Origin: a virus
Lineage: Duplodnaviria > Caudoviricetes
IMG/VR virus record: IMGVR_UViG_3300027608_000010
Length of the DNA stretch: 64,000 nucleotides
Strand: one strand, 5' to 3'
Shown: piece by piece, positions 1-64,000 of the stretch
How the letters are laid out: every line of letters begins with the position of its first letter
Numbering within the stretch: position 1 is the first letter of the stretch
The notes under the pieces: generated by a model
The model's input: the letters and a program-made list of their open reading frames with translations, nothing else
Told to the model about the DNA's origin: nothing
Databases searched by the model: none
Program-made: the position numbers and the translations under genes

Positions 1-257
1 ATCAACCTTCGTTCACCCCTAACGGACTAGGTAACCCTAATGTGTTTACATATAGTCCCTGTAACTTAAACAGGGCTATACGAAAATTTAAAATTTTAAC
101 GAACATTACAACTAGTCTCAATCGACTGTGCTGTTTTATAATTTGCTTAGGCCGAGTCTACAAACTCGCTCCGAGTCCCTTGGTTCCAACCCTTTTTGCA
201 TCTCTGCGTGGGTTCTTACATTCGAGGACCACCTTGCTTTCTCAACTCATTAAATGT

Positions 258-286
258 ATTATACATCTAATTGGATTTATCGTCAA
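258..286 (-). promoter_or_regulatory. sigma70-type phage early promoter, copy 1
   Basis: Minus strand TTGACG-17 bp-TATAAT with an A-rich UP-like tract upstream; near-duplicate of 363-391 and 4040-4068 (shared TTGACGATAAA). Confidence 0.75.
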
Positions 287-362
287 TTCTTTTGTGTTGT
301 ATTTTTACGTCACTCAGAATCTTCAACTCACCTTTGAATCAATCTCTCAACTCATTAAACAT

Positions 363-391
363 AGTATAGCACCAAATGGGTTTATCGTCAA
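363..391 (-). promoter_or_regulatory. sigma70-type phage early promoter, copy 2 (tandem duplicate)
   Basis: Minus strand TTGACG-17 bp-TATACT; the downstream TTTAATGAGTTGAGA is shared with copy 1. Confidence 0.7.
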
Positions 392-440
392 ATTTTTTGT
401 TGTTGTATTTTTACTACAGAATTGTAATACTATTGTTTCT

Positions 441-515
441 TGGTCCGGCGTACAGGAATCGAACCCATATTCACGGTGTAGAAGACCGCTGTATTATCCG
501 TTATACTAACGCCGG
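441..515 (-). tRNA. trnR: tRNA-Arg(TCT)
   Basis: Acceptor CCGGCGT/ACGCCGG, anticodon arm GCGGT-CTTCTAC-ACCGT, GGTTCGATTCC T-arm, encoded CCA. Confidence 0.9.
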
Positions 516-524
516 AAAATTTGT

Positions 525-716
525 TTAGGCTAAGGATTGTCTGAAAACTGCTAATTCTGCATCAGTGAGAATTAGTTCCAGTTTGTTTTGTTTTGCTGAT
601 GGGTCTCTTGCCCAATCATATACTGTATAGATATGTACGTAGTTGCTACCCTCTGGTATATCTAACTTGCGTGTTTCACAAAATAGTTTATAACCTGCGT
701 TTTCACTAACTAACAT
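525..716 (-). CDS. hypothetical protein, 63 aa, within the tRNA array
   Basis: ORF with GGAG RBS, filling the gap between tRNA-Asn and tRNA-Arg. Confidence 0.65.
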   Translation of the reverse strand: MLVSENAGYKLFCETRKLDIPEGSNYVHIYTVYDWARDPSAKQNKLELILTDAELAVFRQSLA

Positions 717-735
717 ACTTACTCCATAAAATGTT

Positions 736-811
736 TGGCTCCACAGCCTGGGCTCGAACCAGGGACCAATTGATTAACAGTCAACTACTCTACCGACTGA
801 GCTACTGCGGA
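736..811 (-). tRNA. trnN: tRNA-Asn(GTT)
   Basis: TCCGCAG/CTGTGGA acceptor, GTTGA-CTGTTAA-TCAAT anticodon arm, CCA. Confidence 0.95.
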
Positions 812-821
812 ATGAATTACT

Positions 822-896
822 TGGTGCCGAATGTCTGGTTCGAACAGACGACCTATCGCTTACAAGGCGATTGCACTACCACTGTGCTAATTCGGC
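822..896 (-). tRNA. trnT: tRNA-Thr(TGT)
   Basis: GCCGAAT/ATTCGGC acceptor, ATCGC-CTTGTAA-GCGAT anticodon arm, CCA. Confidence 0.95.
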
Positions 897-914
897 ATAT
901 TTTTATTTAACTGA

Positions 915-957
915 AGTATATCACAGGGAAACTTTTCTGTCAAGTCCCCTGTGATAT
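915..957 (-). promoter_or_regulatory. sigma70-type promoter embedded in an 11-bp inverted repeat
   Basis: TTGACA(938-943)-17 bp-TATACT(915-920); ATATCACAGGG (918-928) and CCCTGTGATAT (947-957) form a perfect inverted repeat. Confidence 0.65.
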
Positions 958-959
958 TT

Positions 960-1520
960 TTACGACAATAAGATTCTACTGTGCTTTGGAACACCTGCAA
1001 GCAAGTAGTCCATTTGATCCGAAAGTATGTTGCGTTGTTGTAGAATCATGTTTTCATAGTGATTTGGTGCGTATGGGATGTACAACAATTCTAGACCACA
1101 TTCTTTTAACAGTTTGTGACCCTTCTTTGCGTTACAGTCCTTACATGCAGTAACCACATTCATCCAAGTGTTTTCACCACCTCGGCTCTTAGGCAGAATG
1201 TGGTCACGACTTAGATTATTATAATTGGGGAAATGTCCACCACAGTATGCACACACATATCGGTCACGACCGAATAGTGTACGGTTGCTTAGTGCAACGT
1301 TGGCATGCTTGTGTGGATTGAAACCATGACCCTTGATAGCAATTATGCTAGTAGTTTCTAGGTAACTCATTTCACCGTCATTTTGTACACCACCACGATA
1401 CTTAGCTACAACTTCTCCTAATGCCCATGCAATTGCATTCTTTGCATGGTAGGTAATTGCGTCATCGTATGAGATCCACTGTCGGGGAACTCCTGAGATA
1501 TCTAGTGCTAGAACAGCCAT
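960..1520 (-). CDS. HNH endonuclease (McrA/HNH_5-like)
   Basis: RDRYVCAYCG, SRDHILPKSRGG and NVVTACKDCNAKKG: Zn-finger plus HNH motif. Confidence 0.92.
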   Translation of the reverse strand: MAVLALDISGVPRQWISYDDAITYHAKNAIAWALGEVVAKYRGGVQNDGEMSYLETTSIIAIKGHGFNPHKHANVALSNRTLFGRDRYVCAYCGGHFPNYNNLSRDHILPKSRGGENTWMNVVTACKDCNAKKGHKLLKECGLELLYIPYAPNHYENMILQQRNILSDQMDYLLAGVPKHSRILLS

Positions 1521-1566
1521 TTTCTACTCCTTTGTTGCTATTGTCACTATAACTATTTAACTAGTT

Positions 1567-1642
1567 TGGAGGGTCGTAGAGGAATTGAACCCCTGACATC
1601 TTGGTTCGAAGCCAAGTACTCTATCCACTGAGTTAACGACCC
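1567..1642 (-). tRNA. trnR: tRNA-Arg(TCG)
   Basis: GGGTCGT/ACGACCC acceptor, CTTGG-CTTCGAA-CCAAG anticodon arm, CCA. Confidence 0.93.
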
Positions 1643-1645
1643 ATT

Positions 1646-1674
1646 ACTATAACAGATAATTGAATTACTGTCAA
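1646..1674 (-). promoter_or_regulatory. sigma70-type promoter directly upstream of tRNA-Arg(TCG)
   Basis: TTGACA-17 bp-TATAGT ending 3 nt before the tRNA 5' end. Confidence 0.6.
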
Positions 1675-1686
1675 TTATTTGTTGGC

Positions 1687-1717
1687 AAAAGAAATCCCGC
1701 ACTGTGCGGGATTTTTA
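1687..1717 (-). terminator. intrinsic terminator (potentially bidirectional)
   Basis: 10-bp stem AAATCCCGCA/TGCGGGATTT with T-rich tails on both strands, just after the stop of the 1730-2209 ORF. Confidence 0.8.
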
Positions 1718-1729
1718 AATGGTGAAAAA

Positions 1730-2209
1730 TTATTTTTTATAAAGCGGGCCGCGCCGATTATACGCATCCCAATTTTGTCCGTTACTAGTTAAACGATATT
1801 CTTCCCAATTTTCCCAATCAAATGCAGTATCTTCAGGAGCTCTATAATCACAATCTACGATTTCACTGCCTGTTTTGGTTGCTAAAACAGAAGAACTAAA
1901 ATTTTGTAAAAACCAGTCAAGTTGAGATTGATTATAAAATAATACAAATATAATAGCCGAGTCACTACCTACACCCTCAAGATGATGGCTATATATTAAT
2001 CCAGTTTCAGAGACAGCAGCCATAACAATTGGAAATTCAGTTTGATGTGGATTAGCTAGTCCCATATCTACTTGACTTTTATAATATTGTCGATGTCGAT
2101 TAAAATCTTCTATTGTTACGAGTTTTACTCCTTCAGTATTTAAGAAATCCTTATTCAATGATAATGAGGAATAAAGTACTAATTTTTTAGTGTAAATCCA
2201 TTCTTGCAT
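1730..2209 (-). CDS. hypothetical protein, about 159 aa
   Basis: ORF track 1730-2260; the GGAGA RBS favours ATG at 2209 (MQEWIY); no recognised motif. Confidence 0.7.
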   Translation of the reverse strand: MQEWIYTKKLVLYSSLSLNKDFLNTEGVKLVTIEDFNRHRQYYKSQVDMGLANPHQTEFPIVMAAVSETGLIYSHHLEGVGSDSAIIFVLFYNQSQLDWFLQNFSSSVLATKTGSEIVDCDYRAPEDTAFDWENWEEYRLTSNGQNWDAYNRRGPLYKK

Positions 2210-2248
2210 ATAAATTCTCCGTATATTTAATATACTATTTATCTTAAT

Positions 2249-2335
2249 TGGTACCCCCACTGAGATTTGAACTCAGATATCTTTTAAGATGCTCCCTTTT
2301 GAGGAGAGTGACTTTACCAATTTGTCTATAGGGGC
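2249..2335 (-). tRNA. trnL: tRNA-Leu(CAA)
   Basis: CTCTC-CTCAAAA-GGGAG anticodon arm, long variable arm, CCA. Confidence 0.92.
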
Positions 2336-2340
2336 ATTAA

Positions 2341-2416
2341 TGGTACCAAGAGTTGGGATCGAACCAACCACACCCGATTCTTCAGACCGGTGCTCTACCA
2401 ACTGAGCTATCTTGGC
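2341..2416 (-). tRNA. trnF: tRNA-Phe(GAA)
   Basis: GCCAAGA/TCTTGGT acceptor, CCGGT-CTGAAGA-ATCGG anticodon arm, CCA. Confidence 0.95.
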
Positions 2417-2422
2417 ATTGTT

Positions 2423-2498
2423 TGGGGAGTTACACGGGGAACGATCCCGTACTACCAGTTTCACAGACTAGGGTGCGAACCTCTACACTAGTAACTCC
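2423..2498 (-). tRNA. trnH: tRNA-His(GTG)
   Basis: 8-bp acceptor GGAGTTAC/GTAACTCC with encoded G-1, CTAGT-CTGTGAA-ACTGG anticodon arm, CCA. Confidence 0.92.
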
Positions 2499-2510
2499 AT
2501 AGAAAAGAAC

Positions 2511-2564
2511 AGGATGCTTATTTTTCAATTAAAAGTTGAATTTTTTATTTGCTGAACGCATCCT
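2511..2564 (-). ncRNA. mini tRNA-Lys(UUU) anticodon-mimic RNA, copy 1 (putative)
   Basis: AGGATGC-GTTCAGCAAATAAAAAA-TTCAA-CTTTTAA-TTGAA-AAATAA-GCATCCT: 7-bp closing stem, 5-bp stem with a CUUUUAA loop, no D or T arm, no CCA. Confidence 0.6.
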
Positions 2565-2569
2565 AAAAG

Positions 2570-2647
2570 TGGTCTGGGTAGGAGGATTTGAACCTCCAGC
2601 CTCCGAGTTCCAAGCCCGGCCGTCTACCAAGTTGACAATATACCCAG
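2570..2647 (-). tRNA. trnP: tRNA-Pro(TGG)
   Basis: CTGGGTA/TACCCAG acceptor, CCGGG-CTTGGAA-CTCGG anticodon arm, CCA. Confidence 0.94.
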
Positions 2648-2654
2648 TTATTTT

Positions 2655-2746
2655 TGGCGGAAGACAGAGGAGTCGAACCCCATCCCTGTTAAGAGAACCT
2701 GGTTTTCAAGGCCAGTCGGCGGACCATCCCACCTGCATTATCTTCC
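2655..2746 (-). tRNA. trnS: tRNA-Ser(TGA)
   Basis: GGAAGAT/GTCTTCC acceptor, CTTGAAA loop, long variable arm, CCA; C31-A39 mismatch. Confidence 0.92.
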
Positions 2747-2752
2747 ATTGTT

Positions 2753-2827
2753 TGGTGGACCGTAAGAGGATCGAACTCTTACTTCCGAGTTGCAAGCCCG
2801 GTGTGCTCCCATTATCACTAACAGCCC
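2753..2827 (-). tRNA. trnA: tRNA-Ala(TGC)
   Basis: GGGCTGT/ACGGTCC acceptor with the G3:U70 Ala determinant, CTTGCAA loop, CCA. Confidence 0.95.
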
Positions 2828-2837
2828 ATGAATAAGT

Positions 2838-2978
2838 TTTCGGGAACTAATTCGGTGTACACTTGAATTAGTTTGTCTCGTATACAAGAGTTTATCGACC
2901 TTTATAATCTACTGGTGTGTCACACATGCCGCCATGTGCTAGATTACAAGGGACTCAATCATATCGTCTATCCCGAAA
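2838..2978 (-). ncRNA. unidentified multi-branched structured RNA of about 140 nt between tRNA-Ile and tRNA-Ala
   Basis: Closing stem TTTCGGGA/TCCCGAAA; internal helices TGTAATCTA/TAGATTATA, GCACATG/CATGTGT, CTTG/CGAG and AACTAATTC/GAATTAGTT; G:U pairs favour the minus strand. Confidence 0.55.
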
Positions 2979-2980
2979 TT

Positions 2981-3055
2981 TGGTAGCCAATGATGGGAAC
3001 GATCCATCGACCCCCGCCTTATCAAGACGGTGCTCTACCACTGAGCTAATTGGCC
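2981..3055 (-). tRNA. trnI: tRNA-Ile(GAT)
   Basis: GGCCAAT/ATTGGCT acceptor, CCGTC-TTGATAA-GGCGG anticodon arm, CCA. Confidence 0.95.
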
Positions 3056-3063
3056 AAATTGTT

Positions 3064-3139
3064 TGGTAGTTGAGGTCGGACTCGAACCGACGATAGATAC
3101 CGTATGAAGGTATTGCATTAGCCACTATGCTACTCAACC
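3064..3139 (-). tRNA. tRNA with CAT anticodon (elongator Met or lysidine-modified Ile2)
   Basis: GGTTGAG/CTCAACT acceptor, ATACC-TTCATAC-GGTAT anticodon arm, CCA; lacks initiator features (no C1:A72 mismatch, no 3 G-C pairs). Confidence 0.88.
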
Positions 3140-3140
3140 A

Positions 3141-3210
3141 TATAAAAACACATTCTAGGGTAGTCGTACAACATACCCCCAGCCCCGGGAGCCGCGAATG
3201 TGTTTTTATA
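3141..3210 (-). ncRNA. long-stem structured RNA wedged exactly between tRNA-Thr(GGT) and tRNA-CAT
   Basis: Perfect 15-bp inverted repeat TATAAAAACACATTC/GAATGTGTTTTTATA (19 bp including the flanking tRNA ends) around a 40-nt GC-rich core. Confidence 0.55.
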
Positions 3211-3285
3211 TGGTGCTGATGGCGGGATTTGAACCCACGACCTCTTTCTTACCAAGAAAGTACACTACCACTGTGTTACATCAGC
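3211..3285 (-). tRNA. trnT: tRNA-Thr(GGT)
   Basis: GCTGATG acceptor 5' strand, CTTTC-TTGGTAA-GAAAG anticodon arm, CCA. Confidence 0.94.
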
Positions 3286-3289
3286 TAAT

Positions 3290-3366
3290 TGGTGCGACCG
3301 GAGAGATTCGAACTCCCGACTCCTAAGTTCGTAGCCTAGTACTCTATCCAACTGAGTTACGGTCGC
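3290..3366 (-). tRNA. trnR: tRNA-Arg(ACG)
   Basis: GCGACCG/CGGTCGC acceptor, CTAGG-CTACGAA-CTTAG anticodon arm, CCA. Confidence 0.95.
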
Positions 3367-3376
3367 ATTATAAAAC

Positions 3377-3433
3377 AGGATAGCATCTTTTTTCATTAAA
3401 AGTGAAATTGGATTTGTTTGCTGTTGCTATCCT
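3377..3433 (-). ncRNA. mini tRNA-Lys(UUU) anticodon-mimic RNA, copy 2 (putative)
   Basis: AGGATAGC-AACAGCAAACAAATCCAA-TTTCA-CTTTTAA-TGAAA-AAAGAT-GCTATCCT; same architecture as 2511-2564 with different stem sequences. Confidence 0.6.
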
Positions 3434-3438
3434 AAAAC

Positions 3439-3515
3439 TGGCATCCTGTACGGGATTCGAACCCGTGATCTCCTACTTGAAAGGCAAGCGTTCTAGGCCT
3501 CTAAACTAACAGGAT
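3439..3515 (-). tRNA. trnE: tRNA-Glu(TTC)
   Basis: ATCCTGT/ACAGGAT acceptor, CTTGC-CTTTCAA-GTAGG anticodon arm, CCA. Confidence 0.92.
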
Positions 3516-3522
3516 ATAAATT

Positions 3523-3596
3523 TGGCAGAGGGTACTGGGTTCGAACCAGTGATAACAGAGTCAAAGTCTGTGGTGTTACCGCTACACTAACCCCCA
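3523..3596 (-). tRNA. trnQ: tRNA-Gln(TTG)
   Basis: ACAGA-CTTTGAC-TCTGT anticodon arm, GGTTCGAACCC T-arm, CCA. Confidence 0.92.
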
Positions 3597-3660
3597 ACAT
3601 ATTTTTAATAGTCAAGTGCGTCCTTCAACCTTCACAGGGTCTAATTTTTTTCCTCGCACT

Positions 3661-3744
3661 ATGCTATTCTAAAACACACTCACCCGAATGGACATATCCT
3701 GCAAGAGTTCCGCCTACTGTCGGAAGTGTGTTTTAGAATAGCGT
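3661..3744 (-). ncRNA. long-stem structured RNA upstream of the first tRNA
   Basis: 18-20-bp inverted repeat (AT)GCTATTCTAAAACACACT / AGTGTGTTTTAGAATAGC(GT) around a 44-nt core with small hairpins; shares TAAAACAC/TAAAAACAC with the 3141-3210 stem. Confidence 0.5.
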
Positions 3745-3902
3745 GATGTATCTTTCAACATCCACACTATGATAGGGTTGATACCCTACCCAGTGATTTT
3801 AATCTCTACGTTGTCGCCATAGATTTCATCCTACTGTCCGCCCGTTTGTAACATTTTTATAGTGATGTATTCCGGCCCTCGTTGCCTATCAACACTTGTA
3901 TC

Positions 3903-4058
3903 TTAGTTTGTAGCTTTGGCTTTCACCTTAGCATTAAGATACTGTTTAGCTAACTTGATTTTTTGTTCAATCAACTTTCGCTTTTGTTCTTCTGTTAACG
4001 TATGATTCCTTAACCATTCCGTTTTGTCAGAAGAACCGTATTCTATCTTACTATCCAT
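3903..4058 (-). CDS. small basic hypothetical protein, 51 aa (MDSKIEYGSSDKTEWLRNHTLTEEQKRKLIEQKIKLAKQYLNAKVKAKATN)
   Basis: Hand-translated and absent from the ORF track; AAGGA upstream; helical Lys-rich C-terminus; overlaps the 4040-4068 promoter. Confidence 0.4.
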   Translation of the reverse strand: MDSKIEYGSSDKTEWLRNHTLTEEQKRKLIEQKIKLAKQYLNAKVKAKATN

Positions 4059-4068
4059 TTATCGTCAA
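4040..4068 (-). promoter_or_regulatory. sigma70-type early promoter, copy 3
   Basis: TTGACG-17 bp-TAGAAT, same TTGACGATAAA core as 258-286 and 363-391. Confidence 0.6.
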
Positions 4069-4092
4069 TTCCTTTTGTTGTTTTTATGCTAC

Positions 4093-4133
4093 AAAAGCAA
4101 AAACCCCTGAGACTTTTTAGTTTCCCAGGGGTT
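4093..4133 (-). terminator. intrinsic terminator / attenuator hairpin after the leader ORF
   Basis: AACCCCTGGGAAAC-TAAAAA-GTCTCAGGGGTT followed by TTTGCTTTT. Confidence 0.8.
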
Positions 4134-4161
4134 CAAAATAATTTGTTATGATGCTAACTTG

Positions 4162-4302
4162 TTATTCCGTTCCCCGGGGCGTTTGTTCTGTATTATCATT
4201 TGAGCCACGAATACTTGTAGGATATGCTGGTACAAAAGAGGCTAAGGTTATTCTAGACCATAGTCCCATATGTTTCAGCGATTTACAAGTTTTATTCATC
4301 AT
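4162..4302 (-). CDS. putative attenuator leader peptide, 46 aa (MMNKTCKSLKHMGLWSRITLASFVPAYPTSIRGSNDNTEQTPRGTE)
   Basis: Hand-translated; AGGA/GAGA purine tract upstream; contains all 20 amino acids; its last codons (CCCCGGGG) are complementary to the terminator 5' arm. Confidence 0.6.
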   Translation of the reverse strand: MMNKTCKSLKHMGLWSRITLASFVPAYPTSIRGSNDNTEQTPRGTE

Positions 4303-4379
4303 AGTCTCTTATTTAGTCCTGGTTTACAAATTTCTTTTTTTAAGTCGCTTTTCGGCGCTTTTTCTTAATTCATGCATGA

Positions 4380-4408
4380 AGTATACATCAGATTTGATTT
4401 AAAGTCAA
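4380..4408 (-). promoter_or_regulatory. sigma70-type promoter for the leader/tRNA transcript
   Basis: TTGACT-17 bp-TATACT; perfect 12-bp palindrome TTCATGCATGAA (4369-4380) over the start site. Confidence 0.65.
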
Positions 4409-4462
4409 CCTTCTGTTTACCCAATTTATTTAGTGCCATTCGTTTTAGTCATTAAATATATC

Positions 4463-5743
4463 ATGATATTTAATCCCAACGAACACACCGTTGTTTTTCT
4501 TAGCTACGATGAACCCAATTGTGATGAAAATTTTCAACACTTACTGACACTTAGACCAGATGCTCTCAGAGTACATGGTGTCAAGGGTTCTGATACCGCT
4601 CACAAAAAAGTTGCAGAGATATCATTAACTAAGAACGTGATTATAGTCGATGGTGACAATATTGTCAACCGTGATTTCTTCCATACTACTATTGAACTCA
4701 ATGATGATGTTGACCTTAGCACTAGTGTTTTAAGTTTCAGTGGGTTGAACTGTATCAACGGAACAAAATATGGTAACGGTGGCATCAAAGTCTGGCCCAC
4801 TGAACTGATAAAGAACATGCAAACGCATGAAAATAGCCAGAATCTTGAGACCAAAGTAGACTTTCACTTAGAAAATTATCTGCAATTGAATCATGCGGGT
4901 AGTACAGCTATGATTAGCAGTAGCCCAAAACAAGCATGGAGAGCAGGGTTCCGTGATGGTGTCAAACTATGTTTGAACGATAAGGGTGTGATATGCGAAC
5001 TTGATGAGATAGATTGGCGTAACTTTGACAGATTGTGGAACTGGATGCACATAGGGCAAGATGTTGAGAACGGATTATGGGCTATCTATGGTGCTAGGTT
5101 AGGTGTTTATATGACAGTCATCAAACGATTTGATTACACTGAAATAGAAGATTTTGATTACTTAGATAGAATTTTTAATAACGCAATATCATCTGTAAAC
5201 TTGATTGAAAAATGTAATAATTTGGGAAAAGCAATCAATCATATAAAGATAAAAGATATGTTATCGGTTGAACATAGCAAACGATACAAAGAAACAGTTA
5301 GTCCTGTTTATCGTAGCCCTGAACTGTTTTTAAAAGAACCACATAGCAAGGAGTACGACATTGTGTTCATTAGCTATCATGAACCAAACAGTGACTACAA
5401 TTATAAGAAACTATGTGAACGATTCCCGAGAGCAAAAAGAGTTGTTGGGGCAGTTGGATCACATCAAACATATATTCAGGCTGCTAAACTATGCTCAACT
5501 GACTATTTTTGGGTAGTAGATGCTAACGCAGAGATAGTAGATGATTTCAATTTTGATTATGTTGTTTCATTTTATGATATACTTAAAGTTAGGATATGGC
5601 GTGCAAGAAACGTTGTCACTGATATGGTATCCGGTTACGGCGGTGTTAAACTATTGCCAAGAACACCGACTATTAGAATGGACAATATTAAAATTGAGCA
5701 TGTCATGGTCGTCAGTAATATAACTAGAAGTGGTTCACAATGA
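4463..5743 (+). CDS. tandem GT-A-like glycosyltransferase-fold protein (two internal repeats)
   Basis: Two copies of VF(L/I)SY(D/H)EPN...RV.G..GS...VVD(G/A)(D/N) with a DxD-like motif and a YGxGG(I/V)K motif; the second copy ends early; ATG 4463 follows TAAATA. Confidence 0.6.
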   Translation: MIFNPNEHTVVFLSYDEPNCDENFQHLLTLRPDALRVHGVKGSDTAHKKVAEISLTKNVIIVDGDNIVNRDFFHTTIELNDDVDLSTSVLSFSGLNCINGTKYGNGGIKVWPTELIKNMQTHENSQNLETKVDFHLENYLQLNHAGSTAMISSSPKQAWRAGFRDGVKLCLNDKGVICELDEIDWRNFDRLWNWMHIGQDVENGLWAIYGARLGVYMTVIKRFDYTEIEDFDYLDRIFNNAISSVNLIEKCNNLGKAINHIKIKDMLSVEHSKRYKETVSPVYRSPELFLKEPHSKEYDIVFISYHEPNSDYNYKKLCERFPRAKRVVGAVGSHQTYIQAAKLCSTDYFWVVDANAEIVDDFNFDYVVSFYDILKVRIWRARNVVTDMVSGYGGVKLLPRTPTIRMDNIKIEHVMVVSNITRSGSQ

Positions 5744-6714
5744 CAGATTTTACATCAATACCCTGGACCAAGATTGTTAAGTTTGGTCAAGCAACTATGC
5801 TTGATAAGAATCTATTCTCTATCAGTTGGATACTAGGAAGATTCTGTAATTACAAATGTAGTTACTGTTGGCCCTATGCTAACACACAAATACCCGATCA
5901 TCAAGAACTAGAAGTCTATCTAAAGACAATGGACAACATCAGAATGCAAGCCGCCGGTAATGGATACACAAAGTTTCATTGGTCATTCAGTGGTGGTGAA
6001 CCTACAGCATACAAACACTTCTTAGTGTTAGCAGAACGTACATTGTATGATAGTATACACATGACTACTAATCTAAGTCCCGGCATTCAATGGTGGGAAC
6101 GATGGTTGAAGGCAACTGAATTTAGTAGACGCCGTAGTATTACTGCTAGCTTTCACCATGAGTTTGCAGATGAAAAGGAGTTTGGTGATAAGATATTGTT
6201 CTTGAACCAAAATGATGTATTTGTAACAGTCAATCAAGTAATGGTTCCAGAACAGTTTATGAATCTATATATTAGATGTAAGCGATTTAGTGAACGGGGA
6301 ATTAATGTTACATTAAAGCCACAGAGTGACCCAACTGCTAGTAAAGTAGTTGACGGATACACCGAAGATATGATACAATTGATGAGAAGAGGATTCCCGC
6401 AACATGTTAGGGAAGAAGAATTGTTACAAGTAAAATTAATAGACAATGAAGATAAAGTTTGGCACTTAGACCAAGCTGAACGATTCAATGCATTTGGCTT
6501 TAATAAGTTTGAAGGCTGGATGTGTAACAGTGGCTATCAAGGTATTGTTATACGTGAGAATGAAGTTAAACGTAGTTATAGTTGTCATGATCAAAGACTG
6601 GGAACACTAAGTGAGGGGTTTACTATTTTTGATAAGCCTACAATTTGTACTACCCCAAGCTGTGTTAGCAGTGCTGATAGCAAGATACCAAAAATTAAAT
6701 TAGGAAAAATCTAA
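5740..6714 (+). CDS. radical SAM protein with C-terminal twitch/SPASM-like Cys domain
   Basis: CNYKCSYC, FSGGEP, C-terminal CNSG...SC...CTTPSC. Confidence 0.92.
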   Translation: MTDFTSIPWTKIVKFGQATMLDKNLFSISWILGRFCNYKCSYCWPYANTQIPDHQELEVYLKTMDNIRMQAAGNGYTKFHWSFSGGEPTAYKHFLVLAERTLYDSIHMTTNLSPGIQWWERWLKATEFSRRRSITASFHHEFADEKEFGDKILFLNQNDVFVTVNQVMVPEQFMNLYIRCKRFSERGINVTLKPQSDPTASKVVDGYTEDMIQLMRRGFPQHVREEELLQVKLIDNEDKVWHLDQAERFNAFGFNKFEGWMCNSGYQGIVIRENEVKRSYSCHDQRLGTLSEGFTIFDKPTICTTPSCVSSADSKIPKIKLGKI

Positions 6715-8027
6715 TGGGGATGTTAAACACTATTAGAAGTTTTATTCGTAAACAACAAGCACTAAGAGTAATACGAAAAAAGAAAAACTCAAAAGAATTA
6801 TCACCCAAAGATGTAATATGTGCAGTACCTTGGATGCATCTAGCATTTGAACCTGATGGTAAAATTGTACCATGTTGTCTGACTAGTCCTTATAATTATT
6901 ATGCAGGAGATCTCACTACCGAACCAATTGAAAAGATTTGGAATAGCGATAACATGAAGTTGTTACGTAAAGAGATGATGGAAGGTCGTGAACCTAATAT
7001 ATGTTCTACGTGTTTCAACCAAGAAAGAGTTACTGGTGAGAGTTCCCGCATATTTCATAATAACGATTTTAAGAGTGTATTAAAAAACATACCAATCATT
7101 ACTGAAGCCGACGGAACCTGTAACAAAATGGAATTGAAATACTGGGACTTTCGTTTCAGTAATCTATGTAACATGAAGTGTCGTAGTTGTGGCCCAAGAT
7201 TTAGTTCTGCTTGGGTACCCGATGCTAAAAAGCTAGGTTGGATTTCAAATCAAGAAAAAGTTTGGAATATTGAATCCGTTAATAATATGTCAAATTTTGA
7301 TTTCCTAAAAGATCAGGTTAAACATGTTGAACGAGTTTATTTTGCAGGTGGTGAACCCTTAATCATGCCAGAACATTGGCAAATACTTGATATGTTGATT
7401 GAGAATAAGCGCACTGATACATATATTTCATACAATACAAATGCATCTACTCTTACTTATGGCAAAAAGAATGCGTTAGATTATTGGAAGTTATGGAAAC
7501 CCGGTAAGGTTGAAGTTTGGACAAGTATTGATGAGATAGGTGAAAGAGCCGAGCTATTACGTTCAGGAACTGTTTGGCATAAAGTTGAAGATAATTTAAA
7601 ACAAATGGCAGCACTGGACAACATTGTAGTTCGCCCCGGAATCACTGTTGGTGCTTGGAATGTATTCAGACTCCCTGAAATCATTGAGCATTTAGTAAAT
7701 ATAGGTGTAATTACTAGTAAGCACAATCATCAAAATTTCTTTATCAATCTATTACAGTTTCCAGAACACTATCATGTAAGTATTCTTCCGGATCATTTCC
7801 GCAAAACAACATTAGGAAAATTGAAGACTTTCATTAAAGAGTTTAATGCAAAACATAAAACATCTATCGACAACCGTTTCACTCATATCATACACGAATT
7901 AGAAAAACCTCATAGTATGAAAAATCGTTTGAAATTTATAGTAATTTCTAACAGTATAGATAAAGTAAGAGAAGAAAATATATTCAACATGATACCAGAA
8001 CTTCAAATTTTAAAGGAACTAAAATGA
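6714..8027 (+). CDS. radical SAM protein with N-terminal twitch/SPASM domain
   Basis: CAVPW...PCC...CSTC, then CNMKCRSC and FAGGEP. Confidence 0.92.
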   Translation: MGMLNTIRSFIRKQQALRVIRKKKNSKELSPKDVICAVPWMHLAFEPDGKIVPCCLTSPYNYYAGDLTTEPIEKIWNSDNMKLLRKEMMEGREPNICSTCFNQERVTGESSRIFHNNDFKSVLKNIPIITEADGTCNKMELKYWDFRFSNLCNMKCRSCGPRFSSAWVPDAKKLGWISNQEKVWNIESVNNMSNFDFLKDQVKHVERVYFAGGEPLIMPEHWQILDMLIENKRTDTYISYNTNASTLTYGKKNALDYWKLWKPGKVEVWTSIDEIGERAELLRSGTVWHKVEDNLKQMAALDNIVVRPGITVGAWNVFRLPEIIEHLVNIGVITSKHNHQNFFINLLQFPEHYHVSILPDHFRKTTLGKLKTFIKEFNAKHKTSIDNRFTHIIHELEKPHSMKNRLKFIVISNSIDKVREENIFNMIPELQILKELK

Positions 8028-8818
8028 CACAAAGAATTTTAATTATGGGACTACCTGGATCAGGTAAAACTACATTAGCACAAGAATTGCAAAAACAATT
8101 ACAAAATGCTAACAAATTAGTAGGTTGGTTAAATGCTGACGAAATCCGTGAACAGTACAATGACTGGGATTTTTCAGAGTCAGGACGCATTCGCCAAGCA
8201 AAAAGAATGCGTAAATTAGCCGACAAACTTACTGCATATGATTATATGATTGCTGACTTTGTAGCACCATTAGTAGAAATGCGTAATCTATATAAAGCAG
8301 ATTGGACTATTTGGGTAGATACTATCCGTGAAGGTCGTTATGCAGATACCAATGCTATGTTTGTAGAACCCGAAGTATATGATTTCCGTATCACTGAACA
8401 AAATTGTGAGAAATGGGCTGAATTTATTACAGATCACATTGTTGAAAATCGCAGACGTCCTGTTTTTAATTGGAAAAAAGAAACGGTGCAGATGTTGGGG
8501 CGCTGGCAACCATGGCATGATGGACATCGTGCATTATTTGATAAACTGATACAACGTACTGGACAAGTTGTCATACAAATTCGTGATGTACAGGGTTGGC
8601 AAGGCAGTAATCCATTTGAAATTAACCAAGTTACTAAGTTTATTCGTAGAGATTTAGATCCAATATATCAAGGACAATATGAAATACAAGTAGTACCTAA
8701 TATTGTTCACATTGGATGGGGTCGTGGAGTTGGATATACCTCGGGCGAAGAGACATTTGATGATGCTGTTACGGATATTAGTGCTACAAAAATACGCAAG
8801 GAATTAGGCCTTGAATGA
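8024..8818 (+). CDS. adenylyl-sulfate-kinase-like P-loop kinase fused to an HxGH nucleotidyltransferase
   Basis: GLPGSGKT P-loop, LNADEIR, IADFVAP (CysC-like); C-terminal MLGRWQPWHDGH and ISATKIR. Confidence 0.8.
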   Translation: MTQRILIMGLPGSGKTTLAQELQKQLQNANKLVGWLNADEIREQYNDWDFSESGRIRQAKRMRKLADKLTAYDYMIADFVAPLVEMRNLYKADWTIWVDTIREGRYADTNAMFVEPEVYDFRITEQNCEKWAEFITDHIVENRRRPVFNWKKETVQMLGRWQPWHDGHRALFDKLIQRTGQVVIQIRDVQGWQGSNPFEINQVTKFIRRDLDPIYQGQYEIQVVPNIVHIGWGRGVGYTSGEETFDDAVTDISATKIRKELGLE

Positions 8819-8859
8819 CAATAAGATACACTGAGAAAAACATCTGATAAGTAATTAAT

Positions 8860-9483
8860 ATGAAAATTGATACTGAACATTTACATTTTTGGATGCAGGC
8901 TATACGCCAAAGTCCTGATCCCATGCGTACACTTGATGGATTTTGGAGTGGGCAACTCAAAAGTAAAGAATGGTTAATTGAAAAATTAGAACCATATGTT
9001 CATAAGCCATCTTTCATTGAGATACACGGTGGCTGGTTAGGAATATTATCTAGTATGATATTCCAAAGTAATATTCCAGTAACTCAAATTTGGAGTACTG
9101 ATATTGATCCGGCATGTGAACCAATAGCATCAATGATGAACAAACAAGAAGAAATGGTCGGTAGATTCAAAGCTATTACCGCAGACATGTGCCATCTTTC
9201 TTATTTGCGTCAACAAGAAAACGAATGGTCTGTAGGTGACATAATTATTAACACTAGTTGCGAACATTTAACACAAGCACAATATGATTTTTGGTTGACT
9301 CAATTGCCTAAAACAGCATTGGTAGTAGTGCAGAGTAACAACTATGATCTACCAGAACATGTTCGTACCGCAAAAACATTAGCAGAATTTAAAGAACAAA
9401 GTAAGATGAATGCAATGTGGTCTGGTTCACTAACAACACCACTATATGAACGTTGGATGATTATAGGATATAAGAATGTTTAG
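8860..9483 (+). CDS. class I SAM-dependent methyltransferase-like protein
   Basis: IEIHGGWLG motif I, WSTDIDP, ITADM, IINTSCEH. Confidence 0.6.
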   Translation: MKIDTEHLHFWMQAIRQSPDPMRTLDGFWSGQLKSKEWLIEKLEPYVHKPSFIEIHGGWLGILSSMIFQSNIPVTQIWSTDIDPACEPIASMMNKQEEMVGRFKAITADMCHLSYLRQQENEWSVGDIIINTSCEHLTQAQYDFWLTQLPKTALVVVQSNNYDLPEHVRTAKTLAEFKEQSKMNAMWSGSLTTPLYERWMIIGYKNV

Positions 9484-10567
9484 TTTTGATGAGTTGTCAA
9501 TAATACATATTGAAATTTCAAATAGGTGTCAGGCCTCCTGTCCTATGTGCCCTAGAAATATTCACGGGGGCATTACTAATCCTCTATTACCCATCAATGA
9601 TTGGAAAATAGATGATTTTGTAAATATATTTTCTAAGGAAATACTAGAACAAGTTAATACGGTTAATTTCTGTGGTAACTTTGGGGATCCATTGATGAAC
9701 AATGATCTGATTAAGATGTGTGAATACTTAAAAACTAATGCCCCAAATATAGAAGTATTGATTCACACAAATGGTAGCATGAGGTCTACCATTTGGTGGA
9801 AAACATTGTATCAATCATTACCAAATAAACATAATGTGATTTTTGCCTTAGATGGATTAGAGGATACACATCATTTATACCGCATGAATACCGATTACAA
9901 TCTGATCATCAAAAATGCTAAAACTTTTATTGCTGAAGGTGGAAACGCTGAATGGTGTTTCATTAGATTCAAACATAATGAACATCAGGTTAATGATGTT
10001 GAACAATTATCCAAAGAATTGGGGTTTAAGAAATTCACATTGAAAAACAGTAGACGAATAGGTAAGGGGCAATTGTTTCCAGTAGTTGACTCCTTAGGTA
10101 AAGTTTTATATAACATTGAAACTCCTACTGATAGCGTGATTAAATTTGTTGGTAAAAAAGAATTATCAGGGCATCAACAATGGGAAGATGCCGACAACAT
10201 AAATTGCCTAGCAATTACACACAAAGAATTGTACATTGATGCTCATTATCAACTTAGTCCTTGCTGTATGATAGGAGCGTTCTTGTATACAAATTATGAT
10301 ATTGATTTTCTTAAAAAATTTAACTTGTATCAAGAAGATTCCGTAATTGAGGAGGGTATAAAAATAAAAAATCAAGTATTAGAGTTTCCTCGTCTTAATG
10401 TGTTAGATACGGGTTTAAAGAATATCATTAATACTGAACAATGGCAAACAATGTGGCAGAAAAAATGGAAGGATCGATCAAGTTCTACTTGTATTATAAT
10501 GTGCGGATCATCTAGCCCGTACCTTGGTGTAGATGAACAACGAATTAAGATAAAAACCAATGTTTAA
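9476..10567 (+). CDS. radical SAM/SPASM-like protein (paralog of 10560-11618)
   Basis: CQASCPMC, FCGNFGDP, FALDGLEDTHHLYR, C-terminal SPCC...CIIMC. Confidence 0.92.
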   Translation: MFSFDELSIIHIEISNRCQASCPMCPRNIHGGITNPLLPINDWKIDDFVNIFSKEILEQVNTVNFCGNFGDPLMNNDLIKMCEYLKTNAPNIEVLIHTNGSMRSTIWWKTLYQSLPNKHNVIFALDGLEDTHHLYRMNTDYNLIIKNAKTFIAEGGNAEWCFIRFKHNEHQVNDVEQLSKELGFKKFTLKNSRRIGKGQLFPVVDSLGKVLYNIETPTDSVIKFVGKKELSGHQQWEDADNINCLAITHKELYIDAHYQLSPCCMIGAFLYTNYDIDFLKKFNLYQEDSVIEEGIKIKNQVLEFPRLNVLDTGLKNIINTEQWQTMWQKKWKDRSSSTCIIMCGSSSPYLGVDEQRIKIKTNV

Positions 10568-11618
10568 GTTTAATGTATTAAATCAGTTACATTTAGAAAT
10601 AACCAATAACTGCCAAGCCAGTTGTCCCATGTGTAATAGAAACATTAACGGTGGATTAGATAATCCACTAATCAAAATACAAAATTGGTCTTTGGAAGAT
10701 TTTAAATCCATCATGTCCTTAGAGATACTTCATCAAATTAAAAGTTATTACTTTTGTGGTAACTTTGGTGATCCTATGATGAATAACGACTTAATTGAAA
10801 TGTGTAGTTATTCTAAAACCGTAGCGCCTGAGGTTCATATAAGTATTCACACTAACGGTGGCGCTAGGACTACACAATGGTGGAGTGAATTGGCTATTTC
10901 TCTTCCAAATAATCACAATGTTGTATTTGCCTTAGATGGATTAGAGGATACACACCATTTGTATAGAATCAATACAAAATATGAAACAGTGATTAAAAAT
11001 GCCAAAGCATTCATTGCCGCTGGAGGAATAGCTGAATGGGTATTCATTAGATTCAAACACAATGAGCATCAAGTAGAGAATGCAAGACAGCTTGCAAATG
11101 AAATGGGGTTTTCTAAATTTACTATTAAGAATAGCAGTCGATTTATTTTAGAACCACAAGTTAAGGTAATGAATCGTGATGGAACTTTATCTCATTATAT
11201 AGAACCTGCATCAGATACTCCTTTAAAATTCATTGACAGGAAAACTATAGATTCGTATAAAGACGTATTAGAGCATTCAAAAATAGAATGTAGAGTACAA
11301 AAAAACAAAGAAGTGTATATTGATGCTTATAAAAATTTATATCCATGTTGTTGGGTGTCAAGTGTCCCTTATAGTCACATTCCAAAAGATGGTGCTTCTA
11401 CTGTTAGGACGCATATGTTAGAACAACACCATGAACTAATGAGTAAATTAGGAGATACCAATACGCTTATTCGTTCTGTAAAAGAAATCATAGAAAGTAA
11501 TGAATATCAAAACGTTTGGGATAATTATTGGAACACTAATAAATTAATAGTGTGTGCGAGGACATGTGGGGTGAACACCTCGTTTGCTAAACCTATGGAT
11601 CAAATTGTAAATGAGTGA
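10560..11618 (+). CDS. radical SAM/SPASM-like protein (paralog of 9476-10567)
   Basis: CQASCPMC, FCGNFGDP, YPCC...CARTC. Confidence 0.92.
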   Translation: MFKFNVLNQLHLEITNNCQASCPMCNRNINGGLDNPLIKIQNWSLEDFKSIMSLEILHQIKSYYFCGNFGDPMMNNDLIEMCSYSKTVAPEVHISIHTNGGARTTQWWSELAISLPNNHNVVFALDGLEDTHHLYRINTKYETVIKNAKAFIAAGGIAEWVFIRFKHNEHQVENARQLANEMGFSKFTIKNSSRFILEPQVKVMNRDGTLSHYIEPASDTPLKFIDRKTIDSYKDVLEHSKIECRVQKNKEVYIDAYKNLYPCCWVSSVPYSHIPKDGASTVRTHMLEQHHELMSKLGDTNTLIRSVKEIIESNEYQNVWDNYWNTNKLIVCARTCGVNTSFAKPMDQIVNE

Positions 11619-12996
11619 AAAAATAAAAAATTATATTAAATTAATAGAAGAACGTACAGGATCTCCTACGTTTTGTGCTTTACCCTGGATTCACTTAGCT
11701 ACTCGACCCAACGGTGACGCTAGACTATGTTGTGTTACTAATGCAAGTGGTGCAAGTACAGGAGATCACACTGTGGGTCTGGTGAAGAAAGAGAACGGCA
11801 AACCTGCCAACTTTGGACGTGAAACCCCATTGGAATCATTCAACAATGAATACATGCGTGATGTGCGATTAACTATGCTAGACGGAAAGATTCCTGCTAG
11901 TTGTACTAAATGCTTTGAAGAAGAATCGAACGGCGTAGTAAGTAAACGTCTATGGGAAATGTATGAGTGGAATCGTGATGGTTTAGATTTTAATAAACTC
12001 ATTGATGAGACTGATGAGACTGGTAAAGTGCCACCTATCATTCGTTACTTAGACTTGCGATTAGGACATACATGCAATCTAAAGTGCGTGATGTGTAGCC
12101 CGCATGATAGTAGCAAATGGTTGCAAGACTATGATAAGTTAATAGCTAAAACAAAAAGCACTATAGTTATCAAACAAGTAGAGTTTGACAAGTCTGAATT
12201 CAATAATACTTGGTATGAAAAGCCAGAATTCTGGGACGATATCTTTGAGCAGATTCCAAACATCACACAACTATACTTTGCCGGCGGTGAACCACTAATG
12301 ATTAAAGAACATCGTAGATTCTTGAATGAGATAATCAAGCGAGGATATGCTAAAAATATAAATCTACGTTACAATAGCAATGGCATATTTGTTAATGAAG
12401 ATATCATTAATGTTTGGAGTCAATTCAAACAAGTTAGATATGCATTTAGTATTGATGGAATTTTTGACCGTAATCATTATATTCGGTTTCCCACTAATTG
12501 GGAAGACATTGAACGTAGTTTATGGTTAATGGATTCGGCACCGGACAATATACATTGTGCTATTGCATGTGCAGTGCAAGTGTTTAACGTTAAACATATC
12601 ATTGACTTTGCTAAATGGAAACTATCACAGGGTTTTAAGAAAATCAATAAATTTAAACTAGACGAGTATGAAACCGGTGGCGGAATTATTAATCTACACT
12701 TACTGTATATCCCTACCTTCTTAAGTGCTAGGATTCTACCACAAGAAGATAAAGAGCAGTTAGTAAGAGACTTTGCAGAGTTTAAACAATGGTTATGGGA
12801 TAACTACAGACAAGATGATAACTTCTGGCATGACAATCCCTATGGATGGAAGCGTTGGGAAGGTATCTTAAAATTTATAATGGCCGAAAACCATACTCAT
12901 TTACTTCCTGACTTTAAAGAATATGTAAATAACTTAGATAACATACGAACAACTGATGCAAAAACAATTTTCCCCGAACTAGTAAACATATTATGA
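11611..12996 (+). CDS. radical SAM protein with N-terminal twitch/SPASM domain
   Basis: CALPW...LCC...CTKC, then CNLKCVMC and FAGGEP. Confidence 0.92.
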   Translation: MSEKIKNYIKLIEERTGSPTFCALPWIHLATRPNGDARLCCVTNASGASTGDHTVGLVKKENGKPANFGRETPLESFNNEYMRDVRLTMLDGKIPASCTKCFEEESNGVVSKRLWEMYEWNRDGLDFNKLIDETDETGKVPPIIRYLDLRLGHTCNLKCVMCSPHDSSKWLQDYDKLIAKTKSTIVIKQVEFDKSEFNNTWYEKPEFWDDIFEQIPNITQLYFAGGEPLMIKEHRRFLNEIIKRGYAKNINLRYNSNGIFVNEDIINVWSQFKQVRYAFSIDGIFDRNHYIRFPTNWEDIERSLWLMDSAPDNIHCAIACAVQVFNVKHIIDFAKWKLSQGFKKINKFKLDEYETGGGIINLHLLYIPTFLSARILPQEDKEQLVRDFAEFKQWLWDNYRQDDNFWHDNPYGWKRWEGILKFIMAENHTHLLPDFKEYVNNLDNIRTTDAKTIFPELVNIL

Positions 12997-13997
12997 AAAA
13001 ATTCCCTATAAAAATTATATCTACACTAGAACCCAATGTTCTTCAAGTAAGATTTATACCCACAGATATTTGTAACTATAGTTGCTCATACTGTTTCCCC
13101 GGTTCAGGTAACGTCGGTAAGTATAGATATCCAAAAAACGTTGAAACTATAATTAAGAATTTTCGAATTCTATTTGATGCTTATACTAAAAATCTCAATA
13201 AGACACAATTTCATTTGTTTTTTACCGGTGGGGGAGAACCCACAATGTGGCCTCATATTGAAAGATTTTGTGAAGGAATAAAAGAGAAGCATGATGTTAG
13301 ATTAACTGCAATTACGAATGGCTCAAGAACCATTAGATGGTGGGAAGAAAATTCTAAATTCTTTGATGCAGTGAATATAAGTGTTCACCATGAATTTGCT
13401 GATATTGACCATGTCATTAATGTAGCAGATATGTTACATGGTAGAGGAGTTAAAATGCTTGGCTTAATGTTAATGGATGCTCAACATTGGGATAAATGTG
13501 TTTCACTAGTCGAAAAAATGAAAGATAGCAAGTATCCCTGGATGATTCAGACAAAAGAAATTATTGATGCACCTCTCAGAGGAATGGATGCATACAATGA
13601 AGAACAAATTGCATACGTAAATGCTAGTCTCAAGCGTGTTCCGGATTCTGATTGGATCATTAAAAATTATGATATTCTTAGACCATATGAGAGTGTAGTA
13701 ATGTTCAATGACGATACCTCTTTCCCAGCAAGAGCGCATTCTATTATTGTTAATCGGTGGAACGATTTTGAAGGTTGGAAGTGCAATGTAGCACTAGAAA
13801 CATTATTAATCAATGCTGACGGGTCTGCAACCGGGTCATGTCAAGAACCTGTATTCGGAGATAATATTCCAAATGTATTTTCAGAAACATTTGAACAAGA
13901 CTTTGCACCTATCATTGATTTCAAACCAATCATTTGTCCAAGAAAAACATGCGGATGCCAACCCGAAACACACGTTACGAAATCTTTAGTTTTGTAA
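12993..13997 (+). CDS. radical SAM protein with C-terminal twitch-like domain
   Basis: CNYSCSYC, FTGGGEP, C-terminal CNV...SC...CPRKTCGC. Confidence 0.92.
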   Translation: MKKFPIKIISTLEPNVLQVRFIPTDICNYSCSYCFPGSGNVGKYRYPKNVETIIKNFRILFDAYTKNLNKTQFHLFFTGGGEPTMWPHIERFCEGIKEKHDVRLTAITNGSRTIRWWEENSKFFDAVNISVHHEFADIDHVINVADMLHGRGVKMLGLMLMDAQHWDKCVSLVEKMKDSKYPWMIQTKEIIDAPLRGMDAYNEEQIAYVNASLKRVPDSDWIIKNYDILRPYESVVMFNDDTSFPARAHSIIVNRWNDFEGWKCNVALETLLINADGSATGSCQEPVFGDNIPNVFSETFEQDFAPIIDFKPIICPRKTCGCQPETHVTKSLVL

Positions 13998-14886
13998 TAG
14001 GTATATCAGCAGCGCAAGTACAGAAGTTTCTGTCACACGTGACAGGTTTTGTTGGACTAACAAAGTTACTGTTATATATGTTGCCTAGACTTCCACCTAC
14101 TCTACACGTGGCTCTGTGAACGTCCCCATCCCAGTTAATCATTAGGCTTTCTAGTCCGGCATTGCATGACCAATCTTTGTATTGGTTCATGTGAAGTTTG
14201 ATAACATCATTAGAATGCATTATTGTATCAACATCAATCAAACAATTGCCTTGAACTGTAGCTTCTTGTTCTTTAATCCAATCTAAGTCTTCAGGTGTAT
14301 ATCGCAGGTCATCAAACAAATCAGGATCACCCTCTGTCCAGCGTATTCTTCTGATTGCATAAGGGATGTACCATACTTTACACTTTACAACAATATCTCT
14401 AACTTCGTTCATTTTATTATGTAGGGCCATTATGTTAACCATCAACTTATCTTTAACTTCAATGACACTGGCTATAGTATCTAATATTTTGCTGTAGTCA
14501 TATTCAAAATGGATGCTAAAAACATAATGATCAACACGTTGTTTTGTGTACCAGGCCGCTGTTCTAGTCCCATTAGTTGTTACACTAATCCAACTAACTC
14601 CTGCATCTCTACAGTATTCTATAAGTTCCGAGAAATTAGGATGTACTGTTGGCTCTCCGCCGGTGAAGCTGAGGCGTATGGGTTTATCTAACATCTTTAA
14701 CTTGTCTACCGTTGCTTTGAGTATTGCTATATCAGTGTGTGGACTACTGTTATCATGTATACTACTTGGGCAATAACTACAATCATAGTTACAGCGTTTG
14801 CCTAGATTCCATTCAATCTTAATAGAATCTTGATGTGGCCAGCGACTTGTTATTTTATACATAAATTTTAAACTCCGGGGTAACAT
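13975..14886 (-). CDS. radical SAM protein with C-terminal twitch-like domain
   Basis: CNYDCSYC, FTGGEP, CNAG...TC...CDRNFCTC. Confidence 0.92.
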   Translation of the reverse strand: MLPRSLKFMYKITSRWPHQDSIKIEWNLGKRCNYDCSYCPSSIHDNSSPHTDIAILKATVDKLKMLDKPIRLSFTGGEPTVHPNFSELIEYCRDAGVSWISVTTNGTRTAAWYTKQRVDHYVFSIHFEYDYSKILDTIASVIEVKDKLMVNIMALHNKMNEVRDIVVKCKVWYIPYAIRRIRWTEGDPDLFDDLRYTPEDLDWIKEQEATVQGNCLIDVDTIMHSNDVIKLHMNQYKDWSCNAGLESLMINWDGDVHRATCRVGGSLGNIYNSNFVSPTKPVTCDRNFCTCAADIPITKLKIS

Positions 14887-16117
14887 CTAAGAAACTTTGG
14901 TTGCGTGTAGCATCAAGTTGCATATTAAAGTTAATTGTGTCATTCCATAAATGATGTTCATCTTTTGCCTTCATAAAGTTAATTACACCCTGTATCTGAT
15001 TCAATGTCAATTCATATAGCATTGGATGTTGTTTTACTAGTTTAAAGTTTATCAATCTTTCAGATACATCAGTTAATCTTTCAGTAACTATATTCTTTAA
15101 ACGTTCTGGTAATACTTGTGTGCTTAGACAGTTAGGATACTTGACCATGTTAGTGTAGAACACAATACCCAAATCATCTAAGAAGTATTCAATCATCTTA
15201 TCCAACACTAATACGTTTGATACTTGAACTGCTACTGCACCTACGATTCTACTGATGTTAGGTATCTTTTGAACTTCTTTGACATTCTTAATTAATGTAT
15301 CCCAATCAGCATTGCCCCTGATATACTCATAAGAGTCTTTCATACCATCAATACTTACGTTTAGTGCAACAGACTTAAAGTATGGCCAGTAGTCATAGAT
15401 ATTGCGACTACCTTTACCTAGCATACTCAGGTTAGTAGCATATTTGATTTCAATATCTTTACCATAGGGCTTGAGCATGTCAAGTATTTTATAGTGCTGA
15501 GGATCCATTAAGGGCTCACCACCGGCAAACTCTACTCTGCGAAAATACGGTAATAACTTTTCGAAACTATCCCACCAATTAGGATTGTCTTCAAACTTAT
15601 CTAAATGAGGCTTATTCTTTAGATTGTGCTTATCAACTAAGCCAACAATGATATTGTTTTCTTTCTTATAGAAAGGCTCTACTACTTCCCAATCATTCCA
15701 ACTTGTGCTATCTACTGGATGACACATACGACATTTAAGATTACATAAGTTGTTGAGTTTGATTTCCATTGTAGGGAATTCAAATGGCATGTTGAAATGT
15801 TCATCCATACCATTCATAGCATGAGGGTATAATGTAATGCGACTCTCTGGTATCTTGGGTTCGATGTGACGCTGACGTAAACTCTCAACACCTTGATCCT
15901 CTAAGCTAAAGCATGGTTCACATTCAGATGGACGTTCACTATGTAACACTTGCTGACGTATACGCCGCATGTTATCATTGTTCCATATTTCTTCTAATGT
16001 ATTGTCTTGTATATTGCCTATAGGGTGGCTACGACAGCATACTTGTATTGCTCCGTCTTCTCTAGTTGCTAACCCAGTGAATGGGTGCATACAGAATGTT
16101 CTACTTATTTTGTGCAA
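14855..16117 (-). CDS. radical SAM protein with N-terminal twitch/SPASM domain
   Basis: CMHPF...VCC...CEPC, then CNLKCRMC and FAGGEP; probable TTG start at 16117 overlapping the upstream stop (ORF track starts at 16168). Confidence 0.9.
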   Translation of the reverse strand: MHKISRTFCMHPFTGLATREDGAIQVCCRSHPIGNIQDNTLEEIWNNDNMRRIRQQVLHSERPSECEPCFSLEDQGVESLRQRHIEPKIPESRITLYPHAMNGMDEHFNMPFEFPTMEIKLNNLCNLKCRMCHPVDSTSWNDWEVVEPFYKKENNIIVGLVDKHNLKNKPHLDKFEDNPNWWDSFEKLLPYFRRVEFAGGEPLMDPQHYKILDMLKPYGKDIEIKYATNLSMLGKGSRNIYDYWPYFKSVALNVSIDGMKDSYEYIRGNADWDTLIKNVKEVQKIPNISRIVGAVAVQVSNVLVLDKMIEYFLDDLGIVFYTNMVKYPNCLSTQVLPERLKNIVTERLTDVSERLINFKLVKQHPMLYELTLNQIQGVINFMKAKDEHHLWNDTINFNMQLDATRNQSFLDVTPEFKIYV

Positions 16118-16838
16118 TTGCCCATCCTCTTTCTTTACACCAGAAGCATTCCCCGCATTCTGGTACATGTTGTCCTATCTCATATGTTTCATATGTAATA
16201 TCAGGAAATTCACCTTCACAACTACGTGTAGTAAAGAACAGATCCATGATATTTAAGTCTTTATACTGTTTAACAACCCAATCTTTCTCAATAAATCTAA
16301 AGGGGTGAATTGCATCTCTATCCATATGTTTAGTATAACGCAAATGTTGATTATCGTCAGTAGGTTCAATATTTCTCTTATCCATTCCACCTAAGTCAAT
16401 ACCTCTAGGATTATGGGTGACTGCATTATAATATGCATGTACATCTTCATGGAAGCAAATGTATTCAGCGTAACTACGTATCTCCGTGATATCACCTGAT
16501 ACTAGTTTACCATATTCATCAGTTAATGTTGGGCCAGTGTCACCCCATTCTAAGTCAGGTGGAATGAAGTTTTCATATCGGGTAAAGTGTATGTTTTTAA
16601 ATTTACGTATCAGATAACTGTAAACATCCAATCCATTATACTTTTGCCACGGGCGTGATTTCCACATACGTACATGACTTATTATAAACAAATCAATGTC
16701 AAGTTTATTCTCTGTTATATGCTTACATAATAGATATGCAAGCAAAGCACTATCAGCTCCGCCACTAAGACTAATAGCAATACGCCGGTAGTCGTTACTA
16801 AATGGTATCTTCACCCCATCAACTGTAAAATCATTCAT
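16101..16838 (-). CDS. PP-loop adenine-nucleotide alpha-hydrolase, QueC-like
   Basis: ISLSGGADSALL PP-loop; C-terminal RSCEG...CGECFWCKER Zn motif. Confidence 0.7.
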   Translation of the reverse strand: MNDFTVDGVKIPFSNDYRRIAISLSGGADSALLAYLLCKHITENKLDIDLFIISHVRMWKSRPWQKYNGLDVYSYLIRKFKNIHFTRYENFIPPDLEWGDTGPTLTDEYGKLVSGDITEIRSYAEYICFHEDVHAYYNAVTHNPRGIDLGGMDKRNIEPTDDNQHLRYTKHMDRDAIHPFRFIEKDWVVKQYKDLNIMDLFFTTRSCEGEFPDITYETYEIGQHVPECGECFWCKERGWAIAQNK

Positions 16839-17676
16839 TCAAAAACCTTATTAAGGGACTTAGTCCAACTGGTTGACCGTCACGTAATGCAAGATGTATT
16901 GACTTGGTTGGTGTTAGATTAAAGTCAGTACAGATTTTATAATAGCTACTACTATACTTGTTCCAAAGATAGTCTGGGGGCAAGTTTCTTAGAAAATATA
17001 GTCCTATCATTGATAACGCACGGTTGTTCATGTGGAAGTCATTCATGATTGTAACACTGTTTGGTGCATCATTCCTACTATAACGGATACCAATTCTATT
17101 CCAACCTAGACCCAAACCCTTGCTTAGACTTATACCTACACTATGTATTGCAGTATGGTTAAGATCAAACTCTATATCTCTACAGCAAGTTATCCATGCA
17201 CCATCTATATGTACAGGTATGTTCTTTTCTATGCATTCATTGAGTATAGTTTCCATTTGCTCATGCACTTGACCTACTCTAGGGAATGGCAACGCTATGA
17301 TTAGTGGGACGTTGGGGGCAAGTAATCCAATAACAGAACAGGGTTTGTTTAATCGTTGATGATATCTATAATCACCTTCAATTGTTTGAGCAGGGCCGTC
17401 AATGTATATGTTGTCAATGTATTGAGTACAACCGTTGATGATATCTATACGTTGAAAGTGTTCCAGACCAGTGAGGCTATTAAGTGTTGACATACTTAGC
17501 CAAGTATGCATTTCCGTTTTAAAGTCAGTGTAGACTTGATCGGTTATGTCTGTAAAAACTCCACCTTTAATTACTTTGGCTATTAGACTTTCAATATGGT
17601 TATCTACTAAGGGCTGTGGGCGTTCAATTTCTAACCATTTTGCATCATATGTATGTGCTATACGAATACGTTCCAT
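16831..17676 (-). CDS. PLP-dependent fold-type-I enzyme (aminotransferase-like)
   Basis: VHIDGAW (PLP-binding Asp) and SLSKGLG...RIGIR (Schiff-base Lys). Confidence 0.6.
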   Translation of the reverse strand: MERIRIAHTYDAKWLEIERPQPLVDNHIESLIAKVIKGGVFTDITDQVYTDFKTEMHTWLSMSTLNSLTGLEHFQRIDIINGCTQYIDNIYIDGPAQTIEGDYRYHQRLNKPCSVIGLLAPNVPLIIALPFPRVGQVHEQMETILNECIEKNIPVHIDGAWITCCRDIEFDLNHTAIHSVGISLSKGLGLGWNRIGIRYSRNDAPNSVTIMNDFHMNNRALSMIGLYFLRNLPPDYLWNKYSSSYYKICTDFNLTPTKSIHLALRDGQPVGLSPLIRFLNE

Positions 17677-17705
17677 AACTTATTTAATGATAGAAGTAGG
17701 TGTTC

Positions 17706-17712
17706 ATAAATA
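17706..17712 (+). promoter_or_regulatory. T4-like late-promoter motif
   Basis: ATAAATA just upstream of ATG 17717; the same motif precedes many island genes. Confidence 0.45.
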
Positions 17713-17716
17713 TTTC

Positions 17717-18382
17717 ATGCTTTCACCAACTAATTTTACTGTGAGTACTAATTTATTTCAGGCGTTATATGACATAACCGACGATCAAGTTATGAAAACT
17801 GTTATCAATGAACCAACCGGGGATTTCTTTTATGATCCCTGGGTAATTAAAGCAGAATATGTAGGTACTGTTTGGGAAGAGTTACTTAAGCCATTGACAA
17901 ACATTGGAGAAGCTAGAAAAATAGTATTAGAACCCGTACAGTGTTATCACGCACATGCCGACATAGACGATAGATACCATCTTACTATACAAGCTGAAGA
18001 ATGTTATTTGATAGATTTAGATTTTGGTAAAACACATAAATTAAATGCTGATGGGATCTGGTATGAGATGGATGCAGGTAGATTACATACTGCGGCAAAC
18101 TTTGGTAGATATCCTAGAATACAATTAGTAGTGCGAAAACTAATGTCGAGACCAGTGTTAAACAACCCCATAAACATAAGATTAACATCATCAATTTCAA
18201 GCATCAATGACCGAAGATTTAAATTTGACAATACGATCAGTCCTTTATTAAATTCATTTAACAAACTAGGAGTAATTGACAACTTTTCATTTGGCAATGT
18301 TGTTTTGATGACATTGGAAAATGATGTGATACCTAAATTACAACAGAAATTGCCAATTGGATTTGATCTGGAGATAGTATGA
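17717..18382 (+). CDS. 2OG-Fe(II) oxygenase, Asp/Asn beta-hydroxylase-like
   Basis: YHAHADIDDRYH (HxD), LHTAANFG...RIQLVV; start 17717 inferred (ORF track 17546). Confidence 0.75.
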   Translation: MLSPTNFTVSTNLFQALYDITDDQVMKTVINEPTGDFFYDPWVIKAEYVGTVWEELLKPLTNIGEARKIVLEPVQCYHAHADIDDRYHLTIQAEECYLIDLDFGKTHKLNADGIWYEMDAGRLHTAANFGRYPRIQLVVRKLMSRPVLNNPINIRLTSSISSINDRRFKFDNTISPLLNSFNKLGVIDNFSFGNVVLMTLENDVIPKLQQKLPIGFDLEIV

Positions 18383-19071
18383 TTGACACTAGCAAATGGG
18401 AATATTTTTATAAGATAGACTATACAGGTGACCATGAAGTTACTACTAATATGATGTATACTCCCAAAGTCAACTCTGAGAAAACAATGATGTGTATGAT
18501 CTGGGATGAAAATGAACCATATCAAAACGAAAACACAAAAATGACTAAAGAACTTATCGATTTTTTCTTTGAAAGAGAAATACGATATTTAACCTATTTT
18601 CAAAAATTTGATTGGGCGGCTAAACTAATTGAGATTGATAATATTAAGAGAAGTATCTTTATCGAATTTCCCGGAGAAACGTTGAATAACATAGTAACAA
18701 ATCCCAACAGAAGTTTAGATATAGAATGTCCTGATTGGAAAGATCAAATTTTTAATATATTAAAAGACATCAAAGAATGTGGCTATTATAAAATGGCATT
18801 ATATCCTCACTGTTTCTTCATAAATAATAATAAGATAACTACGTTTGATTTTTATGGTTGTATAGAGATGTCATATCCATATATAGAAAGAAATAAAATA
18901 GAGGGCTTGATCGGTCCTGATAGTAGTAGTAGATTTGATTCTGCTACTACCAAAGATGTAGTTGATTTCTCAGTTTTTTTTAAAAATACAATGCTAAGCC
19001 ACTTGCATAATACTTGGTCTCAAAACCCATTCCCTGAATTTTATAGAAAGTTATTTGATGAAAAATTGTAA
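18379..19071 (+). CDS. degenerate protein-kinase/APH-like fold protein (paralog of 25109-25801)
   Basis: EREIRYL helix and TFDFYG (DFG-like); catalytic HxD not evident. Confidence 0.45.
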   Translation: MIDTSKWEYFYKIDYTGDHEVTTNMMYTPKVNSEKTMMCMIWDENEPYQNENTKMTKELIDFFFEREIRYLTYFQKFDWAAKLIEIDNIKRSIFIEFPGETLNNIVTNPNRSLDIECPDWKDQIFNILKDIKECGYYKMALYPHCFFINNNKITTFDFYGCIEMSYPYIERNKIEGLIGPDSSSRFDSATTKDVVDFSVFFKNTMLSHLHNTWSQNPFPEFYRKLFDEKL

Positions 19072-19627
19072 ATTGTTGCCGTTATATAATGAAATAGATT
19101 GGAACGCTTTGATCGAATCATTGGGGTTACCGGAGGAATTACATCAACCAGATACAACTGACTGGCTTTTGTGGGAAACAATGGAAAAAGACGGTAATGA
19201 AATGAAAGTTGTTTTCAAGAACTGGAAAGAAGCTAATTTTAATCTGCCTGCTATTAAATGGAGTAATTACTATCCAGGTACTGGTTTTCCATTAGAGGTT
19301 ACTGAAAAAATAGTAGACCATTTGGGGTTAAATGGTATGCATCGTGCATGGATTAGTAGATTAGACCCCGGAACCATGGCGCCTTGGCATTTTGACGGTG
19401 ATGATAGCGTTGATGAATATCTTAAGAAAGGAATTCCTAGAAGATTTGTTTGTTGCATTTCTAAGCCTACACATGGTCATATTTTTTACTTAGGAAAAGA
19501 AGAACAAGATTATTTTGTTGCCAGTCCTCAAGGTACTTTATTTGAATGGAATAACTTTAGAGATTGGCATTCAGGGATCAATGCCGGTTTAACTCCAAAA
19601 TATCAATTTCATATTATTGGATATTAA
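19055..19627 (+). CDS. 2OG-Fe(II) oxygenase, Asp/Asn beta-hydroxylase-like
   Basis: WISRLDPGTMAPWHFD...WHSGINAG. Confidence 0.75.
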   Translation: MMKNCKLLPLYNEIDWNALIESLGLPEELHQPDTTDWLLWETMEKDGNEMKVVFKNWKEANFNLPAIKWSNYYPGTGFPLEVTEKIVDHLGLNGMHRAWISRLDPGTMAPWHFDGDDSVDEYLKKGIPRRFVCCISKPTHGHIFYLGKEEQDYFVASPQGTLFEWNNFRDWHSGINAGLTPKYQFHIIGY

Positions 19628-20208
19628 AAACTGTACTTGAAGATTTCAATGTCACGCTGTGACAATTTTTCAACAATTGTTCTAGTGTTGTGACTATAGT
19701 AATCTTTATACGAGCTATGGTTAGTAACGTATAATTTAGGCAACGTATCAACACATCCATAGAACCGTTGTATCTGTGAAAAGTTTTCTGCTAAATTTTC
19801 AAATCTTAAAACTAAGTTTACAGGATAATCTAACCATTCAATTTGTTCTGTTTCTGGTCTAAACCAATAATCTACCGGGTTGTCAAAGTTAGATAAATTT
19901 TCAATCCATACCTTGAAGGTGGGGAAATTTTCTTCGGTGATGTTGTTTAGTTTCAACCAACTACTTCCCTCAGGTAACGAAATGTTTTTTAAATAATGGT
20001 ATGCACTAACCATCCTATCCCACGGATTTCTTACTATGGTAAAAGAATAATTTCCTTGTGGTAATTCTGAATGTTTAGGATGTGATTCCCATTCATTTAC
20101 TGTGCTGTTACCCTTATTAGTACGTAACCATTCAAGCATACTAGTACCTGCTGTTTTAGGTATATGTAAAAACGTTAAATTCTTTTCACCTGTAATATAG
20201 GCAGACAT
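19624..20208 (-). CDS. sulfotransferase (Sulfotransfer_2-like)
   Basis: FLHIPKTAGTS 5'-PSB loop and VRNPWDRMVSAY 3'-PB motif; start 20208 inferred. Confidence 0.85.
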   Translation of the reverse strand: MSAYITGEKNLTFLHIPKTAGTSMLEWLRTNKGNSTVNEWESHPKHSELPQGNYSFTIVRNPWDRMVSAYHYLKNISLPEGSSWLKLNNITEENFPTFKVWIENLSNFDNPVDYWFRPETEQIEWLDYPVNLVLRFENLAENFSQIQRFYGCVDTLPKLYVTNHSSYKDYYSHNTRTIVEKLSQRDIEIFKYSF

Positions 20209-20209
20209 A

Positions 20210-20731
20210 TTAATCGTATGTTGTAATTTGCAATGTGTACCTAGTTTCATGGCCAATATTTACAACTCCATGATACATCATAGGATCATTCCACTTGAAC
20301 ATATCTCCTGCTTTATAACTAGATATATAATTGTCATCCCATACAAATATATGACCTGGTTTCCAATCTTCTAAAAACATAGTGTATCTTAGTGGATTAG
20401 GTATTGAAATTAGATGCGGATCAAAATGCATCGGTTGCATTTGTCCAGGAAATAACTTAACTATCCACCAGAAACTTTTTCTATCGTCATCGGGTATATG
20501 CGGTAATGTTAGATTGAATTTACTCATGTCAGATGATTGTGAATTGAATTGTTGGAAATCATGATTACGATGTGCATATCCACAACGAGTTTTTTCTCTT
20601 GCGGCATCTAAAAGAGGATGACCTTTCCATTTATCCGGTTGCCATACTGGCATAGTATCACCGTCATTTGTTTTAATAAACTCTATAAATTCTGGAATGA
20701 TCCAAGATGAATAATTATTAACTAATTCCAT
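20210..20731 (-). CDS. 2OG-Fe(II) oxygenase-like protein
   Basis: KLFPGQMQPMHFD...YHGVVNIG..RYTLQI. Confidence 0.72.
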   Translation of the reverse strand: MELVNNYSSWIIPEFIEFIKTNDGDTMPVWQPDKWKGHPLLDAAREKTRCGYAHRNHDFQQFNSQSSDMSKFNLTLPHIPDDDRKSFWWIVKLFPGQMQPMHFDPHLISIPNPLRYTMFLEDWKPGHIFVWDDNYISSYKAGDMFKWNDPMMYHGVVNIGHETRYTLQITTYD

Positions 20732-21272
20732 TTATAAAAATATCCAAGTTAGGATTCCATACATTTAGATTAAGAATAATTCTAGGTGAATATCCTATAT
20801 TGCAAGCACCATGCCATTCATTATTATCTTCAAATTGGTAAATATTGCCTTTTTTCCATCCTGTGATAGATGTTTCTCCCCAAATAAATACATGACCATT
20901 TTGGTAGTCTTGCAACGGCATCCAGTATTTTTTACTGATAAGATCAGGTTCGTCACTATCTAAGTGCATAGGCATTACATCGCCGGGTAATAGTTTAACA
21001 AATCGCCATTCAATGTCATCTTCATTTTCTGAAAATTTCAAATTAAACGGAACATTTGTTTTATTAAATACACGATAATGTATTTTAGAAAAATCATAAC
21101 CACCATTCAATGCACGTTCACATGAGATTGGTCCGCAGTAATTAACCATTCCTTGTATACGACTTTTTTGATCTGTTCCGTAATCTCTTGGCAAGCACCA
21201 GCCATCGTTACTTAACATGCAGTCAATCCATTCTTGTTTAATCCAATCGCTATAATTTCCTATTAATTTCAT
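20718..21272 (-). CDS. 2OG-Fe(II) oxygenase-like protein
   Basis: KLLPGDVMPMHLD...WHGACNIG..RIILNL. Confidence 0.72.
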   Translation of the reverse strand: MKLIGNYSDWIKQEWIDCMLSNDGWCLPRDYGTDQKSRIQGMVNYCGPISCERALNGGYDFSKIHYRVFNKTNVPFNLKFSENEDDIEWRFVKLLPGDVMPMHLDSDEPDLISKKYWMPLQDYQNGHVFIWGETSITGWKKGNIYQFEDNNEWHGACNIGYSPRIILNLNVWNPNLDIFINGIS

Positions 21273-22078
21273 TAATAATTCTCCAAATGTTCTATTCCCA
21301 GTTTCTTACGAAAATGCTCAGTGAATTTGCCATCGATGCGTAAGCTATAACTCTGCTCTATAATCTTTTCGCCGCCGTGCCAATCATTATCATTCCACCA
21401 TGCCGCTCTTGTATTTAGATATGTTTTATTATTTGATTCAGGGTCCCACAAGTAAAATGCTTTCTTTGTATTAGGACGTATATGTATGAATTCATTACGA
21501 TGATCAAATGTGACATTCATTCCGTTCTTAGCGTCTAAGTCTCTGTGTTCAAAGGGTATACCGTCGGCCTCACAGTGAAAAAATATAACTCTACCGATAT
21601 GTTCAAAGATACCATCAGTGATAGTTTTTTCTACCCATTTAACTACATTAGGAAAGTATTCTGCTTCTTCTGTTAGTTTACGTTCAGCGGTTCTATTATC
21701 CCAACTTCCTTCTTCCCAGAGATAGTAATAGATATAAGGATCATATGCACCCATAGCCATTTTTAAAAAACGTGTAAACTTATTACGTTCTTTAAAGTCT
21801 TTGAAGTCGGCCGGCATTAGTTTCATTCCGGCTTGCTTAATGAGATTGTCTTCAGGTAGTGCCATAAACTCATTCATTGCTTCATAGATGGGTTTCCAGT
21901 TAATACGATAACTCATGTTTTCAAATGTAAACCCAGGAGCCATCCAAGTACCTTCTTTGGCAAATTCTCTTGCTACTGCAAACCCTGTAATGATTTCAGG
22001 TTGTAGTCTTTCAAATTCAGACATATCTAAATATTGTTCCATATTATAGTATGGATTGTTGTTTATACCAATCATCAT
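21272..22078 (-). CDS. 2OG-Fe(II) oxygenase-like (cupin) protein
   Basis: GRVIFF...PFEHRD...DWHGG...SLRIDG. Confidence 0.6.
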   Translation of the reverse strand: MMIGINNNPYYNMEQYLDMSEFERLQPEIITGFAVAREFAKEGTWMAPGFTFENMSYRINWKPIYEAMNEFMALPEDNLIKQAGMKLMPADFKDFKERNKFTRFLKMAMGAYDPYIYYYLWEEGSWDNRTAERKLTEEAEYFPNVVKWVEKTITDGIFEHIGRVIFFHCEADGIPFEHRDLDAKNGMNVTFDHRNEFIHIRPNTKKAFYLWDPESNNKTYLNTRAAWWNDNDWHGGEKIIEQSYSLRIDGKFTEHFRKKLGIEHLENY

Positions 22079-22863
22079 TTCTTTTCCATGTTATTTTTTA
22101 ACAGTAATACTATAGGATAACTTGTATCAACCTCATACCATTTAGTATTAGGGGATATTGCCTTAGGTAATCCGTGATGATTATTTTGTAACATACCAGC
22201 AAACAATCCTAAAAACATATAATGAAATAACAAATTATTTGAAGAGGTATCATCTGTATCAAAGTTCCTATAGCTTAGGGGGAAATTCTTAATGTGACCG
22301 CATAGTCCGGCTAATCCAGTCATTATAGTTAATAACAATCGACCCACACAAACTACGTTAAGAAGTACTATAGGACAAAGAATAGCTAATGTAATTAGCA
22401 TTGCAATAGAAATATTATTCTGATGAGTACAACACCACTTAGTCCAAGCATCATTTACTATGTAAGCATACTTTGCTTTTCTGCGTTCAATGTAGGCAGC
22501 ATAGTTTTTTGGCTTGACATCTTTGCGGGGAATAGGACTTACTATAGTAGTTGAATACCAGTGATATCTCCAATTCATTACATCTTCCGGACCCTTATCA
22601 CTATGTACATGGTGTAATTGATGGGACATGACAATCCATTGTACTGGGCCGTATCCCATATCAGCACTTGCTAGAAAGGTTAATATCTTGTACAATTTTG
22701 AGTCTGTATTAATATCAAACATTCCATGACTACAAATACGATGACAAAATATATCATTTATTACAACAGTGTACGTTAAAGCTAACAGTAACCAATACCA
22801 TTCAATATGCACCACTGCATAAACTCCTAACAATAACATCAATGCTGTAATTACTAATCTCAT
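22075..22863 (-). CDS. membrane fatty-acid desaturase family protein (Delta9-like)
   Basis: His boxes HRICSH, HQLHH and QNNHH; hydrophobic TM segments; C-terminal KWYEVD. Confidence 0.85.
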   Translation of the reverse strand: MRLVITALMLLLGVYAVVHIEWYWLLLALTYTVVINDIFCHRICSHGMFDINTDSKLYKILTFLASADMGYGPVQWIVMSHQLHHVHSDKGPEDVMNWRYHWYSTTIVSPIPRKDVKPKNYAAYIERRKAKYAYIVNDAWTKWCCTHQNNISIAMLITLAILCPIVLLNVVCVGRLLLTIMTGLAGLCGHIKNFPLSYRNFDTDDTSSNNLLFHYMFLGLFAGMLQNNHHGLPKAISPNTKWYEVDTSYPIVLLLKNNMEKK

Positions 22864-23927
22864 ACTGGTAGTTTAAAATCTTTTATTCCAGCCAAGTCAA
22901 TATAGTATTTAATTTCGTCTTCATATAACTTAGCTGTTGGTTCATGTAAATATGGTTGCCAAAATCCATCTTGTAGATTACTATAATCGTGCTGAACACG
23001 ATAACATAATCTATTTTTAATATCACCCAGTCTACGATGCAATGTTATGCTGTTATCAAACAAACAGAAATCATTGTTACTTTGATACCAGTGGTCATAT
23101 ATGTATTTGTCAACGAACAATTCTTTGTTTATTTCAGCAAATACACTATCACTTTCTTCTGGTGTCATCCCCTTGATGCGGTAGATAGTATTAGCACTAT
23201 AATGTAATCCAATAATCCCGCCAGGACTTCGCATGACAATTGGAATCTCCATATCATCTTCAGGGCACATATTGGCATGCATGACTTCGTCCTGTTCCAT
23301 ACGTAAGCCAGGATTAATACGTCCAGGAGTAAATCTATGTAACAGAATCATTTCATCTAATTCACTTCGAAATGCGTTGCTAACATTCTCATAATAATCC
23401 GGCGTAGTTATAAATCCAGTACTAGAGCCAATCATATTTTCTGCACCTAGTAACGCAACACCCGGTGTAAATGTTAATGTTCCGCTTTCGTTGCTATGCC
23501 ATAATAATTCACCTTCTGCAAACATTCCTAAGGCATTACCTTTTTCGTCACGTTTGCCGGTAACCCGCATAACATGCTTCCCGTCGGATGTTATTTCTTG
23601 CATGTTGACAATACTTTTTAATCTAATGCGATCAATCTCATCGACACTTGGATCATCTTGCATAGCTAATCTTGCTATCTGAGTAAATGTCTTTCCTGGA
23701 TATTTCTTAAGGATTAGATAACGAACTCCGTATCTAGTGTCTCCAAACTGTGTGCAAAAATCTGTTTGTTTATCCCACGACAGGTTACAATCACGTATTA
23801 TGGTTACGAAATTTTGTAAGTGTAGTTTACCAATCTCTATCCATTCTTCATTAGTAATAGTAGTGAAATCAACATCGTCAATGAAGATTCCGAATCGTCC
23901 TAGTCCTGGTATTTTGCTAATTTTCAT
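22860..23927 (-). CDS. TauD/TfdA-family 2OG-dependent dioxygenase
   Basis: LLWHSNE...GSSTGF...FDNSITLHRR. Confidence 0.82.
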   Translation of the reverse strand: MKISKIPGLGRFGIFIDDVDFTTITNEEWIEIGKLHLQNFVTIIRDCNLSWDKQTDFCTQFGDTRYGVRYLILKKYPGKTFTQIARLAMQDDPSVDEIDRIRLKSIVNMQEITSDGKHVMRVTGKRDEKGNALGMFAEGELLWHSNESGTLTFTPGVALLGAENMIGSSTGFITTPDYYENVSNAFRSELDEMILLHRFTPGRINPGLRMEQDEVMHANMCPEDDMEIPIVMRSPGGIIGLHYSANTIYRIKGMTPEESDSVFAEINKELFVDKYIYDHWYQSNNDFCLFDNSITLHRRLGDIKNRLCYRVQHDYSNLQDGFWQPYLHEPTAKLYEDEIKYYIDLAGIKDFKLPV

Positions 23928-24043
23928 AAATATTGTCTTCCTATATCAAATCTCTTTTGTAATTTGAAATACCTAAAATGGTATATACGTTTGAAGTTGA
24001 ATGTAAATCCAAACACATGCTTATCGTTTGTGAACGAGATCAT
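23924..24043 (-). CDS. aromatic-rich 39-aa peptide (MISFTNDKHVFGFTFNFKRIYHFRYFKLQKRFDIGRQYL)
   Basis: Hand-translated; ATGA overlap with the upstream radical SAM stop and with the downstream TauD start; fills the gap exactly. Confidence 0.5.
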   Translation of the reverse strand: MISFTNDKHVFGFTFNFKRIYHFRYFKLQKRFDIGRQYL

Positions 24044-25083
24044 CTACTGAACTCCTTGCTTACTGTATCATATAACATTAAATTATTATTAATAAGAGCA
24101 TCCCTCAATATAACCTGATGTATCAGTGGACTTATTGGTTTGCCGGGTAAAAGATCAGCCCATGCTTCTGTTTGCATTTCGTTTAAATCAACTGTGGTTA
24201 CGTCTGGCCATTGTATTAATTTAATATAAATGCCATTCACTATTACTGGATAATGAGCACGAATTCCGCTTTCTTCGTCTGTTGCAAAAGACCATTGATT
24301 TTTATCAGCAATGACTTTCACTCCGGAAACTAATTGGCTTAGGTATATCTGTGGTTCGTCTGGGTTTCTACCTATATCTGCACCAACTCTTATTCTAAAC
24401 CTATCACATTTACTTGGATAGAATTCTTGTATCTCTTGCAAGCAATACTCTAACTGATCTAAACCTTCTAAGGTGTAACTTATATTTTTAATAGTCAATC
24501 CTAATTTCAAACAATTCTCAATACCTTGCATTTGTTTATCTCTAACACGATGTCCTTGATAATCTGGATGATTAAGGCCAATAGTCCAACTTATATTATC
24601 AAATTTAACAAATTTTTCTGCATATTCAATCTTAGCTAGATTTACACCATTAGTCAGTATTACGATATGTCTGGGTCTCCCGGGTATTGATTGAATTGCT
24701 TCAATCAACTTATCCAAATCTTTTCTAACGGTTGGCTCAGCACCTGCTAAAGAAATCCTATATCCATCATCTTCCCATGAAGATATTTGACTCACTATAT
24801 AATCAATCGGCAGATCACTGCTCTTGTTATTAGGAATTTGATAGCAATGTGGGCATGTTAAATTACATCTGTTAGTTACTTCAATGAAATAAGTAGAAAG
24901 AGGAAACTTTGTGTAATTGTAATTAATATAAAACTCAGCGTTTGGTTCAACTAATCTTTCTACATATCCATGCTTAGAACATGTTTTACCCAACCAAACG
25001 GATCCGTCTCTTTCAAATTTAATAGCAGGAATGTGTCTGTAACAGTACTCACACAAAGAAACGGTATCATTAATTTTATGCAT
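24040..25083 (-). CDS. radical SAM protein with MJ0619/Tes-like N-terminal Zn motif
   Basis: SLCEYCYRHIPA...KTCSKHG, then CNLTCPHC and AGAEPT. Confidence 0.88.
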   Translation of the reverse strand: MHKINDTVSLCEYCYRHIPAIKFERDGSVWLGKTCSKHGYVERLVEPNAEFYINYNYTKFPLSTYFIEVTNRCNLTCPHCYQIPNNKSSDLPIDYIVSQISSWEDDGYRISLAGAEPTVRKDLDKLIEAIQSIPGRPRHIVILTNGVNLAKIEYAEKFVKFDNISWTIGLNHPDYQGHRVRDKQMQGIENCLKLGLTIKNISYTLEGLDQLEYCLQEIQEFYPSKCDRFRIRVGADIGRNPDEPQIYLSQLVSGVKVIADKNQWSFATDEESGIRAHYPVIVNGIYIKLIQWPDVTTVDLNEMQTEAWADLLPGKPISPLIHQVILRDALINNNLMLYDTVSKEFSR

Positions 25084-25088
25084 CGAAT

Positions 25089-25095
25089 TATTTAT
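25089..25095 (-). promoter_or_regulatory. T4-like late-promoter motif at a divergent junction
   Basis: ATAAATA 5 nt upstream of ATG 25083; GATAAAT on the plus strand precedes ATG 25109. Confidence 0.45.
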
Positions 25096-25108
25096 GATAA
25101 ATTCTTGT

Positions 25109-25801
25109 ATGGAAGAAAAATTCGCATACTACTACAATAATGTCCCAAACATAGGACCATGCCGAAATAATTTAATTTATACAAGTTTGATAAGTGAGGA
25201 TAAGAGAACGTTCTGCCTATGGTATTATAATGATGGGGTATATCATAAAGGACAGAATCAAGTTGTCGATCCATCCAAGATGGAAGAAAAATGGTTACGG
25301 GAAATAAAGTATAATACTCTAATGAATGAGATGTATCCTGACTTAGTTCCACAAATAAAGAACATTGATTACGAGAAAAGAAAGTTATACTTAGAGATAG
25401 ACGGACCAGACTTCTGGGAACTTGCAGGATGCGACCATAATAACTTTGATAGCGTACTATCTGATTGGCAAGATCAAATGCTGAACATTATTGTAGCGCA
25501 TAAAAGTTTGAATTTACACAAATATAGTATGCACCCGTCGAGTTACTTTATTGTCGATGGAAAATTAAAGAGCATTAACTATTTCTTTACATATCATAAA
25601 GAGGAATTAAATATCAGTATAAAAGATGTTGAGAGCCATATATACATCACACGTCAGGATGAAATGCGTAAGCATTTATCGTCATTAGGAATTGAATGGG
25701 ATATTCCACAGTCTTGGGCAACATTAGATAAATTATGCTGGGAAAGTTTCAGGACTAACTACCCAGCTGAGTTCATTGAGAAAGTAAGATGTATACTATA
25801 A
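25109..25801 (+). CDS. degenerate kinase-like fold protein (paralog of 18379-19071)
   Basis: WLREIKY...LVPQIKNIDYEKRKLYLEIDG aligns by eye with 18379-19071; start 25109 inferred. Confidence 0.45.
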   Translation: MEEKFAYYYNNVPNIGPCRNNLIYTSLISEDKRTFCLWYYNDGVYHKGQNQVVDPSKMEEKWLREIKYNTLMNEMYPDLVPQIKNIDYEKRKLYLEIDGPDFWELAGCDHNNFDSVLSDWQDQMLNIIVAHKSLNLHKYSMHPSSYFIVDGKLKSINYFFTYHKEELNISIKDVESHIYITRQDEMRKHLSSLGIEWDIPQSWATLDKLCWESFRTNYPAEFIEKVRCIL

Positions 25802-26349
25802 AACCATGGACTCCTGAGTTAGATTTAACTGAGTTTTATATTGAAGCAACTAAGCGTGGGTTCACTAATAATTCATCTGAACGAATGCTTGTGAGTTCGT
25901 TTGCTAATGAAAGAGAGAAACAAGTTTGGATATTGTATTATAAAGAGATTGCTTTGGGTAGCGTGGCCGCACATAGTTTCCCTGAGATGGGTGAGAATGC
26001 ATATAGAATAGCCGCAAGAACTTGTGTCTTTACTGATTTATTACCCGGAGTTTACGGTACCTCATTAAGAACTATCAGTGTAATTACTAAATTACAAAAT
26101 CCAACCGCACAATTCTTAATTCCTGCATGTATTGATTGGGCACCAAAAGGATCTGAATTGTATATAACAAGTAATCAAAGTAACATAGGAACACAAAGAG
26201 GAGTTCATAATGTGTTTGGTCCTGCTATGGAAAGAAAAGAATTAATGAAAAGAATAAAGGATATAGAATATAGAGGTCATACTCAAACAATATGGCAACT
26301 GTATCCTGACAGATTTTTAGAAGAATTGAGAAAGCATAAAAAATGGTAA
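25789..26349 (+). CDS. hypothetical protein, possibly GNAT-like
   Basis: 186-aa ORF coupled to its neighbours; beta-strand pattern WILYY...LGSVAAH is only suggestive. Confidence 0.6.
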   Translation: MYTIKPWTPELDLTEFYIEATKRGFTNNSSERMLVSSFANEREKQVWILYYKEIALGSVAAHSFPEMGENAYRIAARTCVFTDLLPGVYGTSLRTISVITKLQNPTAQFLIPACIDWAPKGSELYITSNQSNIGTQRGVHNVFGPAMERKELMKRIKDIEYRGHTQTIWQLYPDRFLEELRKHKKW

Positions 26350-27776
26350 AATTTAATCAAATAAAAAAGAAGTCAATCGTATGTTGTATTATGGACAACA
26401 GGCATACCTATTCTAGCGGGTGGGCTACAGAAATTTCTAATAATGTTTCTGATTTTTTAGTACACAGATTCATTCAAAAAGAATTTGATGTATTTATTGG
26501 ATCAAATGAAGATATGTTATTGAGAGAATCATCAACCGACGATTACGAATATGCTGTTGTAATTGCCGGCGGAACAAGTTTTGGATTAAGTGATAGAATA
26601 TTTGGTGCGATTGAACAAATATGCACTAAAGAATTTTTCATTGCTGGGCATATACTTGACAGGAATGATCATTATCATTACCAAGATGGCTACTACGAAT
26701 TGCATCATCAGTTTTATATAGTAAACTTAAAGGAATACAAAGAGTTAAACTATCCTGTTATTGGTATACCTGACAATAGTTTACATATTCAAATAGAACC
26801 TATACGTAGTGAAAACTGTTTGTATGATGACAATAAAATTGCTGAATGGATTAAACCGGGTACAGTTGAAAAGACCTATAATCAAAAACTACATGGATGG
26901 AATGTAATTTCAATTGCACTTGCTAATAACAAAACTCTGATTGATCTGGGTCCGGAGATAAGAGATAATAAGAAATATTTTTATTATGAGTATGATCATG
27001 TGTTTTTAAGACAAGTTTCTGAACTGTATTGGTACCAGTTCTTCTGTAATAACTTTTATGCTAGTTGGAACAGTGACGGACTCAGAGAAAACTTTGAGTT
27101 TACTGGGCCAGTAGAACAATATATTACTGTGGGTATAGGAGTATATTGGATAAGCAATCTAATAAAACTAGGGGTTACTCCAAATACTAGAGTAGTGTTT
27201 ACTGATATAAATTACAATTGTCTACAGTTTATGGAGGCAATGGTAAATGAATGGGACGGAAAAGATTACCATGAATTTTATCGTAAACATTTACCAAAAT
27301 TACCTAATAATACTAACAGAGATATCAATGCTTATTTTGAATATACAAAAGTTCAATGGGAAGAATTTGTAAAGAAATACGAAAATTGGGATGAGATGTG
27401 GGCTACTGTCAAGAGTTTAAAATTCGATTATATTCTCATTGACTACATGAGTGGTTATAATCTAGATTGGATCAATGCAGGACAAAAAACATTAATTAAT
27501 TTAAGTGATGTATTCACACATAGTCCATATATTGGTACTCAAAGTTTGAAATTTAGAATCAGTTGTGAGAATAAACTGTTGAATAATATAAAGGAAATAG
27601 ATCCAAATATTAACATATTAATGACTTCCAGAGCAGCCGATAGTTTTCATCCTATAGAGCAACGTTTACAATTTGGTACTGCTGATGCATTTGATTTAAC
27701 TGACATAAATCAGCTTAAAAAACCACCATGGCATTTGATGGATTGGTCAAGTCCTAGAATGTTGGGGATAGGTTAA
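26343..27776 (+). CDS. hypothetical protein, 477 aa
   Basis: Long ORF in the operon; Tyr/Trp-rich; no motif recognised with confidence. Confidence 0.75.
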   Translation: MVKFNQIKKKSIVCCIMDNRHTYSSGWATEISNNVSDFLVHRFIQKEFDVFIGSNEDMLLRESSTDDYEYAVVIAGGTSFGLSDRIFGAIEQICTKEFFIAGHILDRNDHYHYQDGYYELHHQFYIVNLKEYKELNYPVIGIPDNSLHIQIEPIRSENCLYDDNKIAEWIKPGTVEKTYNQKLHGWNVISIALANNKTLIDLGPEIRDNKKYFYYEYDHVFLRQVSELYWYQFFCNNFYASWNSDGLRENFEFTGPVEQYITVGIGVYWISNLIKLGVTPNTRVVFTDINYNCLQFMEAMVNEWDGKDYHEFYRKHLPKLPNNTNRDINAYFEYTKVQWEEFVKKYENWDEMWATVKSLKFDYILIDYMSGYNLDWINAGQKTLINLSDVFTHSPYIGTQSLKFRISCENKLLNNIKEIDPNINILMTSRAADSFHPIEQRLQFGTADAFDLTDINQLKKPPWHLMDWSSPRMLGIG

Positions 27777-28420
27777 CTTGCTATTTCATGTGACAAGTAA
27801 GACCAATTTATATTATCTTTCTTAGAGGACTTTTCCATTAGTGCTTTCCATTCGTCAGTTGAGTCGTGCCTTGCTATTATCAAATGAAATCTATCCTCAT
27901 TGCTGTTATTAAATACTGCATGTGTATAGCTAATATTCATAGCATAAGGCACACCCGGTTCCATATATAAAGTTTCCCCGTCATCTGTCCAATGCCAAAG
28001 ACATTCTTTTGGATTGTTTAATGGTATATTGATATTTTCTAATATTCTATGTTTAGTATCTGAATGAGGACCTATTGAGCCACCTGCTTCAACTAACATT
28101 AGTCTAACTCTACCATATCTTTTACACGGAAATTCATTCAATAAGAAATTCATTATAGTAGGACATTCATGTGCTGCCGGAGTCCATATAAAATTAGTAG
28201 CGGCATCTTCAGCATTTTTATACCCATAATCTTGCCAACTTTCATGTAGATTTTCTCCTAGGCCATACAATGCTAAACCCTTCCAACCCCCGTGGTCTTC
28301 ATCGCCGCGATGTGCTGAAAATCTATGCTTTAGTGCTTGCGCTTCAACAAGCATGGCTTCATGCGGGACAGGAATATCCAATTTAAGGAACTTAGCATCT
28401 GATACAAAATAGTCTTTCAT
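27773..28420 (-). CDS. aspartyl/asparaginyl beta-hydroxylase-like 2OG-Fe(II) oxygenase
   Basis: GRVRLMLVEAGGSIGPHSD...HAVFNNSNEDRFHLII. Confidence 0.82.
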   Translation of the reverse strand: MKDYFVSDAKFLKLDIPVPHEAMLVEAQALKHRFSAHRGDEDHGGWKGLALYGLGENLHESWQDYGYKNAEDAATNFIWTPAAHECPTIMNFLLNEFPCKRYGRVRLMLVEAGGSIGPHSDTKHRILENINIPLNNPKECLWHWTDDGETLYMEPGVPYAMNISYTHAVFNNSNEDRFHLIIARHDSTDEWKALMEKSSKKDNINWSYLSHEIAS

Positions 28421-28453
28421 CCAATATTTATTGCTTTTTATGTTATCTCTAAG

Positions 28454-28460
28454 ATAAATA
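28454..28460 (+). promoter_or_regulatory. T4-like late-promoter motif at a divergent junction
   Basis: ATAAATA before ATG 28485; a mirror ATAAATA on the minus strand at 28425-28431 precedes ATG 28420. Confidence 0.45.
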
Positions 28461-28484
28461 CTAGTAGTTATTTTGGAGAATTAC

Positions 28485-29417
28485 ATGAGTTTATTACAAA
28501 CAATCAAGAAATTAGTTTATCTAGCGCCAGTACGTTGCGGAAGAACTTATTATGAAGTCGCTATTTTAAAAAATACTGACAACATCACTATAAATTTTAC
28601 ACCAACTGATGAGTTTTTAATGTTAGATCCTCGCCGTGAGAATGAAGTTTTTATGCCGGATCATATACATCTATTTGAAAAATGGCAACATATTGGATTA
28701 GCTGTTGGTAGCCTACGTTATTTCTTAAATGAAAATCTTATTTCACACGTATGTAAGAATACCGAACTTGGTGCTGAAATTGTCGTTTTAGAAACGATTG
28801 ACCAAGACTCTTATATAGGTGAAGAAAAGCAAGAAAAACTAAAACATGCTCACCGTACATTTAATTCTGATGTTGTGGTTGACGATATTACTTCAAGTAT
28901 TCTTAATGATTTAATTGAAGAATTCTTAATGACTCACGAAGGATATAATATTACAGTAACTGATCCTGCAGTACGTAAGAAATTAGCAGCCTTATCTGTG
29001 TATTGGGGAAGCGCAGGAGATATCAATGGACATATTCGTCCACCACAAATGGTTACAACTCCTATGATGATAAGCGTTCCACCAGAAAAATTTGATGTTC
29101 ATTATTGGTTTGATATGGGTCAATTATATGCTACTATCGGGTTAACTGCTATTTCCCGAGATTATCAAGTTGCTTATTGTAATGCATTCAATCTATTCGA
29201 TCCAAGAACAGCAAGGGTAGAAGATATATTACACGTAAAATATGGTACATACACTAAAGAAGATGTTATTCCTAGACCGTGGATTTGCATTGGTAAGGCA
29301 CTTGACCCGAGTAAACCACATAATTGGGTAGGGATTGAGAATATATACAATGATGATATGATGCTTTCTTGTATATTGACTACAAAAGATTACGTCAACG
29401 TTACTGAGAATGTATAA
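28485..29417 (+). CDS. nitroreductase-like fold protein with N-terminal extension
   Basis: HAHRTFNSDVVV and FDMGQLYATIGLTAISRDYQVAYCNAF resemble nitroreductase signatures; GGAGA RBS. Confidence 0.5.
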   Translation: MSLLQTIKKLVYLAPVRCGRTYYEVAILKNTDNITINFTPTDEFLMLDPRRENEVFMPDHIHLFEKWQHIGLAVGSLRYFLNENLISHVCKNTELGAEIVVLETIDQDSYIGEEKQEKLKHAHRTFNSDVVVDDITSSILNDLIEEFLMTHEGYNITVTDPAVRKKLAALSVYWGSAGDINGHIRPPQMVTTPMMISVPPEKFDVHYWFDMGQLYATIGLTAISRDYQVAYCNAFNLFDPRTARVEDILHVKYGTYTKEDVIPRPWICIGKALDPSKPHNWVGIENIYNDDMMLSCILTTKDYVNVTENV

Positions 29418-29742
29418 AGTAAATATTACCTCTGTTCGACCTGACAATAATATTGAGTTTTTTAGATATGATTCTGATATGTATGATTATATTGAGGAAA
29501 AGTATGTTCAGACCGGAGACTTAGTATCTTTAAAGATTACTCTATCTGAAGATAAATTTACTGAATATTGTGAAATGATATTTGACAGTAAGCAAATATT
29601 TCGAGAATATATCAAAGATCCTATACTTACATATCAAGAACCTATTAAAGTTCGTTATAATCAACACAATAGAATTGCTGTTTCCATTAATACAAAGCAA
29701 ATAGAAGTTTATAAAGATTTATATAATGTTTATTTACGGTAG
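29410..29742 (+). CDS. hypothetical protein, 110 aa
   Basis: ORF coupled to the upstream gene. Confidence 0.65.
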   Translation: MYKVNITSVRPDNNIEFFRYDSDMYDYIEEKYVQTGDLVSLKITLSEDKFTEYCEMIFDSKQIFREYIKDPILTYQEPIKVRYNQHNRIAVSINTKQIEVYKDLYNVYLR

Positions 29743-30263
29743 CGTTCTATTAATTCATCACTAACATGATCCACGTACATTAATGGTACGTGGTTTTGAT
29801 TTTCTAACACCCATTGAATGGTTTCAGCAATTCTATCAGTATGTATTCTCAATGGATCATCATTGCATGATTGTAATCCACCCACAATTAGATGAGTTGT
29901 TTTAAAATGTTCACTACTTAAACTTAGACTCAAATCACGCAATTGCCGTTTTTCTTCTGCCGCTGTAGGTTCTATCCATTCCCATTGATTAAATTCTATA
30001 ACACTTCCAATATTTATTACATGCCCTGTGGTCCATACTTGTTTAGTATAATTTAATAACTGACGTTGATGGTCACTTTCTAGTTGAGAATGGTTGATGA
30101 ATACCTCATATTCTAATACTAGTTTTTTAAATTTATTTACCCCCTCCTCTGTTGTTAAATCATATCCATTAGACCTAGATATGAATGTTGTGTCGGGGTA
30201 TATTTTTTGCAATGACTGAGCTATACCAAAGCTAGGATTGCCGGTGCATAATATTTTCATCAT
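29730..30263 (-). CDS. short-chain dehydrogenase/reductase-like Rossmann protein
   Basis: KILCTGNPSFGIA nucleotide-binding start, VFINHS, HVINIGS. Confidence 0.65.
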   Translation of the reverse strand: MMKILCTGNPSFGIAQSLQKIYPDTTFISRSNGYDLTTEEGVNKFKKLVLEYEVFINHSQLESDHQRQLLNYTKQVWTTGHVINIGSVIEFNQWEWIEPTAAEEKRQLRDLSLSLSSEHFKTTHLIVGGLQSCNDDPLRIHTDRIAETIQWVLENQNHVPLMYVDHVSDELIERYRK

Positions 30264-30274
30264 GCTAATACTTA

Positions 30275-30282
30275 TATAAATA
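30275..30282 (+). promoter_or_regulatory. T4 late-promoter consensus TATAAATA
   Basis: Exact TATAAATA 4 nt upstream of ATG 30287. Confidence 0.55.
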
Positions 30283-30286
30283 TTTA

Positions 30287-30880
30287 ATGATGGAATTTAA
30301 AATACAACGATTAGATAATGTCGAATTCAATTTTGATGAGTTAGTAGACTACTACCATGACCTTAAAAACTACCATCAAGATATGAAATGGGAACCTCCT
30401 CCGGGAGAATTTGCTGACTTAATTTGTAGTTGGGCAATACAAACTAAAATGAAAAATCCTGATTTACCATGTGATCCTTATCATTTGCCTGATACCGTTA
30501 CTGAAGATTATAATAGTGATTTTAATTCTCCTACTAAATTGGTATTTGGATTTGCTAAAAAAATTATAGAAACTTTTTCGGATATTAAACAAACTGTTAT
30601 CACCGTTCATTATCCTAATACAATATTACCATGGCATATTGATACAGAAGAATATTTGGAAGACCATTATAAAATTCATATACCTATCGAAACTAATACT
30701 CAAAGTTATTTTAGGTATCGTGACGAACAGTTTGTCCTACAAACAGGACATGCATATTTAGTTAATACCGGAATAGAGCATTCAACTGAGAATCGTGGAT
30801 TAACAGAACGTGCTCACTTAATTTTTAAAGTCCCTGTCAGGTATATATCAGAATTACTGAATACCAAATACGTATTATGA
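30287..30880 (+). CDS. aspartyl/asparaginyl beta-hydroxylase-like 2OG-Fe(II) oxygenase
   Basis: LPWHID...KIHIPI...NTGIEHSTENRGLTERAHLIF. Confidence 0.82.
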   Translation: MMEFKIQRLDNVEFNFDELVDYYHDLKNYHQDMKWEPPPGEFADLICSWAIQTKMKNPDLPCDPYHLPDTVTEDYNSDFNSPTKLVFGFAKKIIETFSDIKQTVITVHYPNTILPWHIDTEEYLEDHYKIHIPIETNTQSYFRYRDEQFVLQTGHAYLVNTGIEHSTENRGLTERAHLIFKVPVRYISELLNTKYVL

Positions 30881-31411
30881 CTGAATATCATCTGGTAGAA
30901 CTAACCAACCCAATTTAAATAAATCCTCACGAATCTCGTCAGTTACTTCACCCTCACCCACATACCCAGTACTAATGTTATCCTCAACAGACCCGCCCAT
31001 ATCAATTGAAGTACTTGATATTCCAGAACAATACCAATCCAAATAATCCCCACGTTGAAGAATATCAGCAATTATTCCACCAGCATAACGCCAAGAACAA
31101 TGCCAAGTTTCTCCCTTAAGAATAGGCCACATCTCATTTCTCATGAATTCGTTGTTACATAATGCGGCGTATAGATTTTGAGCATAGACTTCATTCTTGC
31201 ATTTTTCAACAATATAATCACTACTACGTAAATCGTATTCTAAATTGTTTTTCATCCAAGTTTTACTGTCCTCTAATTTTTCTTTATATTCAGCATTCAT
31301 AGTGTACATCTCAATCATTTTCCGTGCTGTGTCATCGTCTGGATTAACCATTAACTTATTCTGCAACGGCAACAGTTTGTTCTTTAATGTGTCGGGGTTT
31401 TTTCGCAACAT
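30875..31411 (-). CDS. hypothetical phage protein
   Basis: YAQNLYAALCNN...WHCSWRYAGGIIAD; start uncertain (31351, 31411 or 31444). Confidence 0.7.
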   Translation of the reverse strand: MLRKNPDTLKNKLLPLQNKLMVNPDDDTARKMIEMYTMNAEYKEKLEDSKTWMKNNLEYDLRSSDYIVEKCKNEVYAQNLYAALCNNEFMRNEMWPILKGETWHCSWRYAGGIIADILQRGDYLDWYCSGISSTSIDMGGSVEDNISTGYVGEGEVTDEIREDLFKLGWLVLPDDIQS

Positions 31412-31979
31412 ATTTAGCTTTCGTATAAAAGACATGATTTCCAATTTGTTTTACTTTATGGTAGGGCCAGTTTGGTTGTATACTTAGATTATGAAAGAAT
31501 AGTGTAGTTTTAGGAACAACATCTTTATATGCATCAAATGCTAGTACGTCATAGGCTACTTGTTTAGCTGTCCTATATCGTGCGGGGTGAATTTTATTTC
31601 TGTTATTCTGACAAACCCAACTGAATTGACACAGTTTAACCTTAATCATTTCTTGTGTTGCTTCATCTAACCGTGTAATCATATTAGTCTGATATACGAC
31701 TTGACACGGAGTATTTGCAAATCCATAACGAATACGATTTAATACTACTCTTGCTACGGCTGCTTGCCCATGGATACTCTCAGAGCCTGCTTCGTAATAA
31801 ATATTGTCGGCTAGGCACTTCAATTGTTTTTCGTCTACTAACTTAACTACTTGTACTGGCTCCTGCGGTACTGGTTGAACCGGCTTTAATAATACACTGG
31901 TTACAATATATACAGGAGTGATAACTATCATGCAGAACATAATTACTTTGGCAATAATTGCAGAGGTAATACTTTCCAT
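31356..31979 (-). CDS. SleB/Hydrolase_2-family cell-wall hydrolase with N-terminal membrane anchor
   Basis: CLADNIYYEAGSE...AVARVVLNR...CQFSW...IGNHVFY. Confidence 0.88.
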   Translation of the reverse strand: MESITSAIIAKVIMFCMIVITPVYIVTSVLLKPVQPVPQEPVQVVKLVDEKQLKCLADNIYYEAGSESIHGQAAVARVVLNRIRYGFANTPCQVVYQTNMITRLDEATQEMIKVKLCQFSWVCQNNRNKIHPARYRTAKQVAYDVLAFDAYKDVVPKTTLFFHNLSIQPNWPYHKVKQIGNHVFYTKAKYVAKKPRHIKEQTVAVAE

Positions 31980-32001
31980 GATATTTCCTTTCTTATGATG
32001 T

Positions 32002-32037
32002 GTATAGCATTATACGCTATACGTGAATTTCCTACAA
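32002..32037 (-). promoter_or_regulatory. sigma70-type promoter whose -10 box lies in the loop of an inverted repeat
   Basis: TTGTAG-17 bp-TATAAT; GTATAGC/GCTATAC flank the -10 box; AAGGA RBS before the hydrolase ATG. Confidence 0.55.
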
Positions 32038-32048
32038 CTGCTTTGGAA

Positions 32049-34115
32049 TTAGTTTGTAAGCAGGTCCCAACAGTCGCAGTTACAATCTATAACAGATTGT
32101 ATTGCATCACTTGGAGTTATTACTGAGGGTAATAATGGTGTATTCGCAATATTGAATATATCCAAGTTAGTTGGTACTAATGTAGTTTCTTGGGATCCGG
32201 CTAAACTGCCGAGTGCTGTTGCAGCTCCTGTAATGGCGACAACACCTAATAACGGTCCCTCGGTCACCAACGGTTGTGTTGGATCTGCCGGGGAAGTTGG
32301 TACGCTCCCAGTTGTTTTGGGTATGAGTAGCGGTTCATTTTCGACACTGTTGTCTTGTTCTGCTCCCATTAAACCCAAGCGATATGCGTTTCTAGTTTCA
32401 CGCATTGACCCAATTAAACTATTTCCTCCTAAGGTAAGTATGTCAGATATTGACTCTAGAACTTGAGCGGGTCCGTTCTGCTCAGTTTCTTGGCTATATT
32501 GATTTAATAATCCCATAAATCCATATATGTCTCTGACTGTCGTTGATAAATCGGTTGTATTTGGTAATGCAAATTCTCTTGCATTTTGTTCTTTTAATAA
32601 CTTTGTACCAAATGCATTGTACAGGTTGTTTAGTTCAGTACTTTGTAATAATGATGTTTCTGATATATTGGTTAGTTCAATGTTTGCATTGTCTATCCAA
32701 CCCTGAAGTTGAGTGTAGTCTGTGCCTTGCAAAATAGTCAATATATTGGTGTAACAATTAATCAATGTAGGTGTTGTTATTGCATTGATTTTTAATTTTA
32801 ACTCATCCCAATCATAATGTAAATCTGTCATCGATCCAAAGAAATCACACATGGTGTAGAGACCATTATCACCGGTCCCCAAAGCAATAACGGCTAAGGC
32901 TGCATTAGCAGTAGCAGAGTCGGTTGGTTTGCTAGTTCCATTAACAGTCAAATCAGATACATTTTCTAAATTAACTACAACTTGACTAAATTTTTCAATA
33001 GGAATTGATTTAATTCTTTTAATTTGCATCATGCTAGTACCAAATGCATCACATGCATATGCTAACTCTGATGGCAATACTTGATCCAATCTTGCTCCGT
33101 ATAAATCACCCATAGTATTAACCTCAGTAGAAGTATACAATAGATAATATGTCTTACTGTTTGTTGGCCCAGGTGCAGTATTGTATTCCGGTACAGTTAT
33201 TGTCTGATAACTAGTAGGGAATAACTTTTTAGGATCTAACAAGTCAGCCAAACTTTGTAGATTTTCAGTTTGACAATTTAAAGGAATTAAAATATCAGAT
33301 AAATCTTCACCAACAATCATACAAAAGGCTGCATAGATTGATTGCTGTTGCTCAATTGAAGTTGGTGAGTTAGCTATAATTTTGTCTATATCGGCTGCGT
33401 TTATCCCAGCTGTCATTAATGCTAAATTAACAGATTTTGTAAATGCATTATACTTGTACATTGTTCGTATTAGATTAGTAGGATCTCCGAATGTATCAAT
33501 ACTAGTCAAATCAATTGCTTTACCGCTAGCAATTAAGTCTTGTCCCCAATAGAATGTACTTAGACTGACACCGGTAATATCACTAGTAATCAAATCATTC
33601 ATGTTACTATACATACCGTCTAAGTAAGTCAATGAATCAACAAATGATTGTATGGGTACATTAGATTGCTTCATTACTGCATAGCAACTGTTAAATGTGT
33701 TAACAAAATCAGAATAAGAACCATTGTTAATATGAAATTCATTATATGCTTGCAATGCTATTAATCTCAGCCATCCATAACTTGCTAATTCATTTGAATA
33801 AGTTTTTGTATATGTTGTTGGTTTACTATTACCTAGTGCAGGGATAGTAGTTGATCCAATACTTATTAAATTAGCATAAACTGTAGGGGAAATAGCACTA
33901 GATACAACTTTAGTCCATGCTAATTTCATTGCAGTTTTCAATGTACCTAGAACAGTATCATACACTACTGATCCTGCAGTTATTGTATAATTTGAAATAC
34001 TATTACTAGAACCCATAAATGTTGCCGCAGTTGGATTTATTCTTAATCCTTCATCCTGGATTAAAGATCCTAAGCAATTTAAATTTAGTGGGGTGTATTT
34101 TCCGTTTAAATTCAT
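32049..34115 (-). CDS. large putative virion (baseplate-associated) protein, 688 aa
   Basis: Follows PAAR; Thr/Ser/Asn-rich; C-terminal CNCDCW; no catalytic motif. Confidence 0.6.
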   Translation of the reverse strand: MNLNGKYTPLNLNCLGSLIQDEGLRINPTAATFMGSSNSISNYTITAGSVVYDTVLGTLKTAMKLAWTKVVSSAISPTVYANLISIGSTTIPALGNSKPTTYTKTYSNELASYGWLRLIALQAYNEFHINNGSYSDFVNTFNSCYAVMKQSNVPIQSFVDSLTYLDGMYSNMNDLITSDITGVSLSTFYWGQDLIASGKAIDLTSIDTFGDPTNLIRTMYKYNAFTKSVNLALMTAGINAADIDKIIANSPTSIEQQQSIYAAFCMIVGEDLSDILIPLNCQTENLQSLADLLDPKKLFPTSYQTITVPEYNTAPGPTNSKTYYLLYTSTEVNTMGDLYGARLDQVLPSELAYACDAFGTSMMQIKRIKSIPIEKFSQVVVNLENVSDLTVNGTSKPTDSATANAALAVIALGTGDNGLYTMCDFFGSMTDLHYDWDELKLKINAITTPTLINCYTNILTILQGTDYTQLQGWIDNANIELTNISETSLLQSTELNNLYNAFGTKLLKEQNAREFALPNTTDLSTTVRDIYGFMGLLNQYSQETEQNGPAQVLESISDILTLGGNSLIGSMRETRNAYRLGLMGAEQDNSVENEPLLIPKTTGSVPTSPADPTQPLVTEGPLLGVVAITGAATALGSLAGSQETTLVPTNLDIFNIANTPLLPSVITPSDAIQSVIDCNCDCWDLLTN

Positions 34116-34393
34116 GGTACAAATACGTCAGGACTGCCTTCAACAATACTGTGACCACAACTATTAGTAGATGTGATTCTTAGTACCGGGTCACCCTCAG
34201 CAAATACTGTAGGGCTTGCACTTGTTGTTGTGGCAGCATCATGGGGCGGATGCGGCGGGCCCCATGGACTGTGTGGGGTAATAAGACTAACATGTAGTCC
34301 TACTTGTATACCATTGACAATCACCGTTGGAGCGCCGCGCACTATTGCGCCTCCCTCTTGATTCTTGTCACCCACACGACTTAAATTTGGCAT
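34112..34393 (-). CDS. PAAR-domain tail spike tip protein
   Basis: SRVGD...GAPTVIVNG...PHSP...H...VFAEG...CGHSIVEGSPDVFV. Confidence 0.9.
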   Translation of the reverse strand: MPNLSRVGDKNQEGGAIVRGAPTVIVNGIQVGLHVSLITPHSPWGPPHPPHDAATTTSASPTVFAEGDPVLRITSTNSCGHSIVEGSPDVFVP

Positions 34394-34395
34394 TA

Positions 34396-34695
34396 CTATC
34401 CTAAAATAATCTTCTTCTCAGGCATTTTAATTCCTGTTGTTGCTTCTAAATACTTGTCTGCAATACTTTCTTCAGTAAATGCATAAAGTGAAATACTACT
34501 AGTATTTATTCTTATTTCTTTGTCAATATCTGCTGTGAACATGCTTGGAATCATCTGCATTCCTTGCTGGCCGGGAGCAATACTGACTGGATTTGTCACT
34601 ACAACACATCCCTGACCAAGATGTACTCCTGTTACTTTGGCAATTAATTCTTCACCTGAATTCAATTTAATTGTATATGTTTTTCCAACTTCCAT
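34396..34695 (-). CDS. small Sm-like hypothetical protein typical of T4-like phages
   Basis: TIKLNSGEELIAKV...YLEATTGI pattern. Confidence 0.6.
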   Translation of the reverse strand: MEVGKTYTIKLNSGEELIAKVTGVHLGQGCVVVTNPVSIAPGQQGMQMIPSMFTADIDKEIRINTSSISLYAFTEESIADKYLEATTGIKMPEKKIILG

Positions 34696-34925
34696 TATAC
34701 GCTTTCTGTTAATTTTGTTCTGAGTTCATTAAACCCACCCACATATTCATCATCTAAGAAAATTTGTGGCACCGTTCTGGCAGTTGGAACTGCTTCTAAT
34801 AATTCTTCACGTGTGAATCCGTCACCAATCTTACGTTCTTCAAACTCTATTCCTCTACTCTCTAACAATGCCTTTGCTTGGTCGCAATAAGGACAGTGGT
34901 ACTTACTCCATACTATTGCTTTCAT
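34695..34925 (-). CDS. glutaredoxin
   Basis: CPYC active site and TVPQIF...VGGF. Confidence 0.95.
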   Translation of the reverse strand: MKAIVWSKYHCPYCDQAKALLESRGIEFEERKIGDGFTREELLEAVPTARTVPQIFLDDEYVGGFNELRTKLTESV

Positions 34926-34926
34926 T

Positions 34927-35070
34927 TTATCTCCAAAAGAATAGTATTGCTTTTAATCTATCAATATACTTTTGCAAGTATTTGACTTGAATGTCTTTTG
35001 CATATTGTGGTTGAGGGAAGTTCCAACCCATAAATGCTCCTACTACTATCCAAAATAATGTTTCTAACAT
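34927..35070 (-). CDS. small membrane protein, 47 aa (MLETLFWIVVGAFMGWNFPQPQYAK...)
   Basis: Hand-translated; GGAGAAAAGG RBS; fills the nrdB-glutaredoxin gap. Confidence 0.7.
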   Translation of the reverse strand: MLETLFWIVVGAFMGWNFPQPQYAKDIQVKYLQKYIDRLKAILFFWR

Positions 35071-35081
35071 ACCTTTTCTCC

Positions 35082-36185
35082 TTATAAAACTGGTAATTCG
35101 TCATACTCAACTACATCTGACATAACGCCAATAACATAGTTAGTACTTTCTGTTTCTTGTAGTGCTGATTGTTTTTTGTTGATATTCACATGCTTATTGA
35201 ACCACGGAATAGGACTATGCTTTGGGTGATTCTCATTATATTTAATACCAATATCTTTCAGGCGATTAAAAGCTGTATAATCTACAAAGTCTGATAATAT
35301 CTCAGCATTTAATCCAATCACAACGCCTCGACTGAATAGATAATGTGCCCATTCTTTTTCTTCACGTATAACATCCATATACAATTCATATACTTCACGT
35401 TCACATTGTTGTTTTGCTATAACAAATCTTGGATCATCTTTAACTACGTTATTAATTAACCAAGCTGTCCATTCTGCATGTAGTATTTCATCTTGCAATA
35501 TCAAACTGATAATGTTTCCGTTACCAATGTAAATCTTGTTCTCTACCATAGCAAGACTTGTTGCAAAACTAACCATGAAGCGTAATGCCTCTAATGCATA
35601 GCTAGCATTCAATGCCATCCAAATACTGTTAATATGTTCTTGATGTCCTACTTTGCTAGGATCTAATTCTTTCAAACAATTTAGTTGATGTAGTTCATCA
35701 TAATATTTGCCTACACTACTAGACATTTCAACTATTTCTTTTGTATCGTGAATTTTATTGAATTCTTCTTTAGGAACACCATATACGTTCCTAATAATAT
35801 GACTGTAAGATTTTGAGTGTATATTAGTTTCAAAGAAACTCCAATTGCTAACTAATGCTTCAAGTTCTGGAATACTGATTACGGGCGAAAATACTTGACT
35901 CGGTGCACGACCTTGAATAGAGTCTAATGCAGTTTGTCTTAGTAAGTTGCTAGTAAAGATATGCTTAATTGCATCGCTACTATCCTTATGGTCAATCTTA
36001 TCTTTTGTTAAACTAATTTCTTCTGGCACCCAAAAGAAACCACGTGCCGTTTCTTCATACTTAGCAAGTCTTGGGTACTTGACTTCTTCAAATCGTTGTA
36101 CAGTTACAGGACCTTCAGGATCTAAAAACATTGTACGTTTTAGATAATTGGTTTGTTTACTTAAATTATATTGGTCTTTACTCAT
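35082..36185 (-). CDS. nrdB: class Ia ribonucleotide reductase beta subunit
   Basis: Di-iron ligands ALD, FETNIHSKSY (radical Tyr), ALEALRF, QDEILH; ATGA-coupled to nrdA. Confidence 0.96.
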   Translation of the reverse strand: MSKDQYNLSKQTNYLKRTMFLDPEGPVTVQRFEEVKYPRLAKYEETARGFFWVPEEISLTKDKIDHKDSSDAIKHIFTSNLLRQTALDSIQGRAPSQVFSPVISIPELEALVSNWSFFETNIHSKSYSHIIRNVYGVPKEEFNKIHDTKEIVEMSSSVGKYYDELHQLNCLKELDPSKVGHQEHINSIWMALNASYALEALRFMVSFATSLAMVENKIYIGNGNIISLILQDEILHAEWTAWLINNVVKDDPRFVIAKQQCEREVYELYMDVIREEKEWAHYLFSRGVVIGLNAEILSDFVDYTAFNRLKDIGIKYNENHPKHSPIPWFNKHVNINKKQSALQETESTNYVIGVMSDVVEYDELPVL

Positions 36186-38503
36186 AATACACAACTCTCA
36201 CAATATTCTTCATCTTCAATAGTATCTTGCTTTACAAAAGGAATGATATTATCTTCTTGTAATGCTGCCTTGCTGCCCACTTTATTAATCAAACTATAAT
36301 AGATAGTTTTGATACCCCATTTATATGCTAGCATTAAATTCTTAGCAATTAATGTACCGGGTACTTTACCTTCAGCAAAGTATGCAGGATTGTAGAATGT
36401 GTTAGTACTTAGACTTTGGTCAATATATACTGCTAACACTGCTGAAGTTTTCAAATACTCTACACAATCTTTTTGATCCCACATCATTTGATAACGATTC
36501 TTTAAACGTTTGTACTCTGGCACGACTTGTACAAACGAACCAGCCTTTGATTCCTTCACAGAAATCAATTCCATCGGCATTTCAATTCCGTTGGTGGAGT
36601 TTAACACAACTGAGCTGGATTCGACCGGTGCCACGGCCATTAAAGTTGCATTGCGAATGCCATACTTCAATAATTTTTCACGTAGACTTTCCCAATCCAT
36701 ACTAGGACTGAAATCTGTCAATTCATTAACACCCTCACTTCTACGTTCCCAAGGGAATATACCTTGACCATAGAATGTATGTTGACTACGTTGACATGCA
36801 CCGCGTTCTTGTGCTAATTCTACGCTTGTTTCTGTTAGATAGTATGCTTGATGTTCCATCCAACGCTTTACTTCTGCCAATGCTTCTGGCTCGCCGTATC
36901 TAAAACTACGCTTTGCATGCCAGTAAGCTAAATTGGTAATCCCTACACCAAGAGGTTCGAAATCTAAGTTAGCTAACTTACTCTGTATACTGAGGAAGTC
37001 TTGATAGCTAAGGAGATTACTTAAACTTCTGACTAATACTCTACATGCCTTACGCATTTCTTGGGGCGTCCTAAACGCACCCCAGTTCACACTGCCCAAT
37101 GTACATAATGCAATGCGACCTGCCTCGTCTTCAATACGTTGAAAAGGCTTTGTAGGTAATAGTATTTCTTGGCAAAGGTTACTCTGATAAATCGGATCAA
37201 GTTTAGTATCAAACGGACCCTGATTAATTACGTTATCAATGAATACTAGATAGATACGACCTGTGTCAGTACGTTCTTTTAGTATTCCATTTTTAAATAT
37301 TTCTACTGCGGGCAATACTTTCTTTTTGATGCCACGTTTTTGTTCGTACATATTGTACAATGTTTCAAATTCTTCACTATCACGATAGTATGCTTCATAT
37401 AAGTCTGGTACGTCATGCGGATCAAACAACGTGATGTTTTCATTCTTAGCAAAACGATTAAAGAACATCTTGTTGACTACAACACTGTAATCCATTTGAC
37501 GTACACGTGTTTCTTCTGTACCTTGATTGTTCTTCAACACAATCAAATCTTCAAACTGATAGTGCCATACTGGAAATGTAACTGTACAACTGGCATTACG
37601 TACACCACCTTGACTGCAACTACGTAGATCGCCAAACCATTTCTTTAAGAAAGGAATCATACCAGTATGTTTAATCTCACCGTTACGAATGGGTGCACCT
37701 AGTGGTCTGATTCTTCCAATCTCTAATCCTATGCCAGCACGTTTGCTAGCATACTTAGCCATCATTTCGCCGGCCGCGAAAATACTGTCCAAAGTGTCAT
37801 CCGAAGTAATAAGTACACAACTACTAAACTGTTTAGTAGTAGTTCCAAGACCTGCCAACACGGGCGTAGCAAGAGTGAAATGACCTTCACTGGCACATTC
37901 ATAATATTCTTTAACATATTTTAATCTTTTTTCTTTGGGTTCATTGTGGAAAGCAGTGGCGGCTGCCACTGCATATCTTACTTGCGGGCTTTCATAGATT
38001 TGACCAGTAGCACGGTTCTGCACTAAGTACTTTTCTGCTAACTGTGCGATAGCCGCATAAGTGTAATTTTCGTCCTTGCTATGGTCTAAAAACAAATCAA
38101 TGATATCCCATTCATCCTTTGTATACCAATCTAATAATTCACTAGTATACATGCCAGCGTCAACATTAGTTTTGACAATATCATAAAGTGGGGGAGGTAT
38201 ATATGTGCCGTATACGCTTTTACGTAGCATTGATACCTTTTGTCTACCAGCTACATATTGATAGTTGACATTATTAATGTCTGGATTCTCTGTTTCATCA
38301 ATTAAATTAACCATTGCTTTAAGCAATAGTTCATCGATTGTTTCAGTACTTATACCATCGTGTAATTCTATTTGAGATTTTATCTCTATCATGCTTGGGC
38401 TAACGTTATCTATGCCCTTGCAGTCATGTGCTACTTGTCTCTGTATTTTTGCTATATCTAGTGGTACTATTTTGCCGTTGCGCTTAACTACGTTTATATT
38501 CAT
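36182..38503 (-). CDS. nrdA: class Ia ribonucleotide reductase alpha subunit with ATP-cone
   Basis: VVKRNG ATP-cone, FSSC, SNLCQE, CTLG, C-terminal CESC. Confidence 0.97.
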   Translation of the reverse strand: MNINVVKRNGKIVPLDIAKIQRQVAHDCKGIDNVSPSMIEIKSQIELHDGISTETIDELLLKAMVNLIDETENPDINNVNYQYVAGRQKVSMLRKSVYGTYIPPPLYDIVKTNVDAGMYTSELLDWYTKDEWDIIDLFLDHSKDENYTYAAIAQLAEKYLVQNRATGQIYESPQVRYAVAAATAFHNEPKEKRLKYVKEYYECASEGHFTLATPVLAGLGTTTKQFSSCVLITSDDTLDSIFAAGEMMAKYASKRAGIGLEIGRIRPLGAPIRNGEIKHTGMIPFLKKWFGDLRSCSQGGVRNASCTVTFPVWHYQFEDLIVLKNNQGTEETRVRQMDYSVVVNKMFFNRFAKNENITLFDPHDVPDLYEAYYRDSEEFETLYNMYEQKRGIKKKVLPAVEIFKNGILKERTDTGRIYLVFIDNVINQGPFDTKLDPIYQSNLCQEILLPTKPFQRIEDEAGRIALCTLGSVNWGAFRTPQEMRKACRVLVRSLSNLLSYQDFLSIQSKLANLDFEPLGVGITNLAYWHAKRSFRYGEPEALAEVKRWMEHQAYYLTETSVELAQERGACQRSQHTFYGQGIFPWERRSEGVNELTDFSPSMDWESLREKLLKYGIRNATLMAVAPVESSSVVLNSTNGIEMPMELISVKESKAGSFVQVVPEYKRLKNRYQMMWDQKDCVEYLKTSAVLAVYIDQSLSTNTFYNPAYFAEGKVPGTLIAKNLMLAYKWGIKTIYYSLINKVGSKAALQEDNIIPFVKQDTIEDEEYCESCVL

Positions 38504-38514
38504 TGTATTCCCTG

Positions 38515-38949
38515 TTATAGTTTTGATTGTATGTGTGATATGTCTACGTGACGTTTGATGGTAAAATCGCTTAGTGTATTACTTAGTGCAGTATCGGGCC
38601 AATAACTAAGTATATATTTTGCGTTATCAACCAGGACTAATACCACATCATCGCCCGTTTTATCAGTAGCCTCAATCAATTCTATATCGTTTTCTCCTGT
38701 CAGTAGTAGAGTATAACACATTCCTACTGCTCTTGCAACAGTACAATAGGTATTTTCTACCAAAAGATCCCAGGGGCCGGGCCAAGTTTTGCTGTCCAAA
38801 ATGTGTAAATGATGATTGACTAATGGTGCATCTTGCCACCAACGGTCAATTTCCACACATTTGGTTTGTATATCTTGGGATTCTATTTTTTTTCTGAGTT
38901 CGTACCAACTACGTAGTCTGGTATCATAGTTTTGTTGAAATACATTCAT
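38515..38949 (-). CDS. hypothetical phage protein, 144 aa
   Basis: ORF upstream of nrdA preceded by GATAAGTA. Confidence 0.7.
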   Translation of the reverse strand: MNVFQQNYDTRLRSWYELRKKIESQDIQTKCVEIDRWWQDAPLVNHHLHILDSKTWPGPWDLLVENTYCTVARAVGMCYTLLLTGENDIELIEATDKTGDDVVLVLVDNAKYILSYWPDTALSNTLSDFTIKRHVDISHIQSKL

Positions 38950-39078
38950 TAGATAACTACTTATCTAATATGAAACCAGCAAGTTAGTTTTATTTTTATG
39001 CTGTAAAGATTCCAAAACTAGGGAATCTGTTAATCCAAGTAGTTTGCGCTCCGGCTCCGGCAGGTGTAATTAGTGATA

Positions 39079-39348
39079 TCAGGCTTCAGGTTTAGGATAT
39101 TTAACCTTGACTGCTTGTACTTTGGACAGCATTTCAGTTGCGGCATCCCCGCCTTTCCATAATGCATCAAGTTGGTCGCCTATTGGTGGATACTCAGCCG
39201 CACGTTTGGCTTTGTATGCGTTAGGGTCAACCCAAGCATTGACGGCATCCATGTCAAGTTCAACTTTGTTGCCTTGGACATCAAATGCTTCATCTTCCAC
39301 AGTCTTAACGACTTGTGAATAGAGTGCATAAACAGCTTGTACATTCAT
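39079..39348 (-). CDS. tail-fibre assembly/chaperone-like small protein
   Basis: YKAKRAAEYPPIGDQLDALW...VKVKYPKP motif typical of genes following phage fibre genes. Confidence 0.7.
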   Translation of the reverse strand: MNVQAVYALYSQVVKTVEDEAFDVQGNKVELDMDAVNAWVDPNAYKAKRAAEYPPIGDQLDALWKGGDAATEMLSKVQAVKVKYPKPEA

Positions 39349-39989
39349 CCTGCCACCTCATAAATTGTTATTGAAGACACGGCAACTCCACCATCTATGC
39401 GACCGCCTCCTCGACCATTCATTGTTACTGTGCCAGCAGCCTCACTTCCAGCACGAACTCTAAATGTTGTTGACGATGTTGTTCCAGCGGTCATACTAAA
39501 GGTATATGACATAGGCAAACTCAAGCCAGAAGCAAGTGCACCATAAAATTGGGCTGCAATTGCATTTACTGTACTATCTTGGAACATTGCAACAGTCAAA
39601 GAATTTACATTGTTTTTATCTAATTGAATAGTTACGTTAATAATCAATTTATTTGTTGCGCTTGTTGGCGTAATTGCCAAAGTCATAAACTCAGTACCCT
39701 CAGTTATTTGAGGTATGGTGTCATCAAGTGGAATTGTTCCTGTTCCTGTTGCTACTGCGCCAGTTTGAAAAGTTGCAACTTGTAACACCGATCCTCTTTG
39801 ACGAAGTATGGGATCGCCAGAACCAACCATTGCTGCGCCGCCCATTTTAACCCATTGAACGGTTTTTCCATCAACACCTATTCTTTTGAATAATTCATTT
39901 GTACTTGGTTTGTAATACTCATCACCGATAGAAGCAACATCTGGTGCAACTTCGGTAATGGTATGCTTAAAGGGTTTAGAAGATGACAC
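39345..39989 (-). CDS. short tail-fibre/receptor-binding protein
   Basis: Beta-rich C-terminal domain GSVLQV...SSITIYEVAG; probable GTG start at 39989. Confidence 0.6.
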   Translation of the reverse strand: MSSSKPFKHTITEVAPDVASIGDEYYKPSTNELFKRIGVDGKTVQWVKMGGAAMVGSGDPILRQRGSVLQVATFQTGAVATGTGTIPLDDTIPQITEGTEFMTLAITPTSATNKLIINVTIQLDKNNVNSLTVAMFQDSTVNAIAAQFYGALASGLSLPMSYTFSMTAGTTSSTTFRVRAGSEAAGTVTMNGRGGGRIDGGVAVSSITIYEVAG

Positions 39990-39994
39990 AGTGA

Positions 39995-42900
39995 TTACGC
40001 CTGTGCTTCTGTCCAAGATAAACGCGGTAAGATGTTTCCAGTTGCACTTAAACAAGTAGCACAAACAGTGATGACATCAGGACCATCTGGGAATTTACCT
40101 AATGCAGTAGTTGGCACAAGTGCGTTAGGTACACCTGATGTTGTTGGACCACCACCTAAGATATTAGTTCCAATATCTCGAACCAGTGTCAATTCTTGTT
40201 GTGTAACACCAGTTGTATTAGTAAAGAATGAGAACATACTTTCACCACCAGCAACCGTTTGTGTAATACCATGAACAGCATATTGTGCTAAACTTGAACC
40301 ACCTACTGGTACAAATGTACCTGCACTTGGTGAACCATTCAAGATAATATCAATACGAAACGCTACGCTTGTGTTAACGTCCATTTGTCGTAAAACTAAC
40401 TGCATGCGGTTAATAATTTCACGTGCACCTAACAAACCAGTTTGACCTGAATCAACGCTTGGGCTAACACGCAAACTAATTAATGGTACACGTTGATTTT
40501 GTTGTCCACTAGTAAATGCAAATGCTGTGTTAACACCTACGTTGAACACCAATGATTTATCATCATCATAACGACCATCCATAATAACTGAACTACCCCA
40601 ATGATTAATTGTAGTGGCAATTAGTGGACTATATAAACTAATTCTAATCGGAGCAGTAACACTGTATGTAAATGTTGTTGCCGCTGAACCACCTGTCTGA
40701 CCTCTAGCAGTGATTGTCAATGTAGTATTAGTTTTGGCGCTATATGTGATGTACTCAATAACTGCACCGGTAGCTCCGGATTGTGTTAAGTAAGCTGTAC
40801 CACTACTTGGCCATCTACTAAAATCTGCACCACTGATTGTTGCACCTGTAGTTGCGGCGCTTGCTAATGTAGCTGTTAAATATGTAGTAAAAGCAATAGT
40901 GTTTGTTTCATAACGAGTACACATATTACCTGAACGCATCCATGCTAGATAATTTAAGTTATTGTTAGGAATACGATGACAATACATAATGTCACCTCGA
41001 GTATTTCTAAATCCAAAACGAATCTCACCTGCACCATACCATGAATAGTCCATGTAGAACATTTGCATTTTTGTTAAGTCAAGATTGAAGCCACTTACAC
41101 CGGTGCCATTAGATTTATCTATATTCCATTCTGATTGTACAAATTTAGTATCAATTGTTTTACTGACAACTATATTGGAAGACGTTACACCTCTATATTC
41201 AGGATATATTTGCATTACTGTATCACTAGTAATACCCTGAACCAAATAACTTTGCCCACGAATAACTATGTAATCACCGGGTTTTAATTGATCAGAGAAA
41301 GTAGTTGCTGTTCCAGTAACAGCTTGACTTGAGTTAGTTGCCGCAACAACCCCACTTAATTGATATGTACTTGAACGTTTTACTACTGATATTGTTTGAC
41401 CGTCATATTCAAAGAACAATCCGTTTTGTTGGTCAAACATACCAATTCTATTAGAAGCATTATACCATAAATATGGACTTATGTATATCGGAAAGCCCGT
41501 AGCTGGTGATGCTGAAGGGGTTGATAATGCAGTATATGTGAACGACATTCGTGTAGGTACTGTGACAATAGTGAATATACCGTTATAAGCTGTTTGAGTC
41601 GCGCCAACTACTTGAATCTGTGCGCCAACTGCTAGGCCATGTGTTATTTTACATGTTACCGTAACTGTTGTACCACTAGATGTTATGGAATCTTGCCATA
41701 ATTGCGGCTTCAAAATTGTGCCAGTTGAAAACTGTAGACCCTTACCAGATTGATAACGGAAGTAACGACGGGTTTGTCGAATAACTTGATAGCCGTGTGT
41801 AGCATATCCATTACTAAATTGAACACCACCACTCCACGGACTATGTTCAACATAACCAGTTGCTCTTGCATAGAATGTTGCATTCAGTGTTGCGGTTGGT
41901 GTACCTGTTGCCGCTGTAGCAAAAGTAAATGTATTGTTAGTTGGTGTAGACACTACTACCACAGTAGTATTATTAATTGCTGTTACAGTACCAACACCAG
42001 TTAGGTATACATGATTACCAACTTGTAACCCATGTGCGTTTGTAGTAGTTACTGTACATGAACTAGCCGCAATGGCTGCAAATGCGCTAGTACCTGCAGG
42101 AATTACGGCACCTGTAAAGAATGTACCTGCAAATACATATGTTTTAGTAGCATCTATTAACGTAGCACTAATCATTGTTGGGGCAGTTAATGTAATATAT
42201 GTGAACACACCTGTTGTTGGGCTACTGGTGTTACAAATCCACCAGCCATCAGCATTACCCATGTCAAGTGTATTTTGAATAAATAATGTTTGACCTGCAG
42301 TTGGTATAGTCGCAGAGAATACGATTGTACCTGCAGTATTTGCTAACTGACTGATGATAGTAATTTGAGTCGCACTATCAATAGAAAGAATAGTTGTTAT
42401 ACCTGCACCAAATGCACCAGTACCACTAAATTTAGTAATAGCCATACCAGGATATAAACCGTTTACGCTTGCTAAACCAGTGATTGTTGAAACCGTAGTT
42501 GCACCAACAATTGTACCACCAGTAAACGATAACGCAGTTGCAGTAACAGTGGTAGTTGATGATGTTAATGTAGTTAATGGAATAGGAGCAGTTGGATCAT
42601 AGAATGCACTGGGACGATTATTAAGTAAGTTAATACTTTCCCATTTAGTTGGCTGCACCCCGTATTCAAAGTCAGTATCAATCAATGATTGCGGCATACT
42701 AACACGCATTTTACCTACTGGGTCCATTTGTGCTTCTGCTGGAGTTATTTCACTATATGTTTCTTCAACAATAATAGACAACTTATCTGTACTACTATGA
42801 CTTGACGTAGTGTACGCAGTAATGATTGTGGTTGTCTCTAATCCAGTTGTTGAACTTATGCTGTTAGTGATAGTAGCGGTTAAACTAGGATCGCTGAAGT

Positions 42901-43033
42901 TATAAATTACTGTACCTCTAGTTACGTTAGTAATCAACAACAATTGTTCTGCTCTGATAAATTTGCCCGAGACAACAACAGTATTGGTGCTCGGTGTAAA
43001 TGTATAGCTTTCTAATATTACGTGTTTTGCCAT
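39995..43033 (-). CDS. virion structural/tail protein, 1012 aa
   Basis: Thr/Ser/Gly-rich with repeated VTVT..HGL.VG modules; located in the tail cluster. Confidence 0.7.
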   Translation of the reverse strand: MAKHVILESYTFTPSTNTVVVSGKFIRAEQLLLITNVTRGTVIYNFSDPSLTATITNSISSTTGLETTTIITAYTTSSHSSTDKLSIIVEETYSEITPAEAQMDPVGKMRVSMPQSLIDTDFEYGVQPTKWESINLLNNRPSAFYDPTAPIPLTTLTSSTTTVTATALSFTGGTIVGATTVSTITGLASVNGLYPGMAITKFSGTGAFGAGITTILSIDSATQITIISQLANTAGTIVFSATIPTAGQTLFIQNTLDMGNADGWWICNTSSPTTGVFTYITLTAPTMISATLIDATKTYVFAGTFFTGAVIPAGTSAFAAIAASSCTVTTTNAHGLQVGNHVYLTGVGTVTAINNTTVVVVSTPTNNTFTFATAATGTPTATLNATFYARATGYVEHSPWSGGVQFSNGYATHGYQVIRQTRRYFRYQSGKGLQFSTGTILKPQLWQDSITSSGTTVTVTCKITHGLAVGAQIQVVGATQTAYNGIFTIVTVPTRMSFTYTALSTPSASPATGFPIYISPYLWYNASNRIGMFDQQNGLFFEYDGQTISVVKRSSTYQLSGVVAATNSSQAVTGTATTFSDQLKPGDYIVIRGQSYLVQGITSDTVMQIYPEYRGVTSSNIVVSKTIDTKFVQSEWNIDKSNGTGVSGFNLDLTKMQMFYMDYSWYGAGEIRFGFRNTRGDIMYCHRIPNNNLNYLAWMRSGNMCTRYETNTIAFTTYLTATLASAATTGATISGADFSRWPSSGTAYLTQSGATGAVIEYITYSAKTNTTLTITARGQTGGSAATTFTYSVTAPIRISLYSPLIATTINHWGSSVIMDGRYDDDKSLVFNVGVNTAFAFTSGQQNQRVPLISLRVSPSVDSGQTGLLGAREIINRMQLVLRQMDVNTSVAFRIDIILNGSPSAGTFVPVGGSSLAQYAVHGITQTVAGGESMFSFFTNTTGVTQQELTLVRDIGTNILGGGPTTSGVPNALVPTTALGKFPDGPDVITVCATCLSATGNILPRLSWTEAQA

Positions 43034-43038
43034 TTTAA

Positions 43039-43464
43039 TTAATCTCCTAATGCGATGGTTGTCGCTGAAAACGGGTATTTGCGGGTTTGCACAGATTGAC
43101 TAGTGTTGGTAATCATTACAACTGCTTGGTCTCCCGGAGCCGGTGCGTTATAAATTATTAAATTACCATTACTTGTCACTCTAAATCCTTTGTATGAGTT
43201 ATATTCTACGATCCACGGATATGTCAATTCATTGACATATGGTGCTAAAATCTGACCATTCAATGTTACTTGAACATCTTTTGAATCTACTACTGTATTT
43301 ATGCTAGTTTGATCCTGCTTCAACGGAAACACTGCTTTTCTACCGTCAAATTGAGTACTAATATCATTACAAACAATGGGTAAGCTACCGCGAAAAAGCG
43401 TACCTATCGTTACTGTATTAGCTGATAAGTCTGTGCCTGTTGATTTAATTTTTGTTAGTGCCAT
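43039..43464 (-). CDS. small virion-associated protein, 141 aa
   Basis: DISTQFDG...VTLNGQ module as in T4-like baseplate/fibre accessory proteins. Confidence 0.55.
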   Translation of the reverse strand: MALTKIKSTGTDLSANTVTIGTLFRGSLPIVCNDISTQFDGRKAVFPLKQDQTSINTVVDSKDVQVTLNGQILAPYVNELTYPWIVEYNSYKGFRVTSNGNLIIYNAPAPGDQAVVMITNTSQSVQTRKYPFSATTIALGD

Positions 43465-43478
43465 ATTTGTCCTTTATT

Positions 43479-46400
43479 TTATCTTACTGAAAGTGCCCCG
43501 GTTGGTGCTGTAAAATTAGCAGTGTATCTTGCAAATCCTTTTGTGATTCTTAAATCGTCTATGTAACCATTTAACAAACTTGTCATTCCGTTAGAGTCTT
43601 GTCCAACGTATAGAGAATACGGAACACTATAGTTTCTAGCGTCAGTGTAGGTTGACCCAGTTTGTGTCCCGTTAATAAATATTTTTGAACTTCCGGATGC
43701 TCTAGTAAGTGCTATATGATACCATATACCTGCGCTAGGTGACCAAGTAGCGTTGATAGCATTATTTACTGTAGGTGAAATATAATATGTCAAATTACCA
43801 GCAGTATTATTCCAAGTGATCCCCATACGATCAGATGTAGAACCTGTGACTGATAACCATACAATATCCTGTCTATTAGAAGTATTAGTAAAGTTAATCC
43901 AAAATTCAACTGTGAAGTCACCTGTACCAAACGCAAAGTTTGGTGTAGATGACAACATATTCAATGACTGTGTCGTTGCGTTAAAACTCATACTAGCAAC
44001 ATTATACTTCTTAACACTGGTGCTTAACTGTGCATTACCTACAGTCTCTAACACATTAGTAGAGTGTTGGTCAACTATGCCACCGTTATTGAAGTTCAAT
44101 AATAAACTTGATGGTCTTGATGTAGAATAATTACCTATTGTTTGTGTGGGTGGTATAAATGATGATGTGTACACTGCGGTGCCAATAACGACTCTTGCGT
44201 TAGAAATATAACCCATAAAATTACTGCCGCTACTGTGTTGACCAATTCGAATTGTTTCGGTATGATTATATAATGCAGCGCCAACACCTGTTGATGTGGC
44301 TGCAATAGCACCATTTTTATATAAAGTAATTGTTGTGCCGCTACGCACCATTGCAACATGGTTCCATGTGTTGGTAGTAATAGCTACTGTGTCAGTAGGA
44401 GTTGCTAGCCAACTTCCACCACTAGAACTAACTAAACCAGTTAACAGATTTGTTGTTGAAGCTACAACTATTCCAAATTCTGCATAAACAGGAGAACCTT
44501 GATAACCTTTTGCAATCAAAACTCTTTCACTACCAAGAGCACCGGTAAGGTTAAACCAACATTCAATAGTAAAATCGGTGTTTGCACCAATCCATTGATT
44601 AGTTGAATGCGTTACATCCAAATAATCCCCAGTACCATCAAAGTATGCACTGCCACCATGTGTGGTTGGGGTATAACTTGTACCACTCTGTGCGGTGTAT
44701 CCTAATGGGTTGAATTGTCTTGGCTTTACGTCGCCAGTCACGGTTATTGTAAATGCATTAGTACTGTTATCAATCATGGTAGTTGATTGACAAGTTAACA
44801 GTGAAACTTGTGAGGCAGTAGCACTTTGACTTGTGGTAGTCAATGGTGTAGTACTTGGTGTAAAACTAGTTGTATATAATCCAGTACCTTTAATTATACG
44901 AACATTACTTATAAAACCAGTGAAAAAATTACCTGTATCATCACTCACCCCTATTCTAAGGTCTTTGTTGGCACCATTATAAAAATATATTGTTGGGAAA
45001 GAAGCCATATTAAACGTAGTTGGGTCAGCTACTCCGTTGATGTAAAATGTTAATGTATTTCCAACTCTTACTAATGCAACATGAGTCCAAACGTTTGCAG
45101 AGATTGTAGTTGAACCGGTGAAGGTGTTAGTTTGAATTCCGGACGCCGCACCGGTGTATATAAATTGAAGAACATTTCCAGTAGTAATTCGCCAACTAAA
45201 TGCACCGCCGCCATTCCAATTATTTACTATACCTCTTTCAGTACCGGCTGTCATTGGGTATATCCAGCATTCAATAGTAAAATTACCCCCGCTGAATAGA
45301 AAAGGAGTATACTGTGCTATACTTAAATAATCCCCAGTACCATCAAAGTAATTGCTATAACTAATAGGTGTTGCTTCAGGCACACTACCGAATGGACTTA
45401 GTGCTTGTACTGAAGTATCACCGTTTTTAGTAATTGCAAAACTATTAGGTGAATTGTCAATTAATCTATTTGTTTGACAAGTTAATAAACTTGTATTTGT
45501 TATAGGTGTTAGTGGAGACGTAGGTGGGGTAAATGTCGAAGTGTATAATGCGGTACCTTTAAGTACACGAACATTAGAAATGTATCCCTGAACATAGTCG
45601 GTTGAACCGCCATTGCCTATCCAGACTGCATCAGTTACTGTTCCTATATTGCCAGACAACGTTGATGTGCCAACACTTGTTCCATTAAACCACAAAGTGA
45701 TACCTGTTCCAGATCTAGTCAATGCCACATGGTACCATTGGTTTGCTGCTAGTGTAGCTGATGTAGTAATTGCTCCTGTTGTTGCGCTATTATTAAATAT
45801 AACCCTCATTGTCGCACCATTGTTCATTTGAAACATCCAGCCATACACGCCCGCAGACGGATATTGTCCTACTAGTACTTGATAACCCGTTACTCTTTGT
45901 AGATATACCCAACATTCTACAGTAAAATCAGCTGTGAATTGAAATGCTGCATTTCCTGGGACACTCAAATAATCCCCAGTACCATCAAAGTAATTACTCC
46001 AACCTGTCACACTATAAGGACTAAATGTACCTTGACTTGTATTACCATTTCGTGTGATGATATTGTTGAATGGTCCGTTATCTATAATAGCTTGATTAGT
46101 TGCACCACCATTATATTGTAATGTTAGTAAACTTGTGTTTGTTATAGCTGTTAGTGGTGTTGTGCTTGGTGTGAAAGTACCTGTATATACTGCGGTACCT
46201 TTAACTATGCGTAAATCTGAAATATATCCGTTAACAAAACTATTATTAGCTCCAGCATTTCTGCCAATATTTAATGTATTAGGTGATGTAAAAGAGTATG
46301 ACACTGTATTAGTTCCAATACTAATACCATTTACATAACAAGTTAATGTAGTACCAACTCTACAAAATGCTATATGATACCAAACACTAGCAGTTAATGT

Positions 46401-48077
46401 TTGTGTAAATGCATATGAAGTTATTGTAGTTACAGTCGCTCTAATTTGTGTACTTTGAATACTGACTCCAAATTGTCCCGAAGAAGCACAATCTAACATA
46501 GAATACTCACCGGATGTTACTGCAACACTCAGATAAACCCAAAACTCAACAGTGAAATCACCTGTACCAAATGCAAATGCAGAATTCGATGGTATTGTTA
46601 AATAATCTCCAGTACCATCAAAGTATGTACTACCATAAGTACTGTAACTACTGTTTGCAGTGAATGGTATTGCAGGTGATATTAATGTATCCCCTGCTTT
46701 AGTGATTGTGAATGCGTTAGTAGATTTATCAATTAACCTATTACTTTGACAGGTTAATAAACTAGTATTTGTAATTGCAGTTAGTGGTGTTGTACTTGGT
46801 GTAAACCCACTACTGTATGATGCAGTATCACTAATTGCTCTGAGATTAGAAATAAAACCAGTATAATAACGTTGTCTATCTACACCAATAACTATTCCAG
46901 TAGAAGAATTTGGATTGGTTATTGTAGTAGTACCTGATAATGTTTGATTAATTCCATTAACATATATTGTGGTAACGCCAGCGGTGACTATCCATGCAAC
47001 ATGATTCCAAGTATTTAGTGATAATGCGTTAGCCGCAAGTGCTTGTTTAGAAGTGCCATCATACCAGGCAATTACTGGTTTGTTTGCGATATCCGTGCCG
47101 CAACTCCAGTTCATATTTGTACCCGATGCACCACTTGCATCTCCCAGCACAATATTAAAATAACCAGCTGCTGTTTGAAAAGTATTTTGATATAACCAGG
47201 CTTCAACTGTAAATGTTTTACCCGTTCCGAAAAAAGTTCCGCTTAAGAAATTGCCTGCTGCAGGTGTACTTAAGAAATCCCCAGTACCATCAAAATAATT
47301 ACTATAATATCCATCACCTTGATATGGACTAAACAATGTAGGTTTCGTATCACCTGCAATTGTCAATCCAAAACTATTTGTACTAGCGTCATTTATAAAT
47401 GGGGTTACTGTAGTTTCCCCATTCAATAATAATGTTGTATACTTAAAGTTAGAATCACCAAATGCAATATTAAGTGTAATCAATTGCTGTACGCTTTGTA
47501 ATTGTGCATCAGTTACAATAACAGTAAAACTATATGTGGTATCAGTTGTGAGGACACCACTTATAGTCCCTGTTAATACCCCAGTACTTGTTAATGAAAT
47601 ACCTGCTGGTAAAGTACTACCACTCTGTAATTCATAAGTTAACGGAGCATCACCTGCTACTACCAATTGAATATTAATTGTAGTAGTATCAGTAGTATAA
47701 CTAGATGTTGTCCAAGTTGGGAATCCACTAGCGGTTAATATATACAATGCGCCGGTATTGTTTGTATTAAACAATGTTAAAGTATATGATCCATTTCCTA
47801 TACTAGGAATTACTGCTAAAATTTCATTTGAACTAATAAGTGTAGAAGTTGCAATAGCTACTCCATTAAAATATAATGAATAACCGGACATGAATCCTAT
47901 GCCAAGTATTTTAATATAACCACCGGCATTTGATACAGCAGTATCAACAGTATTATCCAATGCAATATAATTGCTGTCAGTTATTATCACTTGTCTAATA
48001 ATAGCTGTAGCTGAATATGTGCTTGAAAGTGAGCTACTACTCGTGGTTTTACGAGTGCTAGCAGTTTTTATTGCCAT
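43479..48077 (-). CDS. tail fibre with Ig-like domains and about 6 LamG/ConA-like lectin domains, 1532 aa
   Basis: Repeated YFDGTGDYL...DFTVECW...W.HVA..R...GYISN.RI.KG; He_PIG-like LPAGISLTSTGVLTGT. Confidence 0.85.
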   Translation of the reverse strand: MAIKTASTRKTTSSSSLSSTYSATAIIRQVIITDSNYIALDNTVDTAVSNAGGYIKILGIGFMSGYSLYFNGVAIATSTLISSNEILAVIPSIGNGSYTLTLFNTNNTGALYILTASGFPTWTTSSYTTDTTTINIQLVVAGDAPLTYELQSGSTLPAGISLTSTGVLTGTISGVLTTDTTYSFTVIVTDAQLQSVQQLITLNIAFGDSNFKYTTLLLNGETTVTPFINDASTNSFGLTIAGDTKPTLFSPYQGDGYYSNYFDGTGDFLSTPAAGNFLSGTFFGTGKTFTVEAWLYQNTFQTAAGYFNIVLGDASGASGTNMNWSCGTDIANKPVIAWYDGTSKQALAANALSLNTWNHVAWIVTAGVTTIYVNGINQTLSGTTTITNPNSSTGIVIGVDRQRYYTGFISNLRAISDTASYSSGFTPSTTPLTAITNTSLLTCQSNRLIDKSTNAFTITKAGDTLISPAIPFTANSSYSTYGSTYFDGTGDYLTIPSNSAFAFGTGDFTVEFWVYLSVAVTSGEYSMLDCASSGQFGVSIQSTQIRATVTTITSYAFTQTLTASVWYHIAFCRVGTTLTCYVNGISIGTNTVSYSFTSPNTLNIGRNAGANNSFVNGYISDLRIVKGTAVYTGTFTPSTTPLTAITNTSLLTLQYNGGATNQAIIDNGPFNNIITRNGNTSQGTFSPYSVTGWSNYFDGTGDYLSVPGNAAFQFTADFTVECWVYLQRVTGYQVLVGQYPSAGVYGWMFQMNNGATMRVIFNNSATTGAITTSATLAANQWYHVALTRSGTGITLWFNGTSVGTSTLSGNIGTVTDAVWIGNGGSTDYVQGYISNVRVLKGTALYTSTFTPPTSPLTPITNTSLLTCQTNRLIDNSPNSFAITKNGDTSVQALSPFGSVPEATPISYSNYFDGTGDYLSIAQYTPFLFSGGNFTIECWIYPMTAGTERGIVNNWNGGGAFSWRITTGNVLQFIYTGAASGIQTNTFTGSTTISANVWTHVALVRVGNTLTFYINGVADPTTFNMASFPTIYFYNGANKDLRIGVSDDTGNFFTGFISNVRIIKGTGLYTTSFTPSTTPLTTTSQSATASQVSLLTCQSTTMIDNSTNAFTITVTGDVKPRQFNPLGYTAQSGTSYTPTTHGGSAYFDGTGDYLDVTHSTNQWIGANTDFTIECWFNLTGALGSERVLIAKGYQGSPVYAEFGIVVASTTNLLTGLVSSSGGSWLATPTDTVAITTNTWNHVAMVRSGTTITLYKNGAIAATSTGVGAALYNHTETIRIGQHSSGSNFMGYISNARVVIGTAVYTSSFIPPTQTIGNYSTSRPSSLLLNFNNGGIVDQHSTNVLETVGNAQLSTSVKKYNVASMSFNATTQSLNMLSSTPNFAFGTGDFTVEFWINFTNTSNRQDIVWLSVTGSTSDRMGITWNNTAGNLTYYISPTVNNAINATWSPSAGIWYHIALTRASGSSKIFINGTQTGSTYTDARNYSVPYSLYVGQDSNGMTSLLNGYIDDLRITKGFARYTANFTAPTGALSVR

Positions 48078-48406
48078 TAGCTAATCTCGCTTCCAAATGC
48101 ATTGAAACTAACTGTAGCTGAATTTGCGCTACATGCAATTAAATCAGTAGTTGCTAATGTAATACCCAACGTCAATGTAATTGTATCGTTTGCTGGCACC
48201 GATGTGTTATAATTTATATAGTGTTTGGTTAATATGCTTGCTCCGGCTGGTTGAACTGCTATAGTAAATGTAGCAGTTGTCGCCGCTTGATTACAGATTG
48301 ATATTGTACTTATTACTGTTTGTGTACCTGCAGGAACTGTGTACAATGTTGTCATTGTACTACTTGAAGGATTGATTTGTCCTAATACTTTATATACGGT
48401 TGCCAT
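48077..48406 (-). CDS. small fibre adaptor protein (paralog of 55677-56006)
   Basis: YKVLGQ...TLYTVPAGT...CNQAAT; 109 aa; TAATG-coupled to the next gene. Confidence 0.7.
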   Translation of the reverse strand: MATVYKVLGQINPSSSTMTTLYTVPAGTQTVISTISICNQAATTATFTIAVQPAGASILTKHYINYNTSVPANDTITLTLGITLATTDLIACSANSATVSFNAFGSEIS

Positions 48407-48434
48407 GATTTATCCTATTATTCTATATTTATTC

Positions 48435-51400
48435 TTATTGAGTTACCATATTTGATGGTACAGTGAAGTTAGCAGTATATCTTGCAAAACCTTTAGTGAT
48501 TCTTAGTTCGTCTATGTAACCATTTAATACATTGTTACCATCATTTCCCCTACCAATATTAATAGTGTTAGTCAATGTAAAGTTATTGGTGTCAGCATAA
48601 GTGCTTCCTGTTTGAACTCCATTTAAATACATTTTTGAACTACCTGAATTTCTTACTAGTGCAACATGATACCATGTGGCTGCACTTAATGTAGTACCTG
48701 ATGTTATTCGATCTGCACCGTTCATATAATATCTTAGTGTAGAAGAACTGAAATACAATAACGGGGTTATACCAGTTGAACCTGATCTAGTATCAAATAT
48801 AGCGCCTACTGCACCTGATACAATATAGAACCATGCTTCAATAGTAAAATCACCGGTGCCAAAAACAAAGCCCGGGTTAGTTGGTATAGTTAAATAATCC
48901 CCAGTACCATCAAAATACATACTAGCTGAACCGTATTTTTTAACCTCAGTGCTTAACTGTGCGTTACCTGAAGTTTCTAATACATGTGAACCGTGTGCAT
49001 CAACTATGCCACTAGTATTAAAATTCAATAATAAACTTGATGGGTATGTAGCAGAATAGTTTGTTACTGTTTGTGTTGGTGGTAAAAAGGGTGTAGTATA
49101 TACTGCACGTTTAGTAACTCTAACATCACTCATATAACCATAGAAGGTTGCACCGACATTATCACCAAATAATCTACCAACTGTTATTACTGGTGTGCCG
49201 GAGATATTGGGTGTGGCTGAGTTTGTTAGTACAGATATACCATTCACATACACAGTATTTGTACTTCCTGAACGAACAAAAGCAATGTGATTCCAAGCAC
49301 CAATTGTTATAGGAGTATTAGTTGATGAGTAAGAGGTAGCGTTACCCGCAACCCAAAATGTTATATTACGACTTGTCTCTAAATAAATTCCAAAATTTGC
49401 AAGGCCGGAACTAGCTGTATTATTGATGCCTACTAAACCTGCTGATGCTGGAATACTTGTTGGATATGCCCAACATTCAACTGTGAAATCCCCAGGCATT
49501 GCGTTTGATGCACTTGCAGGTGTTGTTAGATAGTCTGTTGTACCATCAAAGAATGCAGAGCCACCATGTGTAGTAGGTGAATAATTAGCTGTTAATTGTG
49601 TTGTATATCCAAATGAATTGAATATTCTTGGTACTGTATTGCCGGCAGCAGTTATTGTAAATGCGTTAGTACTGTTATCAATCATGGTAGTTGATTGACA
49701 GGTTAATAAACTTGTGTTTGTAATTGCTGTTAATGGTGTTGTGCTTGGTGTAAATGTTGCGGTATATACTCCTGTGCCTTTTACCACTCGTAAGTTGGTG
49801 ATGAATCCAAGCATCGGATTACTAGAAAGATCAAATCCATTTATACCAATAACTGGTCTGCTTGTTGTGCCTACCACATAGTTATTGTTATCAGTGTAGG
49901 TGGTGTTAACTTGGGTACCATTTAAATACAATTTACCACTGTTTGAAATTTTTACATATGCAATATGATACCATGTTGATATCACCAGTGTGCCACCACT
50001 AGTAAGGATTGTTCCGGCTAATGTAAATACTTGTATTACACCGCCGGTAGTCACTTGTATAGCAAATCTTCCGGTACCGGTGGCATCTGCGCTATTCAAT
50101 GTGTCGTATATTGTTCTTGTTGCTGCCAAACTGGTAATATAAATCCAGCATTCAAAGGTAAAATCGCCGGTGCCCATAGTAAATTGAATTTGATTGCTAG
50201 GTAGTGTAAAATAATCCCCGGTACCATCAAAGAAATTACTATAACTAATAGGCGTTGCTTCACTTATACTACCAAACGGTGAGTAGGCTTGAACTGAAAC
50301 ATCACCTGCTTTAGTGATTGCAAAATTATTAGGAGAGTTGTCAATTAATCTGTTACTTTGACAAGTTAATAAACTTGTATTTGTTATAGGTGTTAGTGGA
50401 GACGTAGGTGAGGTAAATGCTGCGGTATAAAGTGCAGTACCTTTAAGTATGCGAAGGTTAGAGATATAACCAGTGAAATAATTAACAGCCCCAGTCATAA
50501 ATCCAATAGTTAAGTCTCCGGTATTATTTCCCATAGTAATAGTTAACGCAGTTGGACCAACAATAATTACGCCATTTAAAAATACTGTTATATTACCACC
50601 ACTTCGAACTGCCATAACATGATACCATGTATTTGTTGCTACTGTTACTACAGATATAAAGTTTTGATTTCCACCAGCACCGGCAGCAGGACTTAATGTC
50701 AATTGTATTTGATTGCTAACATTTATCATAAGTACGTATTGAGATTGTCTTGTTCCACTTACTCCATCTTTTTGTACAATAATTTGTTGAACCCCTAAAA
50801 CAGTTGCATAAAACCAGGCTTCGATTGTCCAATTAGGAGTACTAGTTGATAAATCCAATGCCGTATTGTTGGTAATACTTAGAGAATCCCCAGTACCATC
50901 AAAGTAGTTACTCCAACCCGTCACACTATAAGGACTAAATGATCCTTGTTTAGTATTTCCTGCTTTCGTAAGCAAAGTATTGAATGGACTATTATCTATA
51001 ATACCAGTACTGGTTGCACCACCGTTGTATTGTAGTGTTAACAGTTGTGTATTTGTAACTGCTGTTGGAGGAATTTGTGGTGACAAAAAATTAGATGTGT
51101 AAAGTGCAGTACCTTTAAGAATACGAACATTTGAAATATACCCACTGAAGTCTTGACTCCCTGGTCTAGAATCTCCTATTTTTAAATCATCAACTTGTGA
51201 AAAGTCAGTAGCGGTTGTTGCCGTACCCACAACAACGCCATCTAAGAATGCTTTAACAGAGGTACCTGAACGAGTTAATGCAACATGGTGCCAACTATTT
51301 AATGTTACAACAGTAGCATTTGTTACTGCGGTTGAAGTATATGAAAATTCTAGGTCTCCGGTACCACCGCCTATTCTAAGTTCCCATCCTGTAGTATTTG

Positions 51401-53627
51401 TTCCTTTAGCTATAATACCTTTGGTGCTGGCACCAACAGCGGTTGGGAAAATCCAACATTCTACAGTAAAATCACCTGTACCAAATTGCAAGTTTACATT
51501 ATTTGGTATAGTTAAATAATCTCCAGTACCATCAAAATATGCTGAACCCAAAGTAGTTAAGGTGTTTGTGCCTGTCGTCATTGTGAACGGGCTCACTGCT
51601 ATTGGCTGTACTCCTCCCACAACCGTAATAGCCGATGTATATGATGAGTTATCAATAAATGTTGCGGCTGCACAAGTAAGTAAACTTGTATTTGAACCGG
51701 TAATGGCAGCAATATTTGTACCAGATGCTTGCGTAGATTCTAACGGACTTGTTGGTGTAGTGAAAGTATCAGTATAAACACCAAGTCCTTTTACTATGCG
51801 AAGATTAGAAATATATCCTGTAACATAGGTTGATCCGGCGCTGTCTTTACCAATTGTTAGTAATTGTGACGGATAATTTATAGTATCTGCGTAAGTGCTA
51901 CCACTTTGAACACCATTAATGTATAATTTAGATGATCCAGATATACGTACTAATGCAAGGTGTTGCCAAGTATATAGTACCATTGCCGATCCAGTAATTC
52001 TACTGCTACCGCCGCCGCTGGTCGAGTAATAACTAATAGCAGTTCCATTATAATATAATAATAATCTATTACTACCATTATCAAAATCTACCCAATCTTG
52101 TCTTGCGTTAACAGTTGGGTATACCCATAATTCTATTGTAAAATCACCTGTACCAAAAGTTAATGCCGTGCTACCTGGTGTTGTTAAATACCCAGACGCA
52201 AGAAATTTTGTGCTATATAGTGTATTGTATAGTGCAGTAGTTGGTGTTGCGAATGGTGTCAATGGGTTAACTGTAACATCGCCGGTTTTAGTGATTGTGA
52301 ATGCGTTAGTAGATTCATCAACTAAATTATTTGATTGACAAGTTAATAAACTTGTATTTGCTATTACAGTTAGTGGTGTTGTGCTTGGTGTAAATGTAGT
52401 AGTGTATAATGCAGTACCGTTAAGTATTCTCATATTACTGATGTACCCGGTAAAATTTTCATTGACCCCTGAAGCACCTATTCTCATTGCACCAGATGAA
52501 TAATATGTACCTGAACGTGTTGCGGTCGTAGCATCTAATACACCATTTACAAACATACGTATTGTATTACTATTTCTAGTCAATGCAATATGTTGCCATT
52601 GATTAACTACAATAGTTGTTGAAGTTGCTGTTATAGCAGTACTTAAATTTTCCAAATACATTCTACCTGAACTGTTCATTTTCCAAATGAATACGTTGTC
52701 TGGCGCGCCCCATTGTCCCAAGAATGTATGATATCCTGTAATTGCTGTTGGATATACCCAACATTCAAATGTCCAATCACCAGTAAAATTCCAGGCAGCG
52801 TTAGCCGGTGCAGTTAAATAATCTCCAGTACCATCGAAAAAGTTACTGTAATATCCTTTACTATATGGTGTAAACTTAGTAGGTTTTGTGTCACCTTGAA
52901 TTACCAATGGAAGACTGTTTGTACTTGCATCACTGATGAATGGAGTTACAGTTGTTTCTCCGTTCAGTAATAATGTTGTATACTTAAAGTAAGGATCACC
53001 AAATTGAAAAGTCAATGTAATTGATTGCTGAGTACTTTGTAACTGTGCATCATCTACAATAACAGTAAAATAGAACACACTATCAGTTGTAACACTAGTT
53101 GCAGTCCCGGTTAACACTCCAGTAGAAGTTAATGTAATTCCTGTTGGTAATGTACTACCATTTTGCAATGAATAGGTTAATGGTGTATCACCGGCAGCTA
53201 ATAATTGAATATTAATTGTAGTGACACTAGTATTGTAACTAGAGGTTGACCAAGTTGGGAATCCAGAATAAACAATACCAGGAGTTAATAACGCGGCTGC
53301 ACCTTGAGGAGTGATTATGTAAATAACATATGTACCATTACTTAGCGCAGGCATAATAAATCCAATTCTAGTTGGATCTAAGTAAGTTGTGGCTACTGAA
53401 CTGTTATTGATATAAACTGTCATACCAGTTACAAAGTTATTTCCATATATTACAACTGTTGAGCCGGAAGTAGCCGCAGTATCATCAATAGCAATATAAT
53501 TGCCGTCGGTTACTGCATAACCATTAATTTTAATAACTGGGAAAATTGCCTGAATTGATTGATTTTGTACCGAAATTGCGCCAGTACCATCAGTTGCACG
53601 TTTACCCCTGAAGCCGCTGTTTAACAT
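48435..53627 (-). CDS. tail fibre with Ig-like domains and about 7 LamG/ConA-like lectin domains, 1730 aa
   Basis: Same repeat as 43479-48077; shared N-terminal Ig module and FGDPYFKYTTLLLNGE linker. Confidence 0.85.
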   Translation of the reverse strand: MLNSGFRGKRATDGTGAISVQNQSIQAIFPVIKINGYAVTDGNYIAIDDTAATSGSTVVIYGNNFVTGMTVYINNSSVATTYLDPTRIGFIMPALSNGTYVIYIITPQGAAALLTPGIVYSGFPTWSTSSYNTSVTTINIQLLAAGDTPLTYSLQNGSTLPTGITLTSTGVLTGTATSVTTDSVFYFTVIVDDAQLQSTQQSITLTFQFGDPYFKYTTLLLNGETTVTPFISDASTNSLPLVIQGDTKPTKFTPYSKGYYSNFFDGTGDYLTAPANAAWNFTGDWTFECWVYPTAITGYHTFLGQWGAPDNVFIWKMNSSGRMYLENLSTAITATSTTIVVNQWQHIALTRNSNTIRMFVNGVLDATTATRSGTYYSSGAMRIGASGVNENFTGYISNMRILNGTALYTTTFTPSTTPLTVIANTSLLTCQSNNLVDESTNAFTITKTGDVTVNPLTPFATPTTALYNTLYSTKFLASGYLTTPGSTALTFGTGDFTIELWVYPTVNARQDWVDFDNGSNRLLLYYNGTAISYYSTSGGGSSRITGSAMVLYTWQHLALVRISGSSKLYINGVQSGSTYADTINYPSQLLTIGKDSAGSTYVTGYISNLRIVKGLGVYTDTFTTPTSPLESTQASGTNIAAITGSNTSLLTCAAATFIDNSSYTSAITVVGGVQPIAVSPFTMTTGTNTLTTLGSAYFDGTGDYLTIPNNVNLQFGTGDFTVECWIFPTAVGASTKGIIAKGTNTTGWELRIGGGTGDLEFSYTSTAVTNATVVTLNSWHHVALTRSGTSVKAFLDGVVVGTATTATDFSQVDDLKIGDSRPGSQDFSGYISNVRILKGTALYTSNFLSPQIPPTAVTNTQLLTLQYNGGATSTGIIDNSPFNTLLTKAGNTKQGSFSPYSVTGWSNYFDGTGDSLSITNNTALDLSTSTPNWTIEAWFYATVLGVQQIIVQKDGVSGTRQSQYVLMINVSNQIQLTLSPAAGAGGNQNFISVVTVATNTWYHVMAVRSGGNITVFLNGVIIVGPTALTITMGNNTGDLTIGFMTGAVNYFTGYISNLRILKGTALYTAAFTSPTSPLTPITNTSLLTCQSNRLIDNSPNNFAITKAGDVSVQAYSPFGSISEATPISYSNFFDGTGDYFTLPSNQIQFTMGTGDFTFECWIYITSLAATRTIYDTLNSADATGTGRFAIQVTTGGVIQVFTLAGTILTSGGTLVISTWYHIAYVKISNSGKLYLNGTQVNTTYTDNNNYVVGTTSRPVIGINGFDLSSNPMLGFITNLRVVKGTGVYTATFTPSTTPLTAITNTSLLTCQSTTMIDNSTNAFTITAAGNTVPRIFNSFGYTTQLTANYSPTTHGGSAFFDGTTDYLTTPASASNAMPGDFTVECWAYPTSIPASAGLVGINNTASSGLANFGIYLETSRNITFWVAGNATSYSSTNTPITIGAWNHIAFVRSGSTNTVYVNGISVLTNSATPNISGTPVITVGRLFGDNVGATFYGYMSDVRVTKRAVYTTPFLPPTQTVTNYSATYPSSLLLNFNTSGIVDAHGSHVLETSGNAQLSTEVKKYGSASMYFDGTGDYLTIPTNPGFVFGTGDFTIEAWFYIVSGAVGAIFDTRSGSTGITPLLYFSSSTLRYYMNGADRITSGTTLSAATWYHVALVRNSGSSKMYLNGVQTGSTYADTNNFTLTNTINIGRGNDGNNVLNGYIDELRITKGFARYTANFTVPSNMVTQ

Positions 53628-53986
53628 TAGCTAATGACCTCATAACTACATGTTGCTTCAAATCTACTAGTTGCATTTGCAGTCAATCTAAGAGTATCAC
53701 CTTCTTCTAAGTAATATATAGTAGATTTGTCAATTGGTGTGAATGAACTACCAATTGGAACACTGATGTTGCTAGATATTCTATATGCTGTACTTGACCT
53801 AAATACATCTACAGTAATTAAGCCTATGTTACCTGCATCTATATTTGAAATTGTCAAAATATTTATTTTGTATACTTGTCCACTTGCGGCACTATTTGTT
53901 ACTATTGCTGTTGCACTAGTTCCAACTGCTTGTACTGCTAGTTTACCAGTGATTGTTGATACGTTTACTATGTTAGGTGCTGCCAT
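53627..53986 (-). CDS. small fibre adaptor protein
   Basis: MAAPNIVNV...YLEEGDTLR...SYEVIS; GGAGGA RBS; TAATG-coupled to the LamG gene. Confidence 0.7.
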   Translation of the reverse strand: MAAPNIVNVSTITGKLAVQAVGTSATAIVTNSAASGQVYKINILTISNIDAGNIGLITVDVFRSSTAYRISSNISVPIGSSFTPIDKSTIYYLEEGDTLRLTANATSRFEATCSYEVIS

Positions 53987-53987
53987 G

Positions 53988-54728
53988 TTATCCTCCAAAT
54001 ACCATAGACATTGCTATGGATTTTCCTAATGTTGTCATTGCTGATCCGTTTGCTGTAATGTTTGTTGCATTCAGTGTGTTAGTACTTGTGTTAAATGTTA
54101 GATTAGCAGATCCAGCTAGCGCACCACCAGAATTAATTTGAATTTGAGTATTTGATCCTGCCGCTGTAGCAGTATTAATAGCTGGGCCAAATGTAATTAC
54201 TTCAATAGGAGTAGTGTTTGGTGGTGCTGTTGTGAATGTTAATGTTGTCCCACTAACACTATAATTAACTTTTTCTTGTGTAATGCCGCCAATTGTTACT
54301 AATGTAAAGTTTTTGTTTGTTGGTGTTGTGCTTAGTGTATATGCTACAGTTGAGCCGTTGCCTGTAAAACTATCAAATGTTAACCCAGTTAATACTCCAA
54401 CTGCTGCCGAATTCCATGATTTGACTTCAATAACTGAACCTACATCAGGTATACCAGTAAATGTTACTATGTTTGTTGATAATGTATAAGCACTTTTTAA
54501 CTGACTTACACCGTCAATATTAATGCTGATAAAGTCTGCACTGCTTGGGGTGACACTTAAAGTAAATGCTACTGTACTACCATTACCAGTAAAAGTATCA
54601 ACATATACACTTAGTGTTGGTAGTGTAGATGGGTTTCGTGTCCAAGAACCGTATGTACTGTTGTAGGTATACGTGATACCATTTTGTACCGCTACTTGAC
54701 CGTTTGTTGGACTACTTGGAAATGCCAT
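53988..54728 (-). CDS. virion fibre-associated protein with two FTGNGST repeats
   Basis: MAFPSSP.NGQ start, two FTGNGSTVA(F/Y)TLS modules, C-terminal KSIAMSMVFGG. Confidence 0.7.
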   Translation of the reverse strand: MAFPSSPTNGQVAVQNGITYTYNSTYGSWTRNPSTLPTLSVYVDTFTGNGSTVAFTLSVTPSSADFISINIDGVSQLKSAYTLSTNIVTFTGIPDVGSVIEVKSWNSAAVGVLTGLTFDSFTGNGSTVAYTLSTTPTNKNFTLVTIGGITQEKVNYSVSGTTLTFTTAPPNTTPIEVITFGPAINTATAAGSNTQIQINSGGALAGSANLTFNTSTNTLNATNITANGSAMTTLGKSIAMSMVFGG

Positions 54729-54748
54729 TATATTACCTTATTCTGTAT

Positions 54749-55675
54749 TTAGTTAAATTGTATACTACCTGAATTTGTAAAGGTATATATCCTATACCCG
54801 GCAACTGCTAGAGAATACGATACTGTGCCTGTAGTAGTAGCCGGTGGATAATCTGTTGAATATCTGATAACTGCAATACCTGAACCACCGTTACCTGCAT
54901 TAGTGCCGGCGGTGTTTTTCATACCGCCACCGCCACCGCCAGAATTTACTCCGCCATTCCCACCGACTGTATTTGTTCCATTCTGGCCGCCGTTTGAACC
55001 TCCTGTGCCTCCAGCTGTTGAACTTCCTCCTCCACCACCACCTGCACCACCGTTGCCCGCTGTCCCAGCGTTCACGCTGCCGCCACCGCCACCCCCGCAA
55101 TAATATGTTGCAGTGCCTGTTATGGAATTTTGTAATCCAATACCACCTGAACCTGCCACTGTGGCGCTTGCACTATTTCCACCAACAGCACCTGCGCCGC
55201 CGCCGCCGGCACCCGCCGAAGCAATGCCTGATATAGCATCACCTCCAGCATTTCCTTGACCTGTGATTGGTTCCCCGCCCAAGTGGTCTGTTACGGAGCT
55301 ACTAACTCCACCGCCACCTGAGGCGCCACTTCCTGGCCTGTTTGGATCTGTGTAACCTCCAATGCCCCATCCACCGCCATATGCATACAAAGAAAAACCA
55401 GTTGATGTGATTGAAGTGTCACCACCTCGTCCTCCATTTGAAGAACTCGCACTGAAGACTCCTGCGGCGCCAGCACCACCGTTACCAACGATTATTGTAT
55501 AGGTTACATTTTTTTTAAAAATAAATGTGCTCTGATAATTATAACCACCAGCACCACCTCCTGCTGATCCACCTCCTCCACCTCCTCCAACCAATAACAT
55601 ATCTACCGTTACAGATTCACTACTTGAATTACTAGTAGTGGATAATTTGCTACTAGATGCTTTTTTAATAGCCAT
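54749..55675 (-). CDS. glycine-rich domain virion protein
   Basis: LLVGGGGGGG...GGSGIAVIRY...YRIYTFTNSGSI. Confidence 0.8.
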   Translation of the reverse strand: MAIKKASSSKLSTTSNSSSESVTVDMLLVGGGGGGGSAGGGAGGYNYQSTFIFKKNVTYTIIVGNGGAGAAGVFSASSSNGGRGGDTSITSTGFSLYAYGGGWGIGGYTDPNRPGSGASGGGGVSSSVTDHLGGEPITGQGNAGGDAISGIASAGAGGGGAGAVGGNSASATVAGSGGIGLQNSITGTATYYCGGGGGGSVNAGTAGNGGAGGGGGGSSTAGGTGGSNGGQNGTNTVGGNGGVNSGGGGGGMKNTAGTNAGNGGSGIAVIRYSTDYPPATTTGTVSYSLAVAGYRIYTFTNSGSIQFN

Positions 55676-55676
55676 A

Positions 55677-56006
55677 TTATGTTAACTCTGTTCCAAATAA
55701 GATAAAGCTAACAGTAGCAGAACTTGCATACACTGTAATTACATCAGTTGTTGCTAATGACATACCGATGTTCAGTGAGACTGTATCATTTGCCGGTAAA
55801 ATAGTATCATATGAAAGATAATGACTTGTTGTCAATGTTGCACCTGCAGGACGAATAGCAATTCTAAATGTTCCTGCAGTTGCGGCTTGATTGCATACGT
55901 TCAGACTAGAAACAACTGCGCTTGTGCCTGCCGGAACAGTGTACAATGTAGTTGCTGTTGTTGCTGCCGGGTTATTGTGTCCTAAAACTTTATATATTAT
56001 TGCCAT
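55677..56006 (-). CDS. small fibre adaptor protein (paralog of 48077-48406)
   Basis: YKVLGH...TLYTVPAGT...CNQAAT...LATTD; 109 aa. Confidence 0.7.
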   Translation of the reverse strand: MAIIYKVLGHNNPAATTATTLYTVPAGTSAVVSSLNVCNQAATAGTFRIAIRPAGATLTTSHYLSYDTILPANDTVSLNIGMSLATTDVITVYASSATVSFILFGTELT

Positions 56007-56015
56007 GAATTGTCC

Positions 56016-56219
56016 TTATTTTGTAAATATGAATGGGTGAATGGTGTCAGTAATGGTAGTAGTAAAACTTAAATTACCCGCGCCATCAGTTGCGATAGTC
56101 TGTCCTGATGAGCCACCAGTAATGTGAACATTTGATATAGCACCTAATGTTACATTAGCCGCAGTAATGTTCAAGTTACTTGTTTGGTCTAGCATCAATG
56201 CTGTTACTTTTGTTGTCAT
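56016..56219 (-). CDS. small fibre-anchor-like protein, 67 aa
   Basis: ITGGSSGQ..TDGAGNLSF module and C-terminal IHPFIF motif. Confidence 0.6.
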   Translation of the reverse strand: MTTKVTALMLDQTSNLNITAANVTLGAISNVHITGGSSGQTIATDGAGNLSFTTTITDTIHPFIFTK

Positions 56220-56228
56220 TTCTTATCC

Positions 56229-59200
56229 TTATGCTCCCATTAACAAGAACGGGCTTAATGTGTCTGTTGTTGCTGTTACTGTTACTGTTACTGCATTACC
56301 AACATTTGATGCGGTTACTCCGGCACCTACGAAATTAATACTTGACACAGCAGTACTTATATTACTACCTTCATCTTTTATTACTATTGCTCCTGCAATA
56401 GCACTATTTGTACTGGTACTAGGTGAACTTATATCAACCCAGTAAGCCGCAGTACCGTCATTCAGATATTCATATAATACATTGCTTGATGTGTTAAACC
56501 ACTGATCACCTAATAAATTACCCGATGCCGGTGGTGATGTAGCTGTAGTATATGTTAAACTTGTACCGCCCACACCGCCTGAAGGTGTTGCCCAACTTAA
56601 ATTTCCTGTACCATCGGTCTTTAAGAAATAATTGGCTGCACCACCGGAAATACGTACACTACTAGTTGAGCCTAAACTTACATTTGCACCAGTGAATGAA
56701 ATATTACCAGTAGCAGTGATTGTACCATTACCAAACACCGTATTAGCTGTTGCGTTTCCTACTGTTAAACTTGTTAAAGTACTAACACTAGTGATGTTTG
56801 GTTGAGCCGCAGTTGTTAGTGTGCCGGTTAAATAGTTACCGCTGATTAAGTTTGCACCGGAAATAACTGAACCAGTACCACTAAGTACAATATCTGCATT
56901 TGTAGTGAGAGTAATATTATTGGGTATTAAATTACCAGTATATGTTGGAAGATATGCGGCTACATTGGTATTACTATAAGTTCCAGAAGACACATTTAAT
57001 AGTCCACTACCGTCACCTACAAAGTAATTTGCTCTTACTACGTTGCCCAAATTAGCAGTAGAAGTCGTTGTATAAGATAAGTTTATATTACCTGCAGTAA
57101 AGTTTCCGGTGTATGTTGGTAGATATGCGGCGGTGTTTGTATTGCTATAAGTACCCGTAATACCAGTTAATTGACTACCATCACCTATAAAGAAATTTGC
57201 AGTAACTGCATTGCCTAAGTTAGCATTTCCACCTGTGACATTGCCCGTAACTGCTAAACTAGTTAGTGTACCCACTGAAGTAATGTTAGTTTGTGCCGCA
57301 GTATATACTGTCCCGGCTACTAATGCATTAGCTACTTGACCGGATACATTAGCTCCAGCTACTGCATTTGCTGTTGTTGCAAATCCAACTGTTATATTTG
57401 CAACATTGGCATCAGTTACAACAATATTGCCGTTCATACCTCCATGAGCAGAACATTGATATTTATAATTACCTGTTATACCATACGGTATCTTCCAATA
57501 TAGTGTTCCTGCTACTTGTCCTTGGGCTGCTGTAGTAGTTAATATTGTTCCTGCAGTGTCAACATGTTCTAAACCAACACTGTAATTCGCACTACCACTT
57601 GTTTGAATTAAGAACGGATGAGTTGCTACACTCAAATTGAAAGCTAATGTTTGTCCACTTGTAACATATATTGCAGGGTTTACTGTTGCGCCGTATTGAT
57701 CGAACAAATATCCGGCTGACCCACTAGCAGTTACACTTAGTCTTGTTGTACTTTGCAGATATAATTCGTCTGTAGTCAACCCAGCCGTACTAAAAGTTGT
57801 AATATTGCCAAAAGTTAATGCACTTAATGCACTACCGTTACCAGTAAAGAAATTAGCAGATATGTAATTTGCACCAGATAAGTTTCCACCAGAGCCGGCG
57901 GTTGTGATATTCCCTATTACATTCATTCCAGTAGAAGTAAACACTACTGTATTTGCTACACCAGCTATAGTTACAGTAATATTACCATTAGAAACAGGAG
58001 TGTTGATATTACTTGTGCCATTTGCTATGCTGTTTGCGATATCAGCACTGCCAGTTGTCAATAAATCAACACCAGTTAAATACGCGGCGTTACCAACAAA
58101 ATAATTTGCTCTTACTGCATTACCTAAGTTAGCAGTAGAAGTCGTTGTATAAGATAAGTTTATATTACCGGCAGTTAAATTACCAGTATATGTTGGTAGA
58201 TATGAGGCTACATTTGTGTTGCTATAACTACCAGCAATACCTGTCAATTGACTACCATCACCAAAATAGTAACTAGCTTTCATATTACCAGTAGTCGTTA
58301 TATAATTACCGGTATTTGCAAATACAACTGTATTTGCAGTTCCACCTATACTAACAGTAATATTACCATTAGCAACAGGAGTATTAATATTACTAGTGCC
58401 ATTTGCTATGCTATTTGCGATATCGGCATTACCAACAGATAGTTGGTCAACACCAGTTAAATAGTAACCATTACCAAGAAAAAAACTACCTGCATTAGCA
58501 ATGATATTTCCGGTTGTGGTGAGTTTTCCTGGTACGTATGTATCACCTGATGCATCTAATAAGGTAAGTGTTCTTGCTACAGTACCAAAACCAACTGCAC
58601 CTGATACGTTATATTGTCTAAAATAGATAGGTTCATTACCGTTATCGGCTGTTGCAAATTCAACAAATCCACCATCGGTTGCTGTACCACCTACAAGAAT
58701 TCTAAAATAGTCGCTTCCGGCCACATTTGCAGAAACTATTGCGGCATTAGTAGTACCTGAAACTGATAGAAATAAATTACCGGTAAATGTACTAGCAGTT
58801 ATACCCGAAGTAGTAAATATTGCAGTATTAGCAATGCCACCAATACCAACAGTAATATTACCACCTGCTGTAGGCGTGTTGATATTACTAGTTCCATTTG
58901 CTATGCTGTTTGCAATATCTGCATTACCAACTGATAGTTGGTCAACACCAGTTAGATAGTAACCATTTCCCTTTACAAAATTTGTACCAGCTTCAATATT
59001 TCCACCAACAAATAATTTCTTAGCTATACCTACACCACCTAGAACTTGAAATGGTGCAACAGAAGTAGACGTTGCCTCCATTGTGCTGTTAACAACTACA
59101 TATGAATTTGTTGTAAAATATATATCATCTTGGTTTACACCAGGGGTGTCATTTTGTACATTTATTTCTAATCTTGTTTGTTCACCAGTTACTGCATAAT

Positions 59201-62200
59201 ATTTAATACTTGCTACGTCAAGTGAGCCGCCACCAGGATTAGATGGCCATATAATACCATTAGTACCATTACCTGTACTTGGTGAAATATAACCTGCAAC
59301 ATTAATACCTGTGCTAGTAAAGATAACCGTATTTGCTGTACCGCCTATAGTAACAGTAATGTTTCCATTTGATGTAGGCGTGTTGATATTACTGGTGCCA
59401 TTTGCTATGCTATTTGCGATATCCGCATTACCAACAGATAATAAATCAACCCCAGTTAAAAATGCACCATTGCCAACAAAATAATTTGCTCTTACTGCAT
59501 TACCTAAGTTAGCAGTTGAAGTAGTCGTGTAAGATAGATTAATATTGCCGGCAGTTAGATTACCAGTATATGTTGGTAGATATGAGGCTACATTTGTGTT
59601 GCTATAAGTTCCAGTTTGTGGATTTGCTGTTAAATATGCGGCGGTGTTTGTATTACTATAAGTACCTGTAATACCAGTTAATTGACTACCATCACCAAAA
59701 TAGTAACTAGCTTTCATATTACCAGTAGTCGTTATATAATTACCGGTATTTGCAAATACAACTGTATTTGCAGTTCCACCTATACTAACAGTAATATTAC
59801 CATTAGCAACAGGAGTATTAATATTACTAGTGCCATTTGCTATACTGTTTGCAATATCCGCATTACCAACAGATAATAAATCAACCCCAGTTAAAAATGC
59901 ACCATTACCAACAAAATAGTTTGCTCTTACTGCATTACCTAAGTTGGCAGTTGAAGTAGTCGTGTAAGATAGATTAATATTGCCGGCAGTTAAGCTAGTT
60001 AATGTACCAACAGAAGTAATGTTTGGTTGTGCGGCTGTTGTTAATGTACCAATGAAATAATTAGAAGTTATTGCGTTTGCACCGGTAATAGAACCTCCGG
60101 TACCTGTACCAGCAGTGACTGTTCCGCCAATATTAGAATAACCTGCTATATTAATACCAGTACTAGTGAATACAACAGCATTGGCTGCGCCACCAACACC
60201 TACTGTGATTGGACCATCTTGGTACGGTGTGTTGATATTACTTGTGCCATTTGCTATGCTGTTTGCTACGTCAGCAGATCCGGCTGCTAGTTGGTCAACC
60301 CCAGTTAAGTAATACCCATTACCAACAAAGTAATTACCTCTAACATTAGCATAACTATTAAAAGTAACTACTTCACTAGATACGCTTACATTACTACCAA
60401 ATCCAAACTCATTGGTTGAATCGTCCCAACCCATGAAAGCATCAACTGTACTACTTCCAGAATAATAGTGTAATAATAAACCGCGGTCTTTGTTGTCGTC
60501 AGCAGATAATGCTGCACCATTTGCTCCGCCACCTAATTCAAATATCGGATCTATTACCCGTGTTGTGGTAGAATTTACTGTAGTTGTTGTTCCATTGACG
60601 GTCAAGTTGCCTACAATTACATTTCCACCTACATTAAGTGTTCCTGCTACATTAACGCCAGTACTGGTAAAGATAACCGTATTACTTGTACCAGTAATAG
60701 ATACTGTTATTGGTCCATTGCCATATGGTGTACTGATATTACTATTGCCATTAGCAATTGCGTTAGCAATATCCGCATTACCAACAGTTAATAAATCAAC
60801 ACCAGTTAAAAATGCACCATTGCCAACAAAATAATTTGCTCTTACTGCATTACCTAAGTTAGCAGTAGAAGTCGTTGTATAAGATAAGTTTATATTACCT
60901 GCAGTAAAGTTTCCGGTGTATGTTGGTAGATATGCGGCGGTGTTTGTATTGCTATAAGTACCCGTAATACCAGTTAATTGACTACCATCACCAAAATAGT
61001 AACTAGCTTTTACATTACCAGTAGTTACGATATAATTACCTGAGTTAGCAAACACCACAGTATTTGCAGTTCCACCTATACTAACAGTAATATTTCCGTT
61101 AGATACAGGTGTATTAATATTGCTAGTGCCATTTGCTATACTGTTTGCGATATCCGCATTACCAACAGATAATAAATCAACCCCAGTTAAAAATGCACCA
61201 TTGCCAACAAAATAATTTGCAATTATATAATTGGCTCCGGATAAATTACCACCTGAACCAATAGTAGATAAATTACCGACAACAAGATTACCTGTGATGT
61301 TTGCATTACCGGCTGTTAAATTACCTGTATATACCGCTAGATAGGCAGCTGTGTTGGTATTACTATAGGTACCAGTTACTGGATTTGCGGTTAAATACGC
61401 GGCAGTGTTTGTATTACTGTATGCATCTGTGATACCATATCCACTAATAGTAGTTGGTTTACCTGAAACATTTGTAAATGTTACTGAGTTAGCAATGTTT
61501 GCATAATGACTTTGTACTGCACTTGCGACATTACCTGATACATTAGTACCTGTTATACTATTGGCTACATTTGCATAATGACTTTGTACTGCACTAGATA
61601 CATTACCTGTGATGTTTGCACCAGTTATATTTGTTAATGCACTACCATTACCAATGAAGTAGTTTGCTGATATGTTGCCAGTATATGTTGGTAGATATGC
61701 GGCGGTGTTTGTATTGCTATATGCGCCTGTAATAGTGATACCAGTTAATTGACTACCATTACCAATGTAGTAATTAGCAGATACGTTACCAGTTACATCT
61801 AAACTAGTTAATGTACCCACACTAGTGATATTAGTTTGTGCCGCGGTATAAACAGTACCGGCAACTAATGCATTAGCTATTTGACCCATTACATTACCGG
61901 CAGCAACTGCATTTGCAGTGGCAGCATATGTTACTTGTCCTACAACATTTGCACCATCAACACTATATGCAACACTGGCTGCACTGACTGTGCCTACGAT
62001 TGCCCCGCCTGTAATACCAGTAAGATGGTATCCATTGCCACTAAAATAATTACTTACAGTAACATTACCTAAATTAGCGTTACCAGAAGTTACATTACCG
62101 GTAACTGCTAAACTTGTTAAGGTGCCAACTGATGTAATATTTGATTGGGACGCTGTAGTGACAGTACCAGCAGTAGTTGCACTTGTTGCAGTACCAGCAC

Positions 62201-62579
62201 TTGTTGCATAAGTTGCATTAGCTACTGTCCCGGTGACATTGGCACCAGTTAGACTGGTTAGACCTGAACCATTTGCAGTAATATTGGTAACGCTTAATGT
62301 GCTTGACGTTTTGTTAAATGTAAATGCAGAACTAGCGCCAAAACTGCTGCCACCGTCATTGTATTGAACTTGAGTATCTGCCCCTACAACTGATCCGGCT
62401 GAAAAAGCCCAAGCTACACCATTAGCATATAATAAATTATTGGTACTAACATAATTTGCACGTGCTATATTACCTAGGTTGGCGTTAGCCGAGACGAGAG
62501 TCCCGGTAGCTGTGACATTGTTAAATGTATAGTTACCGGTTTCATCTACTACTCTTGGTCGTATTTTTTCTAATGACAT
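56229..62579 (-). CDS. giant repetitive tail-fibre shaft protein, 2116 aa
   Basis: About 8 copies of ADIANSIANGTSNINTP and about 9 of YSNTN(T/V)A(A/S)YL; N/T/G/A-rich; ends SPFLLMGA. Confidence 0.8.
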   Translation of the reverse strand: MSLEKIRPRVVDETGNYTFNNVTATGTLVSANANLGNIARANYVSTNNLLYANGVAWAFSAGSVVGADTQVQYNDGGSSFGASSAFTFNKTSSTLSVTNITANGSGLTSLTGANVTGTVANATYATSAGTATSATTAGTVTTASQSNITSVGTLTSLAVTGNVTSGNANLGNVTVSNYFSGNGYHLTGITGGAIVGTVSAASVAYSVDGANVVGQVTYAATANAVAAGNVMGQIANALVAGTVYTAAQTNITSVGTLTSLDVTGNVSANYYIGNGSQLTGITITGAYSNTNTAAYLPTYTGNISANYFIGNGSALTNITGANITGNVSSAVQSHYANVANSITGTNVSGNVASAVQSHYANIANSVTFTNVSGKPTTISGYGITDAYSNTNTAAYLTANPVTGTYSNTNTAAYLAVYTGNLTAGNANITGNLVVGNLSTIGSGGNLSGANYIIANYFVGNGAFLTGVDLLSVGNADIANSIANGTSNINTPVSNGNITVSIGGTANTVVFANSGNYIVTTGNVKASYYFGDGSQLTGITGTYSNTNTAAYLPTYTGNFTAGNINLSYTTTSTANLGNAVRANYFVGNGAFLTGVDLLTVGNADIANAIANGNSNISTPYGNGPITVSITGTSNTVIFTSTGVNVAGTLNVGGNVIVGNLTVNGTTTTVNSTTTRVIDPIFELGGGANGAALSADDNKDRGLLLHYYSGSSTVDAFMGWDDSTNEFGFGSNVSVSSEVVTFNSYANVRGNYFVGNGYYLTGVDQLAAGSADVANSIANGTSNINTPYQDGPITVGVGGAANAVVFTSTGINIAGYSNIGGTVTAGTGTGGSITGANAITSNYFIGTLTTAAQPNITSVGTLTSLTAGNINLSYTTTSTANLGNAVRANYFVGNGAFLTGVDLLSVGNADIANSIANGTSNINTPVANGNITVSIGGTANTVVFANTGNYITTTGNMKASYYFGDGSQLTGITGTYSNTNTAAYLTANPQTGTYSNTNVASYLPTYTGNLTAGNINLSYTTTSTANLGNAVRANYFVGNGAFLTGVDLLSVGNADIANSIANGTSNINTPTSNGNITVTIGGTANTVIFTSTGINVAGYISPSTGNGTNGIIWPSNPGGGSLDVASIKYYAVTGEQTRLEINVQNDTPGVNQDDIYFTTNSYVVVNSTMEATSTSVAPFQVLGGVGIAKKLFVGGNIEAGTNFVKGNGYYLTGVDQLSVGNADIANSIANGTSNINTPTAGGNITVGIGGIANTAIFTTSGITASTFTGNLFLSVSGTTNAAIVSANVAGSDYFRILVGGTATDGGFVEFATADNGNEPIYFRQYNVSGAVGFGTVARTLTLLDASGDTYVPGKLTTTGNIIANAGSFFLGNGYYLTGVDQLSVGNADIANSIANGTSNINTPVANGNITVSIGGTANTVVFANTGNYITTTGNMKASYYFGDGSQLTGIAGSYSNTNVASYLPTYTGNLTAGNINLSYTTTSTANLGNAVRANYFVGNAAYLTGVDLLTTGSADIANSIANGTSNINTPVSNGNITVTIAGVANTVVFTSTGMNVIGNITTAGSGGNLSGANYISANFFTGNGSALSALTFGNITTFSTAGLTTDELYLQSTTRLSVTASGSAGYLFDQYGATVNPAIYVTSGQTLAFNLSVATHPFLIQTSGSANYSVGLEHVDTAGTILTTTAAQGQVAGTLYWKIPYGITGNYKYQCSAHGGMNGNIVVTDANVANITVGFATTANAVAGANVSGQVANALVAGTVYTAAQTNITSVGTLTSLAVTGNVTGGNANLGNAVTANFFIGDGSQLTGITGTYSNTNTAAYLPTYTGNFTAGNINLSYTTTSTANLGNVVRANYFVGDGSGLLNVSSGTYSNTNVAAYLPTYTGNLIPNNITLTTNADIVLSGTGSVISGANLISGNYLTGTLTTAAQPNITSVSTLTSLTVGNATANTVFGNGTITATGNISFTGANVSLGSTSSVRISGGAANYFLKTDGTGNLSWATPSGGVGGTSLTYTTATSPPASGNLLGDQWFNTSSNVLYEYLNDGTAAYWVDISSPSTSTNSAIAGAIVIKDEGSNISTAVSSINFVGAGVTASNVGNAVTVTVTATTDTLSPFLLMGA
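57052..57185. repeat. 134-bp exact direct repeat, copy A (copy B at 60859-60992)
   Basis: Identical on base-by-base comparison. Confidence 0.9.
58246..58409. repeat. 164-bp exact direct repeat, copy A (copy B at 59680-59843)
   Basis: Identical on base-by-base comparison; also explains the twin antisense 64-aa ORFs in the track. Confidence 0.9.
59680..59843. repeat. 164-bp exact direct repeat, copy B
   Basis: Matches 58246-58409. Confidence 0.9.
60859..60992. repeat. 134-bp exact direct repeat, copy B
   Basis: Matches 57052-57185. Confidence 0.9.
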
Positions 62580-62598
62580 GTTAACTATTTAATAGTTG

Positions 62599-64000
62599 TT
62601 ATTTTTGTGTCTTAATCCAGCCCTGTGTAGCATTATAATATACCAATGTTAATGCAGAACGGTTTACAGTAAGAACTAGATTACTTGCAGAACCTTCAAT
62701 ATTTCCACCGTTTCTTGCAATAGTAATATTTTGTGTACCTGCATTACCAGTTGCATCTATAATACCAACTTCATCTCCTACTGACGGACTTCCAGGTAAG
62801 GTCAATGTTACTGCAGCCGTAGTATCAATAAAGTATCTTGTACCAGCAACTGCACTAGTAGCTGAACTAATACTTGAATATACATAACCAACTGTGCCTG
62901 CTACACCACCGGATAGTACAATAACTTCAACAACCGCGCCATTTGGTGGAGGATCACTAAATGTTATAACATTTGTTGCTAAACTAAATGCTGATCTTGG
63001 TTGTGAAACACCACCAATTGTAACAATTAGATAACTGCTAGTTAACGGTGTTGATGACAATGTTTGCATTGTCCAGCTACCGTCACCGGTATAACCGTTA
63101 ACTGCCATTGTAGTTGACGGTAGCGAAGCAAAAGAAAGTACACCTGCTCCATCTGTCTTTAAGAAATAATTTGCTGTACCGCCGGTGATAGTAACATTAC
63201 TGACTGCCCCCAGATTAGTTGTACCAGAAACTGTTAGACTTGTTAATGTTCCTACGCTTGTGATATTACCTTGAGCCGCTGTTGTAACGGTGCCAGCAGT
63301 TGTAGCTGCATTTGCACTAGTTGCATTTGGAACATAACCAGTAACGTTTGCACCAGTTAAACTTGTTAATTGACTACCATTGCCACTAAAGTAATTAGCA
63401 GACACTAAGTTACCACCTGCAACATTACCGGCTGAAATATTACCTGTAACTGTTAAACTTGTTAAAGTACCTGTACTTGTAATATTTGGTTGAGCCGCTG
63501 TTGTTAATGTACCAGTAACATATGTTGCACTTACTAAATTACCACCACTAATTTGTGATGCAGTCCCGCTCATTGCAATATTGCCATTATTAGTTATTGT
63601 TAAACCAGTTAATGTACCAACGGTTGTAATATCAGTTTGACTTGTTGTTTTTATTGTACCATATATATTATCTGTTTTTACATTACCGCCAACACCAACA
63701 CCAACATTTAATGTAAGGTTAGCAGAGGTATATACTAAATTAGAACCGTCATTAGCCAAGTCACCGTATGTAGTTACAACTTGAACTGTACCTGTACCTG
63801 TACCTGTCGCATTAGCTGTGAATATAGTACCAACTGTATTGTTTGCTGAACCAAATGTAGTAAAATCAGAAGTACCGGCTGTAATGATTTTATACCTTGT
63901 ACCTGAAACAACGGTTGTAGCATTTATTGTAGGTCCAAAATGGTTAGTCACACTGGTTGCAAATTGAATAGACCCGTTTGCACCATCAACTTTAATGTTA
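62599..64000 (-). CDS. tail-fibre/virion protein, 5'-truncated by the window edge
   Basis: The frame of the 62599-63951 ORF stays open to position 64000, so GTG 63951 is internal; TTAAQPNIT repeats; C-terminal AVTLTLPGSPSVGDEV..IDA.G domain. Confidence 0.8.
   Translation of the reverse strand, partial: NIKVDGANGSIQFATSVTNHFGPTINATTVVSGTRYKIITAGTSDFTTFGSANNTVGTIFTANATGTGTGTVQVVTTYGDLANDGSNLVYTSANLTLNVGVGVGGNVKTDNIYGTIKTTSQTDITTVGTLTGLTITNNGNIAMSGTASQISGGNLVSATYVTGTLTTAAQPNITSTGTLTSLTVTGNISAGNVAGGNLVSANYFSGNGSQLTSLTGANVTGYVPNATSANAATTAGTVTTAAQGNITSVGTLTSLTVSGTTNLGAVSNVTITGGTANYFLKTDGAGVLSFASLPSTTMAVNGYTGDGSWTMQTLSSTPLTSSYLIVTIGGVSQPRSAFSLATNVITFSDPPPNGAVVEVIVLSGGVAGTVGYVYSSISSATSAVAGTRYFIDTTAAVTLTLPGSPSVGDEVGIIDATGNAGTQNITIARNGGNIEGSASNLVLTVNRSALTLVYYNATQGWIKTQK

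What the first reader, a model, noticed from the sequence alone, without database searches (positions are those of the whole stretch)
2511..3433. Two mini-RNAs (2511-2564, 3377-3433) presenting an exact tRNA-Lys(UUU) anticodon loop: candidate anticodon-nuclease decoys
Seen in the sequence: two ~55-nt elements sit between tRNA genes on the transcribed strand. Each has a 7-8-bp closing stem (AGGATGC/GCATCCT; AGGATAGC/GCTATCCT), a conserved CAGCAAA linker, and a 5-bp stem with an identical 7-nt CUUUUAA loop (TTCAA/TTGAA versus TTTCA/TGAAA). The stem sequences differ between copies while pairing is kept. D arm, T arm and CCA are absent, and no tRNA-Lys gene is present in this window. Established: CUUUUAA is the anticodon loop of enterobacterial tRNA-Lys(UUU), the target of PrrC and of the PARIS effector AriB. 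Inference: these RNAs are released during tRNA-precursor processing and act as decoys or inhibitors of Lys-anticodon nucleases. They could instead be substrates or sensors for anticodon-modifying or RNA-repair enzymes.
Basis: partly seen in the sequence, partly recalled or inferred. Interest (0 to 1): 0.85.

Follow-up and report, generated by a model that had tools for sequence, protein, structure and literature searches.

The report
Ro60-like partner RNAs displaying tRNA-Lys anticodon
The two ~55-base elements are real, conserved small-RNA genes of a large, apparently unpublished phage RNA family: a shared "handle" displays a copy of a tRNA anticodon arm, and the family travels with a phage gene for a Ro60-like ring protein, so it is probably a viral Y-RNA-like particle aimed at proteins that bind tRNA.

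Summary
Both elements exist exactly as described, on the tRNA-sense (-) strand at 2511-2564 and 3377-3433. They belong to a large family in uncultured freshwater phages and in Ralstonia phage RSP15 and Stenotrophomonas phage DLP_6. I found over 150 copies by pattern and 177 covariance-model hits in 100 loci.

The family shares a 7-8-bp terminal stem kept by compensatory changes, then CAGCAAA, a variable "cargo", and a CCUGUU tail. The cargo is often a 5-bp/7-nt hairpin identical to a genuine anticodon loop (Lys, Ser, Tyr, Asn, Thr, Arg, Glu). Longer members carry whole or permuted tRNA-like domains.

The family is tied to a DUF2828/DUF7788 protein whose model matches Ro60/TROVE. A handle RNA lies about 25-100 nt upstream of that gene in 66 of 76 loci chosen by the protein alone. 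Near-identical relatives of this window have the pair about 11 kb beyond the window start, and both tRNA-Lys genes as well.

The best reading is a Y-RNA-like partner RNA of a phage Ro60-like protein, with the tRNA-Lys anticodon arm as bait. Rfam's only likeness is to Dictyostelium Class I RNAs, below threshold. This scan has noted the family before on other DNA, and I found no paper describing it.

The parts
2511..2564 (-). Element A, a 54-nt handle RNA with tRNA-Lys(UUU) anticodon-arm cargo. Outer stem AGGAUGC/GCAUCCU, CAGCAAA at 2554-2548, inner stem UUCAA/UUGAA, loop CUUUUAA at 2535-2529.
   Evidence: Covariance model R1 scores 76.8 bits, but the element was in the training set. Rfam RF01414 scores 30.0 bits over the full model length.
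3377..3433 (-). Element B, a 57-nt handle RNA with the same cargo loop. Outer stem AGGAUAGC/GCUAUCCU, CAGCAAA at 3423-3417, inner stem UUUCA/UGAAA, loop CUUUUAA at 3402-3396.
   Evidence: R1 scores 77.4 bits. RF01414 scores 20.3 bits.
2565..2569 (-). 5' spacer CUUUU between the CCA end of tRNA-Pro and element A. In the family it is usually (A/G)UUUU or AGUUA, and it fits an RNase E-type A/U-rich site (inference).
3434..3438 (-). 5' spacer GUUUU between the CCA end of tRNA-Glu and element B.
2498..2510 (-). 3' tail GUUCUUUUCUAUG of element A, up to tRNA-His. The G and UU directly after the stem are more than 90% conserved in the family.
3367..3376 (-). 3' tail GUUUUAUAAU of element B, up to tRNA-Arg(ACG). 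It also scores as a -10-like hexamer in a promoter-like match.
441..3596 (-). The part of the phage tRNA array inside the window: 15 called tRNAs plus one uncalled tRNA-Ser(UGA)-like gene at 2659-2746. The array hosts both elements. In near-identical relatives it continues at least 10 kb beyond base 1 and ends with a third handle RNA and the Ro60-like gene.

Best explanation
The two elements are genes for small stable RNAs of a widespread phage 'handle-plus-cargo' family. The handle is a 7-8-bp terminal stem, single-stranded (A)CAGCAAA and a 3' CCUGUU. By analogy with Y RNAs, it is probably the docking site for a phage Ro60-like ring protein (DUF2828 + DUF7788/vWA). In this phage lineage that protein is encoded at the end of the same tRNA operon. 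The cargo here is a copy of the tRNA-Lys(UUU) anticodon stem-loop. The RNAs are most likely cut out of the polycistronic tRNA precursor by the host tRNA-processing enzymes, then bound by the Ro60-like protein. The displayed anticodon arm would then act as bait or tether for a protein that recognises the tRNA-Lys anticodon loop, such as an anticodon nuclease of a host defence system or an anticodon-modifying enzyme. Shown: the family, its structure, the anticodon mimicry, the placement in arrays, the genetic linkage to the protein and the Ro60-like fold of that protein's model. Inferred: RNA-protein binding, processing to a discrete species, and the bait function.
For: The family is real. Over 150 copies (109 distinct) were found by pattern and 177 model hits in 100 loci. 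The family also occurs in the isolates RSP15 and DLP_6. Structure: outer-stem pairs 14-79 and 15-78 each show four Watson-Crick pair types with 0 of 104 unpaired. The inner stem shows 4-6 pair types. The covariation score is 0.41, against 0.105 for shuffles and at most 0.114 for slid controls. About 30 G-U cells favour the tRNA-sense strand. Placement: 124 of 152 copies start 4-8 nt after a same-strand tRNA. Mimicry. Longer members hold D/anticodon/T arms or a permuted T arm - capped acceptor - D arm inside the same handle, which is the Y RNA/YrlA design. Protein link, RNA first: PF11443 is present in 5 of 5 large records carrying the RNA and in 0 of 14 control genomes. The gene lies within the flanks of at least 17 array loci. 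Protein link, protein first: in 80 loci chosen by the protein alone, 66 of 76 assessable loci have a model hit ending about 25-100 nt upstream, and all 106 hits are on the gene's strand. This lineage: relatives 97-99% identical to the window start carry a third handle RNA (47.9 bits) about 25 nt before a 475-aa DUF2828+DUF7788 ORF, about 10.8 kb beyond base 1 and on the array strand. Fold: the AlphaFold2 model has pLDDT 69. Its top 13 PDB matches are all Ro60/TROVE (E 8e-8 to 1e-4, about 500 aligned columns), and RO60 proteins top the Swiss-Prot models. Transcription: contigs of four freshwater metatranscriptome runs cover both elements and bridge them to neighbouring tRNAs.
Against: No binding experiment exists and none could be computed here. 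The Ro60-like gene is not in the window itself (Pfam scans of ORFs of at least 150 aa). In the relatives it lies about 13-14 kb from these two copies. The protein model has only moderate confidence, and sequence-level similarity to TROVE is marginal (E 0.096). RNA-library contigs cannot show discrete ends and may contain DNA. Ten of the 76 protein-first loci had no hit at E <= 0.01. Many family members have cargo loops that are not anticodon-like, so anticodon display is not the only role of the family. Nothing here identifies the protein that the bait would meet.
Confidence: 0.55

Rival explanations
1. Free-standing decoys. The minis are released from the tRNA precursor and, without any protein partner, soak up or inhibit Lys-anticodon nucleases such as PrrC, RloC or PARIS AriB.
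For: The loop is an exact 7/7 copy of the tRNA-Lys(UUU) loop. Other members copy loops of Tyr, Asn, Thr, Arg and Ser tRNAs. By established knowledge several of these are targets of known anticodon nucleases. The elements sit in tRNA arrays, which are thought to counter tRNA-targeting defences (PMC11464382 and PMC12409363 appeared in the search; I did not read them).
Against: This reading does not explain the invariant handle or its tight linkage to the Ro60-like gene. It does not explain cargos that are whole or permuted tRNA-like domains, or cargos that are not anticodon-like. The phages' own tRNA-Lys has the same unaltered loop, so there is no sign of a 'resistant tRNA plus sensitive decoy' pairing. 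The A/U-rich 5-bp stem differs from real tRNA-Lys stems. No nuclease was tested.
Confidence: 0.15
2. Cis-acting punctuation of the tRNA operon. The elements would be processing signals, internal promoters or weak terminators rather than trans-acting RNAs.
For: They sit in tRNA-like slots with U-rich flanks on both sides. Element B overlaps a promoter-like match, ATGAAA-18-TATAAT. The stem followed by GUUUU resembles a terminator tail.
Against: The putative -35 lies in the inner stem, which varies freely with compensatory changes. Element A has no acceptable -10. An 8-bp stem closing a 40-nt interior makes a poor terminator. Punctuation does not explain exact anticodon-loop copies, swappable tRNA-like cargos or the constant position in front of the Ro60-like gene.
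Confidence: 0.1
3. Minimal or degenerate tRNA-Lys genes. These would be either decaying pseudogenes or 'armless' tRNAs that still decode.
For: There is an acceptor-like 7-8-bp stem and an anticodon arm in tRNA-like order. Longer family members retain T and D arms, which suggests descent from tRNAs.
Against: There are hundreds of copies with strict handle conservation and covariation, so they are not decaying. No CCA is encoded, whereas the neighbouring tRNAs encode it. By established knowledge bacterial EF-Tu and the ribosome need the acceptor/T-arm helix. Full tRNA-Lys(UUU) and tRNA-Lys(CUU) co-occur in the arrays. ARAGORN in mitochondrial mode and the Rfam tRNA model do not call them.
Confidence: 0.03

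Closest known systems
Ro60 (Rsr/TROVE) with Y RNAs: bacterial and phage YrlA/YrlB/Yrn1 (Rfam RF02553; Chen et al. 2014, PMC4201824) and Thermus phage phiLo Ro60 with Yrl1/Yrl2 (PMC12135203)
   Same: A small RNA closed by a stem of its 5' and 3' ends carries a short conserved single-stranded motif beside that stem and a variable effector module that mimics tRNA. The long family members have the T arm - capped acceptor - D arm order, as YrlA does. The RNA is encoded next to a ring-shaped HEAT-repeat + vWA protein, and phage versions exist. The protein model here matches Ro60 structures over its full length.
   Different: The protein hits Pfam DUF2828 and DUF7788, not TROVE, and sequence similarity to TROVE is marginal. 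The RNA motif is CAGCAA(A), not GNCGAAN0-1G or CGAA. The two window copies have only an anticodon arm as cargo and lie about 13-14 kb from the gene, inside a tRNA array. Rfam YrlA does not match them. PNPase tethering, known for Ro60, is untested here.
Class I RNAs of Dictyostelium (Rfam RF01414; Kjellin et al. 2021, PMC7919456)
   Same: Length is 42-65 nt. A 6-8-bp stem joins the ends, and its sequence varies with compensatory changes. The 5' G is conserved. The conserved motif ...CAGCAA lies directly after the 5' stem strand. The 3' end is CUGU. The interior is variable and A/U-rich. RF01414 is the only Rfam family to align full-length to the elements: 30.0 and 20.3 bits here and 23-32 bits for five relatives.
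   Different: All scores fall below Rfam's gathering score of 41.5. There is no DUSE promoter, because the elements sit in a bacterial-type tRNA operon. The hosts are bacteriophages, not amoebae. The known Class I partner is the RRM protein Rnp1A/CIBP. Whether the likeness reflects homology or convergence is open.
Phage tRNAs that counter anticodon nucleases (for example the T5 tRNA-Lys that neutralises PARIS; PMC11464382, seen but not read)
   Same: Both are phage-encoded, lie in tRNA arrays and concern the tRNA-Lys(UUU) anticodon loop.
   Different: Those are complete, chargeable tRNAs that replace cleaved host tRNA. These are 54-57-nt RNAs without D arm, T arm or CCA, and they carry a protein-linked handle.

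Membership tests
   two variable pairs each show 4 Watson-Crick types, with 0 of 104 unpaired. A and B differ by a paired insertion (GC versus AGC).
   Invariance of CAGCAAA is partly imposed by my search patterns. Model-found variants read CAGCCAA (DLP_6) and CAGCAAU (RSP15; L010 and L045 members).
   The protein is not in the 64-kb window and no whole genome is held. The feature is met in relatives 97-99% identical to the window start and in 66 of 76 protein-first loci.
Y RNA / YrlA (RF02553) | GNCGAAN0-1G motif near the 5' end (Rsr-binding region; PMC4201824) | tested here: not met
   The motif is absent from both elements. The conserved motif here is CAGCAAA.
Y RNA / YrlA (RF02553) | tRNA-like domain with T arm, acceptor-like stem-loop and D arm | tested here: not met
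   A and B hold only an anticodon-type hairpin. The domain is present in long family members elsewhere.
Y RNA / YrlA (RF02553) | Within about 4 kb of, and on the same strand as, a TROVE-domain gene; reaches the Rfam gathering score | tested here: not met
   No YrlA match covers either element. The partner gene is of DUF2828 type and lies about 13-14 kb away in relatives.
Dictyostelium Class I RNA (RF01414) | Short stem joining the ends, conserved 5' G, 3' CUGU, length 42-65 nt | tested here: met
   Alignment to the Rfam model. Features as defined in PMC7919456.
Dictyostelium Class I RNA (RF01414) | 11-nt motif CCUUACAGCAA, with positions 3, 6, 9, 10 and 11 nearly invariant | tested here: inconclusive
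   CAGCAA (positions 6-11) is present in both elements. Positions 1-5 match only in part: A aligns as GUU-CAGCAA, and B has AGCAA there.
Dictyostelium Class I RNA (RF01414) | Rfam gathering score of 41.5 bits; DUSE promoter about 60 nt upstream | tested here: not met
   The elements score 30.0 and 20.3 bits. A tRNA gene ends 5 nt upstream of each.
tRNA (RF00005) | Cloverleaf with D and T arms, detected by the Rfam tRNA model or ARAGORN | tested here: not met
Anticodon stem-loop mimic of tRNA-Lys(UUU) | 5-bp stem closing a 7-nt loop identical to that of genuine tRNA-Lys(UUU) | tested here: met
   Both elements carry CUUUUAA. The loop is identical to 41 of 42 phage tRNA-Lys(UUU) genes of related arrays. 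The stem is supported by covariation.
Anticodon-nuclease decoy or inhibitor | Binding to, cleavage by or inhibition of PrrC, RloC or AriB | not testable with these tools
   No tool here models RNA-protein binding.

The most novel reading that the evidence does not exclude
Large phages carry a programmable Ro60-like ribonucleoprotein. One ring protein (DUF2828/vWA) binds a set of handle RNAs whose swappable cargos copy parts of tRNAs, here the tRNA-Lys anticodon arm. The particle would intercept or redirect host proteins that attack or modify those tRNAs, such as anticodon nucleases of defence systems. The unexplained Class I RNAs of social amoebae would then be the eukaryotic counterpart of the same handle, pointing to a second, ancient Y-RNA-like system shared by viruses and eukaryotes.
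Probability: 0.15. Interest if true: 0.9.

Novelty: new variant of a known kind. Interest (0 to 1): 0.75.

Why it matters
If the reading holds, this is a second kind of Ro/Y-RNA particle. It has its own protein family, its own RNA handle and modular tRNA-part cargos, and it is common in environmental phages with large tRNA arrays and in at least two cultured phages. It would give a concrete function to DUF2828/DUF7788 proteins, which also occur in bacteria and eukaryotes. It would add an RNA-display mechanism to the phage-host conflict over tRNAs. It would also offer the first lead on Dictyostelium Class I RNAs, whose molecular function has been unknown since 2004. The system can be tested directly, because RSP15 (Ralstonia) and DLP_6 (Stenotrophomonas) are isolates.

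Tried and rejected
- **ARAGORN in mitochondrial (armless tRNA) mode** did not call the elements.
- **Megablast of the array against GenBank phages** found no close relative, only a tRNA-Ala match.
- **No whole genome is held for the window**.
- **Internal promoter or terminator:** I considered this because of one promoter-like match at B. I rejected it because the would-be -35 covaries as a stem and A lacks a -10.
- **Clustering of ORFs in the flanks of about 85 array loci** gave no protein family present in most flanks; the best was 16 loci. The protein link only appeared after searching for PF11443.
- **Pfam and PHROGs scans of window ORFs** found no TROVE, DUF2828, RtcB, RNA ligase or Pnkp.
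I repeated it without them as A4.
- **Literature searches:** the 'anywhere' search for CAGCAA was uninformative. The DUF2828 search gave only plant and tardigrade papers.
- **RNA-library contigs** show presence but not RNA ends, strand or level. The higher summed depth over element A in two runs cannot be interpreted.
- **Bacterial-genome scan**: the true hits are phage-like tRNA-array contigs in MAG bins. Three Bacteroidetes hits and two others are not clearly family members. This gives no evidence for a cellular copy.
- **AlphaFold DB cluster search** confirmed DUF2828/DUF7788 relatives, but organisms were masked. I could not check whether Dictyostelium has the protein.
- **Complex prediction** was not used because it cannot take RNA.
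Full report
**Observation.** All 15 called tRNA genes of the window lie on the - strand between 441 and 3596.
- Element A (2564->2511): AGGAUGC, then GUU-CAGCAAA, an A/U linker, UUCAA-CUUUUAA-UUGAA, AAAAUAA, GCAUCCU, followed by GUU.
- Element B (3433->3377): AGGAUAGC, then AA-CAGCAAA, a linker, UUUCA-CUUUUAA-UGAAA, AAAAGAU, GCUAUCCU, followed by GUU.
- Two independent patterns each match twice in 64 kb, against 0.03 expected.
- Each element begins 5 nt after the CCA of a tRNA (Pro for A, Glu for B). A ends 13 nt and B 10 nt before the next tRNA (His, Arg-ACG).
- Neither ARAGORN, including its mitochondrial mode, nor the Rfam tRNA model calls them.

**A large family.** Most matches shared the same spacing and a closing ATCCU, which the pattern had not required.
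- A looser local search found 152 copies, 109 of them distinct.
- A covariance model built from 104 distinct copies found 177 hits in the first 100 loci.
- The model also found copies in two cultured phages, Ralstonia phage RSP15 and Stenotrophomonas phage DLP_6, where nothing is annotated at those places.
- The window holds just the two copies.
- The stem covaries strongly. The two variable outer pairs show GC/AU/CG/UA and CG/GC/UA/AU with no unpaired cell in 104 sequences. The inner stem shows 4-6 pair types.
- The covariation score is 0.41, against 0.105 for shuffled and at most 0.114 for slid controls. About 30 G-U cells favour the tRNA-sense strand.
- 124 of 152 copies start 4-8 nt after a same-strand tRNA of many different identities, and about 90 are followed by another tRNA within 13 nt. 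The elements therefore occupy tRNA-like slots in arrays of 20-40 tRNAs.

**Cargo.** The part between the two handle strands varies.
- Lys (CUUUUAA) is the commonest single loop. About 35 of the 119 loci found by a loop-agnostic pattern carry it, while the 84 newly found loci carry other loops.
- Among the 45 distinct short members with a non-Lys loop, which my searches did not constrain, 18 have a 7-nt loop identical to a genuine tRNA anticodon loop of these same arrays. The identities are Ser-UGA, Tyr-GUA, Arg-UCU, Asn-GUU, Thr-UGU and Glu-UUC. Composition-matched random loops would give 0.7.
- The phages' own tRNA-Lys(UUU) has CUUUUAA in 41 of 42 cases. The minis therefore copy the normal loop. 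They co-occur with full tRNA-Lys(UUU) and tRNA-Lys(CUU) rather than replacing them.
- In L052, whose array has the same gene order as the window, the copy at the position of element A has CUUGUAA instead. Cargo identity changes even between close relatives.
- In two metatranscriptome runs a relative has 103 other letters in place of 52 nt inside the scaffold of element B (table 5).
- Longer members (74-136 nt) carry, inside the same handle, either a D-like hairpin + anticodon arm + T arm, or a permuted set of T arm - capped acceptor hairpin - D arm. That is the architecture of bacterial Y RNAs of the YrlA type (PMC4201824).

**Known RNA families.** At gathering thresholds Rfam finds only tRNAs in the window.
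- With permissive thresholds, the only family aligning to the elements over its full length is RF01414, the Class I RNA of Dictyostelium. It scores 30.0 bits (E 0.003 in a 1.5-kb search) for A and 20.3 bits for B, and 23-32 bits for five relatives. The gathering score is 41.5.
- The shared features are the ones that define Class I RNAs (PMC7919456): a short covarying stem joining the ends, a conserved 5' G, CAGCAA directly after the 5' strand, a 3' CUGU and a length near 60 nt.
- The DUSE promoter is absent. I treat this as a striking likeness, not as membership.

**Link to a Ro60-like protein.** I reached the Y-RNA-like reading and the Class I likeness before consulting earlier notes of this scan. 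Those notes say the same CAGCAA handle has been seen many times next to DUF2828/vWA genes. I tested that claim in four ways.
- RNA first: PF11443 is present, above its cut-off, in all 5 large records carrying the RNA (RSP15, DLP_6 and three IMG/VR contigs) and in 0 of 14 control genomes. By tblastn the gene lies within the flanks of at least 17 array loci.
- This lineage: contigs 97-99% identical to the window's first 1.6 kb extend the array at least 10 kb past base 1, with 20 more tRNAs including Lys(UUU) and Lys(CUU). They end with a third handle RNA (47.9 bits) about 25 nt upstream of a 475-aa ORF that hits DUF2828 and DUF7788. The ORF is on the array strand, about 10.8 kb beyond the window start.
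- Protein first: 577 viral contigs encode relatives of that ORF. In the best 80 loci, 66 of the 76 with upstream sequence have a model hit ending about 25-100 nt before the gene. All 106 hits lie on the gene's strand.
- Fold: an AlphaFold2 model (13-sequence alignment, pLDDT 69, pTM 0.63) has Ro60/TROVE structures as its top 13 PDB matches. These include Deinococcus Rsr, Thermus phage phiLo Ro60, and Xenopus and human Ro60 (E 8e-8 to 1e-4, about 500 aligned columns). RO60 proteins also top the Swiss-Prot models. A sequence profile reaches TROVE chains only marginally (E 0.096).

The window itself has no such gene.

**Expression.** Six freshwater metatranscriptome runs hold 25-42% of the sampled words of the array stretch. 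Contigs from the four runs I laid cover both elements and bridge them to neighbouring tRNAs, some with no mismatch. This fits co-transcription with the tRNAs. It cannot show discrete ends or exclude DNA carry-over.

**Interpretation.** The best-supported reading is that A and B are partner RNAs of a phage Ro60-like protein, analogous to Y RNAs.
- The handle would be the protein-docking module and the tRNA-Lys anticodon arm the displayed module.
- Canonical Ro60-Y RNA particles use the variable module to tether other proteins. Examples are PNPase in Deinococcus and with phage phiLo Ro60 (PMC12135203). Comparative genomics has linked TROVE proteins and their tRNA-like partner RNAs to RNA repair (PMC7824862).
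- A displayed anticodon arm would most simply serve as bait or tether for proteins that read the tRNA-Lys anticodon loop.
- Binding, processing and the target are all inferred.
- Rivals are weaker for the reasons given in their entries: free decoys without a protein partner, cis-acting punctuation, and degenerate or armless tRNA.

**Novelty.** I found no paper on DUF2828 proteins with CAGCAA RNAs, and no Rfam family covers them. The scan's own notes report the family on other DNA more than a hundred times. Those notes are unverified AI notes, except for the parts I re-tested here. I class this as a new variant of a known kind (Ro60/Y RNA), with a distinct protein family, a distinct handle and anticodon-arm cargos.

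Noticed in passing
window 5740-16168, 24040-25083 and neighbours up to about 28400: An unusually dense block of at least 9 radical-SAM genes, several with SPASM domains. It also holds an APS-kinase-like P-loop protein (8024-8818), a sulfotransferase (19624-20256), a TauD-type dioxygenase (22860-23927), a fatty-acid-desaturase-like protein and two Asp/Asn beta-hydroxylase-like proteins. It looks like a large modification or biosynthesis island next to the tRNA array.
   Followed up: partly
window 2659-2746 (-): A tRNA gene missed by ARAGORN. It has a long variable arm and the loop CUUGAAA, so it is tRNA-Ser(UGA)-like. It scores 36.3 bits with the Rfam tRNA-Sec model, below the gathering score.
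   Followed up: partly
window 3140-3210, 3655-3745 and 2828-2980 (-): Three other inter-tRNA spacers are closed by long inverted repeats of 15-17 bp (for example UAUAAAAACACAUUC...GAAUGUGUUUUUAUA). No Rfam match was found. They may be further structured RNAs or processing elements of the array.
   Followed up: no
window 960-1520 (-): An HNH homing-endonuclease gene is inserted inside the tRNA array.
   Followed up: partly
window 230-420 (-): Two copies of a roughly 110-nt repeat, each carrying a strong promoter-like site (TTGACG-17-TATAAT or TATACT), lie downstream of tRNA-Arg(UCU).
   Followed up: no
L031 6859-6984 and 27 other loci (for example L245 4833-4958): A conserved 42-aa basic, Trp-rich peptide gene starts about 20 nt after the 55-nt Lys-type mini in several arrays. 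In other loci it lies a few hundred nt after the Ro60-like gene. It is absent from the window. It may be a third component of the system.
   Followed up: partly
L120 3217-3405 (Ralstonia phage RSP15): A handle (AGGAUAGA ... UCUAUCCU, with CAGCAAU) encloses a cargo of about 170 nt and unknown nature, just upstream of tRNA-Leu.
   Followed up: no
L121 1372-1645 and 4354-4602 (Stenotrophomonas phage DLP_6); L060 7267-7686; L132 1516-1898: Phages of this group also encode a permuted (two-piece type) tmRNA (RF04321, 106-137 bits). DLP_6 also has an RNase P RNA-like segment of 54.7 bits, below the gathering score of 100. L132 has a tmRNA with tag ANDSVYSLAA.
   Followed up: no
L141, L142, L147 (Bacteroidetes and Muribaculaceae genome contigs): An identical 57-nt element, AGGAUCCCG-UUUA-CAGCAAA...CAGGAUCCU-GUU, overlaps a terminator-like hairpin. 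It occurs in three bacterial assemblies without tRNAs nearby and may be a cellular relative of the handle.
   Followed up: no

Follow-up and report, generated by a model that had tools for sequence, protein, structure and literature searches.

A conserved leader unit with an ORF for all 20 amino acids precedes the tRNA arrays of uncultured freshwater phages and resembles a ribosome-mediated attenuator

Introduction

The leaders of amino-acid operons, such as trpL, hisL, leuL, thrL, pheL and the ilv leaders, contain a short leader ORF, followed by one intrinsic terminator and an antiterminator built in part from the 5' arm of that terminator; the stop codon of the ORF is placed so that an arriving ribosome favours the terminator. 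In T-box riboswitches, read-through is gated by tRNA charging; they bind one uncharged tRNA directly, without translation. The toiL uORF of the E. coli topAI-yjhQ operon is reported to sense several classes of ribosome-targeting antibiotics (eLife 2025, PMC12121999). Full-text searches of the literature identified neither an attenuator in front of phage tRNA genes nor a leader peptide containing all 20 amino acids.

Why phages carry tRNA arrays, and whether these arrays are regulated, is debated; compensation of codon usage and escape from host tRNA-cleaving defences are among the ideas. Here, we analysed one 64,000-nt stretch of DNA (the window; IMG/VR record IMGVR_UViG_3300027608_000010) from a large uncultured lake phage. 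Sequences with the same gene are up to 224 kb in size, and relatives are up to 367 kb.

Results

Overall layout of the leader unit

The unit is located on the minus strand of the window. From 5' to 3', it is composed of promoter P1, one ~70-nt 5' leader, one 46-codon ORF, the terminator, P2 and ORF2, and the tRNA array. The individual features are as follows:

4380..4408, minus strand: promoter P1, TTGACT-17-TATACT, 10 of 12 consensus matches
4303..4376, minus strand: 5' untranslated leader, with the near-invariant ACCAGGACTAAATA (4323-4310) and ACTATG (alignments A2, A3 and A4)
4162..4302, minus strand: leader ORF, 46 codons, MMNKTCKSLKHMGLWSRITLASFVPAYPTSIRGSNDNTEQTPRGTE, all 20 amino acids
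4162..4179, minus strand: predicted antiterminator 5' strand, CCCCGGGG AA CGGAAUAA, including the stop codon UAA (4164-4162), from the nascent-RNA fold
4145..4158, minus strand: predicted apical hairpin GUUA-GCAUCA-UAAC, in which CAUCAUA (4153-4147) complements the start-codon region UAUGAUG
4124..4141, minus strand: predicted antiterminator 3' strand, UUAUUUUG AA CCCCUGGG; the last 8 nt are the terminator 5' arm
4093..4132, minus strand: intrinsic terminator, stem CCCCUGGGA/UCUCAGGGG (4131-4123, 4112-4104), 10-nt loop, U-tract 4103-4093
4040..4068, minus strand: promoter P2, TTGACG-17-TAGAAT, 3' of the terminator
3903..4058, minus strand: ORF2, a conserved small protein of 51 aa; its start codon falls within the spacer of P2, ~26 nt 5' of the site where P2 transcripts are predicted to begin
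441..3596, minus strand: tRNA array, 15 genes in the window and 25 on a longer contig (L097) of the same phage

The original prediction, made from the window alone, had proposed a TTGACT-17-TATACT promoter, an unannotated 46-codon ORF (4302-4162) with all 20 residues, and a strong intrinsic terminator about 30 nt after its stop codon; as a caveat, it had pointed to an early promoter at 4040-4068, past the terminator. All these elements were recovered. The promoter is present at 4408-4380 (minus strand) with 10 of 12 consensus positions, the ORF was found as described, and the terminator is visible as a 9-bp GC-rich stem followed by a U-tract, from which termination is inferred; the second promoter is not only present, it is also conserved. 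Of 50 distinct relatives, 46 contain a -35/-10 pair at the P1 position; in the remaining four, TTGAC is nearer to the ATG.

In the 5' leader, ACCAGGACTAAATA (4310-4323, minus strand) is unchanged in nearly all members, and its conservation exceeds that of the ORF. In two relatives (L101 and L102) the motif reads ACCAGAGATAAATA, with AGAGA in place of AGGA. The distance between AGGA and the ATG of the leader ORF is 14 nt, which is the longest such spacing among the genes of the window; owing to this distance, the AGGA of ACCAGGACTAAATA may not be a simple ribosome-binding site, and the ribosome-binding signal is unclear. No consensus structure of the 5'-UTR was recovered by RNAalifold on MAFFT alignments. 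Pairing between ACCAGGACTAAATA and the 3' half of the terminator was also considered; it is no better than that of shuffles (p = 0.31) and was rejected. The ORF is in frame in every relative, and its length changes are in-frame as well. The short ORF in the 5' leader, one feature of attenuators, is thus present, with its translation being inferred.

Conservation and genomic context of the unit

The unit is conserved in more than 200 uncultured freshwater phage sequences. The exact 30-nt terminator hairpin, which has one copy in the window (0 expected), was identified in 55 IMG/VR contigs; the flanks of the hairpin are just 66-88% identical to the window, and each of the contigs contains an in-frame ORF of 44-58 codons, the end of which is 19-30 nt away from the hairpin. 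Searching with the peptide profile gave 175 clusters when the cut-off was 90% identity, the sources being metagenomes of lakes and other fresh waters, and 52 representatives at 50% identity; three profile matches (P0123, P0161 and P0162) were long repeat or unrelated proteins and were discarded. Members that were found by the peptide alone, without using the hairpin in the search, have the same layout, with small variants of the hairpin that preserve the stem.

It had been predicted that regions upstream of tRNA arrays in related phages would share a short ORF with all 20 residues, a divergent peptide sequence and covarying antiterminator/terminator pairing. As expected, the ORF heads one tRNA array in 35 of 37 loci; the array begins 300-1100 nt further downstream in the same orientation, and the upstream side is free of tRNA genes. 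For the remaining two loci, the downstream sequence is missing. The composition rule holds in 96% of the family, and the alternative pairing is maintained through compensatory changes, as described below. The peptide sequence is divergent, with identity between sub-families as low as 16-40%; the motifs PSIRG and KH.G.W are conserved.

In 50,697 cultured-phage records, neither a close nor a remote DNA match was found, and tblastn searches with the short- and long-type peptides against 50,697 phage records gave no match. The closest cultured relative of the adjoining 436-aa gene is in Ralstonia phage RsoM2USA, which has no comparable unit beside that gene. Divergent from the leader, positions 5740-16168 of the window encode one APS-kinase-like protein and eight paralogues of the radical SAM type, several of which carry a SPASM domain at the N-terminus. 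The radical SAM cluster recurs in relatives in varying order, and it is often, though not always, divergently upstream of the leader.

The leader peptide contains all 20 amino acids

All 20 residues are present in 156 of the 163 unique family peptides (95.7%), which are 43-59 aa in length. They are also present in 29 of 39 more distant representatives, one of which is only 41 aa long. Compared to the family, random peptides of phage composition contain all 20 residues in only 1.3-6.9% of cases (1.9% for a random 46-mer), and fragments of the real proteins of the phage do so in 2.0% at 46 residues and 6.7% at 57 residues. Even when the site preferences were kept by shuffling within alignment columns, only 36 ± 3% of the peptides retained all 20 residues, with a maximum of 47% in 500 shuffles.

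The rare residues Cys, Trp and His occur in exactly one copy each in ~95% of the members. When the canonical site of one of them is lost, the residue is found elsewhere in the peptide in 37 of 39 cases. Cys was relocated in 14 of 16 losses, to at least six different columns, whereas Trp (12 of 12) and His (11 of 11) were relocated in every case, with three placements each. Among members keeping the canonical residue, a second copy is present in only 2-7% (Fisher p 1e-11 to 1e-15). Since the members are related, the shuffle statistics and the Fisher p-values overstate independence; despite this kinship, at least a dozen distinct relocations were observed, compared to two outright losses. The all-20 composition itself, rather than accidental inheritance, appears to be under selection in these sequences. 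Because this signal is at the amino-acid level, it also argues for translation of the ORF.

The leader ORF contains no tandem codons for any one amino acid, and most residues are present once or a few times. Its codons had been described as unusually varied; indeed, the ORF uses 35 distinct codons, compared to the 31.1 ± 2.0 expected for its peptide under the codon usage of the window. Codon variety is above expectation in 98% of the members (mean z = +2.3), and this excess may come in part from the GC-rich pairing segments. As judged by eye, some of the leader codons can be read by the array tRNAs and some cannot, including Gly, Val and several Leu and Ser codons.

The dN/dS of the leader ORF is 0.45-0.65, and the differences at the three codon positions are 0.365, 0.346 and 0.447, respectively. 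Synonymous sites are nearly frozen in AGT ATT CGC GGC (S-I-R-G) and, in the long type, in TTC ATA GAA GGA; PSIRG, KH.G.W and FIEG are conserved beyond the need of a pure composition rule. As far as can be judged from these patterns, the peptide cannot vary freely, since PSIRG and KH.G.W are kept, partly via constraint at the nucleotide level; constraint is weak on the peptide and strong on the RNA. AlphaFold2 gave no confident fold for the leader peptide (pLDDT 58, pTM 0.16), and neither the leader peptide nor ORF2 belongs to any Pfam or PHROG family.

The terminator and the competing antiterminator

The terminator hairpin ACCCCTGGGAAACTAAAAAGTCTCAGGGGT (4132-4103) begins 30 nt past the stop codon; it contains 9 bp, has a predicted energy of ~-16.5 kcal/mol and is followed by TTTTTGCTTTT. 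A simple terminator scan overlooked the hairpin, solely owing to its 10-nt loop. In relatives, the variants preserve the stem: one U is replaced by C, turning a G-U pair into a G-C pair; one A and one U are inserted as a pair; and in L102 the stem contains CCC/GGG. At least six T residues lie within 8 nt after the stem in 46 of 53 relatives, and six or seven relatives have only UUU and then CCA past the stem, which is a poor terminator tail. The next feature of attenuators, an intrinsic terminator that separates the leader ORF from the genes behind it, is thus found in the unit; its activity is inferred.

The last codons CCCCGGGG (4179-4172) had been predicted to be complementary to CCCCTGGG (4131-4124) in the 5' arm of the terminator. 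This pairing was confirmed, and it continues inward, where CGGAAUAA (4169-4162), which contains the stop codon, pairs with UUAUUUUG (4141-4134). The antiterminator of the window is composed of CCC.GGGG paired with CCCC.GGG, plus CGGAAUAA paired with UUAUUUUG. When each unit was folded up to the terminator loop, i.e. without the 3' arm, one long imperfect hairpin that uses the whole 5' arm CCCCUGGG was obtained in 53 of 53 units. The 5' strand of this hairpin begins with CCNGGGG and spans the last codons, with the stop codon inside the hairpin or in its apical loop; the 3' strand consists of the spacer and the whole 5' arm of the terminator. The predicted energy of the antiterminator is -18 to -41 kcal/mol, more stable than that of the terminator. 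As in known attenuators, one strand is common to the predicted antiterminator and the terminator, and the antiterminator extends into the 3' end of the ORF.

RNAalifold did not recover the antiterminator across the sub-types, owing to register shifts; for this reason, we mapped per-sequence folds onto the alignments and used one mix-and-match duplex test instead. The inner pairs differ between sub-families (UAGGUAA/UUAUCUA, GGGGUUAGA/UCUAACCCC, GUUUCAUAG/UUAUGAAAC and GGCUUC/GAAGCC). The strands of the inner helix pair at -5.8 kcal/mol with their own partner, compared to -3.7 kcal/mol with the partners of other sub-families (permutation p = 5e-5, 13 sub-families). In the short-type alignment, 85.5% of the cells are paired, compared to 27-56% with slid partners; in the long-type alignment, the corresponding values are 83.6% and 29-53%. 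Two and four compensatory pairs were observed in the short and long types, respectively. L102 shows joint changes in all three strands (ORF end, 5' arm and 3' arm), from GGGG/CCCC/GGGG to GG/CCC/GGG. These compensatory changes in competing structures are what had been predicted for the relatives. The four C's are paired by shuffled upstream sequence in ~37% of trials, and some short-type members have a weak fold z-score of -0.5 to -1.

RNAalifold proposed pairing between UUCGCGGC and GCCCGGGGA, with little covariation, and neither RNAalifold nor the start-region complementarity test revealed a convincing anti-antiterminator (1:2) hairpin. The Rfam scan of 3500-4700 gave only sub-threshold chance matches and no family for the element. 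The only leader-type match was His_leader, with 18 bits under a threshold of 49; no T-box (RF00230) match was found in this region at E up to 10.

P2, ORF2 and the tRNA array

TTGAC[AG]-17/18-TAnnnT is present in ~40 of the 51 distinct relatives listed, some of which lack ORF2. P2 is probably genuine and supplies the tRNA genes with transcripts independent of the switch; since it is conserved past the terminator, control of the tRNA genes by the leader would be only partial. ORF2 follows the terminator in 38 relatives. It is 45-56 aa in length, Lys/Glu-rich, has a dN/dS of 0.45 and carries the motif SDK..DW.KNH.L[ST].EQ..LI..K..R; in the ESM Atlas, only unnamed clusters below 0.9 were found for it. 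Because ORF2 starts upstream of the predicted P2 start site, it should be translatable only from transcripts that pass the terminator. Three relatives (L029, L035 and L067) keep ORF2 and lack the -35 element of P2; in L101, ORF2 begins 16 nt past the U-tract and the sole promoter-like site is inside ORF2. ORF2, and not the tRNAs, is by its predicted position the gene most clearly dependent on read-through, and the placement of its start, together with these relatives, suggests that read-through is built into the design.

In six other relatives (L030, L038, L059, L068, L070 and L075), the U-tract, P2 and ORF2 are replaced, from 3 nt past the terminator stem, by ~110 nt of unrelated sequence (L068 2604-2715). 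The 281 nt up to tRNA-Gln in the ORF2-replaced relatives fold with z = -6.2 compared to shuffles, which suggests a structured RNA. One near-perfect long hairpin, AUUCUAAAACA...UGUUUUAGAAU (3666-3739, minus strand), is located in the interval from ORF2 to the first tRNA, and relatives have it as well (L068 2745-2825); Rfam gave just a chance miRNA-like match, and the hairpin may be a processing site. The tRNA array of the window contains one HNH endonuclease gene (960-1520, minus strand). Copies of this gene in relatives are 72-97% identical and at varying distance from the leader, as expected of a mobile homing gene. ARAGORN identified tRNAs with anticodon UUA, which reads the stop codon UAA, in the arrays of L033 (1311-1383) and L046 (595-686); they are possible suppressor tRNAs.

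The region in RNA libraries

About half of a 901-nt stretch is contained in six lake metatranscriptome runs. The contig in X15 (288 nt) covers 4087-4362; its size is close to that of the P1-to-terminator unit, and it matches the short unit alone. The contig ending at 4362 carries 13 further variant letters, which places its end at ~4375. Two contigs, one in X17 (3819-4351) and one in X18 (4004-4156), extend across the terminator. No contig covers 4371-4472 in X15, X16 or X17, and the contigs of X16 and X17 end at 4350 and 4351, respectively; no DNA run was compared, and the transcript start is not established. The contigs do not show true transcript ends and the libraries may include DNA; depths were not used for ranking regions. 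The region, including the joined leader-ORF2 sequence, is present in RNA libraries of several studies, and nothing more can be concluded from them.

Discussion

Proposed mechanism

We lean towards the reading that the unit is one ribosome-mediated attenuator, which gauges the overall speed of decoding and gates transcription of ORF2 and extra transcription of the tRNAs; we hold this to be somewhat better supported than an even chance would be. The regulatory function is inferred from anatomy, and no experiment underlies the response of the unit to translation or tRNA supply, nor any other part of the regulation. P1 would start one RNA of ~280 nt. In this RNA, the last codons, from CCCCGGGG through the stop codon, would form base pairs with both the spacer and the terminator 5' arm, giving an antiterminator hairpin that is predicted to be more stable than the terminator. 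A ribosome that has completed the ORF and is located on the last codons or the stop codon would hold the 5' strand of the antiterminator open; the terminator would then form and a short leader RNA would be released. With a ribosome held up at any point of the ORF, or with none loaded, the antiterminator would stay, and transcription would read through into ORF2 and the tRNA array, adding to the output of P2 for the tRNAs. Owing to the presence of every amino acid in the ORF, shortage of any family of charged tRNA could slow the ribosome; such shortage may arise from starvation, from mismatch between the codon usage of phage and host, or from host tRNA-cleaving defences.

The geometry is compatible with this scheme. 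Judged by the size of the ribosome footprint, the terminator start, 20-31 nt past the stop codon, is beyond the reach of a ribosome at the stop. As the stop codon is inside the hairpin, a ribosome that terminates there would disrupt the antiterminator and leave the terminator uncovered. Since no convincing anti-antiterminator was identified, the state without translation may be read-through, unlike in trp. The original prediction had read the unit as an attenuator and general sensor of the tRNA pool. Of this reading, the ORF, its all-20 composition and the pairing have gained comparative support; the control of the tRNA genes can be upheld only in part, P2 being conserved. Whether the unit goes further, acting as a pan-amino-acid gauge that raises the regulator-like ORF2 and the phage's own tRNAs when any part of host decoding fails, for example through tRNA-cleaving nucleases, is a tentative proposal, to which we give slightly less than an even chance.

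Alternative explanations

The conserved motifs PSIRG, KH.G.W and FIEG, in a family of more than 200 members, could also belong to an ordinary small-protein gene with its own promoter and plain terminator. Its peptide would act in trans, on host translation, tRNA metabolism or defence, and the stop-codon hairpin would merely stabilise the 3' end of the mRNA. The second promoter after the self-contained unit, as well as the RNA-library contig that matches the short unit alone, would fit such a gene. However, a small protein has no reason to contain all 20 residues within 41-59 aa, with rare residues that relocate, and this one has neither strong conservation (dN/dS 0.45-0.65) nor a confident fold. 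The 3' strand of the antiterminator is exactly the 5' arm of the terminator and co-varies with the ORF end, and ORF2 requires read-through; we consider the small-protein explanation unlikely. The radical SAM genes, some with SPASM domains, that lie divergently beside the ORF in the window and many relatives raise the question whether the peptide is a RiPP-type precursor matured by these enzymes. For such a precursor, constant association with maturase genes would be expected; the constant association is with the tRNA array instead. The ORF is transcribed away from the radical SAM cluster, and neither a radical SAM gene nor a homologue of the 436-aa protein is present in the examined upstream flank of several relatives (e.g. 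L034, L047, L061, L062, L065, L101 and L102), in which the unit is still located before a tRNA array. With only one Cys, no repeated core motif, and the all-20 rule and the terminator switch left unexplained, we give the precursor explanation hardly any weight.

A different type of control, at the level of translation or RNA, is suggested by the complementarity to the start region. One complement of 7-8 nt is present in nearly all units, at +10 after the stop codon or -26 before it, and base pairing between the start region and CAUCAUA in the short type, or UUUCAUAG in the long type, could control translation or stability of the leader; alternatively, the released leader could serve as a small RNA. 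The leader unit maintains ~80% nucleotide identity between phages whose adjoining 436-aa protein is 48% identical, and the fold of the whole leader RNA is more stable than that of shuffles (z = -3.3), both of which would suit an RNA-level switch. Against this, the complementarity of the start region to part of the antiterminator, though conserved, reaches a z of only ~-1 to -3 compared to shuffles; there is neither a consensus 5'-UTR structure nor an Rfam family, and the all-20 rule is not explained by this switch alone. We regard it as improbable, although it could coexist with attenuation; for rnTrpL, a small-RNA role does coexist with attenuation.

Comparison with known systems and significance

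If the tentative proposal of a pan-amino-acid gauge is true, no earlier attenuator would have sensed all amino acids together, and the tRNA array behind the unit would be the first regulated phage tRNA operon. With a cis-acting gauge of global decoding capacity in front of the array, the supply of tRNAs would become regulated and feedback-controlled, and it would offer a direct handle for testing the ideas on why phages carry tRNA genes. The all-20 rule with relocating residues is an unusual, clean evolutionary signature that is usable to search for similar sensors; being compact (~280 nt), the element could also serve as one synthetic reporter of translation stress.

Among known systems, the toiL uORF is the closest idea that we found in the literature. 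As proposed for the unit, downstream expression is induced by ribosomes that stall at various positions of the toiL ORF rather than at a single type of codon. toiL reportedly involves Rho-dependent termination and translation. Different from toiL, the phage unit has an intrinsic terminator, and toiL is not known to follow an all-20 composition rule. T-box riboswitches share with the proposed unit the gating of read-through by tRNA charging; they differ from it in binding the tRNA without translation, whereas the unit has a conserved ORF and no T-box match.

Compared to the leaders of the amino-acid operons, the unit has the same short ORF, intrinsic terminator, antiterminator on the terminator 5' arm and placement of the stop codon. 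By these predicted features, its anatomy is that of a leader-peptide attenuator in the four defining points, and it fails on the regulatory codon run and on the kind of genes controlled. In place of a run of codons for a single amino acid, the conserved trait is the all-20 composition; without a convincing 1:2 hairpin, transcription of an untranslated leader may by default continue instead of ending; the terminator has a second promoter behind it; and the genes downstream encode a small phage protein and tRNAs, not biosynthetic enzymes. The unit would thus extend leader-peptide attenuation from the sensing of one amino acid via repeated codons to the sensing of all amino acids via composition.

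Follow-up and report, generated by a model that had tools for sequence, protein, structure and literature searches.

The 39-aa open reading frame (ORF) between a radical SAM gene and a TauD-like oxygenase gene of a large freshwater phage is, to judge by the codons of its homologues, a real gene. It belongs to a previously undescribed family of ~40-residue microproteins of such phages and forms a two-gene cassette with the TauD-like gene (Table 1), whose product it probably controls or assists. The window, that is, the whole stretch of 64,000 nucleotides analysed here, belongs to a phage genome that carries 15 tRNAs as well as nrdA/nrdB, and an island in which radical SAM and oxygenase genes are gathered. 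The sequencing runs that contain it are lake metagenomes, and related contigs imply genomes of ∼350 kb (200,843 bp scored as 57% complete). The tRNA genes form an array on the minus strand (441-3596), within which lies an HNH endonuclease gene (960-1520). On the same strand, 21272-22078 encodes a conserved 268-aa protein whose H-x-D and distal His motifs resemble those of a 2OG-type oxygenase; Pfam and NCBIfam gave no match for this protein.

Table 1. Features of the peptide locus in the window
Feature	Position	Strand	Basis or remark
39-aa microprotein gene	23924..24043	−	Homologues and codon data; family of 38-44 aa
Final seven codons and stop of the peptide	23924..23947	−	Tail under selection and likely TauD Shine-Dalgarno (putative role)
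ATGA overlap of radical SAM stop and peptide start	24040..24043	−	Sequence
TauD-fold Fe(II)/2-oxoglutarate oxygenase-like gene, 355 aa	22860..23927	−	Constant partner of the peptide
Radical SAM gene with N-terminal HMPTM/Tes-type Zn ribbon, 347 aa	24040..25083	−	Local upstream neighbour only

The translation of the ORF given by a sequence-only reading of the window was reproduced, as were its composition (8 Phe, 3 Tyr and 2 His) and the ATGA overlaps at both ends, visible as TCAT on the plus strand at 24040-24043 and, where the peptide stop overlaps the TauD start, at 23924-23927. Eleven F/Y/W residues in 39 are equalled in 0.4% of 39-aa segments of the window's long ORFs, and the peptide is basic (8 K/R versus 2 D/E). 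Its N/D/H/Y content is not unusual, as 35% of background segments equal it, and a queuosine-codon sensor was rejected on this ground. As ATGA overlaps are the default gene junction in these phages, the exact fit of the ORF to its gap is not special on its own; −4 overlaps were found, for example, in 4/4 cases between the desaturase gene (des) and the 268-aa gene and in 4/4 between the radical SAM gene and the peptide. When the gap was shuffled, the needed frame was open in 3.1% of trials, and in ∼1% when a frame match was also required. Promoter-like sites at the locus were below chance level.

Pattern and profile searches starting from IMG/VR TauD loci yielded 22 distinct intact DNA copies (the window's included), one frameshifted copy and further proteins, all members of one 50% cluster. 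The intact peptides are 38-44 aa long, mostly 40, basic and aromatic, without Cys and almost without Pro, and end in a near-invariant DIGRQYL; their frame is the only one that is stop-free in all 21 copies checked. Among the homologues synonymous change is saturated (dS above 1) and dN/dS is ∼0.17 over the last 20 codons, indicating a selected coding sequence; these values are pooled pairwise Nei-Gojobori estimates from pairs that are not independent. Conservation with dN/dS below 1 was the test that the sequence-only reading had itself set for the hidden ORF, and selection at the amino-acid level makes it more than the coupling spacer that had been offered as an alternative. Selection is strongest over the final seven codons (dN/dS 0.03, versus 0.28 and 0.19 further up, the latter for the N-terminal part). 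The Asp, Gln and terminal Leu codons of the tail vary only synonymously, as does the Tyr codon in 20 of 21 copies, and the terminal Leu is retained even in L104, although the TauD start thereby becomes GTG. A neutral translational-coupling spacer, whose amino-acid sequence would be irrelevant, would explain why the gap is filled with overlaps at both ends; it is refuted by these codon data, and we give it next to no credence.

Part of the tail conservation reflects a Shine-Dalgarno constraint on Gly-Arg: the Gly codon is solely GGA or GGG, which would be expected of a codon that also serves in the TauD Shine-Dalgarno, and the following codon is mostly AGA or AGG. The N-terminal half is conserved as well, with alternating strand-and-turn patterns, conserved N-D and Gly turn positions and conservative aromatic swaps in which F, W, Y and L interchange. 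The frameshifted copy (P0017; L110, 529-657) has lost its tail and reads into the TauD start; either decay or a homopolymer error may account for this. With the GQYL tail of the actinobacterial proteasome activators Mpa and PafE the peptides share their final three residues, QYL, but Arg replaces Gly in all intact copies and proteasome-tail mimicry was unsupported. There was also no sign of an actinobacterial host, as WhiB was found in 0 of 32 related records, which are partial.

Searches of Pfam, PHROGs, NCBIfam, PDB sequences, the ESM Atlas, GenBank phages and GTDB genomes gave no match to the peptide, nor did those of Pfam, NCBIfam and PHROG link it to a described leader family, and no description of it was found in literature searches. 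Apart from the representative of the family itself, the full profile search returned only one 194-aa protein, matched over a 17-residue stretch and probably for compositional reasons; a longer or fused form was not found, which is weak evidence. For a homologue, AlphaFold2 gave a single long helix, an uninformative model (pLDDT 71, pTM 0.32). Among the RNA runs, which consist of contigs, one 165-nt metatranscriptome contig spans the ORF, in the form of the intact L079 variant; it bridges neither junction and is no proof of transcription. The junction with TauD shows no conserved RNA structure (consensus fold −0.56 kcal/mol, 4 pairs) and no hairpin or Rho-loading spacer, and a programmed frameshift fusion there was rejected, as no slippery sequence is conserved.

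In 21 of the 22 copies the next gene is a TauD-like oxygenase with a −4 overlap (20 ATGA, 1 GTGA), and this adjacency holds over a TauD identity range of 45-95% and in eight or more unrelated genomic contexts. The proposed link to the oxygenase is thus borne out, and the two genes are shown to form a cassette. The fixed overlap by itself is not diagnostic, because −4 overlaps are usual in these phages. The exception, L092, is an intact peptide coupled to the 268-aa island gene with no adjacent TauD. On the upstream side, the Zn-ribbon radical SAM gene directly precedes only 6 of the 22 copies; other neighbours are a nuclease (presumably Mre11/gp47-like, from its motifs), nrdA, a desaturase, another radical SAM, two unknown proteins, a divergent junction and tRNA-Asp. 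The peptide start shares a −4 overlap with the upstream gene in 16 of 22 copies, involving several unrelated genes. The pair lies directly behind nrdA in L087, and in L089 (238-1696) nothing but the pair is inserted in a tRNA array, in the order Tyr, Asp, cassette, Trp; no Shine-Dalgarno is visible for the peptide there. Other island gene pairs keep together in ∼35-90% of cases (for example, 10/15, 7/11 and 7/8). Behind the peptide in L097 (6001-8308) are two tandem TauD paralogues, the first strongly diverged, with a long branch and altered residues after H-x-N-E.

The sequence-only reading had set the upstream enzyme beside radical SAM/SPASM maturases and proposed the peptide as a candidate precursor for cyclophane (triceptide-type) cross-linking. 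Cyclophane maturases have SPASM or twitch domains (PMC11851443). The upstream enzyme, which is Tes/MJ0619-like, has Radical_SAM and Zn_ribbon_HMPTM as its only Pfam domains; as it carries neither a SPASM nor a twitch domain, it does not qualify as such a maturase. Just two conserved Cys follow its CxxxCxxC motif, and its best matches, TrsS and Tes, lie far below their cut-offs. Nor do the genes travel together: the radical SAM gene occurs without the peptide in L070-L072, and in L083 and L087, which have the peptide, the 5 kb to each side of it contain no radical SAM motif. The recurrence of the radical SAM-peptide junction in six copies would suit cross-linking, as would conserved F-x-N, H-x-R and Y-x-K patterns in the peptide. 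However, aromatic-x-x motifs are expected from its content of ∼25% aromatic and 18% K/R residues, and the aromatic residues interchange. The resemblance to triceptide and cyclophane RiPPs (PMC11851443) is that of a small aromatic-rich peptide beside a radical SAM gene; here, by contrast, the enzyme is of the Tes/MJ0619 Zn-ribbon type and does not co-travel with the peptide. On present evidence, as far as these sequences tell, the peptide is not a radical SAM RiPP precursor. That reading is very improbable and, like the neutral spacer, largely excluded.

Two further observations concern these radical SAM enzymes. The short Tes/MJ0619-like enzyme lacks auxiliary-cluster cysteines, and L071 (2968-5068) has two such genes in tandem. 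At residues ∼236-239 the radical SAM protein reads D/A-I-G-R, the same four letters as in the peptide tail, with I, G and R invariant in 8 homologues; there is no profile match, and the likeness is probably chance.

The model of the TauD-like protein (pLDDT 90) matched TauD and AAD-type dioxygenases, and its closest solved folds, E. coli TauD (1GY9) and AAD-1/2 (5BK9/5BKE), are small-molecule dioxygenases of the same fold (TM by target ∼0.77). Unlike in the TauD/TfdA family, the Asp of the H-x-D motif is replaced by Asn (Asn146), with an invariant adjoining Glu; H144-x-N146-E147, H297, R306 and R310 are invariant in 41/41 sequences of the phage TauD-like family. Judged from this alignment, H-x-N-E is an atypical iron site, of which a single literature search gave no description. 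The 'taurine catabolism dioxygenase' proteins of cyanophages P-HM1, P-HM2 and MED4-213 are 44-47% identical to the phage TauD-like protein; these three were among the GenBank phages in which tblastn with the peptide gave no match.

The dependence within the cassette is shown to run one way, of the peptide on TauD and not vice versa. Among IMG/VR TauD loci, 59 of 61 are without the peptide, 92%-identical alleles among them, and 2 have a homologue; the peptide is thus not required for TauD. When 40 records were searched with a profile, the peptide was recovered only in four already known carriers and nowhere else in the 36 records without a junction copy, most of them fragments (2-59% complete); three near-complete records have distant TauD alleles and no peptide. 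Peptide-less TauD genes have their own AGGAG or start near TAAATA. In four of them (L005, L025, L032 and L033) the start lies a few bases after TAAATA with no Shine-Dalgarno, which suggests leaderless transcripts. In a quick TauD tree, peptide-bearing and peptide-less alleles intermingle, and well-supported branches force a minimum of 7 changes between the two states, which could reflect repeated loss or allele exchange. Peptide and TauD distances were uncorrelated (Mantel rho 0.04, p 0.31, at the low power of 36 residues), and no TauD alignment column convincingly separated alleles with and without the peptide. The candidate K340, found in 11/17 peptide-linked and 3/36 other alleles, was discarded because sister pairs were inconsistent. 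One TauD copy (L051, 2170-3230) is split by a frameshift.

One-way dependence on TauD, together with purifying selection along the full length of the peptide, the conserved N-D and Gly turns, the F/W/Y/L interchange and the near absence of Pro, would suit a small trans-acting accessory protein that stabilises, localises or inhibits the TauD-like enzyme, for example as a β-hairpin or meander docking via its C-terminal tail. The conserved strand-and-turn pattern suits such a small folded partner, a reading that comes close behind the leader model in fit and is a serious although doubtful possibility. The many TauD loci without the peptide, close alleles included, argue against it, as do the lack of co-divergence with TauD and of convincing specificity columns and, weakly, the lack of a fused form. 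We consider it quite unlikely that the peptide is instead a RiPP-like substrate of the oxygenase, hydroxylated on its tail at Asp, Arg, Gln or Tyr. In keeping with this would be the close linkage of the two genes and the near-invariance of the seven C-terminal residues, and the unusual iron site leaves the chemistry of the enzyme open. Nonetheless, its status as a substrate is doubtful because ∼95% of close TauD relatives are without a neighbouring peptide, and none was found elsewhere in the searched records. Of the features expected of a 2OG-oxygenase RiPP, the linkage of peptide to oxygenase was found (21/22), but a precursor beside the orthologues was found in only 2/61. Moreover, the peptide has no leader/core split and no acidic leader (1-4 D/E), and the closest solved folds act on small molecules.

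A microprotein with its own, unrelated host or phage target might also be kept before TauD since its 3′ end supplies the ribosome-binding site. The Shine-Dalgarno inside its last codons, the intact copy in L092 and the absence of co-divergence are compatible with this. However, an independent small gene should often stand alone, whereas lone copies number 1 of 22, other island pairs stay together in ∼35-90% of cases and the 36 other records have no copy; we regard such a target as improbable.

The explanation that we tentatively favour is a cis-acting leader, in which the last codons carry the TauD Shine-Dalgarno and the conserved tail tunes termination and reinitiation. The peptide would be translated, usually coupled to whichever gene lies upstream, as its conserved starts and 16/22 ATGA overlaps suggest. 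The sole purine-rich candidate for a TauD ribosome-binding site appears to sit in these last codons; because of this, and because the peptide stop overlaps the TauD start, TauD would be made by termination-reinitiation. During termination, the DIGRQYL tail might occupy the exit tunnel and peptidyl-transferase centre and act in cis on the ribosome. Its conserved residues could then set how frequently release and restart occur, perhaps with a metabolite as signal, and thereby adjust how much oxygenase is made. The peptide would represent an optional 5′ control module, for which other TauD alleles swap in an ordinary Shine-Dalgarno or a leaderless start. The stalling and regulation in this model are hypothetical, and its more specific form, a metabolite-sensing phage nascent peptide that gates reinitiation at a stop-start overlap without an RNA switch and thereby controls an H-x-N-E oxygenase, is unlikely.

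Several observations fit a leader: the same −4 position before TauD across so many settings; the concentration of selection in the tail, down to the Leu kept in L104; and a length fixed at 38-44 aa, near the span of the ribosome exit tunnel. The peptide-less TauD genes with their own start signals and the lack of co-divergence fit as well, and absence away from the junction is expected of an element that is useless once separated, with the caveat that most searched records are fragments and the Mantel test has low power. Against a leader, −4 overlaps are too common here to discriminate, neither a conserved hairpin in the mRNA nor a spacer, as used by known leaders, is present, the conserved N-terminal half with its strand-and-turn pattern suits a folded mini-domain, and the intact L092 copy precedes a different gene.

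Whichever of these holds, what was an easily missed 120-base gap now stands for a microprotein family that is defined, under selection, narrow in distribution and paired with a single clear partner, and a false RiPP lead has been removed. The family offers a short, cheap route to the function and control of widespread, uncharacterised phage TauD-like oxygenases. If the peptide works in cis, it would stand as a rare case of a phage leader that operates at a stop-start overlap and needs no RNA switch; should the enzyme bind or modify it, an oxygenase of this atypical iron site would gain a first partner or substrate.

Among known systems, the leader model most resembles ligand-sensing arrest or leader peptides that stall at their own stop codon, such as TnaC, SpeFL and the conserved-peptide uORFs of plants. 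The features shared with such leaders are a small peptide-coding gene placed immediately 5′ of a single enzyme gene, a conservation peak at the C-terminus, richness in aromatic and basic residues and a length near that of the exit tunnel. In contrast to those leaders, the peptide described here is phage-encoded and has neither a spacer nor a conserved hairpin before the enzyme gene; given the overlap of its stop with the TauD start, any stalling could act solely by blocking or gating reinitiation.
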